Assembly (NCBI GenBank): GCA_000002445.1
Contig: CM000208.1
Coordinates: 1,824,001 to 1,888,000 of the forward strand
DNA: 64,000 nt
Origin: Trypanosoma brucei
Lineage: Eukaryota
Direction of reading: 5' to 3'
Of the stretch, positions 1 to 64,000 are shown piece after piece; within the stretch, counting starts at the first letter, position 1; each line of letters begins with the position of its first letter. The position numbers were made by a program, and so were the translations under genes. Below the pieces are notes generated by a model. It made no database searches. It was not told the DNA's origin and saw only the letters and a list, made by a program, of their open reading frames with translations.

Positions 1-131
1 AGAGAATTCAGTGGGTGCCGTAGTCACATCGGTGAGTTAAACGCATGTCATCTCACGCCGCTTTGGTGGTGCCACTCCTATCCCAACATGAATTCAACAT
101 GCGTACGAAGCACACCGCGTAGCAGACGTTT

Positions 132-158
132 GGGTTAGGGTTAGGGTTAGGGTTAGGG
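132..158 (+). repeat. Interstitial telomere-type repeat, TGGG(TTAGGG)4
   Basis: Direct read of the sequence: gggttagggttagggttagggttagggg. G-strand is on the + strand, yet the block sits at the left end with unique sequence to its right, so it is interstitial rather than a chromosome end. Confidence 0.9.
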
Positions 159-1108
159 GACAGAAACTCATCAGAATATTACTAAATAGGAGGATCTGTA
201 TCCATATGAACACATATATTCGTGTAAAAATGGAAAGGGTAAGAGGAGGGGAATAAATTAAGTGGTTATCGCAATCACGAAGGAAAGGCGGGCTCAGCTG
301 AAAATAATCTCGGGTTGATGTACTAAGCAACCGCCAGTATTGTAAGGTAACAAGCGGTACCGGAAATACAACCCTTGTCTGCCATTACCACCACCGCAAC
401 CGTAAAGAACGGCACCTATACACACATGCCCAACCACGCGTATTCACATATACAGATGCGTACGGTTAAAGGGGCAATTCCGAACCCCATCGAAACAAAA
501 GGAATGTGAGGGCCGACGAATTTGTACATGGTGACTAAACATTAACCGCAGCGGCTACAATATTGCCGTCATCTGAGTTTTATTACCATAGTCCCTGTCT
601 TACCTGACACTTAAATAACTTAGCTTCACTCCCGACTTCTGAATCATCGGAGGAGACGTGTCGTTCTAAAAAACAACGATGGAGAAAAGAACGTCTAGAG
701 CTCTTGCGTTAAAGCAGGCAGAAACATTACAAGCGATCCTTTTCTAAGAAAAGTATTTTCTGGAAGTAATGTGAGAGAGTAGGTAATACAAGTTCAAGAA
801 AAGATGACAAGCACCCTCGAATATTGTCCAAGAGAAGCTTAAGGTATGTCAACAGGCGTGGATGGCGTATCTCCTTCTTTCGCACAGCAACTAACGTAGC
901 CCGGCAACCGATCGGAGGACGCAGGAGCTACCCATGTGGAAAAGAAGCGAAACGTAACAAAACAAGAAAAAGCGAAGTGCTTGGTGCAGAGTAAGAATAA
1001 AAACAAAAAATAAATGATAATCAAATGCATGTGGCCAAACAGGACGTCCACAATGTGTCAACAAATTGACATCAAACCTCCACTTCAGCGAAGAAGTACC
1101 AACATCAA

Positions 1109-3592
1109 CTAGTTTTTCTGACAGTTGTACGCCTTCCAGCACGCACCGCAGTAAAGACCATCATCCGCAGATTTGTCGGATGCCTCCCACAGATCAGTGC
1201 CCGATGCACCGCATTCGCTACACGTCCCTTGACCTGCATGATTCCCACGCCGTACAGCATTCTTCCGTTTTTTTGAACCCTTGGACTTTTTGCGCTGCAC
1301 AGTCTCAGCACATCGGGTCTCCACCACAACCGGCGACTGCACTGTGATATTTTCCTCACTACCGGAAACTAAAAGGTCGTCAAGTAAAGTGCCATTCCGT
1401 ACAATTGATGGGATGGCATCCGCAACCCTCTCTAAGATCTCCTCCCGCGTCGTGCATCCCCGCGCCCGCGCGGCGGATACAGCTTCAGCGTGCATCAGAA
1501 AATTGTCGCGATCCTCCGCGGTTCGAAAGGCCCTCCCGCGTGCCAAAAAGTACACGCCAAGTAAACCAGCAGGAATATTAGCATCGGATACGCCGAGCGG
1601 ACCCGCTACCAACAATGCGTCATCGATGCTATGCATTTTTGAGCAGAGTAGGTGCCGCCGCGGTGCTTCACAGCTCTCCACATGGTCAGGGGGTTCTCCT
1701 TCTTGATTATTTGTTACTCCTTCAGCATCATCATCCCCCTCTTTGCTTTTATTGTTGAGAGTGGAGGCCATGTCAAGTAAGGTCTCCCAATTGTGGCTTG
1801 CTTCGTAGATAGCAACACAGTCTGCGCCTGCGCTATCTATCAACAACTGCCGTAACGCCGAAACAGTCACCGGTCGCAAATTGCGTAACTCCCCCTGCAC
1901 AGAAAGCCGGGTCACGTAGGCAGGCATCGTTTCCTCTGCAAACTTCTGCTCGTCAACGAGCAGCTGCTGAGGTCTGCCTGCTACAATTGACGCCAGCGCA
2001 CGCATAAACTGCACCTTCACAAAGGAAGCTTTGTCAGGGGATAGGTGACGGCCGAGGTTAAAGTTATCTTCGTACGGATCATCAATGCACAGACGGTACC
2101 AGACGCGATCGCGAAGGGGGCCGCACTTCACTTCATTAGCCTCCACCCAGCCAAGGGAATCAGGTGTTACCGGCGGCCCCCCTCCAGGGACCCGTAGCGT
2201 CACCACAACTTTGTCCCACCGAATCCTTGTATAGTACAAAAAAAACAAGGGAATCAAACCACCAAGCGCACCCCGCAACATCGTGAGTTCTGGAGACTTT
2301 AAAACATCACTAGGCCGTTCACCACCATCCCCATCATCGCGCAAAAGGGGTAAGTACGACATTTTCTGTTGTGACAAGTCTGGAATAGGCTCCACATCAG
2401 CCGGTCTAACGAACTTTACGAGCCCGTTCTCCAACAAGAAGTGCACCCACAAAATGGACATAGCGTAGGAAGTAAGATACCCATTCTTTGCATTGTTTAT
2501 ACCATACAACTTGCTCCATTTCTTCAGAAACAAATAACCAGTCCGTACAAAAGGATCCTGTTGAAAATACTTGCGAAGAAACAAGCTATTTCTCACTCCT
2601 TGTGCTCTACAACTTAAATCGAAGTCAAGTGAAAACATTTCAGGCAATTGTGAGCCAGTCTTCCATGAAACTTCCATGTCGCGTGGTCCACACATGGCCG
2701 AATTGCAGAAGAACTTTACTGCCTTCAAACTATCCTTAAAGTGAAACGTTACCGTATCACTGTCTTTTCGCTCAACCGTAGAGCTAATGGCCGCCTCGAC
2801 TAACATGCGGGGCGGAGAAGAAAACTCCTTACTGTTCGACCACACAACGCTGTACGTGTCGTGCTCACCATGTGAACGCAGTGGGACCCGAACCTTTTGA
2901 ACACGCCGCACAACGGGGACGCGGGTCCGCACAAGGGGCTCCAGCTCTCCAAAAAAGAAACCCGCCTTCCTCAGCGCCGCGGTGAGCCGAAGTATAACTT
3001 TTTTCTCGTCCTCGGGTGGCCATTTACCCTTCTTCATATCCTGCAGACCAATTGCGGTGAAATCAGCATCACTCACCCCGTCCCAACAACCACACGACAC
3101 GCAACTTCCAAAAGGAAATAACACTAAGTTGCGAACAAAACAAGAAATGACTTGGCTCATTTGAGAGAACGCACGCTCAATTACATCGAACGTCTTCCTG
3201 CCCATGTCAAGGGTTGCCGCGCTTTCCAACACAAAATTGCCACACGAGACAATGTGTCCAGAAGGAATGCATCCATAATGGAGCAGATTATCTTTACTCG
3301 CTAGAATCTCTCTGCACCAGAGAGAGAGCGCGGCATGGTGCACCTGAAAGTGTTCTTGGATTTGCTCCTCATCCCGGCTTTCTATCATTTTTGCACAAAG
3401 GTCACAACGGACACTCTGAGAGTTCCGACTCGTCAATTTTTCTTTTATTTGTTTTGTTGCGCCGTCTCCCTCACTATGTATGAGACAACCATCCAATAAC
3501 TTCTGCTCTGCCTCCTTCCACTCTTCATGAACACCACTGCTGTACACCACACCCGGAACTACAGTCGGAGCTACAGGCACCGATGTGAACAT
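1109..3592 (-). CDS. Cid1-family nucleotidyltransferase (terminal uridylyl transferase / non-canonical poly(A) polymerase) with N-terminal C2H2 zinc finger and C-terminal GATA-like C4 zinc finger
   Basis: The ORF track entry is 1109..3778, but the first ~62 codons run through a poly-T/UTR-like tract. The start is reassigned to the Met of MFTSVPVAP (rc ATG at 3592). The protein has a C2H2 finger (CDLCAKMIESRDEEQIQEHFQVHH), a pol-beta NT motif (FPFGSCVSCGCWDGVSDADFTAIG, i.e. G-S ... D-x-D) and an RVPVVR motif. It has a PAP/OAS1-associated domain (LFLKKWSKLYGINNAKNGYLTSYAMSILWVHFLLENG). The C-terminus is CSECGASGTDLWEASDKSADDGLYCGACW (C-x2-C-x17-C-x2-C). Confidence 0.8.
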   Translation of the reverse strand: MFTSVPVAPTVVPGVVYSSGVHEEWKEAEQKLLDGCLIHSEGDGATKQIKEKLTSRNSQSVRCDLCAKMIESRDEEQIQEHFQVHHAALSLWCREILASKDNLLHYGCIPSGHIVSCGNFVLESAATLDMGRKTFDVIERAFSQMSQVISCFVRNLVLFPFGSCVSCGCWDGVSDADFTAIGLQDMKKGKWPPEDEKKVILRLTAALRKAGFFFGELEPLVRTRVPVVRRVQKVRVPLRSHGEHDTYSVVWSNSKEFSSPPRMLVEAAISSTVERKDSDTVTFHFKDSLKAVKFFCNSAMCGPRDMEVSWKTGSQLPEMFSLDFDLSCRAQGVRNSLFLRKYFQQDPFVRTGYLFLKKWSKLYGINNAKNGYLTSYAMSILWVHFLLENGLVKFVRPADVEPIPDLSQQKMSYLPLLRDDGDGGERPSDVLKSPELTMLRGALGGLIPLFFLYYTRIRWDKVVVTLRVPGGGPPVTPDSLGWVEANEVKCGPLRDRVWYRLCIDDPYEDNFNLGRHLSPDKASFVKVQFMRALASIVAGRPQQLLVDEQKFAEETMPAYVTRLSVQGELRNLRPVTVSALRQLLIDSAGADCVAIYEASHNWETLLDMASTLNNKSKEGDDDAEGVTNNQEGEPPDHVESCEAPRRHLLCSKMHSIDDALLVAGPLGVSDANIPAGLLGVYFLARGRAFRTAEDRDNFLMHAEAVSAARARGCTTREEILERVADAIPSIVRNGTLLDDLLVSGSEENITVQSPVVVETRCAETVQRKKSKGSKKRKNAVRRGNHAGQGTCSECGASGTDLWEASDKSADDGLYCGACWKAYNCQKN

Positions 3593-4516
3593 GCAAGCTA
3601 AGGTACTTCTCGACCTTTGCGTTGGGCAGCTATCACCCGACAGAGAAGAAAAAAAAATACAACGAATTATAAAAATTACTTTGATGAAAGAGCGGAAAAA
3701 AAAAAAAGAGCACGGCATGAGGCGAATTGAGGGAGCTTTCAAGAACACGTGGTATCGTTTTTTAAAAAAAAATATCATATCCTGGTAAATGGGCTATGAT
3801 ACACAATTGAGTACAGATACAAAGGTGGTACATATACCTATCTTTCCCACTTAAAATCATTTCTTCCTTGCTTGCCACCACCAAAAGGCAAAACAAAGAG
3901 GCAACAGTAAACCACCTCCATCTTATTATAATCCACTTGCCCTGTGCCCTACTCAGCACCCCTTTAGGGATCACAGCAATAAGTGGCTGCGGATCACCTC
4001 CCTTCTCATGTACAGTCACATATCACACACATATACACACATACATACATACATTTGCATAATGAGATTCAATGATGCACGATCGCACAAAACTACACGG
4101 AATAAAGGAATATCCACAGTATGGAGAAAAATTAGTAGTAAACAGTAGCAGCGCCAGAAGTGGTACCGTTAGTAGCGGTCATGGAAAAAAAAAACAAGAC
4201 CCTGGAAAATGAGAAAAGAAGGGGGAAAAAATAGGTTAAAACACTTCAGAAAAAAATAGAATGTGGAACAAAGAAACAAAATCGCGAAGGCTAAAGACAA
4301 AATAACCAGGAAAATAATAAAAGACAGGGAAACGGGAAAATGTGAGCACTGAAGTGAAAACAAAGCGCACAACAAAGGTCAACGGAAGTTGTTGTTGAAA
4401 TGCCATGCGTCCCCACTTTCCCCTTCCACCAGCTACAACCCACGCACAAACACCTCTCCATCCTCCCTCCTTCCGCACACATGGTCGATTTCGCAAAAAC
4501 AGAGGGAACTTTTCCT

Positions 4517-5212
4517 TCAAGCTGTACTTGCGATAATTTTCCTCGGTGGCACGACGGAGGCACTGCTTTTGTTTGCCTCAGCTCCCGCACCGCACGTGGG
4601 AGGAGCGTCCAGCGCTATGCACGGCCGAAGTTTCTTCCCCTTAAAACCGGTAGCGGTGTCGGCAATGAGCCCCTGATATTCACCATTGACATAAAGCTGG
4701 ACGGCGCCCTCGTCGGTATTAACAAGAAACCCGAAGCGCGCGCCTGCCGAGGGAACTAACAACCGCCATAAACTCCTGACCTCCACACCATTCACCTCAA
4801 CGGCGCATGTCAGGCAGTTAAAGAGGCAGCAATTAGCTTCGGACAGCCGGCTATTTAAAGAGCTGCTCGGCTGCGCTGCATGCAGCTCAACGTCCCCCAA
4901 GTTAACATTCGAAAGAAATGCATCTTCCGTACACACACCGACTTTGCACCTCGTATCGCTTGTTTGGATCTCATAGAAATACTTCCCATGTCCTGCGGGC
5001 ATCTCTAAACCTCCAATGGCAGGTTGATATGATCCTAAACAACCAGAATGATACACGTGTGGACCGTCTAAAGTGTACGCCGGACCAGCGCGGACCCACT
5101 CAAACGTAACGCTATTGATTGAGTCCATACCGAAATTCTCAACTACCTTTATTCCCTCCTGTAATGCACCCCACCTTTTCCCTTCGTTTCTTCGCACTTC
5201 CTCACCAACCAC
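4517..5212 (-). CDS. SPRY/B30.2-domain protein
   Basis: 231-aa ORF with SPRY-like signatures (HGKYFYEIQTSD; LYVNGEYQGLIAD). Consistent minus-strand placement in the gene array. Confidence 0.55.
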   Translation of the reverse strand: MVGEEVRRNEGKRWGALQEGIKVVENFGMDSINSVTFEWVRAGPAYTLDGPHVYHSGCLGSYQPAIGGLEMPAGHGKYFYEIQTSDTRCKVGVCTEDAFLSNVNLGDVELHAAQPSSSLNSRLSEANCCLFNCLTCAVEVNGVEVRSLWRLLVPSAGARFGFLVNTDEGAVQLYVNGEYQGLIADTATGFKGKKLRPCIALDAPPTCGAGAEANKSSASVVPPRKIIASTA

Positions 5213-5566
5213 TTAATCAAATTCAGAGAGGGTAAGCGACCAACAACCTCCACGTCTTCACTCGCGGAGACACAACGGCCTTTCAACTTTGCATTCAGAC
5301 ATGCCACAAAAAATAAGGGAGATACAGAGAGGAAAGAAGTAAGATGAATAAGTTATGTGAATGCATTTGGCAAGCATTGGATATGGGCCTGCGCGAGGGT
5401 CGACAGCAACAACAACAACGATGTCCAGCCACGTTCCTTTTCGACCATTTGGTCTTGAATTAAATAATAAATTGAAACAATAAAAACGAAAAAAAACATG
5501 AAGGAAGTGAGAAACCTAGGATACGAGACGACGAGAATACCAGGCAGCTGTCCGCCGCATCGTCAC

Positions 5567-5980
5567 TTACTTCTTCTTTGTCTGCATCTTGCCCTTCGCC
5601 TTGCCACGAATCTTCTTGTTTCGGTTGCGGCGTTCCTTCACTGACTTACGAGCCGGAAGCTTCTTCTTACCCATACCCAAGCGAGCCTTACGGTAGTTGG
5701 GCTCAATGCGCTTCATGGCAGCAAGGTCATCATAGATAAGACCGAAACCAGTCGTTTTCCCGCCACCGAATTTCGTCTTGAAGCCAAAGACGGAAATTTG
5801 GTTCTCGTCAGCGACCTTGTAGAGCGACGCGAGGCGGTTGCGAATGAGTTTCGCGGGAACAGTGCCGCACCACCCGGGGTGGTTCACCTCAACAACGAAT
5901 TGCTTGCGGTTCAGCAGTTTGTTCACCTTGAACTGCGAGGTTCGCACCGTCACCTCTGCCTTCTTCTTCTGGAAGACCAT
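5567..5980 (-). CDS. RPS24: 40S ribosomal protein S24e, copy 1
   Basis: 137 aa. [22 protein letters not shown]...[10 protein letters not shown] aligns along its whole length with eukaryotic RPS24 (human [22 protein letters not shown]...KKVRGTAKA). Confidence 0.93.
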   Translation of the reverse strand: [137 protein letters not shown]

Positions 5981-6309
5981 CGTTACCCACTACCTTGGTT
6001 GAAGACAGGCGGCCAAATGTGCGATAAAAATATTTTATGAAGAAATGGTGAAAAGCATTGGGGAAAAGAACAAGGTTGAGTAAACCGTGATATTGGGGGG
6101 AAAGGGGCTCCAACGCGGTCGCTCTGCAGGGCTTCTTACGCACCACATTGCGCACGCGTCACAGGGCTCGACAGCCCATCACGCAAAGTGCACCAAGGGG
6201 AGGGAGCTGAGCCCAACCGCAAGAATAGAAATATGATAAAATTAAAAGAAAAATATACGAAAAAAGCCTTGCATCCAAGGAGTGTATGGTCTGTCCGCCA
6301 CATCGTCAC

Positions 6310-6726
6310 TTACTTCTTCTTTGTCTGCATCTTGCCCTTCGCCTTGCCACGAATCTTCTTGTTTCGGTTGCGGCGTTCCTTCACTGACTTACGAGCCGGA
6401 AGCTTCTTCTTACCCATACCCAGGCGAGCCTTACGGTAGTTGGGCTCAATGCGCTTCATGGCAGCAAGGTCATCATAGATAAGACCGAAACCAGTCGTTT
6501 TCCCGCCACCGAATTTCGTCTTGAAGCCAAAGACGGAAATTTGGTTCTCGTCAGCGACCTTGTAGAGCGACGCGAGGCGGTTGCGAATGAGTTTCGCGGG
6601 AACAGTGCCGCACCACCCGGGGTGGTTCACCTCAACAACGAATTGCTTGCGGTTCAGCAGTTTGTTCACCTTGAACTGCGAGGTTCGCACCGTCACCTCC
6701 GCCTTCTTCTTCTGGAAGACCATCAC
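6310..6726 (-). CDS. RPS24: 40S ribosomal protein S24e, copy 2 (tandem duplicate)
   Basis: 138 aa, identical to copy 1 except for an extra N-terminal Met (the true start is probably the second ATG at 6723). The nucleotide sequence of the CDS is near-identical to 5567..5980. Confidence 0.93.
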   Translation of the reverse strand: [138 protein letters not shown]

Positions 6727-7102
6727 TGCTATCCTGAACTGGGGGAGGTTTCGGCAAACATTGAAATATCAGAGTCGATATTCAAAGGGGGATAAAATCA
6801 CAGATACATAAGAAACACCAACGATTAGTTAGCGACAATCATAATAGTTAGTAGGGCACATTACCAAAACAGAAAGAGGGGTCTAAAACAAACCGGTGGG
6901 AGAACTCGATTGAACATCGATAGTTTTCCTTGTTCGCATTCACTTCCATTTCTCTATCCATATTGTATTTCGTTTTCATAGTTCTAAACCGTCACACATT
7001 AACAATATTGTTTTTGTTTTCTACTGTTACATCTTGGTAAGCACAGACTTGTGTGCATAATCATCGGGTGGACAGTATCTGGTCCATGGTCCAACCGACA
7101 CT

Positions 7103-10100
7103 TTAGCTTCGGCGGCCCAGTAAACCAGCTCCCATATCCTGCGTAATGGTGCGCACGGCCACATCGTTAAGTAATTTCTCCACCAAGTTCAGCAATGCGC
7201 TATTATTCCACGGTGGCAGGACACCCTGATCCTTGCACGGGGTTCCTGCCGTTGTAGTGAGCCGTTGTGTGACTCCTGTAGTGGGAGGCATGGCCTCAGT
7301 TGCGCCTGCTGCGCCTGAACCGGGGTCACTTGACTTGTTCGCCCCATATGTCGATGATGGAGGATCCCTCACAAAAGAGTTGGAGGCCATAGACACCAAC
7401 TCCCTGTATTGTGGAATCTCCTCTTTGATAGTCTCGGTGAATGCATTTCGAACCGGTGGGCAGTCGACAACAGTTCGCAACAGCCCTTCAAGCATCCTTC
7501 GCACAATTCTCACATTACCTCGAGTGAAATCTTTTATTGTTTGCTTGAGCCTATCTCCCACCAAAGATGCACTCTGAGGCCGTACGTAGTTCTCGTAGAG
7601 CGGGGGAAAGTACACCTGCCGGACCGCACACTCCCCGTAGAGCCGCTGGTACTCGTCGACGGGCATAATACGCGCCTGCACCAACACCTCAAGCGAGTGG
7701 GCCAAGACAGGTCCTTCATCTGCGCGTTTTTTTAGTGGTAGAGACATCGTGTTATGATCCGCAACACCAGAATGTAGAGCAGGTGCAGCTGCCGCGGAGA
7801 GCACACGAAGGCTCTGATACTCCGGCGGGGCCTCAATTACAGAGGGCCGCTTTTTACCCATGTAGGTGGCTCGACGCTTCGTGCAGGTGGACCTCTCGAA
7901 CCGCGTTTTCGTCTGTGGTTTGACGTCGAGCAACGGATCGGTATCATCTTCTTCATCGGCCTCTTCGTCCTCAGGAGCTGCTGCCGCTTCCACATACATT
8001 GGGCTCACACTCTTGTCCTCAATCAACGTCTCGTTGACTACACGGCAGAATATCGGGGCCTCGATAATTTGGCTGAGCTTGCCGCATTGTAGCGCAAGAA
8101 CGCACCGCACGCGCTGCCCAGGTCTCACCACGCCACTGTTCGGCGACACAGAAATTGTTGAGCTCCCCGGTTCTAGCGATGTAGCCCACGAAAAGCTGTA
8201 TGAAAATGAGTTGTGCCTGTTTTCAACATAACAAATTCGGCGGTGCAGCGAGAAGCGGGGCACCGCACCAATACGCATGACGTCGATGGAAAGGGAAACT
8301 GGGCAAAGCCTTGAAGGCAGACGCAACGAGGGCGAAACGGGGATGGGCAGGAAGGCATCATTAATCGTGTTACATGCTTCCCCAGTAGACGTCTTCTTTG
8401 GATGGTATCCGACACCGCAGAATCGCATACTGTATCCCTCACCATTCACGATCTGAAGGCCAACGTCAATCGTGTAGGTACGCACCTCGAGGGGGCGGAA
8501 ATACCAATGGAGCTGGGTTGATCCGCCGGGGGGAATAACACCCTCTGGATTCATACACTGAAACACGGGAACACCGCAGTTGGCCGCACAAACCTGCTCA
8601 ACAAGATCTTCCTGTACAACGTAAGTCATCGGATGCGACGAGGTGTTCTCAATTGTTGAGCTTTGCAACGGTGGCTCGACATCGCCGAGTGCTATGGGGT
8701 GTAACTGATAAACAGGTGGATGGTGAAAGGCGAGAGCGTGAGTGTTGTCCGCCACTGTGCGCCCCTCAAGGACCAGAAGAGCCTTCTTACCCTTGTCCAG
8801 CCGAAGCAAAACGGGCAAGCAGTGCGTGCCGACACTAACATGGCGGTACGTAATGGTGATAACGGCGTGGGAGTTCACGGGGATGGTCCCCTCTCGAGGA
8901 GAAATTTCCAACAAGCGGTTAGAAAGAATTTGCTGCACATCCTCCAACTCTTCATCTTCAACGAACCACGTCTCGTTCCCACCTTCGTGATCAATCGGGT
9001 ACCAGAACCGGAACGGGGCTGCACACGATCCAGCATTCTCAACGCACAGCATAATCTCCTTATCATCATCATCCACACAACCTACGCCGACATCCATGTA
9101 AATTGGCTCAACGCCCTGTACATACTGCGGGAAGGCGAATGAGTCCCTCTCTACGTCCACGCTCTGTACAGGGGCAGCAAGCACGTTATTAATGCTATTA
9201 ATAGCTAACTGGCACCACAACTGCGAGCGGTGCTGCTGTAACGAGCGTACGTCAGTGATCTGAACAGCCGGGCGTGTACCTTTCAAGCGAACCTCGCAGT
9301 GTGGGTGCTGTTGAACCTCGTGCAGGTTTGTGGGGCAAGCAATACTACTCAAATCTACCCCCCTGCCGCCAACGAGTGTGTACAAGATACAGTCAGTCAC
9401 GCCGGCCGGAGGCCGCAACGTAACAAGTACTACAGTGTGCGAGCGGGCGGCCAATGCTCCGCACCTGTTGTTACTGAGGTGAATCATTGGGGTGTCTTCA
9501 CCCTCCCAATTCATCCTCCTTGTTTTCGTGAGCCACCTCACCTCATAGCATACTTCACACACACTGCTGTTGTATATGGTCCACTCAAATGTTTTCTCCT
9601 GTGCGGCTGGACCCTCGTGCTCAATCACCACCGGTTCAACCTCAACTACAGATTGACGACCTTCACCCATAAAGGGGCAAGAGATGATGCGCTTGCCATC
9701 ACTTAAGCTCAGCTCTCTTGGTGTGTTGTTGCAACTGCTGCTTTGTGACTCCCGTTCCCGCCCAACCAAAGGATCAACAGCTCTCCGTGTTGCGTTTGAA
9801 CTCGGCTGTGTTTCATCATGTGTCGAAATTGAGAATGTTATATGCCCCTCATACAACACAGGATCTTGGGGGCAGAAGGAAACAACCAAATTCATCCCCA
9901 TCCCTGCTTGTAGGACGCCAACCGGTGGTTCCACAAACACTACACCCTGAAGTGGCTGTGAAGGAGATGACTCGAAGCTAATCGGTACGGTTGTTGGGTT
10001 CGTGATTCTCAACGACCGCTCCGTGACGCCTGTTACGCACGCGGGGCGCATTGTAATCATAGAGCTGTCCTCTACGAGAAGCTCTGGTCTAAACCCCTCA

Positions 10101-12508
10101 CCGTGCAGCACTATGCGGAGCTCGTCTTTAGGACTATTGCTCAACTGAACGAGCATCTCTCCACGCATCCACGCCGCGCCTTTGGCACTAAAAGAAAGCA
10201 TCAAAGGAACGCGACTACGTGCTGGTATTATGCCGTACACGGGGTTGCACCCGAAAACTGAATTTGATCCATGGCCGCTAATGGCATCACTTCCGCAATC
10301 CTTCCCTTTCGACTCTTGGCTCTCCAGACGTAGGGCGACCGCGAAGGAAACAATCACACCTCCACGATTCTCCAGTTCAATAACCGTGTGCGTGGTGCCG
10401 TCAACAAGGCACTTAGGAAAGACGATGTGCTTCGGTGCCCCCACACAGGAAACAATGCTTCCAGCCTCCGCATCGGAGCACTGAATAATCTGTTGGCAGT
10501 GCACGGTAAAGTAATGAGGAGGAGTGAAACTTCCCTCCTCGATTAAAAGGAAGGACTGCATCTGCTTGTAGTTTACATAGCACTCAAGATGCTGGTCGCG
10601 GAGTGAAGTGCCTGCTGCCCGCGACCGAGTAACGGTGAAGGTGCAGTAAGAGTGAGGCAATATATCTTCCTGCATGGGCGTCACGCTGAAACTGCAGTCG
10701 GCGGGGAGGCACCAGTACGCCGTCGCCACCGTGTTGCTCCGGTTGTACACGTTCACATATTGAGGTTCGTTCCTTGAATCCACAAAAACTAATGCCTCTG
10801 TGCTCAACACGAAGGGGGCGCCGGTGGAGAAAGACGAGTTCCACCGAGCGAAACTAATACGGCCCCCGCTCTTTTTGCGACAACCTCCCGTCACCAACTC
10901 ACTGGAGGTCGTCGGGTCACGATGAAGATCTCGCAGCATTGCCAAACTAGAGGTGGAAAGTAGATGCATCAACGTGTCGGGCACCTTGCCACCCCGCAGA
11001 ACCTTCGAAAGGAGGAACAAATCCTGCGGTTCAGATGCCCCAAGGCCGACCTCGTGACGCCAAAAAAACTCCTCCACCTCCTTCAACCCGAACGACATGG
11101 GGCGGATGCTGTCATCGTACGCAGAGCCAAATAAGTCGACGAAAACAACGTGTCTCGTGAGGTTCATGATAATGTGCAATCGCCGTAGATAATTCATCGG
11201 GTATGTAGGACAGAACTCCACCCACATCCGCTGGGTGCCTTTAGCAGGGAGTTCTCCGGTCGTCGGTGTTACAACAAATGACGCGCCTGGAGAAACACCA
11301 AGAACATAGAAGTTCACAGACACGTCTGAGAGGTTCTTGATGTAAAAAGAACGCCGCAATGCCCGGCGGTGCTCATAAACAACGATGTTCTTTTCCATCC
11401 GGATGTCACCAAAGTTCATGGAAGTCACTGAAGCAACCACAGTGGGCGCAACCACAACACCGCGCAGCAGCAACGTAACCGTGTTCCCAGCGAGTGCTTT
11501 TACGCACAGCTTGTCAGAAAAGGCAGCACCCACCGACGTCGCAGCGAAGGTAACTTTGAACTTCTGTGCCTTCCCCCGCGGAATAACACCGGTCCGCGGT
11601 GCGGCAGTAAAGGGGCATGAGAAGTCCTCCCTTTCCACCTCCAAACTGAACACCGCGTCAACCACTGAGGGATTTTCGACATCAAACTCCATAGTGTGCA
11701 CCTTACCAACGTATACGGTACCAAAATCTAACAAGAGACTCCTGCCATCCTGCAACAACTGCATCTCACGACCGCTGAGGCAGCTGTCGTCAGGGGTAGT
11801 TGAGCCGGTTACGGTGCTAGGCTCCTTCGACACGCGGATGAAGGGGTACTTGGCAACACCAGATATCTTTATTGTTGAGAGTAAAGAACCACACGCAGCC
11901 ATTTTGCACACCGCCTGAGCAATCAAAACACACGCCTCCGACGGCGTGAAAGTTATGCACAGGTCCACTGTTTCATTTTCCCGAAGCTCCCCGCTTGTGG
12001 GTGTAATGCCGAAGGGCGCCGGCACCTCCCATTCGTACGAGACGGTGGTGGTACCCACGTTCTTCATGGCGACGATTTCCCTCGCAGTGGTAGCGGTTGG
12101 AACATAGCCAAAGTCATGGTGTGGAGGCACTTCGACCCTCGCCGTCGGTATTTTCCCTTCCAATTTCACGAAAAAGCTACCCCGACCAACGACAGTCACC
12201 TCAAACATGTCACAAATATCAACAAGCTCCGTTGGGCGGAAAGATACTTTAATATCGGTGGCCATGCCACTGCTGAGTGTAACCGGATCGGGGAAATCCA
12301 TGATAAAAACTGTCTTTCGCAGCGGCAGTCGGTACACTATAGTTTGCTTTTTCATGTCTAAATTTCGTATCCGCAGCCTCTGGGTATATTCGCCGCCTGG
12401 CTCCCAGTGGCGCCATAGGAGTCGACCAACGCAATCAACGCCGAGCGTTCGCTTCCGCTGCTCCCGGCCATCTGGCTCAAAAGACATTTGACAACTAAAC
12501 AAAAGCAC
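7103..12508 (-). CDS. Large (1801 aa) ASH/MSP-domain repeat protein, flagellar/ciliary type (CFAP65 / CFAP74 / hydin-family-like)
   Basis: Single uninterrupted 5.4-kb ORF. Repeated beta-sandwich PapD/MSP-like segments with the pattern 'F.P..LDFG.V.VG......F.V.N....V.F...' occur many times (e.g. WEPGGEYTQRLRIRNLD..., LLLDFGTVYVGKVHTMEFDVENPS..., NFGDIRMEKNIVVYEHRRAL). Alternative start at 12487 (MSFEPDG). Family assignment is inference; size is in the CFAP65 range. Confidence 0.6.
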   Translation of the reverse strand: MLLFSCQMSFEPDGREQRKRTLGVDCVGRLLWRHWEPGGEYTQRLRIRNLDMKKQTIVYRLPLRKTVFIMDFPDPVTLSSGMATDIKVSFRPTELVDICDMFEVTVVGRGSFFVKLEGKIPTARVEVPPHHDFGYVPTATTAREIVAMKNVGTTTVSYEWEVPAPFGITPTSGELRENETVDLCITFTPSEACVLIAQAVCKMAACGSLLSTIKISGVAKYPFIRVSKEPSTVTGSTTPDDSCLSGREMQLLQDGRSLLLDFGTVYVGKVHTMEFDVENPSVVDAVFSLEVEREDFSCPFTAAPRTGVIPRGKAQKFKVTFAATSVGAAFSDKLCVKALAGNTVTLLLRGVVVAPTVVASVTSMNFGDIRMEKNIVVYEHRRALRRSFYIKNLSDVSVNFYVLGVSPGASFVVTPTTGELPAKGTQRMWVEFCPTYPMNYLRRLHIIMNLTRHVVFVDLFGSAYDDSIRPMSFGLKEVEEFFWRHEVGLGASEPQDLFLLSKVLRGGKVPDTLMHLLSTSSLAMLRDLHRDPTTSSELVTGGCRKKSGGRISFARWNSSFSTGAPFVLSTEALVFVDSRNEPQYVNVYNRSNTVATAYWCLPADCSFSVTPMQEDILPHSYCTFTVTRSRAAGTSLRDQHLECYVNYKQMQSFLLIEEGSFTPPHYFTVHCQQIIQCSDAEAGSIVSCVGAPKHIVFPKCLVDGTTHTVIELENRGGVIVSFAVALRLESQESKGKDCGSDAISGHGSNSVFGCNPVYGIIPARSRVPLMLSFSAKGAAWMRGEMLVQLSNSPKDELRIVLHGEGFRPELLVEDSSMITMRPACVTGVTERSLRITNPTTVPISFESSPSQPLQGVVFVEPPVGVLQAGMGMNLVVSFCPQDPVLYEGHITFSISTHDETQPSSNATRRAVDPLVGRERESQSSSCNNTPRELSLSDGKRIISCPFMGEGRQSVVEVEPVVIEHEGPAAQEKTFEWTIYNSSVCEVCYEVRWLTKTRRMNWEGEDTPMIHLSNNRCGALAARSHTVVLVTLRPPAGVTDCILYTLVGGRGVDLSSIACPTNLHEVQQHPHCEVRLKGTRPAVQITDVRSLQQHRSQLWCQLAINSINNVLAAPVQSVDVERDSFAFPQYVQGVEPIYMDVGVGCVDDDDKEIMLCVENAGSCAAPFRFWYPIDHEGGNETWFVEDEELEDVQQILSNRLLEISPREGTIPVNSHAVITITYRHVSVGTHCLPVLLRLDKGKKALLVLEGRTVADNTHALAFHHPPVYQLHPIALGDVEPPLQSSTIENTSSHPMTYVVQEDLVEQVCAANCGVPVFQCMNPEGVIPPGGSTQLHWYFRPLEVRTYTIDVGLQIVNGEGYSMRFCGVGYHPKKTSTGEACNTINDAFLPIPVSPSLRLPSRLCPVSLSIDVMRIGAVPRFSLHRRICYVENRHNSFSYSFSWATSLEPGSSTISVSPNSGVVRPGQRVRCVLALQCGKLSQIIEAPIFCRVVNETLIEDKSVSPMYVEAAAAPEDEEADEEDDTDPLLDVKPQTKTRFERSTCTKRRATYMGKKRPSVIEAPPEYQSLRVLSAAAAPALHSGVADHNTMSLPLKKRADEGPVLAHSLEVLVQARIMPVDEYQRLYGECAVRQVYFPPLYENYVRPQSASLVGDRLKQTIKDFTRGNVRIVRRMLEGLLRTVVDCPPVRNAFTETIKEEIPQYRELVSMASNSFVRDPPSSTYGANKSSDPGSGAAGATEAMPPTTGVTQRLTTTAGTPCKDQGVLPPWNNSALLNLVEKLLNDVAVRTITQDMGAGLLGRRS

Positions 12509-13424
12509 TACTGACTACGGTCCTGCACAGGGCAGAAATACAAAAACTCGCGCACCCTTCTCCGTCCCGTCTATGAATCCTGTGTATCTTCCCAGCAAGC
12601 GATCACAAAACGTAAAAAGAAAGGGGAAAAAATAGAGGCAAGTGACACACAATTTGCATTTTTCACTTCACCAAACCCAACGTAGAAGACAACTCCAAAA
12701 TGCGCAACGGAAGAAACCTGAATGTGCCCGCTTACACCACACGAGATGGCAGCTTCCGCATCCTCTTCCCCTCCGGGTTAGATGCTTGTGGAGAGAATGG
12801 AAAGGAAAGAACCGGCAGGAATTAAATAGCTACCCCTAATAACTTTGTATTCTGCGGCGCTCGGGTTGTACGTGGTAAAAAGATAAAACAAGTGCGTTGC
12901 AAACAATGGCAACGCAGAAAAGGGTCACAAAGAAGAGGTGAACTCCGGTATTCGCTTGCCCCATAAACTCAAACAAACAAACAAGAAATAAAAGGAGATG
13001 GGGGAAACAGCGATAACAATGTTAGTGACATAAGTAAATGGTGCAATAGAGGTCGACAATAAACCGAAAACCAGTGACAGAACTAATGAGGACCATTATA
13101 TTGGAGTAAAACAGGAAGTATAAAGTGGTAGTATACGAAAAGCGGGGTGAAGAGAACTAAAGCAATGGTAGTCAGACACCTGGCCGCAATTTATAAAGTG
13201 AGAAAGTGGAAAACGGTGCATGTTATGCTCTGGAACCCCACTACTTCGGACGTCTACGAAGAGACGAGCAGCCACGAAGAACAATAGCGATAACCTTACC
13301 AAAGAAGGTGCAACATGGAAGCAATTGCCTCCTCACATAGCAGACCATACAATGATGTTTGCCGCGGATACCGCGGCAAACCATAGTACACAAGCACGTT
13401 GGAAAAAAAACGTTGGAAGTTTCC

Positions 13425-15419
13425 TCACTGAAGATACTTCGCACGCGCCAACAAAGCGAAGAATGCCAACACCATGTAAACCGCAACACTTGCTGCGCAC
13501 GCGACGATGTATTCCGGGAGTTCTTCCGGAAAATACCCCTGCAACCTTGCATACGTCGCGCCATCCGGAAAGCAGAAGGGCACCTTCGGCTCACACACGA
13601 ACTTCAAACCATCAAATTCGTTCACCACAAGCCCCGCTAGGCCGTAGCGCACAAACGAAACATATTTGAGCCAACGCCAAAAGAATGGAAGGCTCTGAGT
13701 GCCCATCAAGACACCCCCCGAGGGTAGAAGCAAAAGCACAAGCACCAACGGTGCCACAATGTTCGCCACTTGTATGTTTCTCGACAAGCTCGAGAGGAAT
13801 AAACAAAGAAAGTAGCTGTTCAGCACAACAAATGTGCACGTACAGGAAAAGAGGAGGAACTTACCCACACCCTGTTGCAGACCCATCGTGAAGTACACTA
13901 TAATGTCGAACAGGAGGTTTGTCACAACGGTTATCGGCACGTCCTGAACAATCTTCCCTATGTAGTACGCAAGCACACAATACATCCCGGCACGATGCTC
14001 TCTCACGAAAATAGCACGCTCCTCGATGAAAAGATTAAGGGTTGCTAGGCACGAAAGCGCTGTATTCATGGTTACAAAAAATAGCGAGCCCATTCGATTC
14101 CGAATAGACAGCTGATCGTTACCCAACTGAAAGTACACAGAGCCGATCACTGTCCCGAAAAATGCCGCTGCAACGATACGGGCCACCGCCGCGCTGGAAT
14201 CCCGTAGTTTGCTTAACACCGCACGCCACGCCACGACATAGATTTGTTTCGTGATGCCACGGTAATATGGTGACGGGTCTCCCCCTGGAAGACCATCATA
14301 TCCATAACTGCACCTTTCGTTGATGGCACCAATCTCACGCTCCACCACGGCGAGCAGTGAAGTGTGGAAGGCGGTGACAATGCCGGAGCACGTTCGTGAC
14401 ATGGCTAAAGCACAGTTTTGACCTACACCACTTTTAAAAAACTCCTCACTTGGTGGCAGAGCCACAGCGTCCAGTAAAACATCTGCTGGATTGTCCAGCT
14501 GCGGCGGCGCGACGCCTACACCCTCGAGGAATCGCATGACTGCACTCGCGGGCCCGAAGTACGCCTGCTCACCTGACCCGGTTAACAGCAGCAACTTGTC
14601 AAACAGCTGGAATATGCTTTTGCGTGGCTGATGAATTGAAAAGACAACAGCAACACCACCAGCTGCTATCTCCTTAAGGACAGTAAGGAGATGTTGGGCA
14701 GTAAAGGTGTCAAGGCCTGTGGTTGGTTCGTCAAGGAATAAAATGGATGGCTGGGACACCAGCTCCATGGCGATCGCGCAGCGCTTCTTTTCTCCCCCGC
14801 TGATTCCACGGACCATCTGCGACCCAATTCGTGAGTTCTGTACGTGATCGATGCCCAGAAGTCGCATGACACGCTGAATGTGTGTTTCCAGCACACTGCG
14901 TGTGAACGACGGCGGAGTGCGCAGCTGGGCGGCGTATGAAATGCTTTCTTTCACAGTCAAATAAGGCCAAAGCAGGTCTTCCTGCTGTACGTACGCACTG
15001 ATGCGGCGAAACGATCCCAGGTGAATTGGGTGCCCCTGCAACAGCACCTCACCACCTATAGTCCCACTCTTTTGTCTTTGCGCCATTATGTCAAGAAGCG
15101 TCGACTTACCGGCACCAGACGGACCGAGCAAGGCAAGCAACTCACCACCTCTCACATAGCCCGAGATACCGCGTAAAATTTCTTTTGGCCTCCCTTTGTC
15201 ACCTTGGACAGTGTATGTGATATTTCTAAACGTTAAGGCCACAGGCTTCTCTGGCCCCAATGAAGCGGGGTCTTCTTGCTTTGGGCCCTTAACTAGAAAA
15301 GAGGTCTCCTCTTCTTCGGCATCTGTAAACTGTGTGAAACAAGGAGAGCTGCCATTGCCCTCCATTGGACCCGTCCTTACTGCTGGTGCAAAAACTTCGA
15401 GCAAGTTAATGAAATGCAT
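13425..15419 (-). CDS. ABC transporter, ABCG (white/half-transporter) family: N-terminal NBD followed by 6-TM domain
   Basis: Walker A GPSGAGKSTLLD, ABC signature ISGGEKKRCAIAMEL, Walker B ILFLDEPTTGLD, then a hydrophobic C-terminal half. NBD-then-TMD order is diagnostic of ABCG. Confidence 0.88.
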   Translation of the reverse strand: MHFINLLEVFAPAVRTGPMEGNGSSPCFTQFTDAEEEETSFLVKGPKQEDPASLGPEKPVALTFRNITYTVQGDKGRPKEILRGISGYVRGGELLALLGPSGAGKSTLLDIMAQRQKSGTIGGEVLLQGHPIHLGSFRRISAYVQQEDLLWPYLTVKESISYAAQLRTPPSFTRSVLETHIQRVMRLLGIDHVQNSRIGSQMVRGISGGEKKRCAIAMELVSQPSILFLDEPTTGLDTFTAQHLLTVLKEIAAGGVAVVFSIHQPRKSIFQLFDKLLLLTGSGEQAYFGPASAVMRFLEGVGVAPPQLDNPADVLLDAVALPPSEEFFKSGVGQNCALAMSRTCSGIVTAFHTSLLAVVEREIGAINERCSYGYDGLPGGDPSPYYRGITKQIYVVAWRAVLSKLRDSSAAVARIVAAAFFGTVIGSVYFQLGNDQLSIRNRMGSLFFVTMNTALSCLATLNLFIEERAIFVREHRAGMYCVLAYYIGKIVQDVPITVVTNLLFDIIVYFTMGLQQGVGKFLLFSCTCTFVVLNSYFLCLFLSSLSRNIQVANIVAPLVLVLLLLPSGGVLMGTQSLPFFWRWLKYVSFVRYGLAGLVVNEFDGLKFVCEPKVPFCFPDGATYARLQGYFPEELPEYIVACAASVAVYMVLAFFALLARAKYLQ

Positions 15420-15887
15420 TCAAAAGTAGTGGGGCACAACTGAAGCGCAACAATCGTACTCACGGGACAGAGTGGTTGGAGAATAAAGCGGAGGGAATGT
15501 TTGTGGGCACAAAAGTGCCACGAGCAGAAGCACCAGTATGGAGGGGGGACGACGATCAACCCCAAGTAAACATCCAAAACAGTGACAAAAAACGATGTAA
15601 AATAGAAGAAAGGTAAAATAACTCCCGTAAACCTGCATGTCCATGTCTGGCAGCGGAAACGAAAAGGCGTTGCACGCAGCACGATGAAAAACAAAGGAAA
15701 CAATGTCTCCCAGTTTTGTCTTGTTTTCATTGAAATGTAAAAGGAATCTCCGGATCGAAGTAAGATCAAAACGAATGGTATTTAAATAAAAGAAGAACAC
15801 AAATTCCTGAAACACGCATGCGTGTACGTAAACGTAATGAGACGTAAGCTTCCCCCCCCCATCATGCCACCAGTGTCAACGAGTAGG

Positions 15888-18044
15888 TCAAACTTCAGCG
15901 ACGACAGCATAAGCGTTTAACCTCCTTATTATAAGGCCGGCATCCAGAAGCTGCTGAATCACCGAACTTAAACACATTCCAATATGATGTTCTCCACCCA
16001 TTCGCTCAAAAAGACACCTCACAACCTCTTCAGGCACTGCTGAGCCATTACACGCCCGCTGTTCAGCCAACATCTGGCGCAACAGCACAAGGCAAGCGGC
16101 CTTTTTTCCTACCCTTTTTCGCTTGTGTGCACCAGCAGCGGAACGTGATGCGGGACCATAGACCGGTCCTTCCGATACGAAGTGATCTAGTGAGCTCAAA
16201 CCAGCTGAGGTCGTGGCAACGGACACGGCTGACTGGAGAGTCGTGGACGAAGCTGAAGCAGCCGTATCCGCAGTCCACAGGTGATGTTTGTAACACAACC
16301 AGACCTCCTCCGCAAGGGTTTCGTTCCATCCAGCGACACAGGCACGACGACAATCGCCGCTCTGAGCTTCAGCCTCAACATTGCAAATCCCGTTGAGTAT
16401 GAGCCGTGCAATGTTTAACTCCCATAGCACTACCAAATGTGAGCCGAAGGTCTTTTCGCATTCGGTGACCCCGTATTGGCACCGCTCGGAAAGACGGCTA
16501 AGGTAAAACGCTGTGAATTCGTTAACAGGAATGGCCGCCTCCAAGGATGCGGCACACGGCGCCTCCTTCACAATGATGTGAAGTGTTGCGCTGCTTAACG
16601 GTCCGTGGCACATCGAGACCCTGCTGCTACCTAATGAGGTAGAGCGAGACCGAGGTGCCGACTTCGACTGCGAGCGGGCCACGGAAGCAGCAATAACCTC
16701 ATCGCCGACTAACGCAGCGTTCTGTAACAGCAAGTTGGCGGTGGTGCGAGCCACAAGAGTAAACTGCGGTACGATAGCCGCGATGCCGAGGTTGTCATCA
16801 TTGGAAGCAGCGGTAATCTGAGCACGGGTACGGACCACCCCACCACGCAGGGTGGCAGCCCCACCAGTACCGCTGCCGCCTCCACTGTTTATGGGACACA
16901 GGCCACATAGGAGGCCTCCCACATGATTCGTGAAAGCACCGCTGCCGTTGGCAGGCAACTCATCGATGACGAGTGAGTCCACCGCGGAAACCGCACCAGC
17001 CATAAGAAGTTGCTGATGCACGTGTGGGTACGCTGCAGTGATAGCCTGCGAAGCAACTGTGGATCGCTGCCCTCCGCGCATAACGTGGGCACCAACAAGT
17101 GTGGCGCAGGAGCCTAAAAAGTGAAGAAAAGCGCGCAAAAGCGCCGACTTCCCCGAACGGGAGGGACCGAGTAGTAACAAGTGAAGAGGCCGCCGACTGC
17201 GGCAACGAAGTGAACGATATATCGTGTGTGTGGCGACAAGAAGAAGCATCGACTTGCACAATTCTTGACCCGCAATCTCTGGAGCAAATGCTCTCGTAAG
17301 CTGTTTAAAAGTAAGAGGTGGCGTAGCCGACACAAGGGAGAATGGGTCCCTAGTCACTTCGGCGGTTGCTAGCATTGGCCGCATCACCCACTCCACATCG
17401 CTACATCGTTCAGTGTTGTGAATAACGTAAGCAGTACTTCCATCATCCATACTGCTTGCATACATAACGGCGCATAGTACATCCCCCAGGCGCATCTGCG
17501 TACCAACATCACCATAGGCCCATGCGGAGAAATGCCGCATGCTGTCCAGCAGCTGTATGACGAAGTGTGTGCGGCTGCAGAGAGCAGGTTGAAGTCGCTC
17601 AGTTGATGATGACACAAAATCTGTACCACGCCAACCAAGCTGAACAATGTCCGTCGTAGTAGGCAGAAGACGCAACGCGACGACTCGTATGGGACGTCGA
17701 TGCAGCACACCATGGATGTCAGAACCATGCGGCAACCTGGGAAAGGGCGAAGAGGAGGTTGCGCTGATTAGAAACGCACATTCCGAAAAACTATAAACAT
17801 TTTCAAAGGAAGAAGCCAAGCACCGAAGGTAATACAGCGCTAGCGGTTCGTCCTGTAGATTCCAGACTCTCTTTTCCCAAGTAGCACACAACGATGGTGG
17901 TGCTGGCGGCCCGTCTTGCAACAAGTTGAGCAAATCTGTGTACGTTAATCCGCCAACACCAGAATTTTTCTTAGAAAAATCGTGCTGCTGAAGCCATTCC
18001 CTCACGTAGCGCATCCATTCTCCCGCCAAACAGTCAACTGCCAT
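15888..18044 (-). CDS. Divergent MCM-like AAA+ P-loop protein (possibly MCM-binding-protein-like or degenerate MCM paralogue)
   Basis: 718 aa. P-loop LLLGPSRSGKSALLRAF. Downstream LMAGAVSAVDSLVIDELPANG resembles the MCM LEAGALVLAD.GVCCIDEFDK Walker-B region, and PQFTLV resembles the MCM SRFDL arginine-finger region. Catalytic residues look degenerate. Confidence 0.4.
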   Translation of the reverse strand: MAVDCLAGEWMRYVREWLQQHDFSKKNSGVGGLTYTDLLNLLQDGPPAPPSLCATWEKRVWNLQDEPLALYYLRCLASSFENVYSFSECAFLISATSSSPFPRLPHGSDIHGVLHRRPIRVVALRLLPTTTDIVQLGWRGTDFVSSSTERLQPALCSRTHFVIQLLDSMRHFSAWAYGDVGTQMRLGDVLCAVMYASSMDDGSTAYVIHNTERCSDVEWVMRPMLATAEVTRDPFSLVSATPPLTFKQLTRAFAPEIAGQELCKSMLLLVATHTIYRSLRCRSRRPLHLLLLGPSRSGKSALLRAFLHFLGSCATLVGAHVMRGGQRSTVASQAITAAYPHVHQQLLMAGAVSAVDSLVIDELPANGSGAFTNHVGGLLCGLCPINSGGGSGTGGAATLRGGVVRTRAQITAASNDDNLGIAAIVPQFTLVARTTANLLLQNAALVGDEVIAASVARSQSKSAPRSRSTSLGSSRVSMCHGPLSSATLHIIVKEAPCAASLEAAIPVNEFTAFYLSRLSERCQYGVTECEKTFGSHLVVLWELNIARLILNGICNVEAEAQSGDCRRACVAGWNETLAEEVWLCYKHHLWTADTAASASSTTLQSAVSVATTSAGLSSLDHFVSEGPVYGPASRSAAGAHKRKRVGKKAACLVLLRQMLAEQRACNGSAVPEEVVRCLFERMGGEHHIGMCLSSVIQQLLDAGLIIRRLNAYAVVAEV

Positions 18045-18789
18045 CAGTTAGCTTTACACGCCTTTACTTGCACATCCTTGGGAAATTTAGACAGGAAGAG
18101 AAACGTGAGGATAACAGCAGACGCACAGTACATGCACCGGGGGGTTGGTGAGAAGCACCTGCAATGGAGCACCAGCAAGCACAGTCTCCGCTATATCCTT
18201 CGTGAAAAATACGAGCAGCACGCACATTAACTTTCAAACACGTTCATTTGCTATACTACTGGTGGTTCAAGAGCAGCATACCAGACCTCGCAACGGCGTG
18301 CCGCAGGTTGACGTCCCAGGCGTAGAAGGAGAAAAATTACTCGGCGTGGAGCAGATCAAAAGGAGGAGCCACAGCCCTGTTTTTCGCCCAAATGAGGTAT
18401 TCAATGGCCCCTTATGCGGAATGTTGCTCTTACTCCTCCCTTCACCACTCGGACGTTTACGTGCAGGATGGGGGTGTTCTACAAGCCGTCCCCACTAGTG
18501 AATGCCCCCTTTTCCCCTTCCCCCGGAGAGCAGCAGCAGAACAGTAACCTCAAACTGCCGTTCCAGCCCCCGCTGGTACCATTAAAGTGGAGCGTACAGG
18601 TGTCATACGATCCCCTCTCCTTTGGTGCTACCACCTACGCCTGACGTCCATTTGAAGCAGGACATGCTCTGCAAAATGCTGGATGCGTCTCCATGGCGCA
18701 ACGCATGCGTATCGGGTGCCATTATGAGAGGTCAGTGCCACCGGTACCCGTCGCTGCCACTTTTCCCCACCGGCCCTACCCTCGAACGG

Positions 18790-19050
18790 CTATAGGGGTG
18801 TAATACCCCACTCTGTTCGGTGCTTCCGCATTGCCTCACAAAAGGTCTTTGTGTACACCGATTCGTAAACCTCACCAGCAACTTCGCTCAGAGCCTGCCG
18901 GTAGGCTTCATTGCGCAACGCTTTTACTCGCAGCTCGTAATCCAGTGATGCCATCAGCAGTTCCTGGCCGGCACCGTCACCGTCACTGTCACTATTGCTA
19001 CCACAAGGTTGCGGCGTAATACCTAGCATTTTCTTTCCTCCTGTCTTCAC
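18790..19050 (-). CDS. Small hypothetical protein (86 aa)
   Basis: ORF on the coding strand of the array, in an otherwise empty inter-gene interval. No recognisable domain; could be spurious. Confidence 0.2.
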   Translation of the reverse strand: MKTGGKKMLGITPQPCGSNSDSDGDGAGQELLMASLDYELRVKALRNEAYRQALSEVAGEVYESVYTKTFCEAMRKHRTEWGITPL

Positions 19051-19705
19051 TACGGCGACCGATGAGAAAGCGGAAACAGGAAAAGTTAGTAATAAATGAC
19101 GTTATCCTGTTTGCATGCGGGCGCATAGGGAGCCTTGGTCGCAATGACGGACACAACAAAATGAAAGAGGCGAGCACTATCAGAACACAAGGGGGGCGGC
19201 GCCCACGTTGTTGGGAACTGCACGTGAGCACCAGCACTCGATAGGAGGGATTCCCTGTGCCTAATCCTATTGTTTCTGTCTTCACCGAGCTAAGGTCCTC
19301 TCAGCATCTGCCCCAAAGTTGAAAAAAAAAGGGGGTACACACATGCAGACCCCGACAAAGTGGCCTGGCAACACGAAGCCGACGCCACATCGCAGTTAGA
19401 TGTGGACTCACTTCACGCGCAATGCTCGCGCTCGCCGTAATAAACGCAAAGCTTTCAGTACAAGCTCCCGTAGACATCACAACATCGTGCTCACGTTCAG
19501 TGTCTGCATACACGTGAGAGTCACCTAAAACATCAACGTCTGAATACAGAAAAAAAAAAAAGGCAGCCACCTCCCTCCACAAGAAAATGCTACCCGCCAC
19601 AACAGCGGAATGGCCCGAACGAACGGAGCGCCGTGTACTGTCCAAGCAGAAAATGCCAGGGCGGCTCAACAGCACTCACAACTCGTACGCCGCTGCAAAG
19701 AAATC

Positions 19706-20755
19706 TTACTTCCCTACAGCTGCCTGCCCACCAAAGCGAGAAGAACGCGCGTTAGCACGGGAGCCAGCCGAGTTGTAAAACGTTCGTGGGCCCGCTACTG
19801 TACGCGGGGCCTTCTGTCGCGCCTTCTCCCTCATAGCATTGACATGCACGGCGCGATGCGTTGGTAGGTTACCGTCGTAGTTCAGCCAATCCAGCACATG
19901 CCTCGTACGGTGCCGGATTTTCGGCTCGATCTGTTCAGGTTCAAATTCCCAGCGTACCAAATGGCTCGCACGTTCATCTGGTGTATCACCGAACCACTGG
20001 TAGTCAACACGTACGTACTGATTTTGCAGCGGCCTTTCGTTTAGCACGCGCGTTGCCGTCACAGGGTCCGCGACCGAGGCGCCCAGTGCCTCGCAGCCCT
20101 GAACAACCTCAGCAAGCAGCTGTTCCACGGCAGTGTGAGCAGGCGTTCCCTCAACTGGAGCTACGGGTAGAATGCGAGGCTTCTGCCCGTTATCAAGAGA
20201 GTGCAAAACCACCCATGGGGTTTCGCTATATTCCAACAGCATCTCTGCTTCCGTATACACCTGCGAGTTGTGGAACGTAATAGGGATAAGGAACTCACGT
20301 GCGAAGGACCGTGCGATCTCCGCGGCAAGTTTCCCTCGAGCGGTACTCTGCCGTTGTGCATAGTAGACGTATATTGACTTGGTGAAAGGATGGACCTTAA
20401 CAACACGCTCTAGTAGTAGTGCATAAGGCCATATTACCTCCGCAGCTTCATTTCCGAACTGCCGTTTTGGCTTCGGTAAACCCTTGAACGGCTCTAGCTG
20501 ATCCCACTCATCACGCATTTGCAACTCCCACCGACGGATAAATTTGTACTGGGCGGCCTCTCGCTCACTTGTTTGTCTCTTTCCTGGTCCCCGATGCAGC
20601 CCAGTTGGTCGGCGGCTGGTCGAGGTCGGCACATCCTGAAGCTGCTCAAGTCCAAAAAGAGTACATGTCGTCGAGAAGCCTCGAACAACGTGGAGGGGCC
20701 GGCAACAGGAGCTGGTCACCGCACGTCGCGTTAGAGACAACCCGGGAACAAGCAT
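19706..20755 (-). CDS. Hypothetical protein, probable mitochondrial targeting presequence
   Basis: 349 aa. N-terminus MLVPGLSLTRRAVTSSCCRPLHVVRGFS is Arg-rich and amphipathic-like. No domain recognised. Codon usage and strand are consistent with a real gene. Confidence 0.5.
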   Translation of the reverse strand: MLVPGLSLTRRAVTSSCCRPLHVVRGFSTTCTLFGLEQLQDVPTSTSRRPTGLHRGPGKRQTSEREAAQYKFIRRWELQMRDEWDQLEPFKGLPKPKRQFGNEAAEVIWPYALLLERVVKVHPFTKSIYVYYAQRQSTARGKLAAEIARSFAREFLIPITFHNSQVYTEAEMLLEYSETPWVVLHSLDNGQKPRILPVAPVEGTPAHTAVEQLLAEVVQGCEALGASVADPVTATRVLNERPLQNQYVRVDYQWFGDTPDERASHLVRWEFEPEQIEPKIRHRTRHVLDWLNYDGNLPTHRAVHVNAMREKARQKAPRTVAGPRTFYNSAGSRANARSSRFGGQAAVGK

Positions 20756-21121
20756 ATATTTACTTGTGCAATTAACATTTTATTGTTCAAATGAGAAGGG
20801 TTGGGTGAGAACGATGGGGGGAAGAATATGGCCGGGGAGAAGCTAACACCAGGTGGAATAGTTGATACGCAGAATCGTAAAAACATGCGCAAAAATGGGG
20901 GGAGGAAGCACTTGATGTCACGATGAACCTTTCTTGGGTAGGCCATAGGATGGTAAACATCAACTCTATTCTTACCCAGTCGTCTTCGACAATAACCAAC
21001 GTACATAAACGACAACACTCAAAGGGACATGACAAATCATACCCAAATGCAGCATACACACGCCACCACGACCACTTTACCATCAGCTACCCTCTTTGTG
21101 GAAATCGGGTGCACTAAATGC

Positions 21122-21454
21122 TTAGCGTGTGCGTACCGTCGCTATGCGCTGATGCCTTGACTGGTTCAGCACACGTGGGCAGCCATCACGGTCCTTCTCC
21201 AGGGCAACGCAGTACTGGCAATAATAAGCCACTTCTGTTGGTTTGCTTGCGTTACACATTACGCAACGCTCGTCTCCCTCGCGGCCAAAACCACAGTCAC
21301 TACAGATACGGACTTCCCGCATGGTTGGCAACACTTCGTCGAACTGAAGATCACATATAACACACCGACCTTCGTGTTGCTGACATACATAGCCTATATC
21401 CACACCTGGCAACTTGCGGCACATCTGCTGCTCCTGCTTGGAGTGGCGAAGCAT
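21122..21454 (-). CDS. PHF5A: PHF5A-like protein (SF3b14b / Rds3), SF3b splicing complex subunit
   Basis: 110 aa with the characteristic Cys pattern. [24 protein letters not shown] ... RICSDCGFG ... RCVMCN ... [21 protein letters not shown] aligns with human PHF5A ([24 protein letters not shown] ... RICDECNYG ... RCVICG ... [21 protein letters not shown]). Confidence 0.9.
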   Translation of the reverse strand: [110 protein letters not shown]

Positions 21455-21948
21455 GGCGACAGAGAGCTACAGTGGTGCACCGAATCCCTTGTATACAGTT
21501 CTTCGAAGGCTACAGAGCTACAAACCGGAAAAAAGACGTTGAGAGATGAACAAATACCCCCACCTACGCAGGCGAATTTACACAAACTATGAAAAAACTT
21601 GGAGATTTAACATGAAAAGTCACTCAGGCGGAGCGTACATGGAATTAAAGGCACTAGGAAAATACGGAAGAGGAGGCTGGGAAACGAGAGAAAAGAATGA
21701 AGGCCTCCGTATACATCCTGTTCTCGATAGCAACACTGCGACGTGTGCGTTGGAAGCGCCTTTGAGCGTGCAAGGTTTATCTTACCCGAGTACCGGCAAG
21801 GGAAGCTAGCACACCCACACGCCCCCTTACCTGGGGAAAGGGGGTATCTGTTTTAAAAACAACCAAAATAACGAACGCCGTAACACACGTTCGCGCACGC
21901 GCGCACAACGCATCTGCACAAGCCAACCATGACCAACCCGCAGGCACT

Positions 21949-23520
21949 TCAGCTAGAGTCCCTCTGCCGTTTCCTCCCCCGACCGCCACTCCGGGTGGAG
22001 ACGACCGTACAAGCCTCACGGCCGCCCCCATCAATATTTGTTGCCTCCACCGCTGATCTCTCTCCTAACCCCCCTCCGACACTCAATTCGCCACCACTTT
22101 TGTATCGTGTGGCCGCTGTTACCCCCCTCTGCCTAACTACTACTGGAACGGCTGCAATAGGCGTATCGGTGAACTCATCCGAATGAACAGACGCAATCAC
22201 CGCCTCCCTAGTCGACGACGCTGCAGACCGAACAGACGGCCCGCCCGGCGTGAAAGCGACCTCATCGGCAAATGTAACACCGTAGCCCAGAGCGGTCTCC
22301 ACTGCAGGACTTGAAGAAATGGCCACATGGCGGGATGGTGCATGACCGCCGACAGGGAATAAGCTTTGGTAAACAGGTGTTTGCACGCCAACACTCCGCC
22401 CGGCATATGGCAACTCCCGCGGCCGCCGCCCCCGCTGCGCATCCTCATCACCAACACCGCGGTGGCGTATATTAGCTCGAAAGTCATAAAACAGTTCAAC
22501 GGGAAACAGTGCATTTTCTTGGTGAAAAACATACTGGCGGCACGTGGGGCAGCGTGCTGCCCGCATTAACCATCTGCGCAGACAGCGACTGTGGAAAATA
22601 TGCCCACAGCGCAGCTGCCGTCCACGTGCTGAGTCAGTGACAGGATCAAAGCAGATCACACAGTCCGCCGCAGTACCAACCTCCGGGAAAGAGTCCACAA
22701 CGTGTCGGAAGCGAAACAGGATCGAGGCCGCATACAGGACATCAAGGAAGGGTGCCAGTACCACAACATGTACTAAAATTCCGGTAAAATTTGGCAGGTG
22801 TTCACCAGACACAACCAGCAAGATCAAAGAGCAGCAGATACGGATGGACAGACCCACCTCCTCCATGGGGTCGAAGTCCACACTTCCAGCCCGTCCCGTC
22901 AAAACGTTAGATGTGTGCCATGCGTGCAAAGTGGCAAACAATAATAGTTTCAGGAGTCCAGTGGTAAGTGCAGCAGTCCACATGATAACCGCAAATTGCG
23001 CTAACGACCCCATGGAGCTTTCCTCCCTTGGAGAAGTTACGTGGAAAGACCACAGTAGAGCAGTACAAAAGAGAGCAAACCCGCACAAAGTGCAACTCAC
23101 CACGCGAAACTTCAGGTCCCGCCGACGGGGCCACATTTCCAACTGTTGCTCCAGAAATGCTACACAACCAGAGGCAACCCCGCCTAGTAGTAGAGAGTCA
23201 CGCCACGCTAGAGTTACAGAAACACCAGCGCTGAATGTCAGTAAGAGAGGGTAAAACAAGGCCATGAAGACAGTCTTGCGCAAGGGAGTACCGGAAGAAC
23301 TTGGGTTAACCAGCTGCCCATGCGCATTAGCTTCGCAAAGACCGCAGACCCGCTCCACAAGAAGCATTGTGGACCACGACGCTGAAATCACTGCTGTCAT
23401 CACAGCTAACCAAACAGCAGCGACAACGGTTTGCGGAAGGCGCAGAAGGAGGTTCCACTGCGCCACAACGGCCACACCCAGCAAGATGAACAATACTTGA
23501 AGCGGTGTCATCTCACGCAC
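21949..23520 (-). CDS. Multi-pass membrane RING-H2 E3 ubiquitin ligase (Hrd1/synoviolin-like)
   Basis: Several N-terminal hydrophobic segments followed by the RING-H2 motif CVICFDPVTDSARGRQLRCGHIFHSRCLRRWLMRAARCPTCR (cf. Hrd1 CIICREEM...[26 protein letters not shown]). Confidence 0.7.
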   Translation of the reverse strand: MREMTPLQVLFILLGVAVVAQWNLLLRLPQTVVAAVWLAVMTAVISASWSTMLLVERVCGLCEANAHGQLVNPSSSGTPLRKTVFMALFYPLLLTFSAGVSVTLAWRDSLLLGGVASGCVAFLEQQLEMWPRRRDLKFRVVSCTLCGFALFCTALLWSFHVTSPREESSMGSLAQFAVIMWTAALTTGLLKLLLFATLHAWHTSNVLTGRAGSVDFDPMEEVGLSIRICCSLILLVVSGEHLPNFTGILVHVVVLAPFLDVLYAASILFRFRHVVDSFPEVGTAADCVICFDPVTDSARGRQLRCGHIFHSRCLRRWLMRAARCPTCRQYVFHQENALFPVELFYDFRANIRHRGVGDEDAQRGRRPRELPYAGRSVGVQTPVYQSLFPVGGHAPSRHVAISSSPAVETALGYGVTFADEVAFTPGGPSVRSAASSTREAVIASVHSDEFTDTPIAAVPVVVRQRGVTAATRYKSGGELSVGGGLGERSAVEATNIDGGGREACTVVSTRSGGRGRKRQRDSS

Positions 23521-24882
23521 ACTGAACCTCTATGTTCTGCTATTCACTACTATTCTCCCTTTTTTCTTCACCAAAAATGTCGCGGCAATATTACCCGAAT
23601 GCACCTCGTGCGGAAAGCGCCCACCAACTCCTACAACCACGGAGAGCTATGGAAGCAAAGGGACAGCGACTAAACGTGTTTTTTTTTTTTAAAAAAAGGG
23701 GGGCGATAAGAAGCGAGAGCGGAAAGGTAATGATACCTGTGTGGCATTTCTCGGGTGATGACACAGGAGCGCAAGGGTTAGCGAAACCAAAGCTAATCAA
23801 GGATAGGAACGAGGAAAACAGAATGCACCACTCTCCTTTCCTGCGTGCAAAACGGACGGAGGGCGACAACGAACGCAAAGTCACAACAAGTCACGTAACG
23901 AGACGCCATTCTCCACACTTTTTTTTACGAAACGCCGACGTTATTTTCCTACGCTAATTGCCCTTCCCCTTTTTTAAAAAAAAAAATCCCTCAACATTTT
24001 TTCCCTATTTTTCGTCAGGCACTTGGCAACCAGTCTCCGGCTTCCTCCGTCTCCTCAGCCTCCGTCCGTCTCCACCACGCACGTACGGAAACATAGAAAC
24101 AGAGAGGGAGGATGACAAATTGCCCCTACGATTGTTCGCATCCGCCTGTTACCCCGGAGGGATTTTGTTAATTGAAAGGATCCTTATTATTGTCTCATAT
24201 GATTCATCCCCACGCGCTTATACGTATACGTGAGCAGGGGGTCTGTGTCAACACATCTGCTGTTTACTGCAACTCGTATTGACTTTCCCCCCCCCCTCCT
24301 TCGGGGCACACTTGCACATCATTTCCCCTCCTCCTTTCTTGTCGCCTCACTCACGCTTCATCGATAAAACACGGTGCAAGACGTTAGAAAACTCCCAACT
24401 CAATCGTTCTTTTCCTCCTCCCCCTGGACTTACAAACTCCTTTCGATCTTTTCTTTGAATACGCTCATCAGTTAATTTGAAATGCCTTACCTCTCCCACC
24501 CCACCCCGGCGGCATATGAAGAATAAAAATAAAAAATACCCCCTTCTCTCGCTCATCCCGCTCAGCATGCATTGCTTATACCACCGTGGATTAAACATGC
24601 ACGAGGTAAAAAACCTTTCTGAATCTTCTTTATCTGTGGCCCAGTCCACTTACTTCCGTACTTCGCACAAACAACGAGTATAAAATATGTAACAAATATA
24701 CATATATCACGTGTGTGGGTTCTTCCTGTTTCTTTTATCTTGTTTTCGTATCGTTACTGCATTTTTACCGCTTGAATTTGCTTAGCTATGTGACGTATGT
24801 GAAGGGAGGAGATGGAATGGGATGCAGACGTTAAGGTTCTGCTACCAACAGAACCGCCTCCTTTCAAGTGACACCCGCAGCA

Positions 24883-26142
24883 TCACGCGGCGAGTTTGCA
24901 TGCCAGCGCCGCTGCCTCCTCAAAGTTCTGTGCGGGATGCAGGGGGAGGCCGCTTTCCTTCAAGATACGCTTGCCTTCTTCTTCCTTGCTGCCGCTTAGT
25001 CGCACAACAACAGGCACCTCCCGCACCCCCTTTGACTTCAGCATTCGAGACGCCGCAACGATACCCTCGGCAATGGTGTCGCAGCGCATGATGCCACCGA
25101 AGATGTTCACGAGGATGCTGCGAACCGCCTCGTCACCAGTAATAATTTCAAACGCTGCGACAATCTGCTCTTTTGTCGCGCTCCCACCGACATCAAGGAA
25201 GTTTGCAGGCTTGCCGCCACCGTGGGAGATGAGGTCCATTGTGGCCATGGCAAGGCCAGCACCGTTTACGAGGCAACCAACGTTGCCGTCGAGGGCGATG
25301 TAGTTTAAGTCATACTTTTTGGCTACCACCTCTTTGGGGTCGATCTGCGTGGCGTCAGCGAGGGCAAAGATGTCATGCTGGCGGAACTCTGCGTTATCAT
25401 CAAACGACAACTTAGCATCAATGCACATCACATCGCCATTTTCCAGCTCCACTAGGGGGTTAATCTCCACCATCGTGCAATCCTTTGACTTGCCAACGTT
25501 ATACAGTGCCTTTATTTGCTCGGCAGCATTTTCAGCGGCGCGTCCCGTGAAGCCCAGTTCGTGTGCGAAGGTAAGGCAGTTGTCGTGGTTAATTCCCTCT
25601 TGGACGTTAATGCGCATCTTCTTGATCTTATCCGGCTGTTTCTGTGCAAGCTCCTCAATGCCCATACCTCCCTCTGCACTGCCAATGAAGACAGGTGAGG
25701 CGGTTTTGCGGTCGAGGAGCAGTGCCAGATACAATTCACGCTTAATTCCAGAAATCGCCTCAGTGACGTAGAGCCTGCTCACCTTCTGTCCCTTCGGTCC
25801 AGTCTGCTTCGTTACAAGAGTATTATTCAGCATACGGCGAGCGCATGCGAGCGCCTCCGCCGCATCCTTGCACACATGCACACCACCCTTGAAACCGTCA
25901 ACGAAGGTACCCATGCCGCGACCTCCTGCGAGAATCTGTGACTTGACGACTTTCTTATCTCCTTTGATCTTCCCGAGTGCCGCCTCCACTTCCTCAATAC
26001 TGGAGCACGCAACACCAAACTCCGTCTTGCATCCACCCTCCTTCAGCAGGGCCTTTGATTGGTACTCGTGAATGTTGAGGTAGCGGCACTGCGTCAGCGC
26101 AGCCTTCGTGGGAAGGCAGACACGACCAATGCGAGTAAACAT
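24883..26142 (-). CDS. Succinyl-CoA ligase (synthetase) beta subunit, mitochondrial
   Basis: ATP-grasp and CoA-ligase motifs (NIHEYQSKALLKEGG; VVKSQILAGGRGMG; NPLVELENGDVMCIDAKLSFDDNAEFRQ; LDGNVGCLVNGAGLAMATMDLI; ILVNIFGGIMRCD). Start reassigned to MFTRIGRV (rc ATG at 26142). The track ORF extends to 26403 through upstream non-coding sequence. Confidence 0.9.
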   Translation of the reverse strand: MFTRIGRVCLPTKAALTQCRYLNIHEYQSKALLKEGGCKTEFGVACSSIEEVEAALGKIKGDKKVVKSQILAGGRGMGTFVDGFKGGVHVCKDAAEALACARRMLNNTLVTKQTGPKGQKVSRLYVTEAISGIKRELYLALLLDRKTASPVFIGSAEGGMGIEELAQKQPDKIKKMRINVQEGINHDNCLTFAHELGFTGRAAENAAEQIKALYNVGKSKDCTMVEINPLVELENGDVMCIDAKLSFDDNAEFRQHDIFALADATQIDPKEVVAKKYDLNYIALDGNVGCLVNGAGLAMATMDLISHGGGKPANFLDVGGSATKEQIVAAFEIITGDEAVRSILVNIFGGIMRCDTIAEGIVAASRMLKSKGVREVPVVVRLSGSKEEEGKRILKESGLPLHPAQNFEEAAALACKLAA

Positions 26143-27622
26143 ACTCGTTACTGTAATGTGGCTTTGTAGTTTATACGATACCCTCAGCGAAATAAATAAA
26201 AAGTAACTTCTCCGCTCCCTTTCTGGACCTTTTTTCGTGGCTAGCGCAACCTCTGCCGTTTGGTTTGTGGAGACGGAAAGAAAGAAAGAGAGGAGAAAAA
26301 TGAAGGGTGAAGGAGAAGAAATCACCGAAAAAGTACCTGTCCGCCTCCGAGATCCCGGCCGGAGGCTACGGAAGCAAAACGAACGGTCCGTGTTACAGGT
26401 CATAACAAGAAATTAATCCGCGTAGCAGCAACGAATAGTCGATTCAAGCACTCAACGAGAACTTAGTATGATAACACAAGCTTACATCGCTTTTACCCGC
26501 TTTTGTATTGTTTCTCAATGATAAAGCGAACGACGGTCCTCTTCGGCAACCAACAACTGAGGCGGTGACCCCTACCACGGTATCAAGTCACGCAACAACA
26601 CTCATCGGTGCTGAGCACAAAAGGAAATAAGTCAGAACCACGTGGCAGGGGGTTACCGCGCGTGGAAAAAAAAAACGAACATGCTACTAGGTGGGATTTA
26701 AATGGTTAGTACAAGTGCTCTCCCGTCACCATGACGAACGCAGCGCATCGGTACACGCAAAGCCAGGCATAACCTACCTCTGCACAGAAAAGAAACAACC
26801 ATGACCTCAGGCACACACTTTGCCACATCCTTCCTCATTGCGCCATGTGCTGCAGTGCTGCGAAAGAGGGGAGATTAGTTAATGAAAACAGGGATTCTAT
26901 GTAGTGCATGCTAAAGACTTTCCCTTCCACTCGCTGTCCTCGATCCTCCTTCACACTGGCATCCGCCAACAGAGTGATTACCGTCGCGGGAAAAGGACAG
27001 TTTGTTATTGACACATATGAATGGAAGGAAGCCGTTCTAACAATAAAAATGAGAATAATTGGTGTGTATTCCGGGTGCTGGTGATCTCACTGATTTCTCG
27101 ACTGTCACAGTGGCCGAAACCAGTAACACGAAGCGGTGTATGCTGGCACAGAAAACCTCACCCAAAAAAAAACAAGGCGCACAGGTCCGCTCCACGCCAA
27201 GAAGACAAAGCACGGCAAAACGCAGGTGTACGGACAGAGTTGATTCTCAGTCAGAAGAACATCCAGCGGCCACGCCGCTCAGCCTATCAAACGACGTGAT
27301 GAGGAAAGAGCCTCAGCCGTGGCCCAGCGGAGCGCTAACCTCCTCTGTACATGCAGAGATATGGGGGTAATTAAATTGCACCGTTGCTACACCGAGGCAA
27401 CGCGTGGCGAAACAAGCTATCCGTTTGTCCTCCGAGAAGAATGCACCCCCGACAACCCATTACGCGGCCCAAACAACACTGATGGCGAGAAAGGAGGAGC
27501 GTTAAGTTTGAGGTGGATCAGGAATCAAAGGACTCGTGGTCGATACCAGTAGGCCGTGCCGTTAAATACACATGGCATAAACGCCTTAATGCGTGCCCCC
27601 CCTTCACACGCTCGAAAAACCT

Positions 27623-28297
27623 CTACGAGCTGTCGTAATCGCTGCCCTCACTTTCCTCAACCTCCTCTGAGGCGCATGAGTCTTCCTCATCATCGTCCTC
27701 CTCATCACTTCCCTCTTCATCACTTTCCTCGTCCTCCCCTTGCTCGCTGCTGTCTACATCGTCAGCTCCGCGGGCTTCGGTGATGTTCTCCACGCGGCGG
27801 TACTTCGCTCTAAGCTCCTCCAGAGGCACATCTTTCTCCGCCTCGAGGCCGCGGAGGACTTCGTCGAGGTCCTCCTTGTTCCGTTTTTCTGCACGACGCA
27901 GTGTTGATTCGTCGTCCTTAAAGCTGCGGGATGGGATGTAAGCCTCGTCGTCGTCCACAACGAGTCCCGACTGCCGTGCAAGGTCAAGGTAAGTTTTACG
28001 AAATGACATTGCCTCCTGATACCACGTGCTGCCCTTCGCATTGTACTCCAAAGCGTTCGTAATCATGCGAGCGACGTCGTTCTGTACGTCCACGTCAGTT
28101 GCATAAGTGCCCTTTTCAATCCCATCGCGTATGGAAGAGAGGTCAACAGGACGCTTTATCACAGTGTGGTAGTCCGGCAGTTCTTCGGCACTAACTGGGT
28201 GATGAAACATTCCAAGCTTGTCAAGATCCCACAGACGGGATACAAAAACAAGACAGCCATTCTTGTTAAAAGAAGTATCTCGCTCGTTCTTGCTCAT
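27623..28297 (-). CDS. Bromodomain protein with acidic C-terminal tail
   Basis: FHHPVSAEELPDYHTVIKRPVDLSSIRDGIEKGTYATDVDVQNDVARMITNALEYNAKGSTWY is a canonical bromodomain (ZA loop ... YN acetyl-lysine-anchor Asn). C-terminus is poly-D/E/S. Confidence 0.85.
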   Translation of the reverse strand: MSKNERDTSFNKNGCLVFVSRLWDLDKLGMFHHPVSAEELPDYHTVIKRPVDLSSIRDGIEKGTYATDVDVQNDVARMITNALEYNAKGSTWYQEAMSFRKTYLDLARQSGLVVDDDEAYIPSRSFKDDESTLRRAEKRNKEDLDEVLRGLEAEKDVPLEELRAKYRRVENITEARGADDVDSSEQGEDEESDEEGSDEEDDDEEDSCASEEVEESEGSDYDSS

Positions 28298-28730
28298 TGC
28301 TCTAACGCAGATGTTCGGCGCCGCCCGAGCTCGCTCACCCTCCTCCTTCCCACCCTCGCGTCTGTATGCGAATCTTCGCCGCGACCGCTATTGTTTGGTA
28401 CCCGGCGCCTCCCAGATTAAAACTAAAAATTATATATTGAGCTTGAGCTGCCGCCCCACGTGTCCAATGTTCAACTCAATAGACGACTATGCAGACGTGG
28501 ATACGCAAATGCACGTGTGAAGAAACGAAGAAAAAATTTTCCACATGCATGTCACACACAGATGTTTATGTACAGACTTTCGCCCAACTAACATATCATG
28601 AGCGTTTCGCTGGAAGGAAGTGGAAACAAGAACGATATTTGTCGTTGGAAAGTTTTCCTCTAGGTTCACCCACCAAGCATGCGGCTGGAACGAAAGAAAA
28701 CACAAGACCGTGACCAACTTTCTCTTTAAA

Positions 28731-30149
28731 TCACTGCCACTTCTCACTGGTGACACGCTCTCCATTTCGCCGTGTTAGTGACCAATACCTCCCTTTCATT
28801 GTCAAATCCCGAAAATCGTGCAGCCTCCCGCGGGCTGCAGTTGCCTGCTGATAGGCGCTGAATTCCTCGCCCAACCCACTGAATCCACAGGGTTCGAATT
28901 GTTGATCCACTAGGGAAGTGTCACCTTTCCTCTGTTCAGTATCCCCGGAGGGAATGAAAACACCAATGTTCTTGTCACAAAAAGTTTTGTCCAATGTGAA
29001 AGTCTCCAATCTCCGTTGAGCTTCACGCATATCTTTACAGCGTTGTTTCTTCTGGAACACTACCTTGCACATGAGTTCTACCGCACACTTGAATCCAGCC
29101 TGTGGATGTTCAGCGCCCAGTGCAATACCCAATGCTGCGGACACGGGGAAAACGGGAAGCTGGACTCTTCTCTGCAGTTCCTCAGCCTTCTCCTTTAAAA
29201 AGTTTCCCTTGGTGTCCTTATACATATCCATCTTGTTAGCGAAAATCATCATCGCTCTGCTACTTAACCCCGGTAGGTAATACTCTAATTCCCTGCGCAG
29301 AGTCTCCACAGCCTCCCACGGTTCTAGAGGTTTTGTGGAGGACGAAGGATTGTACGACTCAGCCATATCTATAACGTACGCTAATGATTGTGTCCGCTCA
29401 GCGTGACGCAGAAACCTATGCCCAAGCCCACGGTTTTCAAAGGCACCTTCAATGAGTCCAGGTAAGTCCGCCACCCTACATGTATTACCGTAAAGGTCAT
29501 AAATAAAACCAACGTATGGCCTCTTCGTAGTGAATGCATACGGTGCAATCGTAGGTTTGCTGCTACTTATGGCTGAAAGAATAGACGATTTTCCTGCATT
29601 TGGGTACCCGACGAGACCCACATCCGCGAGCGATTTAAGTTCAAGTTGTGCGAGCATAGTGTTTCCGGGGAGGCCGCGAGTCGACTCAGTGGGAGAGTGG
29701 TGCCACTTGTTGGCAAAAGCCGCGTTCCCCTTCCCACCCTGACCACCTTGAAGAAGTAGCAGTTCTACGCCATCCTCGTCCACATCATACACAACCTCGT
29801 TGGTGTCGACATCAACAACGGTCGTACCAACGGGTAGCTCAAGGAGAAGATCCTTGCCCTTTTTACCATGTGCCGTTCGAGCGAAACCAACGCTGCCGGG
29901 TGCAGCACTGATTTGGGTTCCCATAGCCTTGATGTGCGAGAGATCATTTACTTTTTTACTGCCCTTTAGCATTACATTCCCACCCCTCCCGCCATTCCCA
30001 CCCCCGGGGCCGGCGAACTCGTTCCCGTGTTCATGCGACATGACACTGGCACCGTCACCTCCGGCGCCACTGGAAATCAGTACCTTCACTGCATCCACAA
30101 AAGGATGCGAACTACACTTGCTCATGCGACGCAGGCAGGGTTGAAGCAT
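28731..30149 (-). CDS. Obg-family GTPase (ObgE/CgtA; GTPBP5/10-like, probably mitochondrial)
   Basis: Gly-rich Obg fold (GGDGASV...GPGGGNGGRGGNV), then G1 GLVGYPNAGKSSIL and G2/G3 FTTKRPYVG ... DLPGLIEGA. Start reassigned to MLQPCLRR (rc ATG at 30149). The track ORF continues upstream to 30359. Confidence 0.85.
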   Translation of the reverse strand: MLQPCLRRMSKCSSHPFVDAVKVLISSGAGGDGASVMSHEHGNEFAGPGGGNGGRGGNVMLKGSKKVNDLSHIKAMGTQISAAPGSVGFARTAHGKKGKDLLLELPVGTTVVDVDTNEVVYDVDEDGVELLLLQGGQGGKGNAAFANKWHHSPTESTRGLPGNTMLAQLELKSLADVGLVGYPNAGKSSILSAISSSKPTIAPYAFTTKRPYVGFIYDLYGNTCRVADLPGLIEGAFENRGLGHRFLRHAERTQSLAYVIDMAESYNPSSSTKPLEPWEAVETLRRELEYYLPGLSSRAMMIFANKMDMYKDTKGNFLKEKAEELQRRVQLPVFPVSAALGIALGAEHPQAGFKCAVELMCKVVFQKKQRCKDMREAQRRLETFTLDKTFCDKNIGVFIPSGDTEQRKGDTSLVDQQFEPCGFSGLGEEFSAYQQATAARGRLHDFRDLTMKGRYWSLTRRNGERVTSEKWQ

Positions 30150-30458
30150 CGGACTTGTGGCAGTATTGTCGATGTCCACGTACCGTAGGGTGCAGACTGT
30201 CGGTGGAAGGAAGTAAAAGAGAAAAGAATGAAGTAGGCATTTGTAACAAGCAATATACCAACAAAGCAAAACGCACGAAGCGGTGAAGGGGAAAGGAGTG
30301 CGGAAACTCCCGCGGCAAAAGAAAAACAACCCTACAAGTGCCACCGTTACGCTGCCCACAGCTTGTGGCGAAGCCTTCGTGTATTTTAATCATTCATGGG
30401 CTCCTTTTAATTCATCACTTAAAAAAAGACGACGGGGGGTACGATGGTCTTTGTGCGG

Positions 30459-33311
30459 CTACAGGTACAGCGACGACGCGAAAACAATATCCCTCTTGAT
30501 GAGCTGAATACCCTTCAGGAATTTGTCGTGCAGCTCCATACACCCAATGGCTGGAGACCGCGCTGCACCTGCCATCTGACGCAACTGCTCCTCAAGGCGA
30601 CGCATCATACGAACGATATCCCCTTCGTAGGCATTAGTTTTGGTCACAATGTCCGAAAACTTTGCTCCTTTTGCCCACAAATAAGTAACTTCCATGAGCG
30701 AAGGCATCGTCTTTTCAACACTTGTATTTTCCTGTGTAATACCGCTTTCAATGCTCAGTGTCGCTATGCGGTTGACGATCTCGTTAAGGTCATTTAAAGG
30801 TTGTCTGAACTCTTCAGGTAGCGAGAAACCATCGGGAGTTCGGTGGACATTCACCAAACAAGACATCAGTGCAACAATCATTTCAGTCTCCATAGAGTTT
30901 AGTACACCTTTGAAGAGCAACTCCGTGAGAAGTAGCTCGTTCTCATCCGACGTCGTGATCTCACATGCCACGCGTGCTTTGCGCAAAATAATGTTATCCT
31001 TGTCGATATAATCCAACCGCCGCAGCACACGCATCATCTTCTTAAGCTCATCAGAGAATATAGCCTGTGTTACCTGGTCAAGCTCCTGTTTGATGGCGTC
31101 CAGTTCCCTCTCAAGATTAGCACGCTTTTTGAAAGACTCGTAATCGGCTTCTAACGCTTCTGTTGGGTTGCACACAAGTTCACATTTTTGTACCTGCTTC
31201 TCTATGTTTCCCAACTGCTCGCATAACTTTTTAAACTTCGGGTCCTTCACTCCCAACTCCTCGCTTGTGAGTAGCGGGACATCATCCCCATGGTTTTTGT
31301 ATAATTTCTCCAAACTTTGTATCACCTCTGCACGGCTTGATGCCGAGTCAAGGTCGGCTGGGAGATTTACCCGGAAGCGGGAGACAGCCTCGATGTCGGT
31401 AAAATCAAACGTTACGGTGTACAAATCCGCCGTATTAATAGTGTGGTCCTTGACGTGGCATGGCACCAGCTGAGTCGGTTGCGATGGATCAGCCTTGCGG
31501 CAAATAACCAAAGCATCCACAGAAAAAGAGGACGGGTCCTTCTCGTCAGCATTAGAAGTTTTTGCTCGAGATGAACGGCAGATACCCCAGTTAAACAAGG
31601 CTCCGTCTGTCGAACGTCGAATGCGGAGGAGTCGGCCAGTATTGGTGAATCTTCTGATAAAAACAGGCTGTTTCAGAAAGTCGCCAATTTGCTTACGCTT
31701 CTTTTCGAGTTGCTCCTGGCAGTGGGCGTATTGACGGAACATTTCCTCGTGCTCCACACAAATCGAAGTGATATCCTTCGTCAACTCTTCTGCCTTCATC
31801 TCCAGCGCCGGCCGGTTACGTAGTCGCTGAAACTGAGCGAAACTGCGCCGCATCATAAACTCTGGGTCTACATCCTCCACGCGAAGCAAGTTGAGCACCA
31901 TATTGTACGTGAGGTGAAAACTGCTATTTAGCACGTCAGCACCTCCACCGGTGACCTGCTTCAGAATCTCCGGCTCCACTGCTTCGTCAACCATCGCTAT
32001 AACAACGCCCACACGATCCAAACCGCGGCGCCCCGCACGACCGGACATTTGGATGTATTCACCACCTGTGAGGTACCGGTTTGTCTCCCCATCAAACTTT
32101 TTAACGGAAGTGAAGACAACTGTGCGGGCGGGCATGTTTAGCCCCATCGAAAAAGTTTCAGTGGAGAACAGCACCTTTACAAGGCCCGCCTGAAAAAGTA
32201 TTTCCACGACCTCCTTCAAAATCGGCAACAAACCTGAGTGATGAATCCCAACACCACGTTTCAGCAGCGGCAGTAGGTGTTCAATCGCTGGGAGTTTCCT
32301 GTCCTCAGTCGCAAGGCACTCCATCGCATTGTTGAACACCTCCGTAACAAGCGCATCCTCTTCCGTATTATTAAAATTTAGCTTGGAAAGGGCTAGTGCG
32401 TTACGCTCACATTCAGCTTTCGCAAATGAAAAAACAATAATAGGGTACATGTTGCGGTTCATCACGAGCTTGATAATCTCCATAATGGGCTCTGTTGACT
32501 TCCGCATTGACCTTTGCTTCCCACGCGAAGCGGCCGCAACCTCTGTTGACTCCGCACCATTGGCATCACCACCTTTATTACCAGCACCAACTGATGCCAT
32601 AGCACGCCTGAAATTGTCTTCACGAAATTTTCCGAGCTCGTCGACAATTAGAAATATACCATCGGCACCACATGGGTACACGTAGTGATGCAGCGGGACC
32701 GGCCGATAATCAGTGTGAATTACATGCACCTTGGTGCCGGGGTGAATACTCTCGACCCATTCCGCAAACTCCCTGGCATTTGGAATAGTTGCCGAAAGGA
32801 AAACGTACTGGCAGCCCTCGGGCAACAAACTTATAGTCTCCTCCCACACCACCCCGCGTGACTTGTCCCTCATGTAGTGTACCTCGTCGAATACAACGCA
32901 CCCAACCTCACGAAGCATCTCAGTTCCGCGGTACAGCATACTGCGCAGAATCTCTGTGGTCATGACTAAGCAGTCCGAATCTACTTTTATGGTTGTATCG
33001 CCCGTCATAAGCCCGACGGAGTCAAACTTGTCTGTGAATTCTCTGAACTTCTGATTGCTGAGCGCCTTGATAGGTGAAGTGTAAATAACTCGCTTTTTCT
33101 CCCGCACTGCTTTGGCGATGGCGTAAAGCGCCACTGTCGTCTTTCCAGCGGAGGTATGGGCAGACACAAGAACACTGTCGCCGTTCTCAAGCGCATTTAT
33201 GCTATCCCTCTGGAACGCGTCCAACTCGTACGGAAACGTCATGGCGGGAACGGTCTCGTGCCGGCATCGCTTCACACACGGCTCACCATCCACGGGTATG
33301 TCATCCTGCAT
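30459..33311 (-). CDS. MTR4: Ski2-like DExH-box RNA helicase, MTR4 type (nuclear exosome cofactor)
   Basis: 950 aa. Motif I SAHTSAGKTTVA, DEVH box (VVFDEVHYMRD), SAT, HHSGLLP, QMSGRAGRRG. Arch/KOW-like middle region and C-terminal DSHCT-like region (VKVLRRLDYIDKDNIILRKARVACEI...). Size and architecture fit Mtr4 better than Ski2. Confidence 0.85.
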   Translation of the reverse strand: MQDDIPVDGEPCVKRCRHETVPAMTFPYELDAFQRDSINALENGDSVLVSAHTSAGKTTVALYAIAKAVREKKRVIYTSPIKALSNQKFREFTDKFDSVGLMTGDTTIKVDSDCLVMTTEILRSMLYRGTEMLREVGCVVFDEVHYMRDKSRGVVWEETISLLPEGCQYVFLSATIPNAREFAEWVESIHPGTKVHVIHTDYRPVPLHHYVYPCGADGIFLIVDELGKFREDNFRRAMASVGAGNKGGDANGAESTEVAAASRGKQRSMRKSTEPIMEIIKLVMNRNMYPIIVFSFAKAECERNALALSKLNFNNTEEDALVTEVFNNAMECLATEDRKLPAIEHLLPLLKRGVGIHHSGLLPILKEVVEILFQAGLVKVLFSTETFSMGLNMPARTVVFTSVKKFDGETNRYLTGGEYIQMSGRAGRRGLDRVGVVIAMVDEAVEPEILKQVTGGGADVLNSSFHLTYNMVLNLLRVEDVDPEFMMRRSFAQFQRLRNRPALEMKAEELTKDITSICVEHEEMFRQYAHCQEQLEKKRKQIGDFLKQPVFIRRFTNTGRLLRIRRSTDGALFNWGICRSSRAKTSNADEKDPSSFSVDALVICRKADPSQPTQLVPCHVKDHTINTADLYTVTFDFTDIEAVSRFRVNLPADLDSASSRAEVIQSLEKLYKNHGDDVPLLTSEELGVKDPKFKKLCEQLGNIEKQVQKCELVCNPTEALEADYESFKKRANLERELDAIKQELDQVTQAIFSDELKKMMRVLRRLDYIDKDNIILRKARVACEITTSDENELLLTELLFKGVLNSMETEMIVALMSCLVNVHRTPDGFSLPEEFRQPLNDLNEIVNRIATLSIESGITQENTSVEKTMPSLMEVTYLWAKGAKFSDIVTKTNAYEGDIVRMMRRLEEQLRQMAGAARSPAIGCMELHDKFLKGIQLIKRDIVFASSLYL

Positions 33312-33534
33312 ATTCTTTGGTATTCCTTCCTGTGAGTGCTATTAGATCGGGGGGGGGGGTAAAATTTAAATAAGACAACATAGAACCTGAAAACACAGAG
33401 ACACCGAAAGCGTGCTACGCAGCCACACCTCTCCTGAAGATGGAGAGTGCGACATGGCAATATATGACCTCGGATATGGGCTCCTGCAGATTATGAGCTA
33501 AGCAACTGTACGAATGTGGTGTTACGTAATGTTG

Positions 33535-34293
33535 TTACTCGATGTTACCTAAATTCGCTTGCAATCGGAGAACCGTAGCGGCGTGCTCCTCCAGCGGACC
33601 CCGAAGCGCGGTTTCAAACACGTCAGTCGAGGCTTTCTGCGCCACTTTTACAAGTCTGGTAATTACTTCCGGCGCGAGACGGCTATTCGACTCCATCCAC
33701 ACTATGTTAGTGGGATCGTGTCCCTGCACCGTTATGCATATAGAGGGGCATTGCGAGTGTATTTCCTCTGTGGTGAGGTCCACAACGTCAAAGCCCTCTA
33801 TCAGCCCCACTGTTTGCGTGTACACAACATCCTTCATGGCAATGCTTGCATCGATAAGGGCCAAACACGCTGCATTGATACAAGCAGCCTTGTCACTACC
33901 ATCCTGTTTAAGCACCTCAATGCAAATGTGAATCTGTGAGTTTGGATACTGCGATAACAACACAACAGAGCGAGCAACATCCAGTACTGATGCGCTAATA
34001 TCCTCAGAGAGCCTTGAGTACCGCTGCTGTTCGCGCCTGCGCTCTCCGGCGAAGGCAGCGACAACAACATCACAGGTTATTGTCACCTCATTATATTTCC
34101 CCTCCAAGCGGTTGGAAACTTCCCTGGGACCGTAAACAGTGGCACAGACATGCGATAGTCCACTCACCACCGTACAGCAGCCGTCGCAGCCTGAAATCTT
34201 CCCGAACTCTAACGCTAGCCGCCGCGGCTCGTTTGGTCGGCGCCCGTCCAAGCGTAGCCCAGCGGGATTGATGTACTCCTTAATCACAGGCAT
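33535..34293 (-). CDS. RRP41: Exosome RNase PH-like ring subunit (RRP41-like)
   Basis: 252 aa. PAGLRLDGRRPNEPRRLALEFG ... DGCCTVVSGLSHVCATVYGPRE matches the RRP41 signature G(L)R.DGR...E.R. Which trypanosome RNase PH paralogue this is cannot be settled by eye. Confidence 0.75.
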   Translation of the reverse strand: MPVIKEYINPAGLRLDGRRPNEPRRLALEFGKISGCDGCCTVVSGLSHVCATVYGPREVSNRLEGKYNEVTITCDVVVAAFAGERRREQQRYSRLSEDISASVLDVARSVVLLSQYPNSQIHICIEVLKQDGSDKAACINAACLALIDASIAMKDVVYTQTVGLIEGFDVVDLTTEEIHSQCPSICITVQGHDPTNIVWMESNSRLAPEVITRLVKVAQKASTDVFETALRGPLEEHAATVLRLQANLGNIE

Positions 34294-35349
34294 ACACCTT
34301 CACAGCAAAGAAGCACCACTCTAGTTGTCCCCCTCCTTACAACACACAAGCGATTCAGTAAACACGACGAAGCAAAAAAAAGGAACGATGTGAATAACCA
34401 CCAGCAAAGGGGGGGGGACAAAACGGCAGCCGAGTCGAAAATGACGAATAAACAGATATACCTACAGTATCACTGGCACCATTCATAGCCAGGGAACTGC
34501 CATCTCACCCCCTCCACACTAGGCCCCCACGCTAACGACACATCCGCTCACGCAAATCTCTCCACAGAAGACCCCGTGCTCACTCGAGAAAAACACAGAG
34601 GACCTCTCAAATTCCGAGAATAGTGCGGTGATATACACTCCAAACTCCTGACAAATCGCATTGTGCATCACAACCTTTAGTGGAAGAATTATGACACCAC
34701 AAAATAGGGCGTCCAACTGCGTGCACAACCCACATGAGCGCGTGGAAGAAAGCTCAAAGGGAAGCAGAGAGCATTTACGCACTGGCAGTGGTCTCACCCA
34801 TGATAATTTGCAGAAAAAAACGGTACTTGGTGCAACCCCACCATCTTGCTCACAGCAGTGAGCGATACAGCAACAAACCAACCACAGTTCCTCAGCATAT
34901 ACTACACCGTTTAAACACGTTGGACACCTAACATTCAATGTCGCCATGGTAGGTGGTGGTTTTGCGTTGTCGCGGAATGCAGGCGTCTACCACACAAACG
35001 GGTAGAGAAAGCGAGTAACATGGGCCGTCTGAGCTTTCGAGAACGCACAACCACAGCACAATCGATGTCGATTCACGATTGCAAGAAAGGAACAACCCCC
35101 GGTGTTGCACACCCCATCACTTGAAGCAACAAACATCGGAAGAGACCAAGTGAAGGGTTCGAATTGATCTACTCACAGCAGCAACGAGAACAGCGTGCTC
35201 ACCAATGCCTCTGAAGTCCAAGCAGGAGATTATTTAGTTACCAAAAGTTGAGTGTAAGAAAGGAACGAGATAGGGAACAAACAAAAGGGAGAAAAGAATA
35301 ACCGCCCTAGCGACGGAACAAACTCCCACCCCCTTTGGAAGCGGTCACA

Positions 35350-35703
35350 TCAATCCTCGGCCTTGACCTCCGCAGAAGCACTGGCAATATTGCGGCTATA
35401 TTCCGCCTTCATCTCACGTCGTCGCTTCCGCCGCTCTAGCGCCCTACGATCTCTGGTCTCATCGTACACCGACACTCTAAGATGTCTATCCCTGTCCACC
35501 TTAAAGTCATGCAACGCCTCCAGGGCAGCTGATGCGGCCTCGCACAGCTCATATACAACAATAGCACACCCTTTCGTGGAAGCGTCGCTCCCTATTCGTA
35601 ACTGCTGGATTGTACCGTAGTTTCCAAATACCTTGTAAAGTTCCTCACCACGACACAGCTTTGTGGGAATCCCCGTTACAAGGAGAATTCGCTCATCGGA
35701 CAT
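35350..35703 (-). CDS. SF3B6: SF3b14a / p14 (SF3B6) RRM protein of the SF3b splicing complex
   Basis: ILLVTGIPTKLCRGEELYKVFGNYGTIQQLRIGSDASTKGCAIVVYE aligns with human p14 [46 protein letters not shown]. Start reassigned to MSDERILLV (rc ATG at 35703). The track ORF extends to 35859. Confidence 0.8.
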   Translation of the reverse strand: MSDERILLVTGIPTKLCRGEELYKVFGNYGTIQQLRIGSDASTKGCAIVVYELCEAASAALEALHDFKVDRDRHLRVSVYDETRDRRALERRKRRREMKAEYSRNIASASAEVKAED

Positions 35704-36440
35704 TCGCTCTCGAATACCTTCAAGGAAATCTGAAACCAATAGAATTAGAATGAGAGAATTAAGACGCTGAGACATTAGGGGAAATATTCTCCAGAGGGGC
35801 ATCAAATGTGTTGGAGAGGGGCCACCCAGGGATCCCTCATGTTCTTTCCTATAGCGCACTACGCAGGTTCACTATACCCATCAACCTGGATATACTTTGC
35901 GAGGTGCCACCATCAGATGTGTATTAGTGAACTGGTTCACCAATACCCGCAAGTTCCCACACATACACATAGGGTGCGTTGGCAACCTGCAGCGCATATC
36001 GCCTTGGTGCTGAGCAAGTTTCCATGCCCTGAACTTCACTTACACCTTGTCGAGGTTTGCATCATCCGAAATGGTCACACCTTGCCCCCGAACCTCACTT
36101 AGTTTCCATCGCAGCAGTAGCGAACTCATACATAGAGTGGTAGCCTCGATCAGACCGCGATCAGCAGCTAGCTTGCATGACCGATAGGGGAAGTGGGGAA
36201 GCAGTCGACATGATCTCCCTGTAATCACAACCTACAGGAATCATTTTTCAGGCATGCAAAGGGTTAGTTGGTTGTTCAGGGATTTTCTGAGTGCTCATGT
36301 AAAATCCCCATTGCTTCTTGCCCCATACCCCCTTTTCTGCAAATCGAAATCTGACAATTTCGACATGACAGTCCGTTGTCAACGTACCAACCAGTGACGA
36401 AGGCCGCTTCACGGAAACCAGTCAGCTATGGCACTCGAGA

Positions 36441-37031
36441 TCAGAACAACAGTTCGGATAAAGAAGAGATGCTCGTCATCGCTGAACCCGTTGCACTGGA
36501 ACCCACCAGAACAACGTTGGGTAAGACAAGACTTAAAAATTCCGCCTGTGCAGAGTCATGTGTAACTAGAATAGCCGGTTTGATTTGCCGACTAAACGCC
36601 TCATACCCCTTTTCCGTTTCGCAGAAAAGAATATTATGTCGTGCGAGTTGCGGTATATCCTTCACCATCGAAAGAACCTTACCTTTCTCATTAGCATTGC
36701 TAATGTGACACATAAGATAAACGATCATATTGGATGATAATGCCAGAAGCGTTTCCTTAGCGCAATCCCTCCATTCGTGTTTCTCCACCAAAGTCTCCCA
36801 AGAAATACAGATTGTACGGCCACTGAACTCTCCCAGGTGAATCCTTCTAAGGAAAGAGGCTCCATGCTTCTTTGGAGTTGGTGGTGGTGACTCACGTCGT
36901 CGGTCCTGATGGTCGTTTCTCGTCAGAAACATATAAAATGAGACAGCACCGACAAAAACAGTGATGGCCATTAAGGCATTTGAGTCGAGCATTTCGTTCC
37001 ATATAGTTTCAAACAGAGGTTTGCGATGCAT
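36441..37031 (-). CDS. Hypothetical N-terminally membrane-anchored protein
   Basis: 196 aa. One hydrophobic segment (ALMAITVFVGAVSFYMFL) near the N-terminus, then a soluble alpha/beta-looking domain. No confident family; a Pex22-like fold is only a guess. Confidence 0.4.
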   Translation of the reverse strand: MHRKPLFETIWNEMLDSNALMAITVFVGAVSFYMFLTRNDHQDRRRESPPPTPKKHGASFLRRIHLGEFSGRTICISWETLVEKHEWRDCAKETLLALSSNMIVYLMCHISNANEKGKVLSMVKDIPQLARHNILFCETEKGYEAFSRQIKPAILVTHDSAQAEFLSLVLPNVVLVGSSATGSAMTSISSLSELLF

Positions 37032-37242
37032 ATATATATCGTGTTAAAGCAACCCTATCCTTCTTCTGTCTCTTATTATCGCTGGGACGATAAGAAGCCA
37101 AGGGAAATGATATACAATATGTGGAAGAAGCAAATAAAAAATAATCTGCAAAAGTAAAGCTGCCTTCTGCCAGCTGGAAGCGCGGAAACAAAGAAAGAAA
37201 CTTAGCAAAACTTCGACAAGGTGCCGCACAACCGTGCCATGG

Positions 37243-39378
37243 TCAAGCTTCGTAGACGTAGATGTCGGGTCTGCTCCCCCGAGATATCAATCCTTTGTTG
37301 ATAAGTATCTCCAAATTTTGTTTGATATGGGCCATCACCGGCGTGATCCTGCTTCCCTTTAGAGCCTCAGCCACTTGGGTAAACATTTCACCGTGAGAAA
37401 GAGTTTTGTTACGTTTCACTATTTGCATCAACACTGCTTGGATACTCTCTGCATGAGTAGTCTCTGACGCCACCTGAGTAACCCGCACCTCCGCACTAGC
37501 TTTCACTGTTCTGTTTCCACCTACATTTCCTATCCGAAGCTTTGTCCTGTGGTGCGCAAAATGCTTATTGAATATGAATCGTGACAGCCCACCGGAGGGA
37601 ACATTACTAATCAAACCAGTGTTTACAAGAGCCTCCAGCTGAGGCAACACATCCGTCTCAATCATTTTCGTCTTGTTGCAAATGTCTTTTACTGTCAGTG
37701 GTTCGTCGATACCGCCACAGCTCTGAAAGCAAAGTATAGTGTTCACGAAAGACGTTGGTGCTGCGAGCTCATACACTTCCTTGTGGTTAAGTGTAAAGCA
37801 TATCGTCCCACAACCGGTGTGGAAACTAAGAACCCTGCCATTGTGATGAGGAATATAATACGCCTGAAACAAACTCACACACTGCTGCATGCATTCGGGA
37901 AGGTTAATCTCGAAGCCGGGATAGATTGGCCACACACCTGCGGTGATAACCGTGACATCAAAACTCAACGGTAACTGGACGTCTGGAGAAAGAGAACTGA
38001 GGAAACCTCTGTTTATTTCAGTCCGCATCCTACCGTCCTTAATCATGACGTCAAGATGGTTAGCGACAGAGTCTCCACATTCACTCCGAAGATGCTCAAC
38101 GAAGATAATTTCATGTACAAGTGAATCGTTTGGCTTACAGTTGATGAGCCTTGCCGCCAGAAGCAGCTTAAAGGTTTGCTCAAATGATTCCTTTGATCTG
38201 AGAAGTCGATAAAGACTGAAGGTATCAGCAGCCACTTGATCCATCGAATCGTGTGTACCCCTTGATCTGGCTTTGACATCGTAATAATACGCCAGTTTCG
38301 TTGAAAAATCAGGGCATTCATTCACAATTTCTGCAAGGGCCCGTACTATTGGCGGTTTGTCACCTCTTAATGCACCAGGAAGCTTCTCCACGAGTTGTTG
38401 GAGATTGTTTCTCAGAGTTAACACTTTCCCCACGGCTGCCACAGGGTCTTCATTCTCAACTTCACTCAGCAGTTCACAACCCACTGCCTTCGTAGTTGAA
38501 ATCAACATCTCCAAAAGGGCATCGGTTTCACCAACCGTTACGAGAGCATCAGCCAGCCTTCCCAAAGATGCTGAGTTCATTTTCCTGACCATAGTTGAGC
38601 CGCCACCCGAACAGCTGTAGAGGAGCTTTTGCGTATTTTCTTTGATAAGCAACCCTCTCATGTGCTGCCTGACTGCCTGATCCATACTGTCACCAACAAG
38701 CTTAGAGACATCAGACTGTACCTGACCAACCGTAGTCAGAGCCCAGGTAAGATAGCCGTCAACATCTAAGGAGTCTAGCTTCAGTTCCATTTCCCCCTTA
38801 TACTTCGCCGTCAAAACTTCAAGGAGGGGCCGCTCCACAAGGGGTTCAAAGATTGTGTCCCTGTATAACTCACGAAGTTTGCTAGTCAAACACTTCAAGG
38901 ACTTCTGAGATGCAAAGCCAAACTCCAGGCTTTGGCGAACACTGCTGACGAAAGTGTTGGAGATAACTTCATTTTTCAGCACTCCTGCGTAAAAAAGACT
39001 CTCTCCCATCTGTGAAATTGTTTTCTGGTTGTTTGTATAATTTTTATCGAGGTAAAACAGTGCATCACTGATGCGACGAAGCGCAGCGCTAAAATCTTCC
39101 CACTGAGTTTCAAGATCTTGAAGAAGAGCGGAGTCAGTCGACGTGAGCAATTGCTCACGTATAATTGTGACCTCTTTTGAAAGTGCATGGTGGAGAAGAT
39201 CAAAAAGAGTACCACTCCGCTGAGTTTGGCACATCTGAAAAACTGAATGGTGAACCTGTTGAAAGGAGTATTTCGATAACGATTTTTTGAATATAGCATT
39301 AACGGCATCACTGATCACGCACCATTTCTCCTCGGTTGACACATCATGAAGCAACAGCGCAGCGTCCAACATCAGCAA
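37243..39378 (-). CDS. Cullin-family protein
   Basis: 711 aa. C-terminal cullin-homology and neddylation winged-helix region (...IQAVLMQIVKRNKTLSHGEMFTQVAEALKGSRITPVMAHIKQNLEILINKGLISRGSRPDIYVYEA). The VRIMK...IE.LI....L.R......Y.Y.A pattern is conserved. Confidence 0.8.
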   Translation of the reverse strand: MLMLDAALLLHDVSTEEKWCVISDAVNAIFKKSLSKYSFQQVHHSVFQMCQTQRSGTLFDLLHHALSKEVTIIREQLLTSTDSALLQDLETQWEDFSAALRRISDALFYLDKNYTNNQKTISQMGESLFYAGVLKNEVISNTFVSSVRQSLEFGFASQKSLKCLTSKLRELYRDTIFEPLVERPLLEVLTAKYKGEMELKLDSLDVDGYLTWALTTVGQVQSDVSKLVGDSMDQAVRQHMRGLLIKENTQKLLYSCSGGGSTMVRKMNSASLGRLADALVTVGETDALLEMLISTTKAVGCELLSEVENEDPVAAVGKVLTLRNNLQQLVEKLPGALRGDKPPIVRALAEIVNECPDFSTKLAYYYDVKARSRGTHDSMDQVAADTFSLYRLLRSKESFEQTFKLLLAARLINCKPNDSLVHEIIFVEHLRSECGDSVANHLDVMIKDGRMRTEINRGFLSSLSPDVQLPLSFDVTVITAGVWPIYPGFEINLPECMQQCVSLFQAYYIPHHNGRVLSFHTGCGTICFTLNHKEVYELAAPTSFVNTILCFQSCGGIDEPLTVKDICNKTKMIETDVLPQLEALVNTGLISNVPSGGLSRFIFNKHFAHHRTKLRIGNVGGNRTVKASAEVRVTQVASETTHAESIQAVLMQIVKRNKTLSHGEMFTQVAEALKGSRITPVMAHIKQNLEILINKGLISRGSRPDIYVYEA

Positions 39379-39695
39379 ACCCCTACTCTATATATCTGTC
39401 ACAATGTTAACAGGAAGAGAAGTAACCTAAACAACCGAGAAACAGAAATAGCAGAACGTTCACAGGACTTGGACTAGAGGGGCCGCACACAAGGCGCCTT
39501 TATTAGTCGATCACCTTAAAATATCGTGAATAAGTTAGTTCCCTCCTTTTATTATTACCTGTTCGCCACTTAATTTTTTCTCGAAATGTTGTGTCGTAGG
39601 CCGTTTCATTTAGCCTCCATTTTCTTTCCTTTCCTCATCCATAACTTTCGATCAACATTGCACATTATATCATTCCGTTCTTATTCACAACATTA

Positions 39696-40598
39696 TTATT
39701 GTTGTACTGCTTTCTTCATAGAGCGATACACCCCTACGACAACTGCGTGGTCTCTTTCAAACGGTTCCAGTGAGGCTTGCTCCAGTGGCTTCAGACGGTC
39801 CTTTCTCAACTTATCAAGTTCAGCTGCGATAACCACGGGAGCATCGAGGGTTGAGTCGATACAGTTGGCTTTGATAGAAATTACGTAATGACCACCATTC
39901 TTAAGAAATGCCTGAGCATTTAACGCGAGAATCCGGGCCTGATCAGGTTGGGCAACATCCATGAAAATGCAGTCCACCATCGGCATCAGCATACGGTATT
40001 TCATTGGGTAACGAGCGTCCTCTATTATAGGAACGATGTTAGGCCTTCTCTTCGACATATCAACGAGGTCACGACCACTTCGGTTGGAGAACTCTACCGC
40101 GTAAACCATTCCTTCAGGTCCAACAAGATCGCTCACGTGGCTCACAGTCGTGCCGCTGGCGGCCCCCAGGTACAACACCTTTGAGCCAGGTTTCATGTGG
40201 ATGCTCCCTACTCCCGCATAAATGGCGGCAGCAAGCTTTGACCGGTATGGATTCCAAAGCCGATACTCCTTTTTCTCGTCACCACTCTGTGTTGCCCCTA
40301 CTTCTACACGCTTTTCCCCGTATACTGACACTCCAGGAACCATATTAAGCGTGCATAGTGAATCCGCTTTACCCTTAGAAATAAAGACACCGGGATGCAA
40401 CAAATGGGGTTCAACGACAACTTTGGCTCCAGCACCCCCACCACGACCCCCTCCACCACGGCCACCGCGGCCGTGGGGTCCAGCGTTACCGCCCCTTCCA
40501 CCTCCTCGTCCAGCGCCACCCCGACCACGGCTTGGTGCACCGCCACCTCTTCCGCCTCGGAATCCACTACCGCCTCCACGTCCAAACCCACCTCGCAT
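39696..40598 (-). CDS. NOP1: Fibrillarin (NOP1), box C/D snoRNP 2'-O-methyltransferase
   Basis: N-terminal GAR domain ([20 protein letters not shown]...), then a fibrillarin fold ([19 protein letters not shown]; [32 protein letters not shown]; IIEDARYP; [10 protein letters not shown]). Confidence 0.93.
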
Positions 40599-42945
40599 TT
40601 TTGTCCTTCCTAAATGACATAAACAAAGTTCGTGAACGATCGCAGAGACAAATAGAGCAGGTGCCGATTAATCGAGGTTTCATACGAATGTTTTTTTTAA
40701 AAAAAAAAAAAGGACTCAACGTAATAATTAAAAAAAGACGGTAATGCAGGTACTCTGAAATGTCGTCCTCGTCGTGACGAAACCGTTCAAAAGTATGTAA
40801 GGATTTAAATACATATGCCTCCGCTCACACATGCGACTAGTTTCAGCGACAAAGTGGATAGAAACGAGATGAACAGCTGATCCCTCATATATTTAGGGAC
40901 CCACCTTTAAAAATAAAAAAACTCCCTGTTCAAGGTGTGCTTGTACCGTACAAAGACCAGTGTTCTCATATAATACCTACCAATCCGCAAACTGATAGAC
41001 TCATCATTCCCAACGATGTTCCACAAAACGATAATGAAAATAGTCAGCGTAGGAAACAACGAAAAGCTCCTAGAAGGGGATCCTCATCTCCCACGGTTGT
41101 AACATAAAGAAAACAAGGTTAGTGGCTGTTCACAAATCCCTCATGAACGTTTCTTCTTTACGCACTCCGAAAAAAAAAACAGTTGACAGGTTAAGCATAA
41201 ACGCGAGACTAAAAGAAGTCAAAAATTCAACCTCGTTTTTTTTTTCTCACACCCCACTCTGCACTAAATATTCCTTGCAAACCTGAGTCACGGTAGTTTC
41301 ACGCTTTGAGCAAGGCTCACATTGAACAAAGCTGGAACTCCCTCCGTCAAGGGGGGGGAAATACTCTTGGAACTCTTTCACACGTGCACAACAAACAGCA
41401 GCCTTCCCTTTCGACACATCGTACCCTAAGTGGAAGGAGGCGGTGTGAAAAACCTCCTGTAAATAGCTTTCTAGCTTCGTGGCACGTAGTATACATGTTT
41501 AAGATCAAATAGCAACAATGAGACAGAAAACAATACCTCATCATACACACCTTTGAGGAGACTCTCTCTAAAACTCTCCCACAGTGTGTTAGATCATCTA
41601 GACGGGTTCTTGTTTAAATCCAGAAATGGTATGACAACGCAGGTACAATACTCTTTTGGTGAAGAGAACAAGACGGTATAAAACTGCACGGAGAAAACCG
41701 TATACTGGTACCTCGAACCTGCCCCATCCTTACTCAGAACGCTCACAGTGAAGAGACGGGGCTGCCATTGAAGCGCCCTTATGAAATGCCGTTCTACAAT
41801 GGAACACGAAACTGACGAGTCTTATGGGAAGGGGTGCAGTTACTCAACGGATATCCTCAGTTATTCAAAGAAAGGGGGAAACTGCTGGTCCTCCCCGAGG
41901 CCTCCCTTTGGCACTTAAGGCATAAAAGACACACTAAGAGATGACATTAACAGACCCAGGAGCGGAGGTACGCTCGGTGCGGAAGCGACGACAGCTTCAA
42001 GTCAAAGTCATGAGTACACGGCATCCGGTAGCGCGGAAATAGGTACACCGCCCCGCGGAAGACCCACTCCCTTAGAGTCAAACGAAAGAACCCCTTCACA
42101 ACCGCTTAACCACCCCTACCCCATTACCCACGGCAACTGAACCACACGTTTACACGCCCACGCACATGTGCATCCACCGCCAGCCCCGGGACACACCGCA
42201 ATGCACGAACAAACCAGAGAAGGGCAGCGACTAGAGCAGACCACTGGGGAGCAAAGACACCCGCAGCACCAGAAATCCAGTTCAAGCCTTCGTGCCCAAA
42301 AGAACGAGATTCTGATAACAGTCAGACACTGACAAACTGACGCGGAACATGAACCGGTGCCGTAGCGATGCAGCACCAACCGAACCGACGTGCCAATCGC
42401 CGCCGACCTATCGCAACCAAACAACAGCCTGGCAACCTGACGCTCCGCTTACGGAAACAGAACTATCCTTCTTTCGGTGATGGAACGGGGGTCAGACATG
42501 AGAGCGTCAAGGTCGAGAGGAGGCAACCAACGTCAATGACCGAAAACAGACACGGCGCAGCAAGCCCCGCCCACCCACAGTCCAGCAAAGCAAATACCGC
42601 TCCCCAGCAGCAAGTGCCGATTAAAGGATCAAACAAGCATCTATTTCTACAATTTTCTATCCTTTTCAAAAATACGTTGTGGTTCATACAAATGTGAGGT
42701 GTAACGTAAACCGACGGCACCGGTTAATTCCAGCCGGCAGGCTCGTACCCAATGGAAGGGATATGGAGAAAATTAGAAAAGTAAAAATGTTTTGAAATAT
42801 GTCTTTCGAACCTCTTACATAGCTACGAAGGCAGTTGCAGAAACCGACGAGGACGGCGTTTATCTTGTTTTGTTTCCTAAAAATAAAAACGTTATTTTGT
42901 TAGATTGTAGCCTGTTTCTATGGGTATTTTGGCTTTCCAGGGGGC

Positions 42946-43065
42946 AAGCCTTGCGCAGGGAGGTGTGAACGCAAGATCCTCAGGTGATTGTTCACTAGTG
43001 CAATACTATATCCGGTACTCCTTCGGGGAAAGTTTGCTACCCACCACGGGTGGGAGGTCCTTTTT
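42946..43065 (+). ncRNA. U4: U4 snRNA gene (spliceosomal)
   Basis: The 5' end AAGCCUUGCGCAGGGAGGUGUG matches the U4 5' region that forms U4/U6 stem II (human AGCUUUGCGCAGUGGCAGUAUCG). Stem-loops follow (UCCUUCGGGGA; CCCACCACGGGUGGG). The transcript ends in a T5 run (43061–43065) typical of Pol III termination. The 5' and 3' ends are approximate (+/- a few nt). Confidence 0.7.
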
Positions 43066-43514
43066 CGTCTGCGGACAGATGCAGTTTCTTTTTTCTTACG
43101 GGCTGCCTTGTGAATGCTGCGGCCCTAAAAGGCGAGTGACGCATATGGCCATTAACTGGACAAAGTGTAAGAGCTGAGCTGGGCCACACCCTTCCTCCCA
43201 TTGTACACCCCTCTTTCAGCATTTCGAGCTCCAACTGAAGCCGTGACTGTTTCCGTTAAGTTTTTCCACTTTTCCCCACAGTGCACAGGCAGTCTCTACA
43301 CAGCGTGTCAACATCGGTTTCGCTGAAGAGAAAACTGCCTCTGCGAAAAAAAAAATTTTGACCGTTAGTTGGGAAACCCTACCTTTTTTAACACCCCCAC
43401 TGTGTATAGTTTACCGCGGCCACCGGCGAAGGCCGACCGCTCCGACGCCCTTGCAGTAGTATGAAGAAGTAAAAAATAAGTTCTGACAAATTTTATCCCC
43501 TGTACCGCGTCGAA

Positions 43515-43585
43515 GCGCAGTTGGTCTAGTGGTAGAATTCTCGCCTGCCACGCGGGAGGCCCGGGTTCGATTCCCGGACTGCGCA
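43515..43585 (+). tRNA. tRNA-Gly (anticodon GCC)
   Basis: GCGCAGT-TGGTCTAGTGGTAGAATTCTCGCCTGCCACGCGGGAGGCCCGGGTTCGATTCCCGG-ACTGCGC-A. 7-bp acceptor stem, A box TGGTCTAGTGG, anticodon loop CUGCCAC, B box GGTTCGATTCC. Near-identical to eukaryotic tRNA-Gly-GCC outside the acceptor stem. A short T-run follows downstream. Confidence 0.93.
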
Positions 43586-45574
43586 GACTTTTCACGGCTC
43601 CACTTTACCCAAACGATAATAGTCTACCGCCGGGAAAATCACAGATGCAGCCGGCCTCGGGGCAAAAGCTGGCCGGTCGCAGCCCTTTTGGGCGTAGACG
43701 CTGGACACGCGCGCAACCAACATTGGTTGCAGCAGCGCCTCCAAAGTGACGGCGGGAAGTGGAACGGCGTGGACGAAACAAGGCTGCCAGCCGCGGGCGA
43801 TAGCGGGACAAACGGCTTCAACCACAAAGTTTCTGCCCGCGGTTCTGAAAACGCTTTCCTGCACCGAGTCGAGGCCTTCGTGCCTCACCAACTGGGGGAC
43901 ATATCGTGTGCCGTGCTGCCATACCTTGGGTCGGCGATTCCCCCGCGGTTAACTGTTGGAGCGTGAGGGACTGCGGGCGCACCCGCAACTCAGGATGACG
44001 GAAAAGTGGAAACGGAATGGCGGTGGGTTGCTGTTTGGGATCGAAAATCCGGGTTTACAAATCAAGAGACACTTCGGTCTCCATAAACACATGCGGGAGA
44101 GCTTTTCATGGTGATATAAAGAGTAGGGGGAACCCCTCTGCCCGAGGACAGCGAGAGTTAACGCCGGGGAACTAGAGCACTTCAGCCACGCCCCGACGCA
44201 TACCTTTTCCGGCATTTGGATGATGAGTATAAAGGATGGCTGCGCAGGAAAACAATTGGAAACTGGCAACCGCAATCGCATGGACGCGGAAAAGGAAAAG
44301 GATGTCCTGCCCAGCGCACATTCGCTGGCGGTGCGTGGGAGGCTGCTGCTGAGGGTAGTGAGGGGTTCAGTTTCTCTCTAAAGAACACCGGCGGCGAAAA
44401 TACTATACTCCGTGCAAGGATATAAAAAAGGTGGAAAAAAGGGACCGCAAACGACAAACGGAGCAACAGTATTTCCACCCACCAACCCCCGCGAAAGTTT
44501 AGGTACGTGGAGAAGGAAATCCCCGGGGCGACAGCTTACAGAAAATGCCTGCGACGCGTTGATTATTATCCCCTAAGTCTGCTGTTTACACACACGCACA
44601 CACATACACAAAAGGAATGCAGTTCCCTAAGAGGCCCCGGAATATAGATTTTTTCTTTCATTATTACTCGCCGCATCACCTCACTTATTCTAACCTTTCT
44701 ACAAACTCTCTTTATACTAAAAAGCGCCCCCAAAGAGCATCTTCACCCACAACGTGCAGCACGCTCAAGGCACAGTGGCTGGGCTCTCCTCAGCACTCCC
44801 CTATCGAGCTCTCCTTTACTTTCGGTACGCGTGCGAACGGCGAAATAGTTGCTGGCATGCGTCTTTAGCGGCGCACCCTCCCTTTTGTCCCGGAATTTGC
44901 AAACCCACCGCCTTATGCACTCAACAAGCTGCTTCAGATTAACCTTACCGGTTGACCTTTCCCCTCAGCGCCGTAGCGAGCCGGAGCTCACACCGGAGAG
45001 CACGGAAGCAAATACACAGACAGTAAGGAAGGCAAACACGCGAGCCGCAAGTGACCGCGATCAGGCGAGCCAAACCACTTACGCTTCATGAGTTTTGTAG
45101 TACGGGTGTGAACGATGCCCTCAGCCCTGCATAAACACTCAATGACAGCATAGCGCAGCGCCGGTCCGTAGTCGAACGCATCCCACCGCACCGAACACCG
45201 CAGCGACCATGGAGAAGTCCGAGGGCGTTGGAAAAGTCACGCGCTGTGCACGTGGGTTACGTTGGACGCACGTGCACGCTCAGCAACCCATTCACTGGGA
45301 ACGAACTCATGCCTTCTGTTCTACAAAGGTGAGAGGGGAGAAGACACAGCTACGGGCATACGCCAGCAAAAAAGTATTCATACAAGCTTCCAGCGAGTCA
45401 AGAAATTTTAAAAAAAAAACACGAGGTACTTGGAGAACAACATACGAAGGGATGATGGCTCGATCCCGCCTCACAAACAACGAGCATAGATAAGTTATGT
45501 TCTACATGTTTCCTCATCTGCAAACCAAGGGCTGCCAAGGAAGATCGGGGCAGAAACTGTGTATTTTTCTCCTT

Positions 45575-47044
45575 TCAAATAACAGCTAAAAAGTGGTCGG
45601 TAGCGACGATCGCATGCCCCCCTGAAAGAGCGTACTCGCAGGAGTCATCGTCAACTTCGCGGTCTTGGAGAAGCTTATCCGCACGCGCGACGGCAGCAAC
45701 GGACAAACGCTCACCGCCCTGAACAGCCTCGACGCTTTGGCCCTCACCCTGAAGAAAAAGAAGGGACTTATTTGATGCGTCCTTTCCTGGGATGAGAAGA
45801 ACCACGAAGTGATTAAAGCAAACTAGTCGGACCTCACTTCGCGCGGCTTCGAGCAAAGCATCTCCTGCAAGCGACGGAAAGGTGGTCTTGATGGCCACCC
45901 CCAACCTCTCTGACCACCGCATTTTCCCAAACCAAGTGGACTCTCGTTTGTCCTTTATCCAACGGCCGAGTGCTCCGTACCTATCCATCCTCTGTTGCTG
46001 ACCATCACCAATGCAACGACTTCGAGAAATAGGAAGGCCGCACGATAGCCAGTCCATGTCGCTTGTGAGCAAGACTGAACGATTGGCCGAGCACCAGATC
46101 GACACAATGCGTGCTTCTCCTGGCCCCAGTTCCGGACTTATACGCTCTACACGAAGCGGAAAATACATGCTTTCCGCTGACCCCCAAGCGGCCCTCAGCG
46201 TTTTGATAGCATACGAATCCAAATTTTCATTCCCCCTTGGTTGAGGTGAAACGGAACGGATAGTAACGGGGGTTGGTGTACCAACAGCTTTCGTGGAGCC
46301 GAGGCCGAGTTGCCCGCTGGTATTGTCTCCGAAGGCCAGTAGTTTTCCAGTTTGCAGTAACACGAAGGAGTGATTCCCCGCCGCGGCGATTTGCCTTATC
46401 GGCAGTCCGAAAAGGAGGCGGATAGATTTGAACGACGCCTGTAATGGGGGTTTTCGCTTCCCACCCAGTTGGCCACTCAGACCAAGGCCACAACCGTACA
46501 CCGCGTTGCACTTCCTTGTCATCAGCAACGTGTGATGGGATCCGCAAGACACAGCAGTAATTGGCACACAAAGGCGCCTACCTTCAATCACGTCTCCTCC
46601 ATCGACATCGTAACTACCGTTACCGAAGCCACTGATCATCTTCGGGGCAGAAAGTGCTGGAACCCTGTCGTCACTGTCTTCGCCACCTTCCGCTTTGTGA
46701 CTGGTCCACACACTGCCGTCGCCCAACTGCCCATAAATGTTACTGTAACCAAATGAATGCACAGTTCCGTCTTCCTTGCAAAAGACGATGTGTGTGTCAC
46801 CGGCTGCAACATCCTTAACGTTATCCTCCCCATTTTGCACGGTGCTTCCGTGATATTCGGGGGACCCCGGGGCCAACAATATCAAACAACCACTTCTGAA
46901 CAGGGCGACTCCGTAGTGTTTCGCGCAATACGCCACCTTCAGAAGTGTATCACCCGCCTCTAGGCGTTTTCCGAGAATTTCTATCGTCTCTTCACGACCA
47001 TATGTGGCGGCCGAACATGCGCCAACCACAGCATAAGGCGCCAT
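45575..47044 (-). CDS. RCC1-repeat (beta-propeller) protein
   Basis: Repeated RCC1 signatures: YGQLGDGS, SGQLGGK, TSGQLGLGS, HSFVLLQTGKLLAFGDN, HTLLMTRKCNAVYGCGLG. Confidence 0.8.
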   Translation of the reverse strand: MAPYAVVGACSAATYGREETIEILGKRLEAGDTLLKVAYCAKHYGVALFRSGCLILLAPGSPEYHGSTVQNGEDNVKDVAAGDTHIVFCKEDGTVHSFGYSNIYGQLGDGSVWTSHKAEGGEDSDDRVPALSAPKMISGFGNGSYDVDGGDVIEGRRLCVPITAVSCGSHHTLLMTRKCNAVYGCGLGLSGQLGGKRKPPLQASFKSIRLLFGLPIRQIAAAGNHSFVLLQTGKLLAFGDNTSGQLGLGSTKAVGTPTPVTIRSVSPQPRGNENLDSYAIKTLRAAWGSAESMYFPLRVERISPELGPGEARIVSIWCSANRSVLLTSDMDWLSCGLPISRSRCIGDGQQQRMDRYGALGRWIKDKRESTWFGKMRWSERLGVAIKTTFPSLAGDALLEAARSEVRLVCFNHFVVLLIPGKDASNKSLLFLQGEGQSVEAVQGGERLSVAAVARADKLLQDREVDDDSCEYALSGGHAIVATDHFLAVI

Positions 47045-47297
47045 ATTTCTAACTACAGTCCCCGCAACAACTCTAAAATAAAGGCAAGAAAAACCAAGAA
47101 CAATAGTGCCGTCTGCCGGCTGGTAAGGGCTCCGCGATTGGGGACCAGCGAAGCTGGTTGACGCGACCTTTTTGATAATACAAACACGGACACACGGAAA
47201 AAGCTGTTGTAGTTAGCATGAAGATATTTGTTGGTCAGCTGGCACCAACACCATGACTCAGTACCCCTACTTCCTGCAACGTCTTGTTCCCCAGCAC

Positions 47298-48800
47298 TTA
47301 AGACCCTTGCGAGTCATACAAATTCACAATGTCGGAAACCAAAAAAAACGACCCCGTAACAAACACTTGAACTGGTTTTGACGTGTCTTCGTCATCGCTA
47401 GATGCCGCAGAAACAACTTCAACGACCTCCTCTACCGACACGAACGGTGCCGCCCGTGAAAAGCAAGGGACTGCCCCACACAGCGTCTTCCAACATCTTA
47501 TTAGTCCGGTGGCTTTGTCCTGAGTGTAAGCGTCAGAGTTGTTCTTCCATATCTCCCTCATTCCCTTTGGATCGAGAGCACAAACGAATACGGCCTTGGA
47601 GAAGCTATCAACAAAGGGTCTGAACGCCTCGACAATACGTTCTGGCTGCCGTGACGAGTACATCAACAGGACACGCCTCGGCTTGCTATCACAAGTCCTC
47701 TTGGTGCTTTCCTTCACAAACCAGCGGGTGGCGCACCTTAAGCTTTCATACGTGTGCGCACCATCTAAATAGAAGGTGCCTTTGCTCCCATCACCAACAG
47801 GCAAAACCTGCGAGCGACCCATCACTGTCGTCCTTTGAAGTACGTGGCGCTCGACATCGTCAAGCGGTTGTGTGAGTGGGATTCCCATCACACTGCGCGC
47901 CGCCAACAAGGCTAACCGTGAATTCTCCACAGCGTGCTCCCCTCCAATTGATAGGCAGGGCCACCCATCCGTCGGCACCGCAACGTCATCCGCGAATACC
48001 AATGGCGAGTCTACCCCCTCGGCATAATCTTTAAGCACCCGACGGGTGGATGGGTGATCGCCTTGAGGAGCGGCATAACAAACGACACCAGGTTTCATGA
48101 TGCCGGCTTTTTGCAGTGCAATTTCCTCCACCGTATCGCCTAATATTTCCGTATGGTCGATACCAAGAGCTGTTATCACGCTTGCCTCAGGAATGATGAT
48201 GTTTGTTGGGTCGCGGCTGCCCCCGATACCAACTTCCACCACAGCTACGTCAACACTCTCGCCTGCGAAAGCAACCAACGAAACCAAAAACATCAGGCAG
48301 AAGAAACTGCATGGTGCCGGGAGGTCCCAAGTCACCTCCTTGTCCGCACCAGCAAGCTCCACGAAACAATCTACAACTTGGAAAAAATAGTGTACAAATG
48401 TGTCCATTGGGAGAACTTCATTGTTAACCATAATGCGCTCTCGAACATCCTTAACATGGGGTGATGTAAAGAGGCCAACCTTGAGCCCATAGGCCTCTAG
48501 GAGCGCTGCCGTATAGGACGCCGTGGTGCCTTTTCCTTTCGTCCCCGCCACATGAACGAAACGGAGCGTGTCAAGGCAGCGCCGCATATTGAGACGCTCA
48601 ACGAGCAACCCGACCAGCTCAGCGCTCTTACCCGAGGTGTTAGCAAGCGTGCGATTTCTGTACGTTGGGTTCACAACTCTCAACGTTAACTCATACATAA
48701 CACGCAGCACATCGTCATATGAGCGCTGGGAACCCGTACAACCTCCCTTCGCACCGAATAACGCTCTCGCTGCGGCGGGGAGGCGGTGCCACGCAGTCAT
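47298..48800 (-). CDS. FPGS: Folylpolyglutamate synthase / dihydrofolate synthase family
   Basis: VHVAGTKGKGTTASYTAALLEAYGLKVGLFTSPHV is the FPGS P-loop/Mur-ligase motif. Also GIDHTEILGDTVEEIALQKAGIMKPG and DGAHT. Confidence 0.85.
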   Translation of the reverse strand: MTAWHRLPAAARALFGAKGGCTGSQRSYDDVLRVMYELTLRVVNPTYRNRTLANTSGKSAELVGLLVERLNMRRCLDTLRFVHVAGTKGKGTTASYTAALLEAYGLKVGLFTSPHVKDVRERIMVNNEVLPMDTFVHYFFQVVDCFVELAGADKEVTWDLPAPCSFFCLMFLVSLVAFAGESVDVAVVEVGIGGSRDPTNIIIPEASVITALGIDHTEILGDTVEEIALQKAGIMKPGVVCYAAPQGDHPSTRRVLKDYAEGVDSPLVFADDVAVPTDGWPCLSIGGEHAVENSRLALLAARSVMGIPLTQPLDDVERHVLQRTTVMGRSQVLPVGDGSKGTFYLDGAHTYESLRCATRWFVKESTKRTCDSKPRRVLLMYSSRQPERIVEAFRPFVDSFSKAVFVCALDPKGMREIWKNNSDAYTQDKATGLIRCWKTLCGAVPCFSRAAPFVSVEEVVEVVSAASSDDEDTSKPVQVFVTGSFFLVSDIVNLYDSQGS

Positions 48801-49155
48801 TCCTGGAAGGGGAGACAGCGCCGTTACAACCTAATCTAGAATAGAGGTGGGTGATCCCTCCTATCAGAGCCACACGAAGCTCTAATATCTATACCCTAAA
48901 TCAAAAAATGGAAGTAAGTGCGTGCGATTGTGTGCGTGTATTAATCGGTGAATCTGACAGATGTTCTGCGGTACACACATCCGTAACTGTTACCCTTGCA
49001 GTCACTGAAATTATCGCTACAGTCATCAGTAGTTGGCCCTCGAGGTGAACCTGCGCGCAGCTGCACGACGCCGCCAAACCACGAACTTCACCCCCAAACC
49101 CTCATGGGTCAAAGAGTGGCTCGCCCCATTCCTCAAAACTCCGCAGGTCGCACAT

Positions 49156-49605
49156 TCAGTTCAGCCTCCTTCGTTTTGACAGTTTCCACTGTAAGGGCGC
49201 AAAGCAACCCTTACGCTCTCCAAAAGCCGAGAACTGGAATACTTTACCCTGCATCCAAATACTAAACGCACGGTGTTTGCGGTCGTCAGATCTACGTGAG
49301 ACCCAAACTGGCAGAAAACAAAGGACGAAAAAAATCATTAAAAAGAAAAAAGACAACAACGCCGGGAAGGCAGTACTCCCTTCCCCACTATAATCATGTT
49401 TACCATACTCAACCACACCATTCACTTGGTACAAAAATTGAAGGTGCTGCAAAACCTGGCGCGCATCGGCGCAGCACTCGCCGAAGCACATCTGATCCGG
49501 GAACCCGCGGCGGGCGTACCTCACCGCCGCATCACCTAAATACTCATTCCCCTTTCGATGCTCTTGACTGCTGTTTGGGCAACCAACCCGGCGCAGAGCG
49601 TCCAT
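49156..49605 (-). CDS. Hypothetical protein (149 aa), one predicted TM segment
   Basis: ORF on the array strand between FPGS and the FAN1-like gene. No domain recognised; could be spurious. Confidence 0.25.
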   Translation of the reverse strand: MDALRRVGCPNSSQEHRKGNEYLGDAAVRYARRGFPDQMCFGECCADARQVLQHLQFLYQVNGVVEYGKHDYSGEGSTAFPALLSFFFLMIFFVLCFLPVWVSRRSDDRKHRAFSIWMQGKVFQFSAFGERKGCFAPLQWKLSKRRRLN

Positions 49606-50637
49606 AAACCGCCCTTAAGGCCCGCGAACTCCCCTTCATCCCCTTTAAGCACCGCGTCCTCACACCAGGAACAACGCCCTCTACAAAGGCTCCGCAAACC
49701 GCCGCGTCTCCGTGCTGATAAGAGGAATTTTTTGAAAGTCTGCGATTCCCTTCCGCGGTGACTTTCTATCCCCCCTTGACCTTTACCGCGGCATTCATTT
49801 TGGAATATGTTCTTTACTCGGCGATGCACCCATCATGCCCCCACCTAGATAAAACTTTTACGAGCGCATTATTTGATACTGACCGTAAGCGACGCACAAG
49901 TTCAACAAATTACCGCCCAGTGAAGTGGTCTCGTAAGAAGCAAAGGGTGCTGACATCAGTTGACCAAATAGTACGAACAACCTCCTCGTTCGTTGACTAT
50001 AAAGATCCCCTCACGCTGCATGAAAAATACTAAAATATCTTAACCATTCCACATACCTCATCCACACGCGAGCCCGTGACAACGCAATAACACTATGTAG
50101 AACCTGTCAGTGATCGGGCTGTTAAAAAAAAAAATGCTCCGCCCACTGAACGAAACAGTGGGGGTTCCCTCCATGCCGATTTGGGTGCCATGCGTCACCC
50201 CTGATTCCACGCAACTGCACAATGCCGCGACGCGCACAGTCAAACACCGTCTGCAGCGTTACGTTTTATTCGTTGAGAAACCACCCCACCGCATTTTATC
50301 ACGTAAAAAGTCTCCCTGCCGTTTGCGAGGGCACAAAGATGCCTCGTGGGGAGCCGCTGCCCGAGGGGTCAGCTGCGTGGAACAAGGGGGAAAAATACTT
50401 TATGCGAGAAAAATATCCGTTTATCATCAGCTTACACCTACATGCACAACCATCACCTTTAACGGAATGTCACCCACACACCCACCCCCGCCATCACACG
50501 ACGCATAAAAAACATTCGGATTGTAGAGAACCGAAAGGCGTAGCAGAGGGCCCGAAAGTGAGAACTAATGCATCTTCTCCCTTTCCCTTCACTAGAGATC
50601 TCCCTTTCTGTAGTGTGTTGTCATGGCGGTAAAGGAG

Positions 50638-53600
50638 TTATACAGGAGGGTGCGCTCCGTCCTGTCGGTTGCGACCCCTCCCATGTTCCGTTCCGTCATG
50701 GCGGCCTTTAGAACGATTTGATTTTTTTTTCCCTTCGTCTACATCGGTGACATGTGCCACAGTGACATCAAACTTGCACCGCAGCAACGTGTCGATAGTG
50801 CTGATCTGTTTTTCGCTCAACGACTCGTTCGGGCCAAGCACCTCCACCAGCTTGAACTCGTATCCGTCTGGTTGGGATGGCACTTCACGCCACAACACAA
50901 GGTCGGGAAAACTGTCAAAGTGAACACTATAACCATCTTCAGGCGGTGGAAGGTACAAACAACGGAGAAGAGCGCATAGTGCACCCTGCGGGACCGCCTG
51001 CAGGAGGTCAAATAGAGGAAACTCCTCAGGGTCCAAAAGCTGCTCGGCAGGTATAAAGGACGCAGTCGGCCCGTCTTTTTCTTGAGAGTTGGGCGACCTA
51101 ACCGGCTGGCCGAGAGGCACAAAATTTTCATCGCCCGATATGAAGTCAGCCCCAACGTCATTTGCGTGAAGGGGTTCTTTAAGGCTACTAGAGTTTGACT
51201 TCTGCTTGGAGTTATCTTCACAGGCCCCACTGTTCTCTGAAACGCACCGTTGACGCACGTAGTAGATGAGAACATCTCTGGAGCACCGCTCAAAGAACCT
51301 TAAGCTCTTTTCGATGATGTGCCGACGTCGTTGCTGGAAACTGATGCTGCTTGTTTCGAGATCTAACGGAGTTTCTTGTACTGGCGAGAGCCAAACAAAC
51401 TCCGGTACAGACCCAGTCATCGACTCATTTCCCCGGGGGAGGGCATCTGGATCAAAGTGAAACGCATCCCACAAAAGGAGTCGCCCCAGATAGTTAACCC
51501 AACGCCCTTTGCAGTGCAAACCCGTCCACGACGAAGGTCGACACGTACCGTCGCCACTCTCATGTACCTTCGGCAGCCCAAACCATCGGAGCACACACTT
51601 CTCCGCACTGAAACAGCCAGTTGAAGGCTTGGTATCGCCCCAAAACGTGGCATCTGAATGGTCCTTATCCCCAGGGATTGTTGTCTCGGGCGCCGAAAGC
51701 ATGTGGGCTGTGAAACTCGAGAGGTTGGGCGACGTTGGGGTCCAGCGGCGCAAAAAACTTTGCAGCGACAGAAGTGTCCTCTCTATCGCAATGCGATCAG
51801 ACCGCCGGTAGAAGTGAAGTCGGTGATGCTCACCGACAGCGTTGTAAAGAGCCACAGCCTTTTGGGACCCACTGTTTCGGCCCCTCCCCACACGGAACAG
51901 TGCGCAAAGAAGGCGAGCGCGACGCTGAATAGATACAGGAAGCTCTTCTGCGCGTTCCATGCGTAGATACCGTTGGGGAGAATCTTGTTCCCTCCAGGCG
52001 CTCTGTCGCTTTTCAAGCAATTGAAACGCACCCTCCTTGTCACCCAAGTGTGCATGACCCTGTGCAAGGAGATTCCACCACTTACCCCGCTTCTCGTAGC
52101 GGTAGTACATGGGAAAGGTTGGTGTTCCGAAACTCGTACTGACGACGTAAACAGGTTCGTCAAGTAGTTTCCGCAGCCACATGTTTACCAGGTCCCACCT
52201 CTTGTGGGCCTGCAGTAAAGGAACTAAAAGCTCAGCACACGCAAACCAGCGGTATTTAGGAAGGAAATGAAGAAGATGCTCATAGAGCAAACCACCATGG
52301 TGCAGTAGCTCCTCCACAGACAGGGCACAACCATCACTCACATCGGCACTGGTTGTCACTGAGTACGTCCTCTTCCGTCGCGCAGTCTCGTCGGCGCAGT
52401 CATCGGCAGTTAACGGCCTGCTGTCCAATAACGCGAGCTTTTTCTCAATAGTGCTGTGATATTCCAACACAATATCAGCGCTGCACTGTTTCAGGGTTTT
52501 GGCGTGTCGAAGTTCACACAAGCGTTGGCACAGTTCTATTGCCTCCCTGAAGCTTACCAAAGCCTTTGGGGAAGAAGCAAGAAGTGGCACAACACCTCCA
52601 GAGGACTCACCCCCCACTATTCTACACGCTTGAGGCCACAACATCCAGGGGCCGCGCAAGTCAGAACTCTGGCGCAACATCAACTTCGATACGATCTTCA
52701 GGATGGTGGTGTCAGAGGACCTGCACCCCGCTGGAGCTGAACCCGGGTATTTGCATATATCATCACGAATGCTTGGGGCCGTTACTTCGTGGATTAATTC
52801 ACTAATCTTTAGTATGCTATCTCTGAACAATTGATGAACACAACATATCGGACCAACGGTTCTATCCCACGCACTAGCAAGCTGTCCTTCTTCATCGGAA
52901 ACTGATAAAATCCTATCGATCAAATCTTCCTTCTCCGGAAGCAGACGGGACGAGCAACCCTTAGCGTTCCATGAACTCCGCCCCGCTGTTTGGACGCCCG
53001 TTATTGACTCTCCACCGTACGAATGGTTTCCTGCTAAAGTGTAATGCACAGCACTGTGGTTGTGAGAAGGGGGTCCATCCTCATATCGCACACATCGGTC
53101 AAGTTGCTGCAGCTCATGAACCCTCGCCGTCCGCAAAATCTCTCTGATCTCTTCCCTGCACCCTAACGGAGGCCGAAAGATCGCCTTACCATCCAACACC
53201 CTGACAAGTTGTTCTCCCTCACTCCGTGTATCGCTAATAACGTACTTCGCTATTGGGGTTATGTTCAACTCCTCCAGGGCAGAAGCTACGCGAATAAAAC
53301 AGCTATATTGTGTTTCGATGCATCGCACTCGAAGCCACTTGGCATCGCGCAGAGCCATGCGAAGAAGAAGTTCAAATGCCTCAATTCCGTCAGCAGCCTC
53401 TTCCGATCGACACAGGTTGTTTAGAGACAGAGTTATAAGCCCGCGCAACGACAATAAATCTGAGGAATCAATCGCCTTTTCGTAATACTGAAGTACATAC
53501 CAAGCGCTAACGTGAAACGCTTCAACCATCGGTAGCGACAAAGCCCGCTCCAAGTCACGAGAGGAAGGGCAGACGTCACCTGTCATTGTGTCACGCGGAT

Positions 53601-53658
53601 GTGTATCACCGGCCTCTTCGAGGAGGGTCACCACCCGAATACAGAACTGCCCCTCCAA
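50638..53658 (-). CDS. FAN1: FAN1-like structure-specific nuclease with C-terminal VRR-NUC domain
   Basis: 1006 aa. C-terminus SFPDLVLWREVPSQPDGYEFKLVEVLGPNESLSEKQISTIDTLLRCKFDVTVAHV matches the FAN1 VRR-NUC core (GLPDLVVW...FKLVEVKGPNDRLSHKQ...V.V.HV). Overall length is similar to human FAN1. N-terminal domain assignments were not made. Confidence 0.7.
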   Translation of the reverse strand: MEGQFCIRVVTLLEEAGDTHPRDTMTGDVCPSSRDLERALSLPMVEAFHVSAWYVLQYYEKAIDSSDLLSLRGLITLSLNNLCRSEEAADGIEAFELLLRMALRDAKWLRVRCIETQYSCFIRVASALEELNITPIAKYVISDTRSEGEQLVRVLDGKAIFRPPLGCREEIREILRTARVHELQQLDRCVRYEDGPPSHNHSAVHYTLAGNHSYGGESITGVQTAGRSSWNAKGCSSRLLPEKEDLIDRILSVSDEEGQLASAWDRTVGPICCVHQLFRDSILKISELIHEVTAPSIRDDICKYPGSAPAGCRSSDTTILKIVSKLMLRQSSDLRGPWMLWPQACRIVGGESSGGVVPLLASSPKALVSFREAIELCQRLCELRHAKTLKQCSADIVLEYHSTIEKKLALLDSRPLTADDCADETARRKRTYSVTTSADVSDGCALSVEELLHHGGLLYEHLLHFLPKYRWFACAELLVPLLQAHKRWDLVNMWLRKLLDEPVYVVSTSFGTPTFPMYYRYEKRGKWWNLLAQGHAHLGDKEGAFQLLEKRQSAWREQDSPQRYLRMERAEELPVSIQRRARLLCALFRVGRGRNSGSQKAVALYNAVGEHHRLHFYRRSDRIAIERTLLSLQSFLRRWTPTSPNLSSFTAHMLSAPETTIPGDKDHSDATFWGDTKPSTGCFSAEKCVLRWFGLPKVHESGDGTCRPSSWTGLHCKGRWVNYLGRLLLWDAFHFDPDALPRGNESMTGSVPEFVWLSPVQETPLDLETSSISFQQRRRHIIEKSLRFFERCSRDVLIYYVRQRCVSENSGACEDNSKQKSNSSSLKEPLHANDVGADFISGDENFVPLGQPVRSPNSQEKDGPTASFIPAEQLLDPEEFPLFDLLQAVPQGALCALLRCLYLPPPEDGYSVHFDSFPDLVLWREVPSQPDGYEFKLVEVLGPNESLSEKQISTIDTLLRCKFDVTVAHVTDVDEGKKKSNRSKGRHDGTEHGRGRNRQDGAHPPV

Positions 53659-54791
53659 GCGTGCAACAACCTCGTTTCACGAAGGTGCGCGCAGGCTCGA
53701 TAATGCAGCAGCGACCGAAGCCCTACTCCTTCACCGGAAGTATCGCATAGGAAAAATTAATGGTAGAAGTAATAGGGAATGTGTGAGTGAGTCTGTGTAA
53801 ACAGAAAATCTGCAGAAGCACAAAGAACAACACGATCCATACACCCCATCACGGTAGTGATACCTGACACGGAAAAATATATATGTAACAACAACCCGTG
53901 CCACCAGTCGTTTCGCAGAGACTCAACAACTGCAAAATCCCAACGACAACGATGAGGGGATAAAACAAACAATTGAGTGCAGCAATACCATGCCTAACCC
54001 CACACCGAACCTGATACAGACACACACACCTTTAACAACACCGCCATGTGGATACAGCAACCGATAGCCCGTGTGCATGCTGCTTAGCGGCGCATATACA
54101 TACGCATGCACTAAGAGGAAGTAACAGAAAAAAAAAGCAGATGGAAAGAACAGGAGCAGGTGTGTGTGGGAAACTGGTTTACCGGGAGTTAGTGGACGCC
54201 TCTCGACAACGTTAGTTCGGACCCAACTGCTGTTGTCAACATGTTTTGCCGAGTCATACGTTTTCCGTTCGCGCCAAAATGAGGCCTACAACGTGCCTTG
54301 TTGTAACAAGTGATAGAATGTCTAGCTTCGCTCGACTTTCTGTGGCCCGGGTAACGTTCTCATCACGCTACAAATGTGTGAGACGCTGGCATGAGCTCGT
54401 TTTAATAACACGCATTGTAAGGTACGGTCACACACAACAAGGACCATCCCAATGATCTCTGCCTCTACCTTTCATCAAAAGCGACAGCAGGAAAAGTTTA
54501 CGGGAACGATACGGAGACGATTGGTGTGACACCAGTGGTAATGCGTGTCAGCACTCCAGCAGCTGGCGCATACAACCATTGTCTGTCACTGAGCAACAAC
54601 GCGCCTGGGTCAATTCTACCGCCTGGCGCATAGACTAATGAGAAGCTTGAGAAAAAAAGTGTTCTTTTTGTGCAGGCGAAGACACTTGGTTGCACCTCTA
54701 TAAAAACTCAAAGATAGTGAGGACACGTAACGCTGGTGGCACAGCACTCGTCAGCTGTTGGACAGAAACCCTTGCAAAGGGGATCAGTTTT

Positions 54792-54809
54792 ACACACACA
54801 CACACACAC
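54792..54809. repeat. (AC)9 microsatellite
   Basis: Direct read: acacacacacacacacac in an intergenic interval. Confidence 0.9.
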
Positions 54810-54908
54810 GCAACCTTGAGCGCACGAATTACCGCAAAGTTAACCAGATTTCCTTATCCATGCACAATGATGAGACTTAGTCCGGCAGAGGCCCCTTGAG
54901 CGGTTTCC

Positions 54909-56579
54909 CTATCCCTGCAGTGGCGCAGCTGATTCACCTGCGACTAATGTCGGAAATGGATTCTGGCGTGACAAAACAACCACTTTATGCTCGCATGAGA
55001 TGTACCCACGAAGTAGACCAGTAGATATAAGCTTTGCCACCCACCAAGTCATTTCGCTATCTGTTAAGGCAAGACCATCGTCAATCTCGTCCTCGTTCCG
55101 TTGCCGTTTCGGCCTCCTTTCGGTCGTTTCACGTGCGGCGCTGTCTTGATCGGCTATCATTTTCCCTTCCCTTGCAATGTTTATATACATTGTAGTGAGC
55201 ACCCGCAGTGGTATCCGTGTACTGTCTTCACCACAAGCATCCATTGTGGCGTGCACCCGGGCCACTAGAATGAGAAAACAAAGCAATTTTGCACGCTGTA
55301 ATATAAAATACACGCCCCTTCTTCGCAAGATCGGTCCATACGCATCCACGGCGATGCTGAAGGCACGCGGGTCTCCCCGCTGTATAGCTTTAAGGATCGG
55401 CTGAAATATGTAGACGATGAGGTCATCACGTTGCTGGATCTCCTCTGGCGGCATGCGACCGCTGACAACCCCCGCAACGGTTAAGAAAAATCTCACGCGC
55501 TGCTTGTTACGATGCTGCACGATGTTGCCACTACCTGGTGGTGGGAGTAGTTGATAGGCCTGCTGCAACGCAGCGAATGCCTCGCGCGCCTGGTGATCGT
55601 AGAGCGCCACACGGCCCTTGTAATAGTAAAAAGTCAGCACCTCCGATGTCATGTGCTGCGCCGGCTTAAGCACTTCCCTGCCCGCGGCACCCCCGGTTTC
55701 GGTCACTCGTTCGGCCTGCACGATGGTGTTGATAAGCACTCGGCACTGATGAACGTTGTATCGACGGAACAATATGCTCAACAGCCCATTACACACCGCA
55801 AGGGCACCACGACGTCTAGAAAACTCCGGTGAGAGGCCGGGGTCCACAACCTGAAGAGACTGTAGTAGCTTCCGCCAACTTCGCACTATCCGTCCTGTTG
55901 CCTCGTCTATCACACCGGGGCTTGCGTCGCGAGCGGCACACGGAATGCGATGGACAAAGTGAAGAAGTAAAAGGGTGTCCCAGCCAACGGTGCCAACGGT
56001 GGTGTTGCTTTGTCGATGCTGATAGTTGGTCCGCCGCATCGAGTGAACCTCCTGGAACACTTCGAAAACGTGCAAAAGTCCAAGAGCAAAGCGGTCCTTT
56101 GTCAACTGTGTTATCCACTGCTTCCGCTCTTGCCTATCATCGCCGCCCTTCGAGTCGTCTGCATCTTTTATGGAGTACGACTCCGTGTAATACTTTACTA
56201 GTGCGCCGGTGATTGCGACCCGAAGCACCACCTCAACAAATAATTGCCGCTCCTTCACGTCATCAGCATGGCCGCTGGGTGGCACTCGTGTCTCCCCAAC
56301 TGCTTGTTCAACGCTGTCTAACAAACGCTGTCGCAGTTGATCGATGGCAGGCTCAATGCCACTATGTTCTGGCATATCTCGAATAGTCAGTGCTTCACCC
56401 ATTTCCGCATGCACAACAAAATCCGTCAGCAACATACCGTTGCGTGACGCGATCCCCTCCGCTGCGCGTTGCATCCACCGTGGTGACACCTCAAACAGTG
56501 GTGACTGTTGCGCACCCTTCTTTGCCGGCATGACTTCACCTAAAGACACAGATATAGGCAGTATGCGTTTTTTTTCCAT
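54909..56579 (-). CDS. PCI-domain protein, PCID2 / Thp1 / CSN12-like
   Basis: 556 aa helical protein. C-terminal winged-helix tail ...LLRGYISCEHKVVVLSRQNPFPTL matches the characteristic CSN12/PCID2 ending (GYISH..K.VVSK.NPFP). Assignment from motif memory only. Confidence 0.5.
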   Translation of the reverse strand: MEKKRILPISVSLGEVMPAKKGAQQSPLFEVSPRWMQRAAEGIASRNGMLLTDFVVHAEMGEALTIRDMPEHSGIEPAIDQLRQRLLDSVEQAVGETRVPPSGHADDVKERQLFVEVVLRVAITGALVKYYTESYSIKDADDSKGGDDRQERKQWITQLTKDRFALGLLHVFEVFQEVHSMRRTNYQHRQSNTTVGTVGWDTLLLLHFVHRIPCAARDASPGVIDEATGRIVRSWRKLLQSLQVVDPGLSPEFSRRRGALAVCNGLLSILFRRYNVHQCRVLINTIVQAERVTETGGAAGREVLKPAQHMTSEVLTFYYYKGRVALYDHQAREAFAALQQAYQLLPPPGSGNIVQHRNKQRVRFFLTVAGVVSGRMPPEEIQQRDDLIVYIFQPILKAIQRGDPRAFSIAVDAYGPILRRRGVYFILQRAKLLCFLILVARVHATMDACGEDSTRIPLRVLTTMYINIAREGKMIADQDSAARETTERRPKRQRNEDEIDDGLALTDSEMTWWVAKLISTGLLRGYISCEHKVVVLSRQNPFPTLVAGESAAPLQG

Positions 56580-56754
56580 GCACTAACGCAAGCAACATGC
56601 ACATGGATAGAATAAAAGATAAAGGAAATGCGCGACACAACACAGAGGGGAGCCAGCTGTAGTATATAAAAAAAGGAACGCACGCAGGTTTTAAGAGGCG
56701 AAGCACATCAAAAGGTGGAATGAATAGCACTGATGGCCCATCTCCAAAGTGCCG

Positions 56755-57651
56755 TCACTGTTCACCCCTCTTACTCTTCTGCAGCACAACGCACCAGTTT
56801 TCCTTGTCGAAATACGACTCCCGCACAACACCACCCGCTTCCTCCACAAGGCGTTCCAATTCACCTTCTCCAAAGAGGTGATAATATCGGTGGTGCACAC
56901 GTCGCTCAGGGTCGTGCGCCTCATGCATCTCCCAGCGGATAAACACGTCTGATGCACCACTCCTTGGACGCTTTTCCGGCCGTTCCTTCGCCCAGACATA
57001 GATCAAAATGAGACCGTCTGGCCGTACAAGCCTCAACAGCTCGCGAACAGCGTCGAGGCGCCGTTCGTGTGTAGCGAAATGATGAACAACCGCAATGCTA
57101 ATCGCTGCATCAAATGCTCCGTTGCGAAACGCTGTACGACGGGCATCAGCAAGAAGAAGTTCGGTGCGACCGCGAGTCCCAAGCGACCGTGAAGACGACG
57201 GCGAAGTCTCGCTTGCTTCGTGGTCCAGTTGGTTCAGTGCTAACCGGAGAAGCCTCTCACTAAAATCAACGCCGGCAACGAACCGATACGCGGGGCCTGT
57301 TTGTCCCTCTTCGTTTGCCCCGTCGTCTGGAGCATTAGAAGTTGCCGCCATAAAGTTTTGTGCGCAAGAAAAGTATTTGCCGTTCCCACAGCCAACATCT
57401 ACCACAGCGGCATATCTCGGCAGCGACTCGATAAAGGCGCGCACCCTTGGCCACGCCTTGTAGCGAGTTGCCGAGAAATGTGTTGCAATATCATCGTACA
57501 CCTGTTGCACGTGTCGACGTTCAATACCCGCGACGTCAAGTAGTTCGGTTGGCTGAACCTCTGTCACTTTATCATTGCCTAAACGTTCCCTTTCAGTAGG
57601 GGCACTCATGAAAACTTTCGGTGCTGCAACACGAGAACTCACGTATAACAC
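56755..57651 (-). CDS. TRM9: SAM-dependent methyltransferase, TRM9/ALKBH8-type tRNA (mcm5U) methyltransferase
   Basis: AAVVDVGCGNGKYF (Trm9 motif I VLDVGCGNGKY) ... AISIAVVHHFATHERRLDAVRELLRLVRPDGLILIYVWAKE (Trm9 ISVIHHLST.ERR..A..EL.R.L.PGG..LIYVWA.E). Confidence 0.8.
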   Translation of the reverse strand: MLYVSSRVAAPKVFMSAPTERERLGNDKVTEVQPTELLDVAGIERRHVQQVYDDIATHFSATRYKAWPRVRAFIESLPRYAAVVDVGCGNGKYFSCAQNFMAATSNAPDDGANEEGQTGPAYRFVAGVDFSERLLRLALNQLDHEASETSPSSSRSLGTRGRTELLLADARRTAFRNGAFDAAISIAVVHHFATHERRLDAVRELLRLVRPDGLILIYVWAKERPEKRPRSGASDVFIRWEMHEAHDPERRVHHRYYHLFGEGELERLVEEAGGVVRESYFDKENWCVVLQKSKRGEQ

Positions 57652-58448
57652 ACAAGGGGTATGGTGGAAACAGGGTGGACAAGAAATTGGAGGTTAACTG
57701 ACGACTCAAATACGTACGCTTACAACCGTGCTGTACTTGTCATATGCGCTCAAACTCGAAAGGACTCACGAAATTAGGAAAAGACAAAGGAAAGAGATCG
57801 CTATCCGCTACCGCCATCGGCCGTCACATATATGGATTCCATGTTCAGCTTGCGCTTGATATCATCGTGGCGGTACCTCCCTTTAAAACAAAAAAATATG
57901 AGATTGTTTTACGTGCCCCACTTTAGGTAGCTATTCGTGCCCGTACATCACCTTTTTCGCGTCCCTCCCTAGCCCTCCTCAGAAACAAAGGCGGAATTAG
58001 CGTTTTAAGTCATTCTCCCCTTGTTTTCTGTTTGCGCTACCCTCAACCGCGTTCCCTCCCTCGCTTATTTTTTCCTTTACCCATTTCACCACACCCTTCT
58101 CTTTCTTCCCCCCATGCACTCTACACTCACACTTTTTCCTTCTCAGCCTCTTTTGCCTTTATATTTACCTCCCAGATCGACGACGACAACACATATTCAT
58201 ATCGTGCGCCCCATGAAGAAGATCCACAATGATAATATCAAGGGAGAGGAAAAAGGGGGAATATAAACGCAAGCATCGTCTTCATTAGCTTATTGGCCTC
58301 CCACCGTGAGTTTTCGGGGCATACGTAGGGCCGGCATGCTGCAAGAATAGTAATAAAAAGGACAAAGGTTGAAAGATTCCACGCGGTACCCACTGGCACC
58401 CGTTCTCCTAGAAAATATGCATATTATTTCGTGCGCACATTACAGTCC

Positions 58449-59804
58449 CTACAGCAATAGCGAGAGTGGGTTCTCAACCGCATCCTTGAAGTGTTTGCAC
58501 CACTGAGACGCAACGGCACCATCAACCACGCGGTGGTCAAATGATGCGGTAAACCTTACAAACATCTCAGCTTCCGCGCCAACTGTGTACTTTCCTGTGT
58601 CCGGATCTAAAGACATACGCGGACGGGGTTTGGCGGAGCCAACAGCTACGATGAGCGCCTGCGGGGGATTTATAATAGCTGTGAAACCGGGGATACCGCT
58701 GGCTCCGAGGTTGGACACAGACACTGTTCCACCAATGAACTCGTGTGGCTGAAGTGTCCCCTCGCGGGCTTTTTTTGCAAGGACCTTCATCTCGTTCGAA
58801 ATGTCGACCAACCCACGTGCCTGTGCATCCTTAATTATGGGGGTGATGAGCCCTGTGGGAGTTGCGACTGCAACGCTCACGTCAACGGTGCGATACTGAC
58901 GGATAAAGTCCCCTTGCCACGAGCTGTTAGCCTCGGGAACCAGCATATTCGCCCGCGCCACTGCTTTGATGATATAATCATTAAGCGTGATTTTATACTT
59001 GCCGTCACCCTTGGAGTTGAGTTGCTGTACCAGGGCCATCATATTCTCTGCGCAGCACTCCTCGAAAAGGTAGTAATGCGGAATCTCCACGTTCTTTGAT
59101 TGTGTAAGGCGTTTGGCGATCGTTGACCGCATGTTCGTGACGGGGATGTCGGTGTAGTTCTGGGTTGATGGAGTCGTGGCTATTACTGGCACGACGGGCT
59201 TAGCGGCAGGCGCGGCGGCGGGAGCAGCGTGTTCACGCTTTGACGCTGCAGCTTCAACGTCCTTCCTCACGATTCGGCCCACCCCTCCCCCAGTGCCCTC
59301 GATGGTGTCGAGTGATACATTGAGCTCCGCCGCCGTCTTTCGGGCCAGGGGAGACGCCTTCACACGACCACCAGCCTCCTTTCCGCCGGCTGGTAGTGGC
59401 GCCACTTGTGTGGGTGAGGGAACCTCCTGCACCTTTGACTGAGTTGCCGCAGGGGAACTGCCAGCGGCCTGCCAGTTCTTAACCTCATCTGAGTTAACAC
59501 CTGACGCCTCATCCACAATAAGGCACACCGCATCGCCGACTGTGGCCTCTTCCCCAACTTGAACAAGAATACGGGCGACAAAGCCGTCCTCTGACACATT
59601 GTCGTACGAAACAACGGCTTTGTCTGTTTCAACCTTGCACCATGTATCGCCCGTTTCAACTGCGTCTCCAACCTTCTTGACCCATTCAGATATTTTTCCC
59701 TTCTCCATGGTTGGAGAGAGAGCTGGCATAGGGATCGGCGTAACTGTCAGAAAACGAGCAAAGCACACAGGAAAGATGTGTTGCGCGACGGGACGGCGGA
59801 ACAT
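58449..59804 (-). CDS. Dihydrolipoamide acetyltransferase (E2) of the pyruvate dehydrogenase complex, mitochondrial
   Basis: Single lipoyl domain (MPALSPTMEKGKISEW...KVETDKAVVSYDNVSEDGFVARILV), E3-binding domain (SPLARKTAAELNVSLDTIEGTGGGVGRIVRKDVE), catalytic domain with DHRVVDGAVASQW. Start reassigned to MFRRPVAQ (rc ATG at 59804). The track ORF extends to 60026. PDH rather than OGDH/BCKDH is based on the P.LSPTM motif. Confidence 0.85.
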   Translation of the reverse strand: MFRRPVAQHIFPVCFARFLTVTPIPMPALSPTMEKGKISEWVKKVGDAVETGDTWCKVETDKAVVSYDNVSEDGFVARILVQVGEEATVGDAVCLIVDEASGVNSDEVKNWQAAGSSPAATQSKVQEVPSPTQVAPLPAGGKEAGGRVKASPLARKTAAELNVSLDTIEGTGGGVGRIVRKDVEAAASKREHAAPAAAPAAKPVVPVIATTPSTQNYTDIPVTNMRSTIAKRLTQSKNVEIPHYYLFEECCAENMMALVQQLNSKGDGKYKITLNDYIIKAVARANMLVPEANSSWQGDFIRQYRTVDVSVAVATPTGLITPIIKDAQARGLVDISNEMKVLAKKAREGTLQPHEFIGGTVSVSNLGASGIPGFTAIINPPQALIVAVGSAKPRPRMSLDPDTGKYTVGAEAEMFVRFTASFDHRVVDGAVASQWCKHFKDAVENPLSLLL

Positions 59805-60255
59805 GTGTGTTAATTTCTTCAACCGCTTCTTCTTACTTCCGACTAGCAAACAAATCAGGAAAAAGATTATCGCACGTGAAATACGGATTTTGCTACACGA
59901 CAACCTTTTTTTTTCTGATGAACGAAGCCTTGTTGTCGCGATTGCTATTTTATGTAGCACCTCGTCAAAGAGTGATGCGGTACCACGGAACGGAACATAT
60001 GGAATGAGAAAAACCCGCTGTGTCACCGTTCACAGTAGTTGTTAAGACGGTGACTGCAACGTTCAAACCTTTTCCGCCGAAGCCCCACACACTCATTCGG
60101 ATGTCCAATCACTTACACATGCACATGGATAAGTGAAGTCGGAAATAATCATTTCTTCGCAAAAGATGAAGGCACACCTCACCACTTCATCCAACGTCAA
60201 GTTACTCACCACGGCTACAACGGCAAAACTCCAACGCAACAACGGGTAAGGAAAC

Positions 60256-60274
60256 CACACACACACACACACAA
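60256..60274. repeat. (CA)9 microsatellite
   Basis: Direct read: cacacacacacacacacac in an intergenic interval. Confidence 0.9.
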
Positions 60275-60866
60275 AATCGGAGGTTCCTCCAAAAGCAGGT
60301 GCCCCACACCAACCTTTCACAGTAGGGCTGGGGCCAGAAGACTGGCTTCGGCCAAAGTTAACACAATATTAGTAAACGAACGCACAGCATGCGCTGCTGG
60401 AACCCCGGGGGAGGCACGAGGGGGAGATTCTTTACGCTGTCCTTACGCACGATGCCCTTTACGTCAACTGGAAACAAAAACACTCCCCACAGATACTGAC
60501 TGTATTACTGGGCTGATAGTGGACCACCATGGCGACTTTACCGCATTCACATGTACAGGTGTGCGTGGCGTTGAGCAGTCGTAAGCGGAAAGCGGAAATT
60601 TCATGGAGCTAAGGTGAAAAGTTCAGTAGCTGGCATACCACCAGCCGTCACTCACATAACACTCCATCAAATCAACTGCATCCAATAAGACAGCTCTTGC
60701 TGCTTTTGCACCCCTTTATCGTCTTTCCTTCGTTCATTTTTGGGGGGAGATGTATCGATATTACACCCCATTCACACCGTTTTAGCCCACCTACCTCTTC
60801 CCCCATCGTCACCACAACGGAAAACACACCAACACTTCTGAATGCCCCAGCACCGCAGCGCTAGAG

Positions 60867-63800
60867 TTACCGATCACCCTCCTGACCGCCATCTACACAA
60901 ACTTGCCCCGCAAACCGCTGCAGAAACTCCTTAAAGTACCTCCTCTTAACATCAATACGACCCATCATCGTTAAATGTGTGTTTAGTTCGTCCACCTGGG
61001 GTTGGGGATAACGGTCCTTCATCGCCGTCACGTACAGCGGATACTGAGAAACGTAGGTGTCAGCAAGCGTGACTAACAGTTTCTCACGCTCTCTAGGTGG
61101 TAACAGGGACTCATCAGCGCGCACTGCGAAATCAATCATTCGCCTGTAAGCGCAAAGAGCCATATCAACCATTTGGGCGTTCGCAGTGCCAGAGAAACGA
61201 TTAGCGTCATTGCCATTGGACACAATCGCCGATATAAAGCGGGAAGCTTCCGCAATGTTTACACCACTCTCTAAGACACTCAGCGTTACATCGACCACAA
61301 TCTGGCAAAGTGCTGGATTTCCATCGAGTCGCTTGGGATCCACCACATTTTGCCTAATAAAGGCGAAGATGTCTTTTGAAAGGCCGAAAAGTTGCCTGCC
61401 ATCCACCGCCTCCGCCTCCGGAGCGCGACTCGCGCCACGGTTCCTCTGCATGTAGAACGTGGTGCACACGGAGAGAGTCGCAGGTATTAGCCGTTCCTGA
61501 GCACTGGCTACAGGAAACAAGCAATGCGACAGTAACTGCCGCATAGCGTGGATCGGCAACAATCGCGTGACACACACTAACATCTGTAGCATATTCTCAA
61601 GGGGCTCTACAGAAAAAAATGAACTCAAAGCTCCGATCACCTGGTAAAGCGCCAGGCGTATGTCCAACAATATTTTCCGAGCCCTATATACATCGGATTT
61701 TCGACCACCCGCTCCTTCACCTTCACGAGACCTGAGGTGGGAAGCCGCCCCCCCATCTCCATTATAAGTGCCAAAAAGAGTTTTGTATTCGGGAGGCAGG
61801 TCCTTTGCGTCAATGTTGTGCGCAAACTCCATGAGCTTCATGATGGATGGTACCAACGACGAGGCTGCCTCAACAACATAAGGCAGTGTCTTGCAGCGTC
61901 GCAGAACTCCAGCAAAAACGTTGATACTGTCCCGAATAACGTAGCCTTCATCTCGCTGAGCGGTGGTGCGTCCTATAATGATATCGTTGAAGGCATTCTG
62001 ACACATATTTGTTGTGTGGTCGACCATGATCTTCGCTACAGGATCAAGAAAACTCTGAAGACGTCGCTGCGCCTCATCCTCCGGAAGCGCGGTGGTGAAA
62101 GCGGCGATTGCTTCGTACAGCAATGTACGCTCCATCGCTGATGTCGACGAGAACATCAGCAAACGCTCCATCTGGCACAAGAAAGGCTCCCCCAGCAAAA
62201 CCAGCTGCTTAGCATGCTTACTGCAGGCGGTGACCAATAGTGTGAGCGCCCTCTTGCGCGCGGATACAACATCAATGTCATTTACCTCCCTGTATCGATT
62301 CCCAAGTGATTTGAGAATGATACCCATCGTACCTTGCCATACACCCAGAGCAGTGTCATCCCGGCAATTCCACAACAGCGAAAGCATGTTAAGGTAAACC
62401 GGAAAAATGACCATGTCTTCAGGCTCCCTTTTAACCAACTCGTTAATTATTTGGGGTACATACTCGGACGAGTGCTTGAACGACTCAGATAAACTATACA
62501 GAAGGAACTGCGTTGCTTCCCAATTGCAAAAGGTGTCACTTCGCTGCGTCACAAACCCACATTGGGTCCTTGCATCCTCCTCCGTTCCGCGGCTATCGCT
62601 AAGATTACTTACTAGCTGAAGCATAAACTGATTAGCAACGACTGGATAGATCCTCGCCACCGACGTCAGAACATGCGCCGCGAGGCTACGGAACTCCGAG
62701 AAAGCTTGCGTAAATGCTTCGACTGTCCCGAAGTCATGCTCCGATATCTGCATGCCTCCCTCACAAGTGCCGCAACAAGGGTGCAATTTGTTTTTTGGAA
62801 CCAAGACCGCTAGGCGCGCCAGCAACTCCAAGGGATTAATCTGTGTGAAGGCAGCGTCGCCGAGTCGTCGGAAAATGGAGCACGCAACGGAGGCAAGAAG
62901 CACACTTGGGATGGATAAGGTAAGAAGACAGACACGACCAGCCACAGGGGCGGCCGGCTGCAGAAGGGTGTCTGGCGAATCGTGCAGCAATCCCACAACT
63001 TCTTCGATATTACCATGATTTGACTCAGCTACCCACATGTCTACCGAACCAAGGGCAACGTTCAGGAGTTCCGTTCGCAGAGAGTCAGCTGCCGTGGATT
63101 CTCCTGCACAAGACAAACGGTCACACCGAAGAAGTGCCGTTGTTGCAGCGAGTGCTTCCTGGGCAGCTGGTCCCCATCGTACAAGCGCTGAAAGGGTGTT
63201 AGTAAGGCCGACTTCCGACCACACGTGCACAGGAAGGCAGGGGGTAGCGTTAGCTACGGTCATGAGACAATCCGTAACGCTTTCCTTAGTTCCTGGAGCA
63301 CAGCTGTTACTTGCCGCTCCACCGGCTTGTGTGTATAAGTCGAACAGCGCCTGAATCACCTCCACAAGAATTGTACGACCATACAGCTCAATCGCCTTTT
63401 TCAACCGCTTCATACGATTAACGGGCACACCTCCCACGTGCGGAGAGGTAATATGCGCGATAAATGACGAAAGGAAATGAAGTTTACGAGGTTGCTGTGC
63501 AAGCTGGGTTGGAGGAGCGCACACACGGGCAATCAAGTCCGGGTAGGACTCGGGCCACTCACGCACCATGCACTCTATGAGTAGCTCCACAATGTCAGCA
63601 CAGAGGAGACGGCCTAGTGTTGGTTCGTTGAAATACCATGTCATTAACTCCTCGTACGGTACAACCGAGGGGGGTATTCGTCCAGACACTACAGCATTTC
63701 GTAGAAGAACTGCGCCGTAAGCCTGTACGGCTGCACCTCGGTCCGTAACTGCAAGCAAACCCGTACCGATACTTACAATTTCCTCGCTATTCATTTGTTC

Positions 63801-63899
63801 TTCCACCTCATGAAGTTCAAAAGTGGCCCTTCGGCGGTCCCCGTTATCTTCGGCTGCATATACAACACTCAAGATTTGCACGATCCTTTCGACACTCAT
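60867..63899 (-). CDS. Importin-beta superfamily karyopherin (exportin-like), HEAT/ARM-repeat protein
   Basis: ~1010 aa all-alpha repeat protein. N-terminal importin-beta N-terminal-like region (MSVERIVQILSVVYAAEDNGDRRRATFELHEVEEQMNSEEIVSIGTGLL...). Start reassigned to MSVERIV (rc ATG at 63899). Which karyopherin it is cannot be decided by eye. Confidence 0.55.
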   Translation of the reverse strand: MSVERIVQILSVVYAAEDNGDRRRATFELHEVEEQMNSEEIVSIGTGLLAVTDRGAAVQAYGAVLLRNAVVSGRIPPSVVPYEELMTWYFNEPTLGRLLCADIVELLIECMVREWPESYPDLIARVCAPPTQLAQQPRKLHFLSSFIAHITSPHVGGVPVNRMKRLKKAIELYGRTILVEVIQALFDLYTQAGGAASNSCAPGTKESVTDCLMTVANATPCLPVHVWSEVGLTNTLSALVRWGPAAQEALAATTALLRCDRLSCAGESTAADSLRTELLNVALGSVDMWVAESNHGNIEEVVGLLHDSPDTLLQPAAPVAGRVCLLTLSIPSVLLASVACSIFRRLGDAAFTQINPLELLARLAVLVPKNKLHPCCGTCEGGMQISEHDFGTVEAFTQAFSEFRSLAAHVLTSVARIYPVVANQFMLQLVSNLSDSRGTEEDARTQCGFVTQRSDTFCNWEATQFLLYSLSESFKHSSEYVPQIINELVKREPEDMVIFPVYLNMLSLLWNCRDDTALGVWQGTMGIILKSLGNRYREVNDIDVVSARKRALTLLVTACSKHAKQLVLLGEPFLCQMERLLMFSSTSAMERTLLYEAIAAFTTALPEDEAQRRLQSFLDPVAKIMVDHTTNMCQNAFNDIIIGRTTAQRDEGYVIRDSINVFAGVLRRCKTLPYVVEAASSLVPSIMKLMEFAHNIDAKDLPPEYKTLFGTYNGDGGAASHLRSREGEGAGGRKSDVYRARKILLDIRLALYQVIGALSSFFSVEPLENMLQMLVCVTRLLPIHAMRQLLSHCLFPVASAQERLIPATLSVCTTFYMQRNRGASRAPEAEAVDGRQLFGLSKDIFAFIRQNVVDPKRLDGNPALCQIVVDVTLSVLESGVNIAEASRFISAIVSNGNDANRFSGTANAQMVDMALCAYRRMIDFAVRADESLLPPREREKLLVTLADTYVSQYPLYVTAMKDRYPQPQVDELNTHLTMMGRIDVKRRYFKEFLQRFAGQVCVDGGQEGDR

Positions 63900-64000
63900 T
63901 GTATGTTCCTCTAGCGAGAAAACACATTCAATTACGAGAGAAGCAGGGGAGTGGTTAGAGCAAGTACGAATATTTCGCACGCAACAGATAGATATGTTGA

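What the first reader, a model, noticed from the sequence alone, without database searches (positions are those of the whole stretch)
1109..3592. Cid1-family nucleotidyltransferase with C2H2 plus GATA-type zinc fingers
The catalytic core is unambiguous (GS...DxD, RVPVVR, PAP-associated domain). It is flanked by an N-terminal C2H2 finger, as in kinetoplastid RET1/TUT3-type TUTases. The extreme C-terminus is a C-x2-C-x17-C-x2-C module (CSECGASGTDLWEASDKSADDGLYCGACW). Its spacing and its T.LW core are those of GATA-type zinc fingers (C-x2-C-x17-C-x2-C, TPLWRR). I am not aware of a described terminal nucleotidyltransferase with a GATA-type finger. The finger could be a nucleic-acid-targeting module or a degenerate zinc ribbon. 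No obvious mitochondrial presequence, so a cytoplasmic or nuclear RNA-tailing role is plausible.
Basis: partly seen in the sequence, partly recalled or inferred. Interest (0 to 1): 0.55.

Follow-up and report, generated by a model that had tools for sequence, protein, structure and literature searches.

The report
Known trypanosome TUT3 with unannotated zinc finger
The gene is the already known cytosolic RNA uridylyltransferase TUT3 of Trypanosoma brucei, and its last 45 residues are a real, strongly conserved four-cysteine zinc finger that no database family covers and that looks like GATA and LIM fingers but is not a GATA DNA-binding domain.

Summary
The 827-aa ORF at 1109-3592 (minus strand) is real. 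It is 99% identical to T. b. gambiense "terminal uridylyltransferase 3", so it is TbTUT3 (Tb927.10.7310), a known cytosolic, processive TUTase that binds 4EIP. The catalytic core and the N-terminal C2H2 finger align with the RET1 crystal structure (E 3e-61), and all catalytic and UTP-contacting residues are conserved.

The C-terminal Cys4 cluster is also real. Its spacing is C-x2-C-x20-C-x2-C, not x17. The Thr of the "T.LW" motif is specific to T. brucei. The four Cys plus W802, D810, G812, Y814 and W819 are invariant or nearly so in 13 orthologues, out to bodonids.

The same module occurs elsewhere in Euglenozoa and in a dinoflagellate. One protein carries four copies fused to a 2H phosphoesterase.

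I read it as a GATA/LIM-like adaptor finger of an undescribed family. Interest is modest.

The parts
1109..3592 (-). Coding sequence of TbTUT3 (827 aa plus stop)
   Evidence: ORF. 99% identity over 100% of its length to T. b. gambiense 'terminal uridylyltransferase 3'. Best solved relative is T. brucei RET1, 5hzd, E 2.9e-61.
3593..3778 (-). Upstream in-frame ORF extension; most likely 5' UTR and trans-splice acceptor region, not coding
   Evidence: Long polypyrimidine tracts followed by AG. The extension translates to Phe/Ile-rich low complexity. The gambiense model starts at the ATG at 3592.
3335..3406 (-). N-terminal C2H2 zinc finger (C63, C66, H81, H86), RET1 type
   Evidence: All four ligands are invariant in 13 orthologues. 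It aligns with the zinc finger of RET1 in 5hzd. [quoted passage not shown]
3062..3109 (-). Pol-beta-type nucleotidyltransferase motif G162-S163 ... D175-A-D177 (two catalytic Asp)
   Evidence: Regex on the protein. Aligns with RET1 D310 and D312 (residue numbers from PMC5159558). Invariant.
2645..2902 (-). Insertion within the catalytic domain (residues about 231-316), at the position of the RET1 'middle' RRM-like domain
   Evidence: Aligned at low similarity with the corresponding stretch of 5hzd. The RRM-like fold is known for RET1 (PMC5159558). For TUT3 it is an inference.
2612..2626 (-). DFDLS motif with the third catalytic Asp (D325)
   Evidence: Aligns with RET1 D473, the residue mutated in 5ido. 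F324 and D325 are invariant.
2063..2266 (-). PAP-associated domain (residues 443-510), including the nucleotide recognition motif IDDPYEDNFN (residues 503-512, window 2057-2086)
   Evidence: Pfam PF03828, E 2.3e-5, 25 bits, above the cut-off. D505 and E508 align with RET1 D654 and E657; N335, T374 and Y376 align with RET1 N483, T522 and Y524 (PMC5159558). All are invariant.
1370..1642 (-). Conserved helical domain of the C-terminal extension (residues about 651-741)
1268..1345 (-). Predicted disordered linker (residues about 750-775); its last six residues (KKSKGS) begin a Lys/Arg-rich stretch (KKSKGSKKRKNAVRR, residues 770-784) that runs on to the finger
   Evidence: pLDDT is below 50 for fragment residues 119-144. 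No conserved columns, and length is variable among orthologues.
1115..1249 (-). C-terminal zinc-finger domain (residues 782-826): strand, CxxC knuckle, strand, short strand, then a helix that starts at the second CxxC
   Evidence: AlphaFold2 models of the 196-aa and 53-aa fragments give the same topology with pLDDT about 85-94. Profile search finds the module in 36 representative proteins at E<1e-3.
1136..1222 (-). Cys4 core C791-x2-C794-x20-C815-x2-C818-W819
   Evidence: Read directly from the sequence. All four Cys, D810, G812, Y814 and W819 are invariant, and W802 is conserved in at least 90% of sequences.

Best explanation
The locus encodes TbTUT3 (Tb927.10.7310), the cytosolic, processive terminal uridylyltransferase of T. 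brucei and a paralogue of the mitochondrial editing enzyme RET1. The enzyme part works as in RET1. A C2H2 finger buttresses the fold. Three Asp (D175, D177, D325) bind the catalytic metals. N335, T374, Y376, D505 and E508 select UTP. After the PAP-associated domain comes a TUT3-specific extension: a conserved helical domain, a disordered linker, and at the very C-terminus a single-zinc Cys4 finger of treble-clef topology.

This finger is an autonomous, mobile module of a family not covered by Pfam. Its consensus is G-x-C-x2-C-x6-8-W-P-[ST]-x-D-x3-D-x-G-x-Y-C-x2-C-W-x2-[YFW]. It belongs to the GATA/LIM-like structural class, but it is not a GATA DNA-binding domain.

Most likely (inferred, not shown) it is an adaptor that docks TUT3 onto its partner or target ribonucleoprotein, for example the 4EIP-EIF4E1 complex, rather than a general nucleic-acid clamp.
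For: Identity: 99% to annotated TUT3. RET1 structure match at E 3e-61, with all catalytic and UTP-binding residues conserved (residue roles from PMC5159558). Published data show TUT3 is a highly processive TUTase, is cytosolic, and binds 4EIP directly in yeast two-hybrid (PMC8608314, citing Aphasizhev 2004).

Finger is real: ligands and five further residues are invariant or nearly so across kinetoplastids, in proteins only 28-39% identical overall. AlphaFold2 gives a confident beta-hairpin plus helix.

Autonomous module: a profile search of 1.84 billion representatives finds it in other architectures.
- Four copies plus an AKAP7-type 2H phosphoesterase (P0015).
- Four copies in Apiculatamorpha (P0027).
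- Two copies plus a weak, sub-threshold PDZ match in a diplonemid (P0029).
- One copy in a dinoflagellate (P0031).
- One copy plus CCHC knuckles (P0040).

Class: 8 of 11 PDB sequence hits are GATA fingers. hhalign gives GATA 79%, LIM C-terminal half 70% and ArfGAP finger 45%, against 6% for the TFIIB ribbon and 0.7% for ZZ.

Adaptor rather than DNA or backbone binder: mean net charge is -0.5 (T. brucei -4), against +6.6 for GATA fingers. There is no C-terminal tail. A disordered tether precedes the finger.
Against: No experiment or computation here shows what the finger binds. The fusion partners elsewhere (2H phosphoesterase, CCHC knuckles) and the basic stretch just upstream in T. brucei would fit RNA binding as well. 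In RET1 the C-terminal extension raises processivity, apparently through RNA binding (PMC5159558).

All similarity to GATA and LIM is below significance thresholds in database searches (E 0.3 at best). Cys-rich profiles are prone to spurious matches.

Confidence: 0.65

Rival explanations
1. The C-terminal finger is an RNA-binding module. It holds the substrate RNA or selects its 3' end and contributes to the high processivity of TUT3, as the first reader suggested ('nucleic-acid-targeting module').
For: The module is fused elsewhere to RNA-end enzymes and RNA-binding knuckles: a 2H phosphoesterase in P0015 and CCHC knuckles in P0040. It occurs in tandem arrays of 2-4 copies, as many RNA-binding fingers do. 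Aromatic residues are conserved (W802, Y814, W819, Y822). A Lys/Arg-rich stretch lies immediately upstream in T. brucei. Removing the C-terminal extension of the paralogue RET1 reduces processivity (PMC5159558).
Against: The finger is acidic to neutral (T. brucei -4, mean -0.5). The basic upstream stretch is not conserved. The conserved aromatics sit where GATA and LIM fingers have core residues, so they may be structural. No known RNA-binding finger family matches.
Confidence: 0.3
2. The finger is only a structural zinc cap that stabilises the C-terminal extension or the enzyme fold, with no ligand of its own.
For: Nearly all conserved positions are zinc ligands, turn residues (D-x-G) or core-type aromatics, and surface positions vary freely. 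The N-terminal C2H2 finger of RET1 turned out to be mainly structural (PMC5159558).
Against: It is joined to the rest of the protein by a roughly 26-residue low-confidence linker. It folds confidently on its own. It occurs as independent repeats on long low-complexity spacers and in proteins with unrelated partner domains. That pattern fits an autonomous interaction module, not a cap. The topology is treble clef, not zinc ribbon (TFIIB ribbon control 6%).
Confidence: 0.15
3. The finger is a true GATA-type DNA-binding domain, giving TUT3 a nuclear, DNA- or chromatin-directed role.
For: C-x2-C ... C-x2-C with a Trp after the first knuckle. GATA fingers are the top PDB sequence hits and the best hhalign match. 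AreA superposes at 1.8 A over 34 residues.
Against: Pfam GATA is far below its cut-off, and only 2 of 13 orthologues match at E<1. The DNA-contacting residues (the Leu and Arg residues of TPLWRR, the Asn of CNAC, the GLY motif) and the basic tail are missing, because the protein ends 8 residues after W819. Net charge is -4. LIM scores equally well. TUT3 is cytosolic (PMC8608314).
Confidence: 0.03

Closest known systems
T. brucei TUT3 (Tb927.10.7310; Aphasizhev et al. 2004 FEBS Lett 572:15; Falk et al. 2021, PMC8608314)
   Same: It is this gene: 99% identical to the T. b. gambiense orthologue over the full length. Reported as cytosolic, processive and 4EIP-binding.
   Different: Nothing differs apart from a few substitutions between strains. 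The C-terminal finger is not mentioned in the papers I could read. The 2004 paper is not held, so I cannot exclude that it noted the Cys cluster.
T. brucei RET1 (KRET1), crystal structures 5hzd, 5i49 and 5ido (PMC5159558)
   Same: C2H2 finger, connecting helix, split catalytic domain with an inserted middle domain, PAP-associated domain, and identical catalytic and UTP-contact residues. E 3e-61 over residues 62-537.
   Different: RET1 is mitochondrial. Its C-terminal 699-976 region is predicted to be flexible and no finger is described there. TUT3 instead has a folded helical domain plus the terminal Cys4 finger.
GATA-type zinc fingers (Pfam PF00320; e.g. GATA-1, AreA)
   Same: Single zinc, four Cys, with the CxxC knuckle in a beta-hairpin and the second CxxC at the start of a helix. 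Trp after the first knuckle and Gly before the second pair. Best sequence-level match among solved structures.
   Different: Spacer of 18-20 residues in TUT3 (12-20 elsewhere) instead of 17-18. TPLWRR, CNACGL and the basic tail are absent. Acidic or neutral charge. Below the Pfam threshold. An invariant D-x-G-x-Y-C-x2-C-W signature that GATA lacks.
C-terminal (CCCC) zinc module of LIM domains
   Same: Same structural class. Shares the '[DG]-x-x-Y-C-x2-C-[YW]-x2-[FY]' ending. hhalign 70%, P 4e-5. LIM modules are protein-interaction modules of near-neutral charge.
   Different: LIM domains always pair two zinc modules, whereas this is a single module. There is no conserved Trp hairpin in LIM. 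Only one LIM chain appears in the PDB sequence search, at E 6.
Metazoan TUT4/TUT7 (ZCCHC11/ZCCHC6) and their accessory fingers
   Same: Cytoplasmic TUTases whose catalytic module is flanked by zinc fingers (C2H2, CCHC) that mediate partner- or RNA-dependent targeting (background summarised in PMC5159558).
   Different: Different finger types and positions. No homology outside the catalytic module.

Membership tests
Cid1 / non-canonical poly(A) polymerase / TUTase family (Pol-beta nucleotidyltransferases) | hG[GS]-x9-13-Dh[DE]h motif with two metal-binding Asp | tested here: met
   G162-S163...D175-A-D177, aligned with RET1 D310 and D312. Invariant in orthologues.
Cid1 / non-canonical poly(A) polymerase / TUTase family (Pol-beta nucleotidyltransferases) | Third catalytic carboxylate on a later strand of the palm | tested here: met
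   D325 in DFDLS aligns with RET1 D473. Invariant.
Cid1 / non-canonical poly(A) polymerase / TUTase family (Pol-beta nucleotidyltransferases) | PAP-associated domain (PF03828) above the Pfam gathering score | tested here: met
   25.0 bits against 22.6, E 2.3e-5, residues 443-510. The palm model PF22600 is just below its cut-off (22.3 against 27), but the RET1 match at E 3e-61 covers it.
Kinetoplastid TUTases (UTP-specific) | UTP-contacting residues: Asn and Tyr that bind and stack on uracil, and Asp and Glu of the nucleotide recognition motif | tested here: met
   N335, T374, Y376, D505 and E508 align with RET1 N483, T522, Y524, D654 and E657 (roles from PMC5159558). All are invariant.
Kinetoplastid TUTases (UTP-specific) | Uridylyltransferase activity in vitro | not testable with these tools
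   Reported for TUT3 by Aphasizhev et al. 2004, as cited in PMC8608314. The primary paper is not held.
TUT3 orthologue group | Near-identity to the annotated TUT3 and the shared architecture: C2H2, core, helical extension, terminal Cys4 | tested here: met
   99% identity and 100% coverage to T. b. gambiense TUT3. Orthologues are named TUT3 in T. conorhini, T. rangeli and T. theileri. The architecture is shared by 13 aligned sequences.
RET1-type N-terminal C2H2 finger | C-x2-C-x12-14-H-x3-4-H immediately upstream of the catalytic domain, aligned with the RET1 finger | tested here: met
   C63, C66, H81 and H86 are invariant. Aligned with RET1 residues in 5hzd. Generic Pfam C2H2 models are only sub-threshold.
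GATA-type zinc finger (PF00320) | Score above the Pfam gathering threshold | tested here: not met
   No hit with the full-length protein. 14.9-15.6 bits against 26.8 with the isolated C-terminus. Only 2 of 13 orthologues match at E<1.
GATA-type zinc finger (PF00320) | C-x2-C-x17/18-C-x2-C spacing | tested here: not met
   x20 in T. brucei, 18-20 in orthologues, 12-20 in other carriers. From my own knowledge, a plant subgroup of GATA factors has x20, so spacing alone is not decisive.
GATA-type zinc finger (PF00320) | Signature residues T-P-L-W-R-R and C-N-A-C-G-L, plus a basic C-terminal tail that contacts DNA | tested here: not met
   Only the Trp is conserved. The family consensus is V-W-P-[ST] and Y-C-x2-C-W. 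The protein ends 8 residues after W819. Net charge is -4, against +6.6 for GATA fingers.
GATA-type zinc finger (PF00320) | Treble-clef fold superposable on GATA fingers | tested here: inconclusive
   [not shown]
GATA/LIM-like treble-clef class (structural class, not a sequence family) | Profile-profile similarity to GATA and LIM modules exceeding that to unrelated Cys4 modules | tested here: met
   hhalign gives GATA 79% (P 1.6e-5), LIM C-terminal half 70% (P 4e-5), ArfGAP 45%, TFIIB ribbon 6% and ZZ 0.7%. 8 of 11 PDB sequence hits are GATA.

The most novel reading that the evidence does not exclude
The terminal Cys4 finger defines an undescribed mobile zinc-finger family, centred on Euglenozoa with outliers in dinoflagellates. 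It marks cytoplasmic RNA 3'-end enzymes (TUT3, an AKAP7-type 2H phosphoesterase) and small multi-finger proteins, and it targets them to one shared ligand. That ligand could be a scaffold protein such as 4EIP or a particular RNA-end structure. If so, the finger would be the handle for finding the still unknown substrates of TUT3.
Probability: 0.3. Interest if true: 0.5.

Novelty: new variant of a known kind. Interest (0 to 1): 0.3.

Why it matters
TUT3 is the only non-mitochondrial processive TUTase of trypanosomes. It could not be deleted in differentiation-competent bloodstream forms, and its RNA targets are unknown (PMC8608314). Its last 45 residues are a conserved, separately folded module on a flexible tether that recurs in other RNA-end enzymes. 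That gives a concrete handle: delete or mutate the finger, or use it as bait, to learn how the enzyme is directed to its targets. For annotation, the module merits its own domain family. For the scan, the result is mainly corrective. The gene is known, and the 'GATA-type' label overstates a resemblance that holds at the level of structural class.

Tried and rejected
1. GATA membership: tested with Pfam on the full protein, on the isolated C-terminus and on 13 orthologue fingers. Rejected.
2. Other Pfam assignments for the finger: DUF7573 (18.7 bits against 30.2, T. brucei only), zf_Tbcl_2, CEBP_ZZ, DUF4428 and Zn_ribbon_8. All are sub-threshold and inconsistent between orthologues, so none was accepted.
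3. The search for homologous proteins with the C-terminal region alignment (A3) and with the finger alignment (A9) both returned nothing, and A4 was too short for the tool. The word-index search does not suit these queries. The exhaustive representative search did the job instead.
5. The afdb50 library was unavailable. Foldseek against the PDB with the finger model was uninformative.
6. The upstream ATG at 3778 as the true start: rejected, because the extra codons are polypyrimidine tracts.
7. The primary TUT3 paper (PMID 15304317) and two reviews could not be read. Searches for 'TbTUT3' and for 'GATA-like' with 'TUTase' found nothing.
8. The window holds no second copy of the module (six-frame regex).
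Full report
**Observation**

The region 1109-3592 holds one long ORF on the minus strand. The stop codon TAG is at 1109-1111. The ORF runs upstream to an ATG at 3778, but the extra 62 codons are translated polypyrimidine tracts followed by AG dinucleotides. That is what a trypanosome trans-splice acceptor region looks like. All 21 other ORFs of at least 200 aa, bar one that lies antisense inside a longer minus-strand ORF, are on the same strand. G+C is about 50%. Both fit a kinetoplastid polycistronic unit.

**Identity**

The 827-aa product is 99% identical over its full length to "terminal uridylyltransferase 3, putative" of T. brucei gambiense. It is 37-42% identical to proteins named TUT3 in T. 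conorhini, T. rangeli and T. theileri, and about 30% identical to bodonid and metagenomic relatives, including one from Neobodo designis. It is therefore TbTUT3, Tb927.10.7310.

Falk et al. (PMC8608314) summarise what is known:
- It is a highly processive TUTase (their citation of Aphasizhev et al. 2004).
- It is cytosolic by GFP and myc tagging and by digitonin fractionation.
- It is dispensable in Lister 427 cells, but could not be deleted in differentiation-competent bloodstream forms.
- Its RNA targets are unknown.

**Enzyme part**

The best solved relative is the RET1 catalytic core (5hzd and 5ido), at E 3e-61 over residues 62-537. Using the residue roles given in the RET1 structure paper (PMC5159558), the alignment gives these equivalences:

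| RET1 residue | TUT3 residue | Role in RET1 |
|---|---|---|
| D310, D312, D473 | D175, D177, D325 | metal-binding triad |
| N483 | N335 | hydrogen bond to the base |
| T522, Y524 | T374, Y376 | water-mediated contact; stacking on uracil |
| D654, E657 | D505, E508 | nucleotide recognition motif |

All of these are invariant in an alignment of 13 orthologues. Pfam reports PAP_assoc above threshold, and the MTPAP-like palm model just below it.

The N-terminal C2H2 finger (C63, C66, H81, H86) is invariant and aligns with the RET1 finger. In RET1 that finger is indispensable for folding of the core but contributes little to uridylation of single-stranded RNA (PMC5159558).

**The C-terminal finger: what is really there**

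The spacer is 20 residues, not 17. Among TUT3 orthologues it is 18-20.

Conservation is striking. In proteins that share only 28-39% identity overall, C791, C794, D810, G812, Y814, C815, C818 and W819 are invariant, and W802 is nearly so. The preceding linker has no conserved column and varies greatly in length. The family has [VIL]-W-P-[ST] at that position.

AlphaFold2 on the last 196 residues, with 13 sequences, gives three segments:
- A confident helical domain, pLDDT above 90, residues about 651-741.
- A low-confidence linker, residues about 750-775.
- A confident finger, pLDDT 91-94.

The finger alone folds the same way: a strand, the CxxC knuckle, a strand, a short strand, and a helix that begins at the second CxxC. 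This is the treble-clef arrangement. Zinc binding itself is inferred.

**Is it a GATA finger?**

*Sequence models.* Pfam GATA does not hit the full protein. On the isolated C-terminus it scores 15 bits against a gathering score of 26.8, and only 2 of 13 orthologue fingers match at E<1. The other sub-threshold hits scatter over DUF7573, zf_Tbcl_2, CEBP_ZZ and zinc ribbons.

*Family profile against solved structures.* A profile of 39 fingers was searched against all PDB sequences at E<10. It returned 11 chains, 8 of them GATA fingers aligned end to end (GATA-1, -2, -3, AreA, plant GATA18). The best E-value was only 0.33.

| Reference alignment | hhalign probability | P-value |
|---|---|---|
| GATA fingers | 79% | 1.6e-5 |
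| LIM C-terminal CCCC module | 70% | 4e-5 |
| ArfGAP finger | 45% | 2e-4 |
| TFIIB zinc ribbon (control) | 6% | 0.006 |
| ZZ domain (control) | 0.7% | 0.084 |

*Features that make a GATA finger bind DNA.* These are absent: the Leu and Arg residues of TPLWRR, the Asn of CNAC, the GLY motif and the basic tail. The protein ends 8 residues after W819. The net charge of the module is -4 in T. brucei and averages -0.5 in the family. My GATA reference set averages +6.6, or +2.8 for the core alone. The LIM and ArfGAP modules are near neutral.

My conclusion is that the module belongs to the GATA/LIM-like treble-clef class. GATA fingers are its nearest sequence relatives with solved structures. It is not a member of the GATA family and is very unlikely to bind DNA.

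**A mobile module**

I searched the finger profile exhaustively against 1.84 billion representative proteins. It found 36 proteins at E<1e-3 and 14 at E<1e-10.

Most are TUT3-like enzymes with the finger at the extreme C-terminus. In several more divergent TUT3-like sequences, whose taxa I did not look up, the hairpin Trp is replaced by Tyr or Phe.

The others have different architectures:
- P0015, the top hit (E 3e-29), has four nearly identical fingers on 150-residue low-complexity repeats. These are followed by an AKAP7-type 2H phosphoesterase domain (Pfam E 2e-17, with HITL and HLTV motifs). It lies on a 54-kb metagenomic contig with densely packed genes, the annotated ones on one strand.
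- P0027, from the prokinetoplastid Apiculatamorpha spiralis, has four fingers.
- P0029, from the diplonemid Namystynia karyoxenos, has two fingers and weak, sub-threshold PDZ matches.
- P0031, from the dinoflagellate Biecheleria cincta, has one finger.
- P0040 has one finger plus two CCHC knuckles.
- Several short proteins have one finger.

No Pfam family covers the finger in any of them. The module is therefore autonomous and, as far as these libraries go, unnamed.

**How it most likely works**

Shown or firmly inferred by homology: the gene encodes a UTP-specific, RET1-like TUTase core stabilised by a C2H2 finger.

Inferred: the C-terminal finger sits on a flexible tether and acts as an adaptor. 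I favour docking onto a protein or ribonucleoprotein partner over backbone-type nucleic-acid binding, at about 0.4 of the total. My reasons are these:
- The module is acidic or neutral.
- Its closest analogues of similar charge, LIM modules and the GATA N-finger, are protein-interaction modules (this is from general knowledge).
- TUT3 has a direct protein partner, 4EIP.

RNA binding remains a serious rival, at about 0.3. The fusion partners elsewhere are RNA-end enzymes and CCHC knuckles, the module forms arrays, and the C-terminal extension of the paralogue RET1 raises processivity (PMC5159558). A purely structural role, at about 0.15, fits the conservation pattern but not the tether or the independent repeats. 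A true GATA DNA-binding role is effectively excluded.

**Comparison and novelty**

The gene and its enzymology are already known. I found no description of the finger in the literature I could search. The RET1 paper even calls the C2H2 finger RET1-specific and does not discuss TUT3.

Accessory zinc fingers on TUTases are a familiar theme, as in TUT4/7 and RET1, so this is a variant of a known kind. It is a TUTase carrying a terminal treble-clef finger of an unnamed family. It is useful for annotation and as an experimental handle on TUT3 targeting, but it is not a surprise for specialists.

I score interest at 0.3. The most novel reading still open is that this is a Euglenozoa-centred targeting domain shared by RNA 3'-end enzymes. 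I give that a probability of about 0.3 and an interest of 0.5 if true.

Noticed in passing
L001:3001-5664 (ENA metagenome contig ERZ21831265:ctg78217l), protein P0015: An 887-aa protein with four near-identical copies of the TUT3-type finger on 150-residue low-complexity repeats, fused to an AKAP7-type 2H phosphoesterase domain (HITL and HLTV motifs). It was the top hit of the finger profile (E 3e-29). The annotated neighbours (PDI-like, aquaporin, MSP-domain protein) are on the same strand, which suggests a kinetoplastid-like genome.
   Followed up: partly
proteins P0027, P0029, P0031, P0036, P0040 (one search hits): The finger module also occurs in a prokinetoplastid (four copies), a diplonemid (two copies plus a weak PDZ match) and a dinoflagellate (one copy after an unknown domain, repeated in P0036), and next to two CCHC knuckles. 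No Pfam family covers it.
   Followed up: partly
[not shown]
   Followed up: partly
window 3593-3778 (-): The mechanical ORF extends 62 codons upstream of the real start through long polypyrimidine tracts. This is probably the trans-splice acceptor region and 5' UTR rather than coding sequence.
   Followed up: yes
window 4517-5212 (-): A 231-aa ORF between TUT3 and the S24e gene has no Pfam match at E<1e-3. I did not look at it further.
   Followed up: no
window 5567-5980, 7103-12508, 13425-15419, 15888-18044 (all -): Neighbouring genes on the same strand: ribosomal protein S24e (E 1e-30), a 1801-aa CFAP65-like flagellar protein with many Ig-like domains, an ABCG-type half transporter, and a protein with weak MCM/AAA matches. 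This is an ordinary trypanosome polycistron with no evident functional link to TUT3.
   Followed up: partly
P0005 (T. melophagium TUT3 orthologue), residues about 960-1035: This is the only orthologue in which the finger is not terminal. About 75 extra residues end in a hydrophobic stretch, which looks like a gene-model or read-through artefact.
   Followed up: no

What the first reader, a model, noticed from the sequence alone, without database searches (positions are those of the whole stretch)
40599..45574. Pol III island (U4 snRNA + tRNA-Gly) in a 5-kb ORF-free gap inside a unidirectional Pol II gene array
Every protein-coding gene in the 64 kb is on the minus strand. The only long stretch with no credible ORF (about 40.6–45.6 kb) carries two plus-strand Pol III-type genes, a U4 snRNA (42946–43065) and tRNA-Gly-GCC (43515–43585). 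These point against the direction of the surrounding array. In kinetoplastids, Pol III genes embedded head-on in Pol II polycistrons are associated with transcription termination and re-initiation and with special chromatin (H3.V, H4.V, base J). This gap is therefore a candidate internal boundary of the transcription unit rather than plain spacer.
Basis: partly seen in the sequence, partly recalled or inferred. Interest (0 to 1): 0.6.

Follow-up and report, generated by a model that had tools for sequence, protein, structure and literature searches.

The report
Known trypanosome transcription-unit boundary at U4/tRNA-Gly
The 5-kb gene-free gap really does hold a U4 spliceosomal RNA gene and a glycine tRNA gene and marks where one long trypanosome transcription unit ends and the next begins, but this exact boundary on Trypanosoma brucei chromosome 10 has been mapped and published since 2010.

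Summary
The window is T. brucei TREU927 chromosome 10 (window coordinate + 1,824,000). All long ORFs are minus-strand, and 40599-45574 is the largest ORF-free gap (4976 bp; next largest 1890 bp). tRNA-Gly(GCC) lies at 43515-43585(+).

The U4 call at 42946(+) is also right, although Rfam gives no U4 hit at all. The evidence is a 20/21 match to the published L. major U4 primer, 83-92% conservation confined to 42946-43055 in four other trypanosomes, compensatory changes in the 3' stem, and an annotated 110-nt snRNA at this position.

This is the divergent tRNA-like A/B-box promoter of U4 (42783-42841, minus strand), which runs co-directionally with the Pol II array.

The boundary interpretation is supported but already published:
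- Kolev 2010, Table S14: unit "next to snRNA" starting at fibrillarin.
- Maree 2017, Table S5.
- Staneva 2021, Table S8: tRNA-Gly in sTTR_13, bound by all eight RNAPIII/TTR factors.

Two refinements. The island is inverted relative to T. cruzi, T. rangeli and T. theileri, so head-on orientation is not conserved. The gap is also transcribed into three processed sense ncRNAs. Verdict: correct, ordinary, already known.

The parts
45575..47044 (-). RCC1-repeat 'chromatin binding protein' gene (Tb927.10.7510 / Tb10.6k15.3150), last gene of the upstream Pol II unit
   Evidence: Pfam RCC1 repeats. 100% identical to the T. equiperdum entry. At 1470 bp it equals Tb427.10.7510, listed as the last gene of the 'next to tRNA' unit.
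42872..45320 (-). Tb10.NT.184: low-abundance processed sense ncRNA (major poly(A) site at window 43139) that runs antisense across tRNA-Gly and, by its annotated 3' end, across U4
   Evidence: Kolev 2010 Tables S7 and S13. Its 5' end falls right after an AG with a 71% pyrimidine tract upstream.
43515..43585 (+). tRNA-Gly(GCC) gene with internal A and B boxes; T4 terminator at 43589-43592
   Evidence: ARAGORN. Rfam RF00005, 59.2 bits. 97.5-100% identical in T. cruzi, T. theileri and T. rangeli. Listed as sTTR_13 in Staneva 2021 Table S8.
42946..43055 (+). U4 snRNA gene (110 nt); T5 Pol III terminator at 43061-43065
   Evidence: 20/21 match to the L. major U4 primer. 83-92% identity confined to this interval in four species. 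Three compensatory pairs in the 3' stem. 12-nt complement to U6 stem II. Annotated as a 110-nt snRNA in Tb427. No Rfam U4 hit.
42783..42841 (-). Divergent tRNA-like promoter element of U4. B box GGTTCGAAAGA at 42812..42802, T5 run at 42787..42783, candidate box A TCTGCAACTGCC at 42841..42830 (-105 from U4 +1)
   Evidence: An antisense GGTTCGA lies at -131 to -159 in 5 of 5 species, with a T-run 23-25 nt after it in 5 of 5, amid unalignable sequence. The signature occurs at only three places in the 64 kb. The architecture is described in PMC4950102.
41917..42741 (-). Tb10.NT.183: first processed sense transcript downstream of the island. It contains the most GT-rich sense-strand stretch of the window (42037-42336), a candidate Pol II start region
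   Evidence: Kolev 2010 Table S7. AG acceptor at 42743-42742; the T-rich tail of the tRNA-like element serves as its polypyrimidine tract. Sense GT 0.69, z 3.7.
40717..41820 (-). Tb10.NT.81: second processed sense ncRNA, between the island and fibrillarin
   Evidence: Kolev 2010 Table S7. AG acceptor confirmed.
39696..40598 (-). Fibrillarin gene (Tb927.10.7500 / Tb10.6k15.3160), first protein-coding gene of the downstream Pol II unit
   Evidence: Pfam Fibrillarin, 3e-102. Listed as the first gene of the 'next to snRNA' unit.

Best explanation
The gap is the already-mapped head-to-tail boundary between two Pol II polycistronic units on T. brucei chromosome 10. The upstream unit ends at the RCC1-repeat gene and the downstream unit begins at fibrillarin.

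Between them lies a small Pol III island with three elements: tRNA-Gly(GCC), the U4 snRNA gene, and the divergent tRNA-like A/B-box element that serves as the U4 promoter.

Likely mechanism (inferred, following the published model): TFIIIC/TFIIIB/Pol III complexes and the nucleosome-depleted, factor-rich chromatin they create impede Pol II arriving from the RCC1 side. Pol II then starts again in the roughly 2-kb GT-rich stretch between the island and fibrillarin.

The block is leaky or diffuse. Low-abundance, trans-spliced and polyadenylated sense transcripts cover almost the whole gap, including the antisense of tRNA-Gly and U4.

Shown here: the identity and exact anatomy of the three Pol III elements, the exact mapping of the window to published coordinates, and conservation of the island in this gap across Trypanosoma.

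Taken from the literature: the start-site and termination-region calls, and factor occupancy.

Inferred: the roadblock mechanism itself.
For: Identity of the parts.

Window = Tb927 chr10 + 1,824,000: ORF coordinates match, and the three published transcript 5' ends each fall exactly after an AG acceptor, against a background frequency of 0.059.

Boundary calls: Kolev 2010 Table S14, based on 5'-triphosphate RNA enrichment. Maree 2017 Table S5. Staneva 2021 Table S8, sTTR_13 with all eight RNAPIII/TTR factors, together with their statement that Pol III genes may act as boundaries at head-to-tail units.

Enlarged gap in other species: the island-bearing gap is also the largest intergenic stretch in T. 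cruzi (2.4 kb) and T. theileri (4.5 kb).

GT content: sense-strand GT is higher downstream of the island than upstream in all three species, and the highest GT window of the 64 kb lies there.

U4 promoter: TFIIIB subunits bind the U4 tRNA-like element in L. major.
Against: Processed sense transcripts NT.184, NT.183 and NT.81 together cover 45320 to 40717, apart from 131 bp. The polypyrimidine tract of the NT.183 acceptor lies inside the tRNA-like element, so some Pol II must cross the island or start inside it.

133 of 154 annotated termination regions have no Pol III gene, so Pol III genes are not necessary for termination.

The GT-rich signal is only marginally above other intergenic stretches (0.69 against 0.68 and 0.67).

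I found no locus-specific H3.V, H4.V or base-J data.
Confidence: 0.85

Rival explanations
1. Reversed causality. The boundary is set by chromatin and DNA sequence (a GT-rich promoter with H2A.Z downstream, H3.V/H4.V/base J upstream). The Pol III genes are passengers that settle and persist in an already open, ORF-free region and contribute little to stopping Pol II.
For: Most termination regions (133 of 154) lack Pol III genes. The island has been inverted and has gained or lost tRNA-Thr and tRNA-Pro between lineages without loss of the enlarged gap. Pol III gene loci show weak synteny in general. NT.184 shows Pol II traversing tRNA-Gly head-on.
Against: U4 has stayed in this particular gap across Trypanosoma species whose flanking sequence no longer aligns, with tRNA-Gly beside it in all but T. 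vivax. RNAPIII/TTR factors mark specifically the termination regions that carry Pol III genes. tRNA genes have been described as strong stops for Pol II.
Confidence: 0.25
2. Plain spacer. Pol II runs through without functionally meaningful termination or re-initiation, and the two Pol III genes merely sit in a long intergenic region.
For: Near-continuous coverage of the gap by processed sense transcripts.
Against: 5'-triphosphate RNA enrichment defines a new unit starting at fibrillarin. A termination region is annotated over tRNA-Gly. The gap transcripts are 10-25 times less abundant than fibrillarin mRNA (0.31-0.71 against 7.5 per cell).
Confidence: 0.07
3. The gap hides an unannotated protein-coding gene or a decayed mobile element, and that explains its length.
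For: Automatic gene calls exist in the equivalent gap of T. grayi and T. rangeli. An ingi-like retroelement lies beside U4 in T. vivax.
Against: The longest gap ORF is 145 aa and has no Pfam hit. Outside the two RNA genes there is no DNA conservation. The other species' gap ORFs and the T. vivax retroelement proteins give no tblastn match in the gap. There are no significant repeats.
Confidence: 0.03

Closest known systems
Head-to-tail PTU boundaries of T. brucei that coincide with Pol III genes (Siegel 2009, as cited in the papers read here; Kolev 2010; Maree 2017; Staneva 2021: 20 termination regions overlapping tRNA/snRNA genes)
   Same: It is one of them. It is listed as 'next to snRNA' (Kolev Table S14, Maree Table S5) and as sTTR_13 (Staneva Table S8).
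   Different: Nothing essential. Staneva's table credits only tRNA-Gly, because U4 is not among the snRNAs annotated in that assembly. The role of the U4 tRNA-like element is not discussed there.
Trypanosomatid Pol III snRNA genes driven by a divergent upstream tRNA or tRNA-like element (T. brucei U2, U3, U6 and 7SL; L. collosoma U4; L. major U2 and U4)
   Same: A divergent B box (GGTTCGA) followed by a T-run upstream of the snRNA, conserved in five Trypanosoma species. The snRNA ends in a T5 run.
   Different: Box A at the canonical -105 position matches the consensus poorly (TCTGCAACTGCC). The A-to-B spacing is short (29 nt in T. brucei) and variable (26-54 nt across species). Function was not tested here.
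tRNA genes and extra-TFIIIC sites acting as chromatin boundaries or insulators in yeasts
   Same: Pol III factor-bound, nucleosome-depleted elements that separate Pol II domains. Staneva 2021 draws the same analogy.
   Different: Here the elements separate polycistronic units rather than heterochromatin from euchromatin. TFIIIC in trypanosomatids is a reduced four-subunit complex (PMC10781861, title only).

Membership tests
U4 spliceosomal snRNA | Scores above threshold with the Rfam U4 covariance model (RF00015) | tested here: not met
   No RF00015 hit at the gathering score, at E<=10 on 6 kb, or at E<=10 on 211 nt. Given the other rows, I interpret this as a false negative of the model for the short, divergent kinetoplastid U4.
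U4 spliceosomal snRNA | Sequence identity to an accepted U4 of a related organism | tested here: met
   Window 42946-42966 matches the L. major U4 (LmjF.36.snRNA.01) forward primer at 20 of 21 positions. The reverse primer region (GGGTGGG...TTTTT) matches the 3' end in the same arrangement. A 110-nt snRNA is annotated at this position in Tb427.
U4 spliceosomal snRNA | 5' end complementary to U6 (U4/U6 stem II) | tested here: met
   Nucleotides 4-15 (CCUUGCGCAGGG) form a 12-nt perfect complement to the U6 segment CCCUGCGCAAGG. In 500 shuffles the mean was 6.4 and the maximum 11.
U4 spliceosomal snRNA | Conserved secondary structure: 5' stem-loop, Sm-like site, 3' stem-loop | tested here: met
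   98.8% of cells pair, against 31-57% when partners are slid. The 3' stem has three pairs with compensatory double changes. The 5' stem-loop helices are invariant, so they say nothing either way. A K-turn (tandem G.A) reading is my inference only. The AAAGUUUG Sm-like site is conserved as AAnnUUUG.
Trypanosomatid Pol III snRNA promoter (divergent tRNA or tRNA-like element) | B box on the opposite strand upstream of the snRNA, with tRNA-like geometry | tested here: met
   GGTTCGA lies at -131 to -159 in 5 of 5 species, and a T4-T6 run starts 23-25 nt after the B-box start in 5 of 5. The pattern occurs at three places in the 64 kb, against 0.72 expected matches.
Trypanosomatid Pol III snRNA promoter (divergent tRNA or tRNA-like element) | Box A about 104-106 bp upstream of the snRNA +1 | tested here: inconclusive
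   At -105 the antisense sequence is TCTGCAACTGCC, a weak match to TRGCNNAGTGG. A better A-box-like TAGCTATGTAAG lies at -121 but abuts the B box. The literature notes that A boxes of tRNA-like elements are divergent in sequence.
Trypanosomatid Pol III snRNA promoter (divergent tRNA or tRNA-like element) | Required for snRNA transcription and bound by TFIIIB/TFIIIC | not testable with these tools
   Only indirect evidence is available: Bdp1 and Brf1 ChIP on the L. major U4 tRNA-like element.
tRNA-Gly(GCC) | Cloverleaf, anticodon, internal A and B boxes, downstream T-run | tested here: met
   ARAGORN. Rfam, 59.2 bits against a threshold of 29. B box GGTTCGATTCC followed by T4.
Head-to-tail Pol II PTU boundary (termination region plus start region) of T. 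brucei | Same-strand coding genes on both sides of an enlarged ORF-free gap | tested here: met
Head-to-tail Pol II PTU boundary (termination region plus start region) of T. brucei | Experimental start-site signal (5'-triphosphate RNA) and an annotated termination region | not testable with these tools
   Taken from the literature: Kolev 2010 Table S14, Maree 2017 Table S5, Staneva 2021 Table S8, sTTR_13.
Head-to-tail Pol II PTU boundary (termination region plus start region) of T. brucei | H3.V, H4.V and base J upstream; H2A.Z, H2B.V and H4K10ac downstream | not testable with these tools
   I found no locus-specific data, and the Schulz 2016 supplements do not list the flanking genes. General statements only.
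Head-to-tail Pol II PTU boundary (termination region plus start region) of T. brucei | GT-rich sense strand in the start region | tested here: inconclusive
   The highest 300-nt sense-strand GT window of the 64 kb is 42037-42336 (0.69, z 3.7), but other intergenic stretches reach 0.67-0.68. The downstream-over-upstream asymmetry (0.585 against 0.53-0.55) is seen in three species. The link between GT richness and promoters is from my own knowledge (Wedel 2017).

The most novel reading that the evidence does not exclude
The effective barrier may be the non-coding tRNA-like A/B-box element (an 'extra-TFIIIC-like' site) rather than the transcribed Pol III genes, and it may work regardless of orientation.

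Three observations fit this. First, the 131-bp interval between the annotated 3' end of NT.184 (42872) and the SL acceptor of NT.183 (42741) contains exactly that element. Second, NT.184 shows Pol II passing head-on through tRNA-Gly. Third, the whole island is inverted in Stercoraria while the enlarged gap persists.
Probability: 0.2. Interest if true: 0.4.

Novelty: already known. Interest (0 to 1): 0.15.

Why it matters
As a scan result it matters little. The genes are annotated, and the boundary has been in published tables since 2010.

It has three minor uses:
1. It documents that Rfam's U4 model misses trypanosome U4, so 'no Infernal hit' is not a valid refutation test in kinetoplastids.
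2. It shows that the Lister 427 annotation used in a recent chromatin study apparently lacks U4 at sTTR_13.
3. The lineage-specific inversion of the island is a natural experiment suggesting that the boundary role does not depend on head-on Pol III/Pol II orientation.

Tried and rejected
- Rfam at three sensitivities gave no U4 hit. I reject this as evidence against U4 because four independent lines of evidence agree that it is U4.
- The single-sequence fold of U4 has a z-score of 0.10. This is uninformative, since U4 works paired with U6.
- Whole-molecule RNAduplex of U4 against U6 is not better than shuffles. I replaced it with the longest-perfect-complement test.
- A literature search for remembered T. 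brucei U4 probe sequences found nothing. Only the L. major primers matched.
- A search for a tRNA-Thr(AGT) remnant between U4 and tRNA-Gly found none: score 17, against a shuffle maximum of 26.
- Repeats that might mark inversion breakpoints: only short, chance-level pairs.
- Retroelement or protein remnants in the gap: none.
- Supplements of the base J/H3.V paper: the flanking genes are not listed.
- U4 is not within 10 kb of the RCC1 homologue in Leishmania enriettii or Phytomonas. No outgroup is therefore available to polarise the inversion.
- The bacterial promoter/terminator scan and the protein-structure tools were not used, as they are irrelevant here.
Full report
ORGANISM AND COORDINATES. 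The RCC1-repeat protein encoded at 45575-47044(-) is 100% identical to a T. equiperdum 'chromatin binding protein'. ORF coordinates in Kolev et al. 2010 (PMC2936537) match the window with a constant offset of +1,824,000. Three examples are Tb10.6k15.3370 at 1,825,109-1,827,778 (window 1109-3778), Tb10.6k15.3250 (window 24883-26403) and Tb10.6k15.3100 (window 54909-56579). I tested this offset on the sequence. The published 5' ends of three transcripts, converted to window coordinates, each fall immediately after an AG on the minus strand, with 64-71% pyrimidines in the 58 nt upstream. The background frequency of AG is 0.059, so three out of three by chance is about 2e-4. The window is therefore T. 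brucei TREU927 chromosome 10, about 1,824,001-1,888,000 in v4 numbering.

CHECK OF THE OBSERVATION. All independent ORFs of at least 150 aa are on the minus strand. The stretch 40599-45574 (4976 bp) is by far the longest without an ORF; the next longest is 1890 bp. Its longest ORF is 145 aa, and its four ORFs over 100 aa have no Pfam match. tRNA-Gly(GCC) lies exactly at 43515-43585(+) (ARAGORN; Rfam tRNA, 59.2 bits). The flanking genes are fibrillarin (39696-40598) and the RCC1-repeat gene.

IS 42946-43065 U4? Rfam gives no U4 (RF00015) match at the gathering score, at E<=10 on 6 kb, or at E<=10 on only 211 nt. Four independent lines of evidence say otherwise.
(i) The published forward primer for the annotated L. 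major U4 gene LmjF.36.snRNA.01, AAGCCTTGCGCAGGGAGATGT, matches window 42946-42966 at 20 of 21 positions. The reverse primer region matches the 3' end plus the T-run.
(ii) BLAST of the whole gap against syntenic loci of T. vivax, T. cruzi, T. theileri and T. rangeli finds only two conserved blocks, tRNA-Gly and 42946-43055. The latter shows 83-92% identity that starts exactly at 42946, and its flanks do not align.
(iii) In the five-species alignment A1, my proposed structure pairs in 98.8% of cells, against 31-57% when partners are slid. The 3' stem-loop carries three different compensatory double changes.
(iv) Nucleotides 4-15 form a 12-nt perfect complement to the U6 stem-II segment, with a maximum of 11 in 500 shuffles.
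In addition, Maree et al. 2017 list 'Tb427_10_snRNA_1', 110 nt, plus strand, 2352 bp from the fibrillarin ATG, compared with 2348 bp here. The gene is 42946-43055, and its T5 terminator is at 43061-43065. The Rfam miss is a false negative.

A THIRD POL III ELEMENT. Trypanosomatid snRNA genes are transcribed by Pol III. They depend on A and B boxes in a divergently oriented tRNA or tRNA-like element, with box A about 104-106 bp upstream. For U4 this was shown in L. collosoma, and TFIIIB binds the U4 tRNA-like element in L. major (PMC4950102). Upstream of U4, in sequence that otherwise cannot be aligned, all five species have GGTTCGA on the opposite strand at -131 to -159. Each has a T4-T6 run beginning 23-25 nt after the start of the B box, which is the geometry of a tRNA 3' half. 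In the window the B box is at 42812..42802 and the T5 run at 42787..42783. The pattern GGTTCGA-N14-22-TTTT occurs at only three places in the 64 kb, all in the gap: tRNA-Gly, this element, and an unexplained site at 41694-41719(-). Box A is uncertain. TCTGCAACTGCC lies at the canonical -105, and a better-looking TAGCTATGTAAG lies at -121. This element is on the minus strand, co-directional with the Pol II array, so 'the Pol III genes point against the array' is only two-thirds true.

Kolev et al. 2010 used libraries enriched for 5'-triphosphate RNA to define putative Pol II units. Their Table S14 lists Tb10.6k15.3160 (fibrillarin) -> Tb10.6k15.3540, minus strand, as 'next to snRNA'. The preceding unit, Tb10.6k15.3020 -> Tb10.6k15.3150, is listed as 'next to tRNA'. 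Maree et al. 2017, Table S5, carries this over to strain 427, with gene lengths (903 and 1470 bp) and a gap length (4978 against 4976 bp) that match the window. Staneva et al. 2021, Table S8, lists the chr10 tRNA-Gly(gcc) as overlapping single termination region sTTR_13 and as bound by all eight RNAPIII/TTR-associated factors (BDF7, ELP3b, PHD2, PHD4, TFIIS2-2, DOT1A, TRF, TBP). Their text states that head-to-tail termination regions often coincide with Pol III genes that may block Pol II. Padilla-Mejia et al. 2009 had already made the general argument for tRNA clusters inside gene clusters. I found no locus-specific data for H3.V, H4.V or base J.

REFINEMENTS.
(1) The gap is not silent spacer. 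Kolev's Table S7 places three trans-spliced, polyadenylated minus-strand transcripts in it: NT.184 (window 45320->42872, major poly(A) site 43139), NT.183 (42741->41917) and NT.81 (41820->40717). They are present at 0.31-0.71 copies per cell, against 7.5 for fibrillarin. NT.184 runs antisense through tRNA-Gly and, by its annotated end, through U4, so tRNA-Gly is not an absolute head-on block. The only uncovered interval (42742-42871) contains the tRNA-like element. Its T-rich tail is the polypyrimidine tract of the NT.183 acceptor, so some Pol II must cross the island or start within it.
(2) The most GT-rich sense-strand stretch of the window (42037-42336; 0.69, z 3.7) lies inside NT.183. This fits a GT-rich start region, though only marginally above other spacers.
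(3) Orientation is not conserved. In T. cruzi, T. theileri and T. rangeli the order in the direction of Pol II transcription is RCC1 > tRNA-like(-) U4(+) > tRNA-Thr(AGT)(-) > tRNA-Gly(+) [> tRNA-Pro(AGG)(-) in T. rangeli] > fibrillarin, so U4 and tRNA-Gly are co-directional with Pol II there. In T. brucei, and for U4 in T. vivax, the block is inverted. The island-bearing gap is nevertheless also the largest intergenic stretch in T. cruzi (2.4 kb) and T. theileri (4.5 kb). tRNA-Thr is absent from the T. brucei gap with no remnant. In T. brucei, tRNA-Thr(agt) and tRNA-Pro(agg) lie about 36 kb upstream in sTTR_14.

MECHANISM AND RIVALS. Best supported (0.85 for 'this is the known boundary at a three-element Pol III island'): Pol III factor complexes and their nucleosome-depleted chromatin impede Pol II, which then re-initiates downstream. 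The causal step is inferred. The main rival (0.25, and not mutually exclusive) is that chromatin and sequence define the boundary and the Pol III genes are passengers. It is supported by the 133 of 154 termination regions that lack Pol III genes and by the rearrangements seen here. 'Plain spacer' (0.07) and 'hidden gene or mobile-element remnant' (0.03) are contradicted and respectively.

VERDICT. The feature is a documented member of a documented class. Novelty: already known. Interest: 0.15. The residual novel angle is that the tRNA-like A/B-box element acts as the actual, orientation-independent barrier. It is speculative (about 0.2).

Noticed in passing
window 41694-41719 (-): A third B-box-plus-T-run match (GGTTCGAGGTACCAGTATACGGTTTT) lies inside the gap. 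With the two real Pol III elements, these are the only three such places in the 64 kb. It has no T-arm pairing, is not conserved in other species, and has no obvious snRNA-like gene at about +104-160 on the plus strand. It may be chance (0.72 matches expected) or a decayed tRNA-like element.
   Followed up: partly
L002 12375-13075; L003 12100-14054; L005 12720-13591; L001 16002-16260: The U4/tRNA island is inverted relative to the flanking Pol II genes between Salivaria (T. brucei, T. vivax) and T. cruzi, T. rangeli and T. theileri. tRNA-Thr(AGT), and tRNA-Pro(AGG) in T. rangeli, accompany it only in the latter group. In T. brucei those two tRNAs lie about 36 kb upstream in sTTR_14 (Staneva 2021 Table S8).
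   Followed up: partly
window 42946-43055: Rfam 15 RF00015 (U4) fails completely on trypanosome U4, even on a 211-nt search at E<=10. It is a model false negative that would affect any Infernal-based annotation of kinetoplastid genomes.
   Followed up: yes
window 42946-43055 (equivalent in Lister 427 v9, near Chr10_core 1.888 Mb): Staneva 2021 Table S8 lists only U2 and U6 as annotated snRNAs. U4 next to tRNA-Gly in sTTR_13 is not listed, so it is apparently unannotated in that assembly.
   Followed up: no
window 42742-42800 (-): The T-rich terminator tail of the U4 tRNA-like element (TTTTTACTTTTCTAATTTTCTCC) doubles as the polypyrimidine tract for the spliced-leader acceptor AG of Tb10.NT.183 at 42743-42742. 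A Pol III terminator and a Pol II RNA-processing signal therefore overlap.
   Followed up: partly
L001 16981-19906: In T. vivax an ingi-like non-LTR retroelement (endonuclease and reverse-transcriptase domains) lies directly beside U4, and no tRNA-Gly is present within the locus.
   Followed up: no
window 12695-12967, 18201-19049, 34450-35119, 53793-54697 (all -): Other longer intergenic stretches of the window coincide with Kolev 2010 novel transcripts Tb10.NT.78, NT.79, NT.80 and NT.82. 'ORF-free' spacers in this array are therefore commonly occupied by processed non-coding or small-ORF transcripts.
   Followed up: no
window 40656-40671 and 42609-42624 (+): A 16-nt direct repeat, AGCA(G/A)GTGCCGATTAA (94% identical). 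One copy lies just upstream of the fibrillarin ATG and the other near the 5' end of NT.183. It is probably chance.
   Followed up: no
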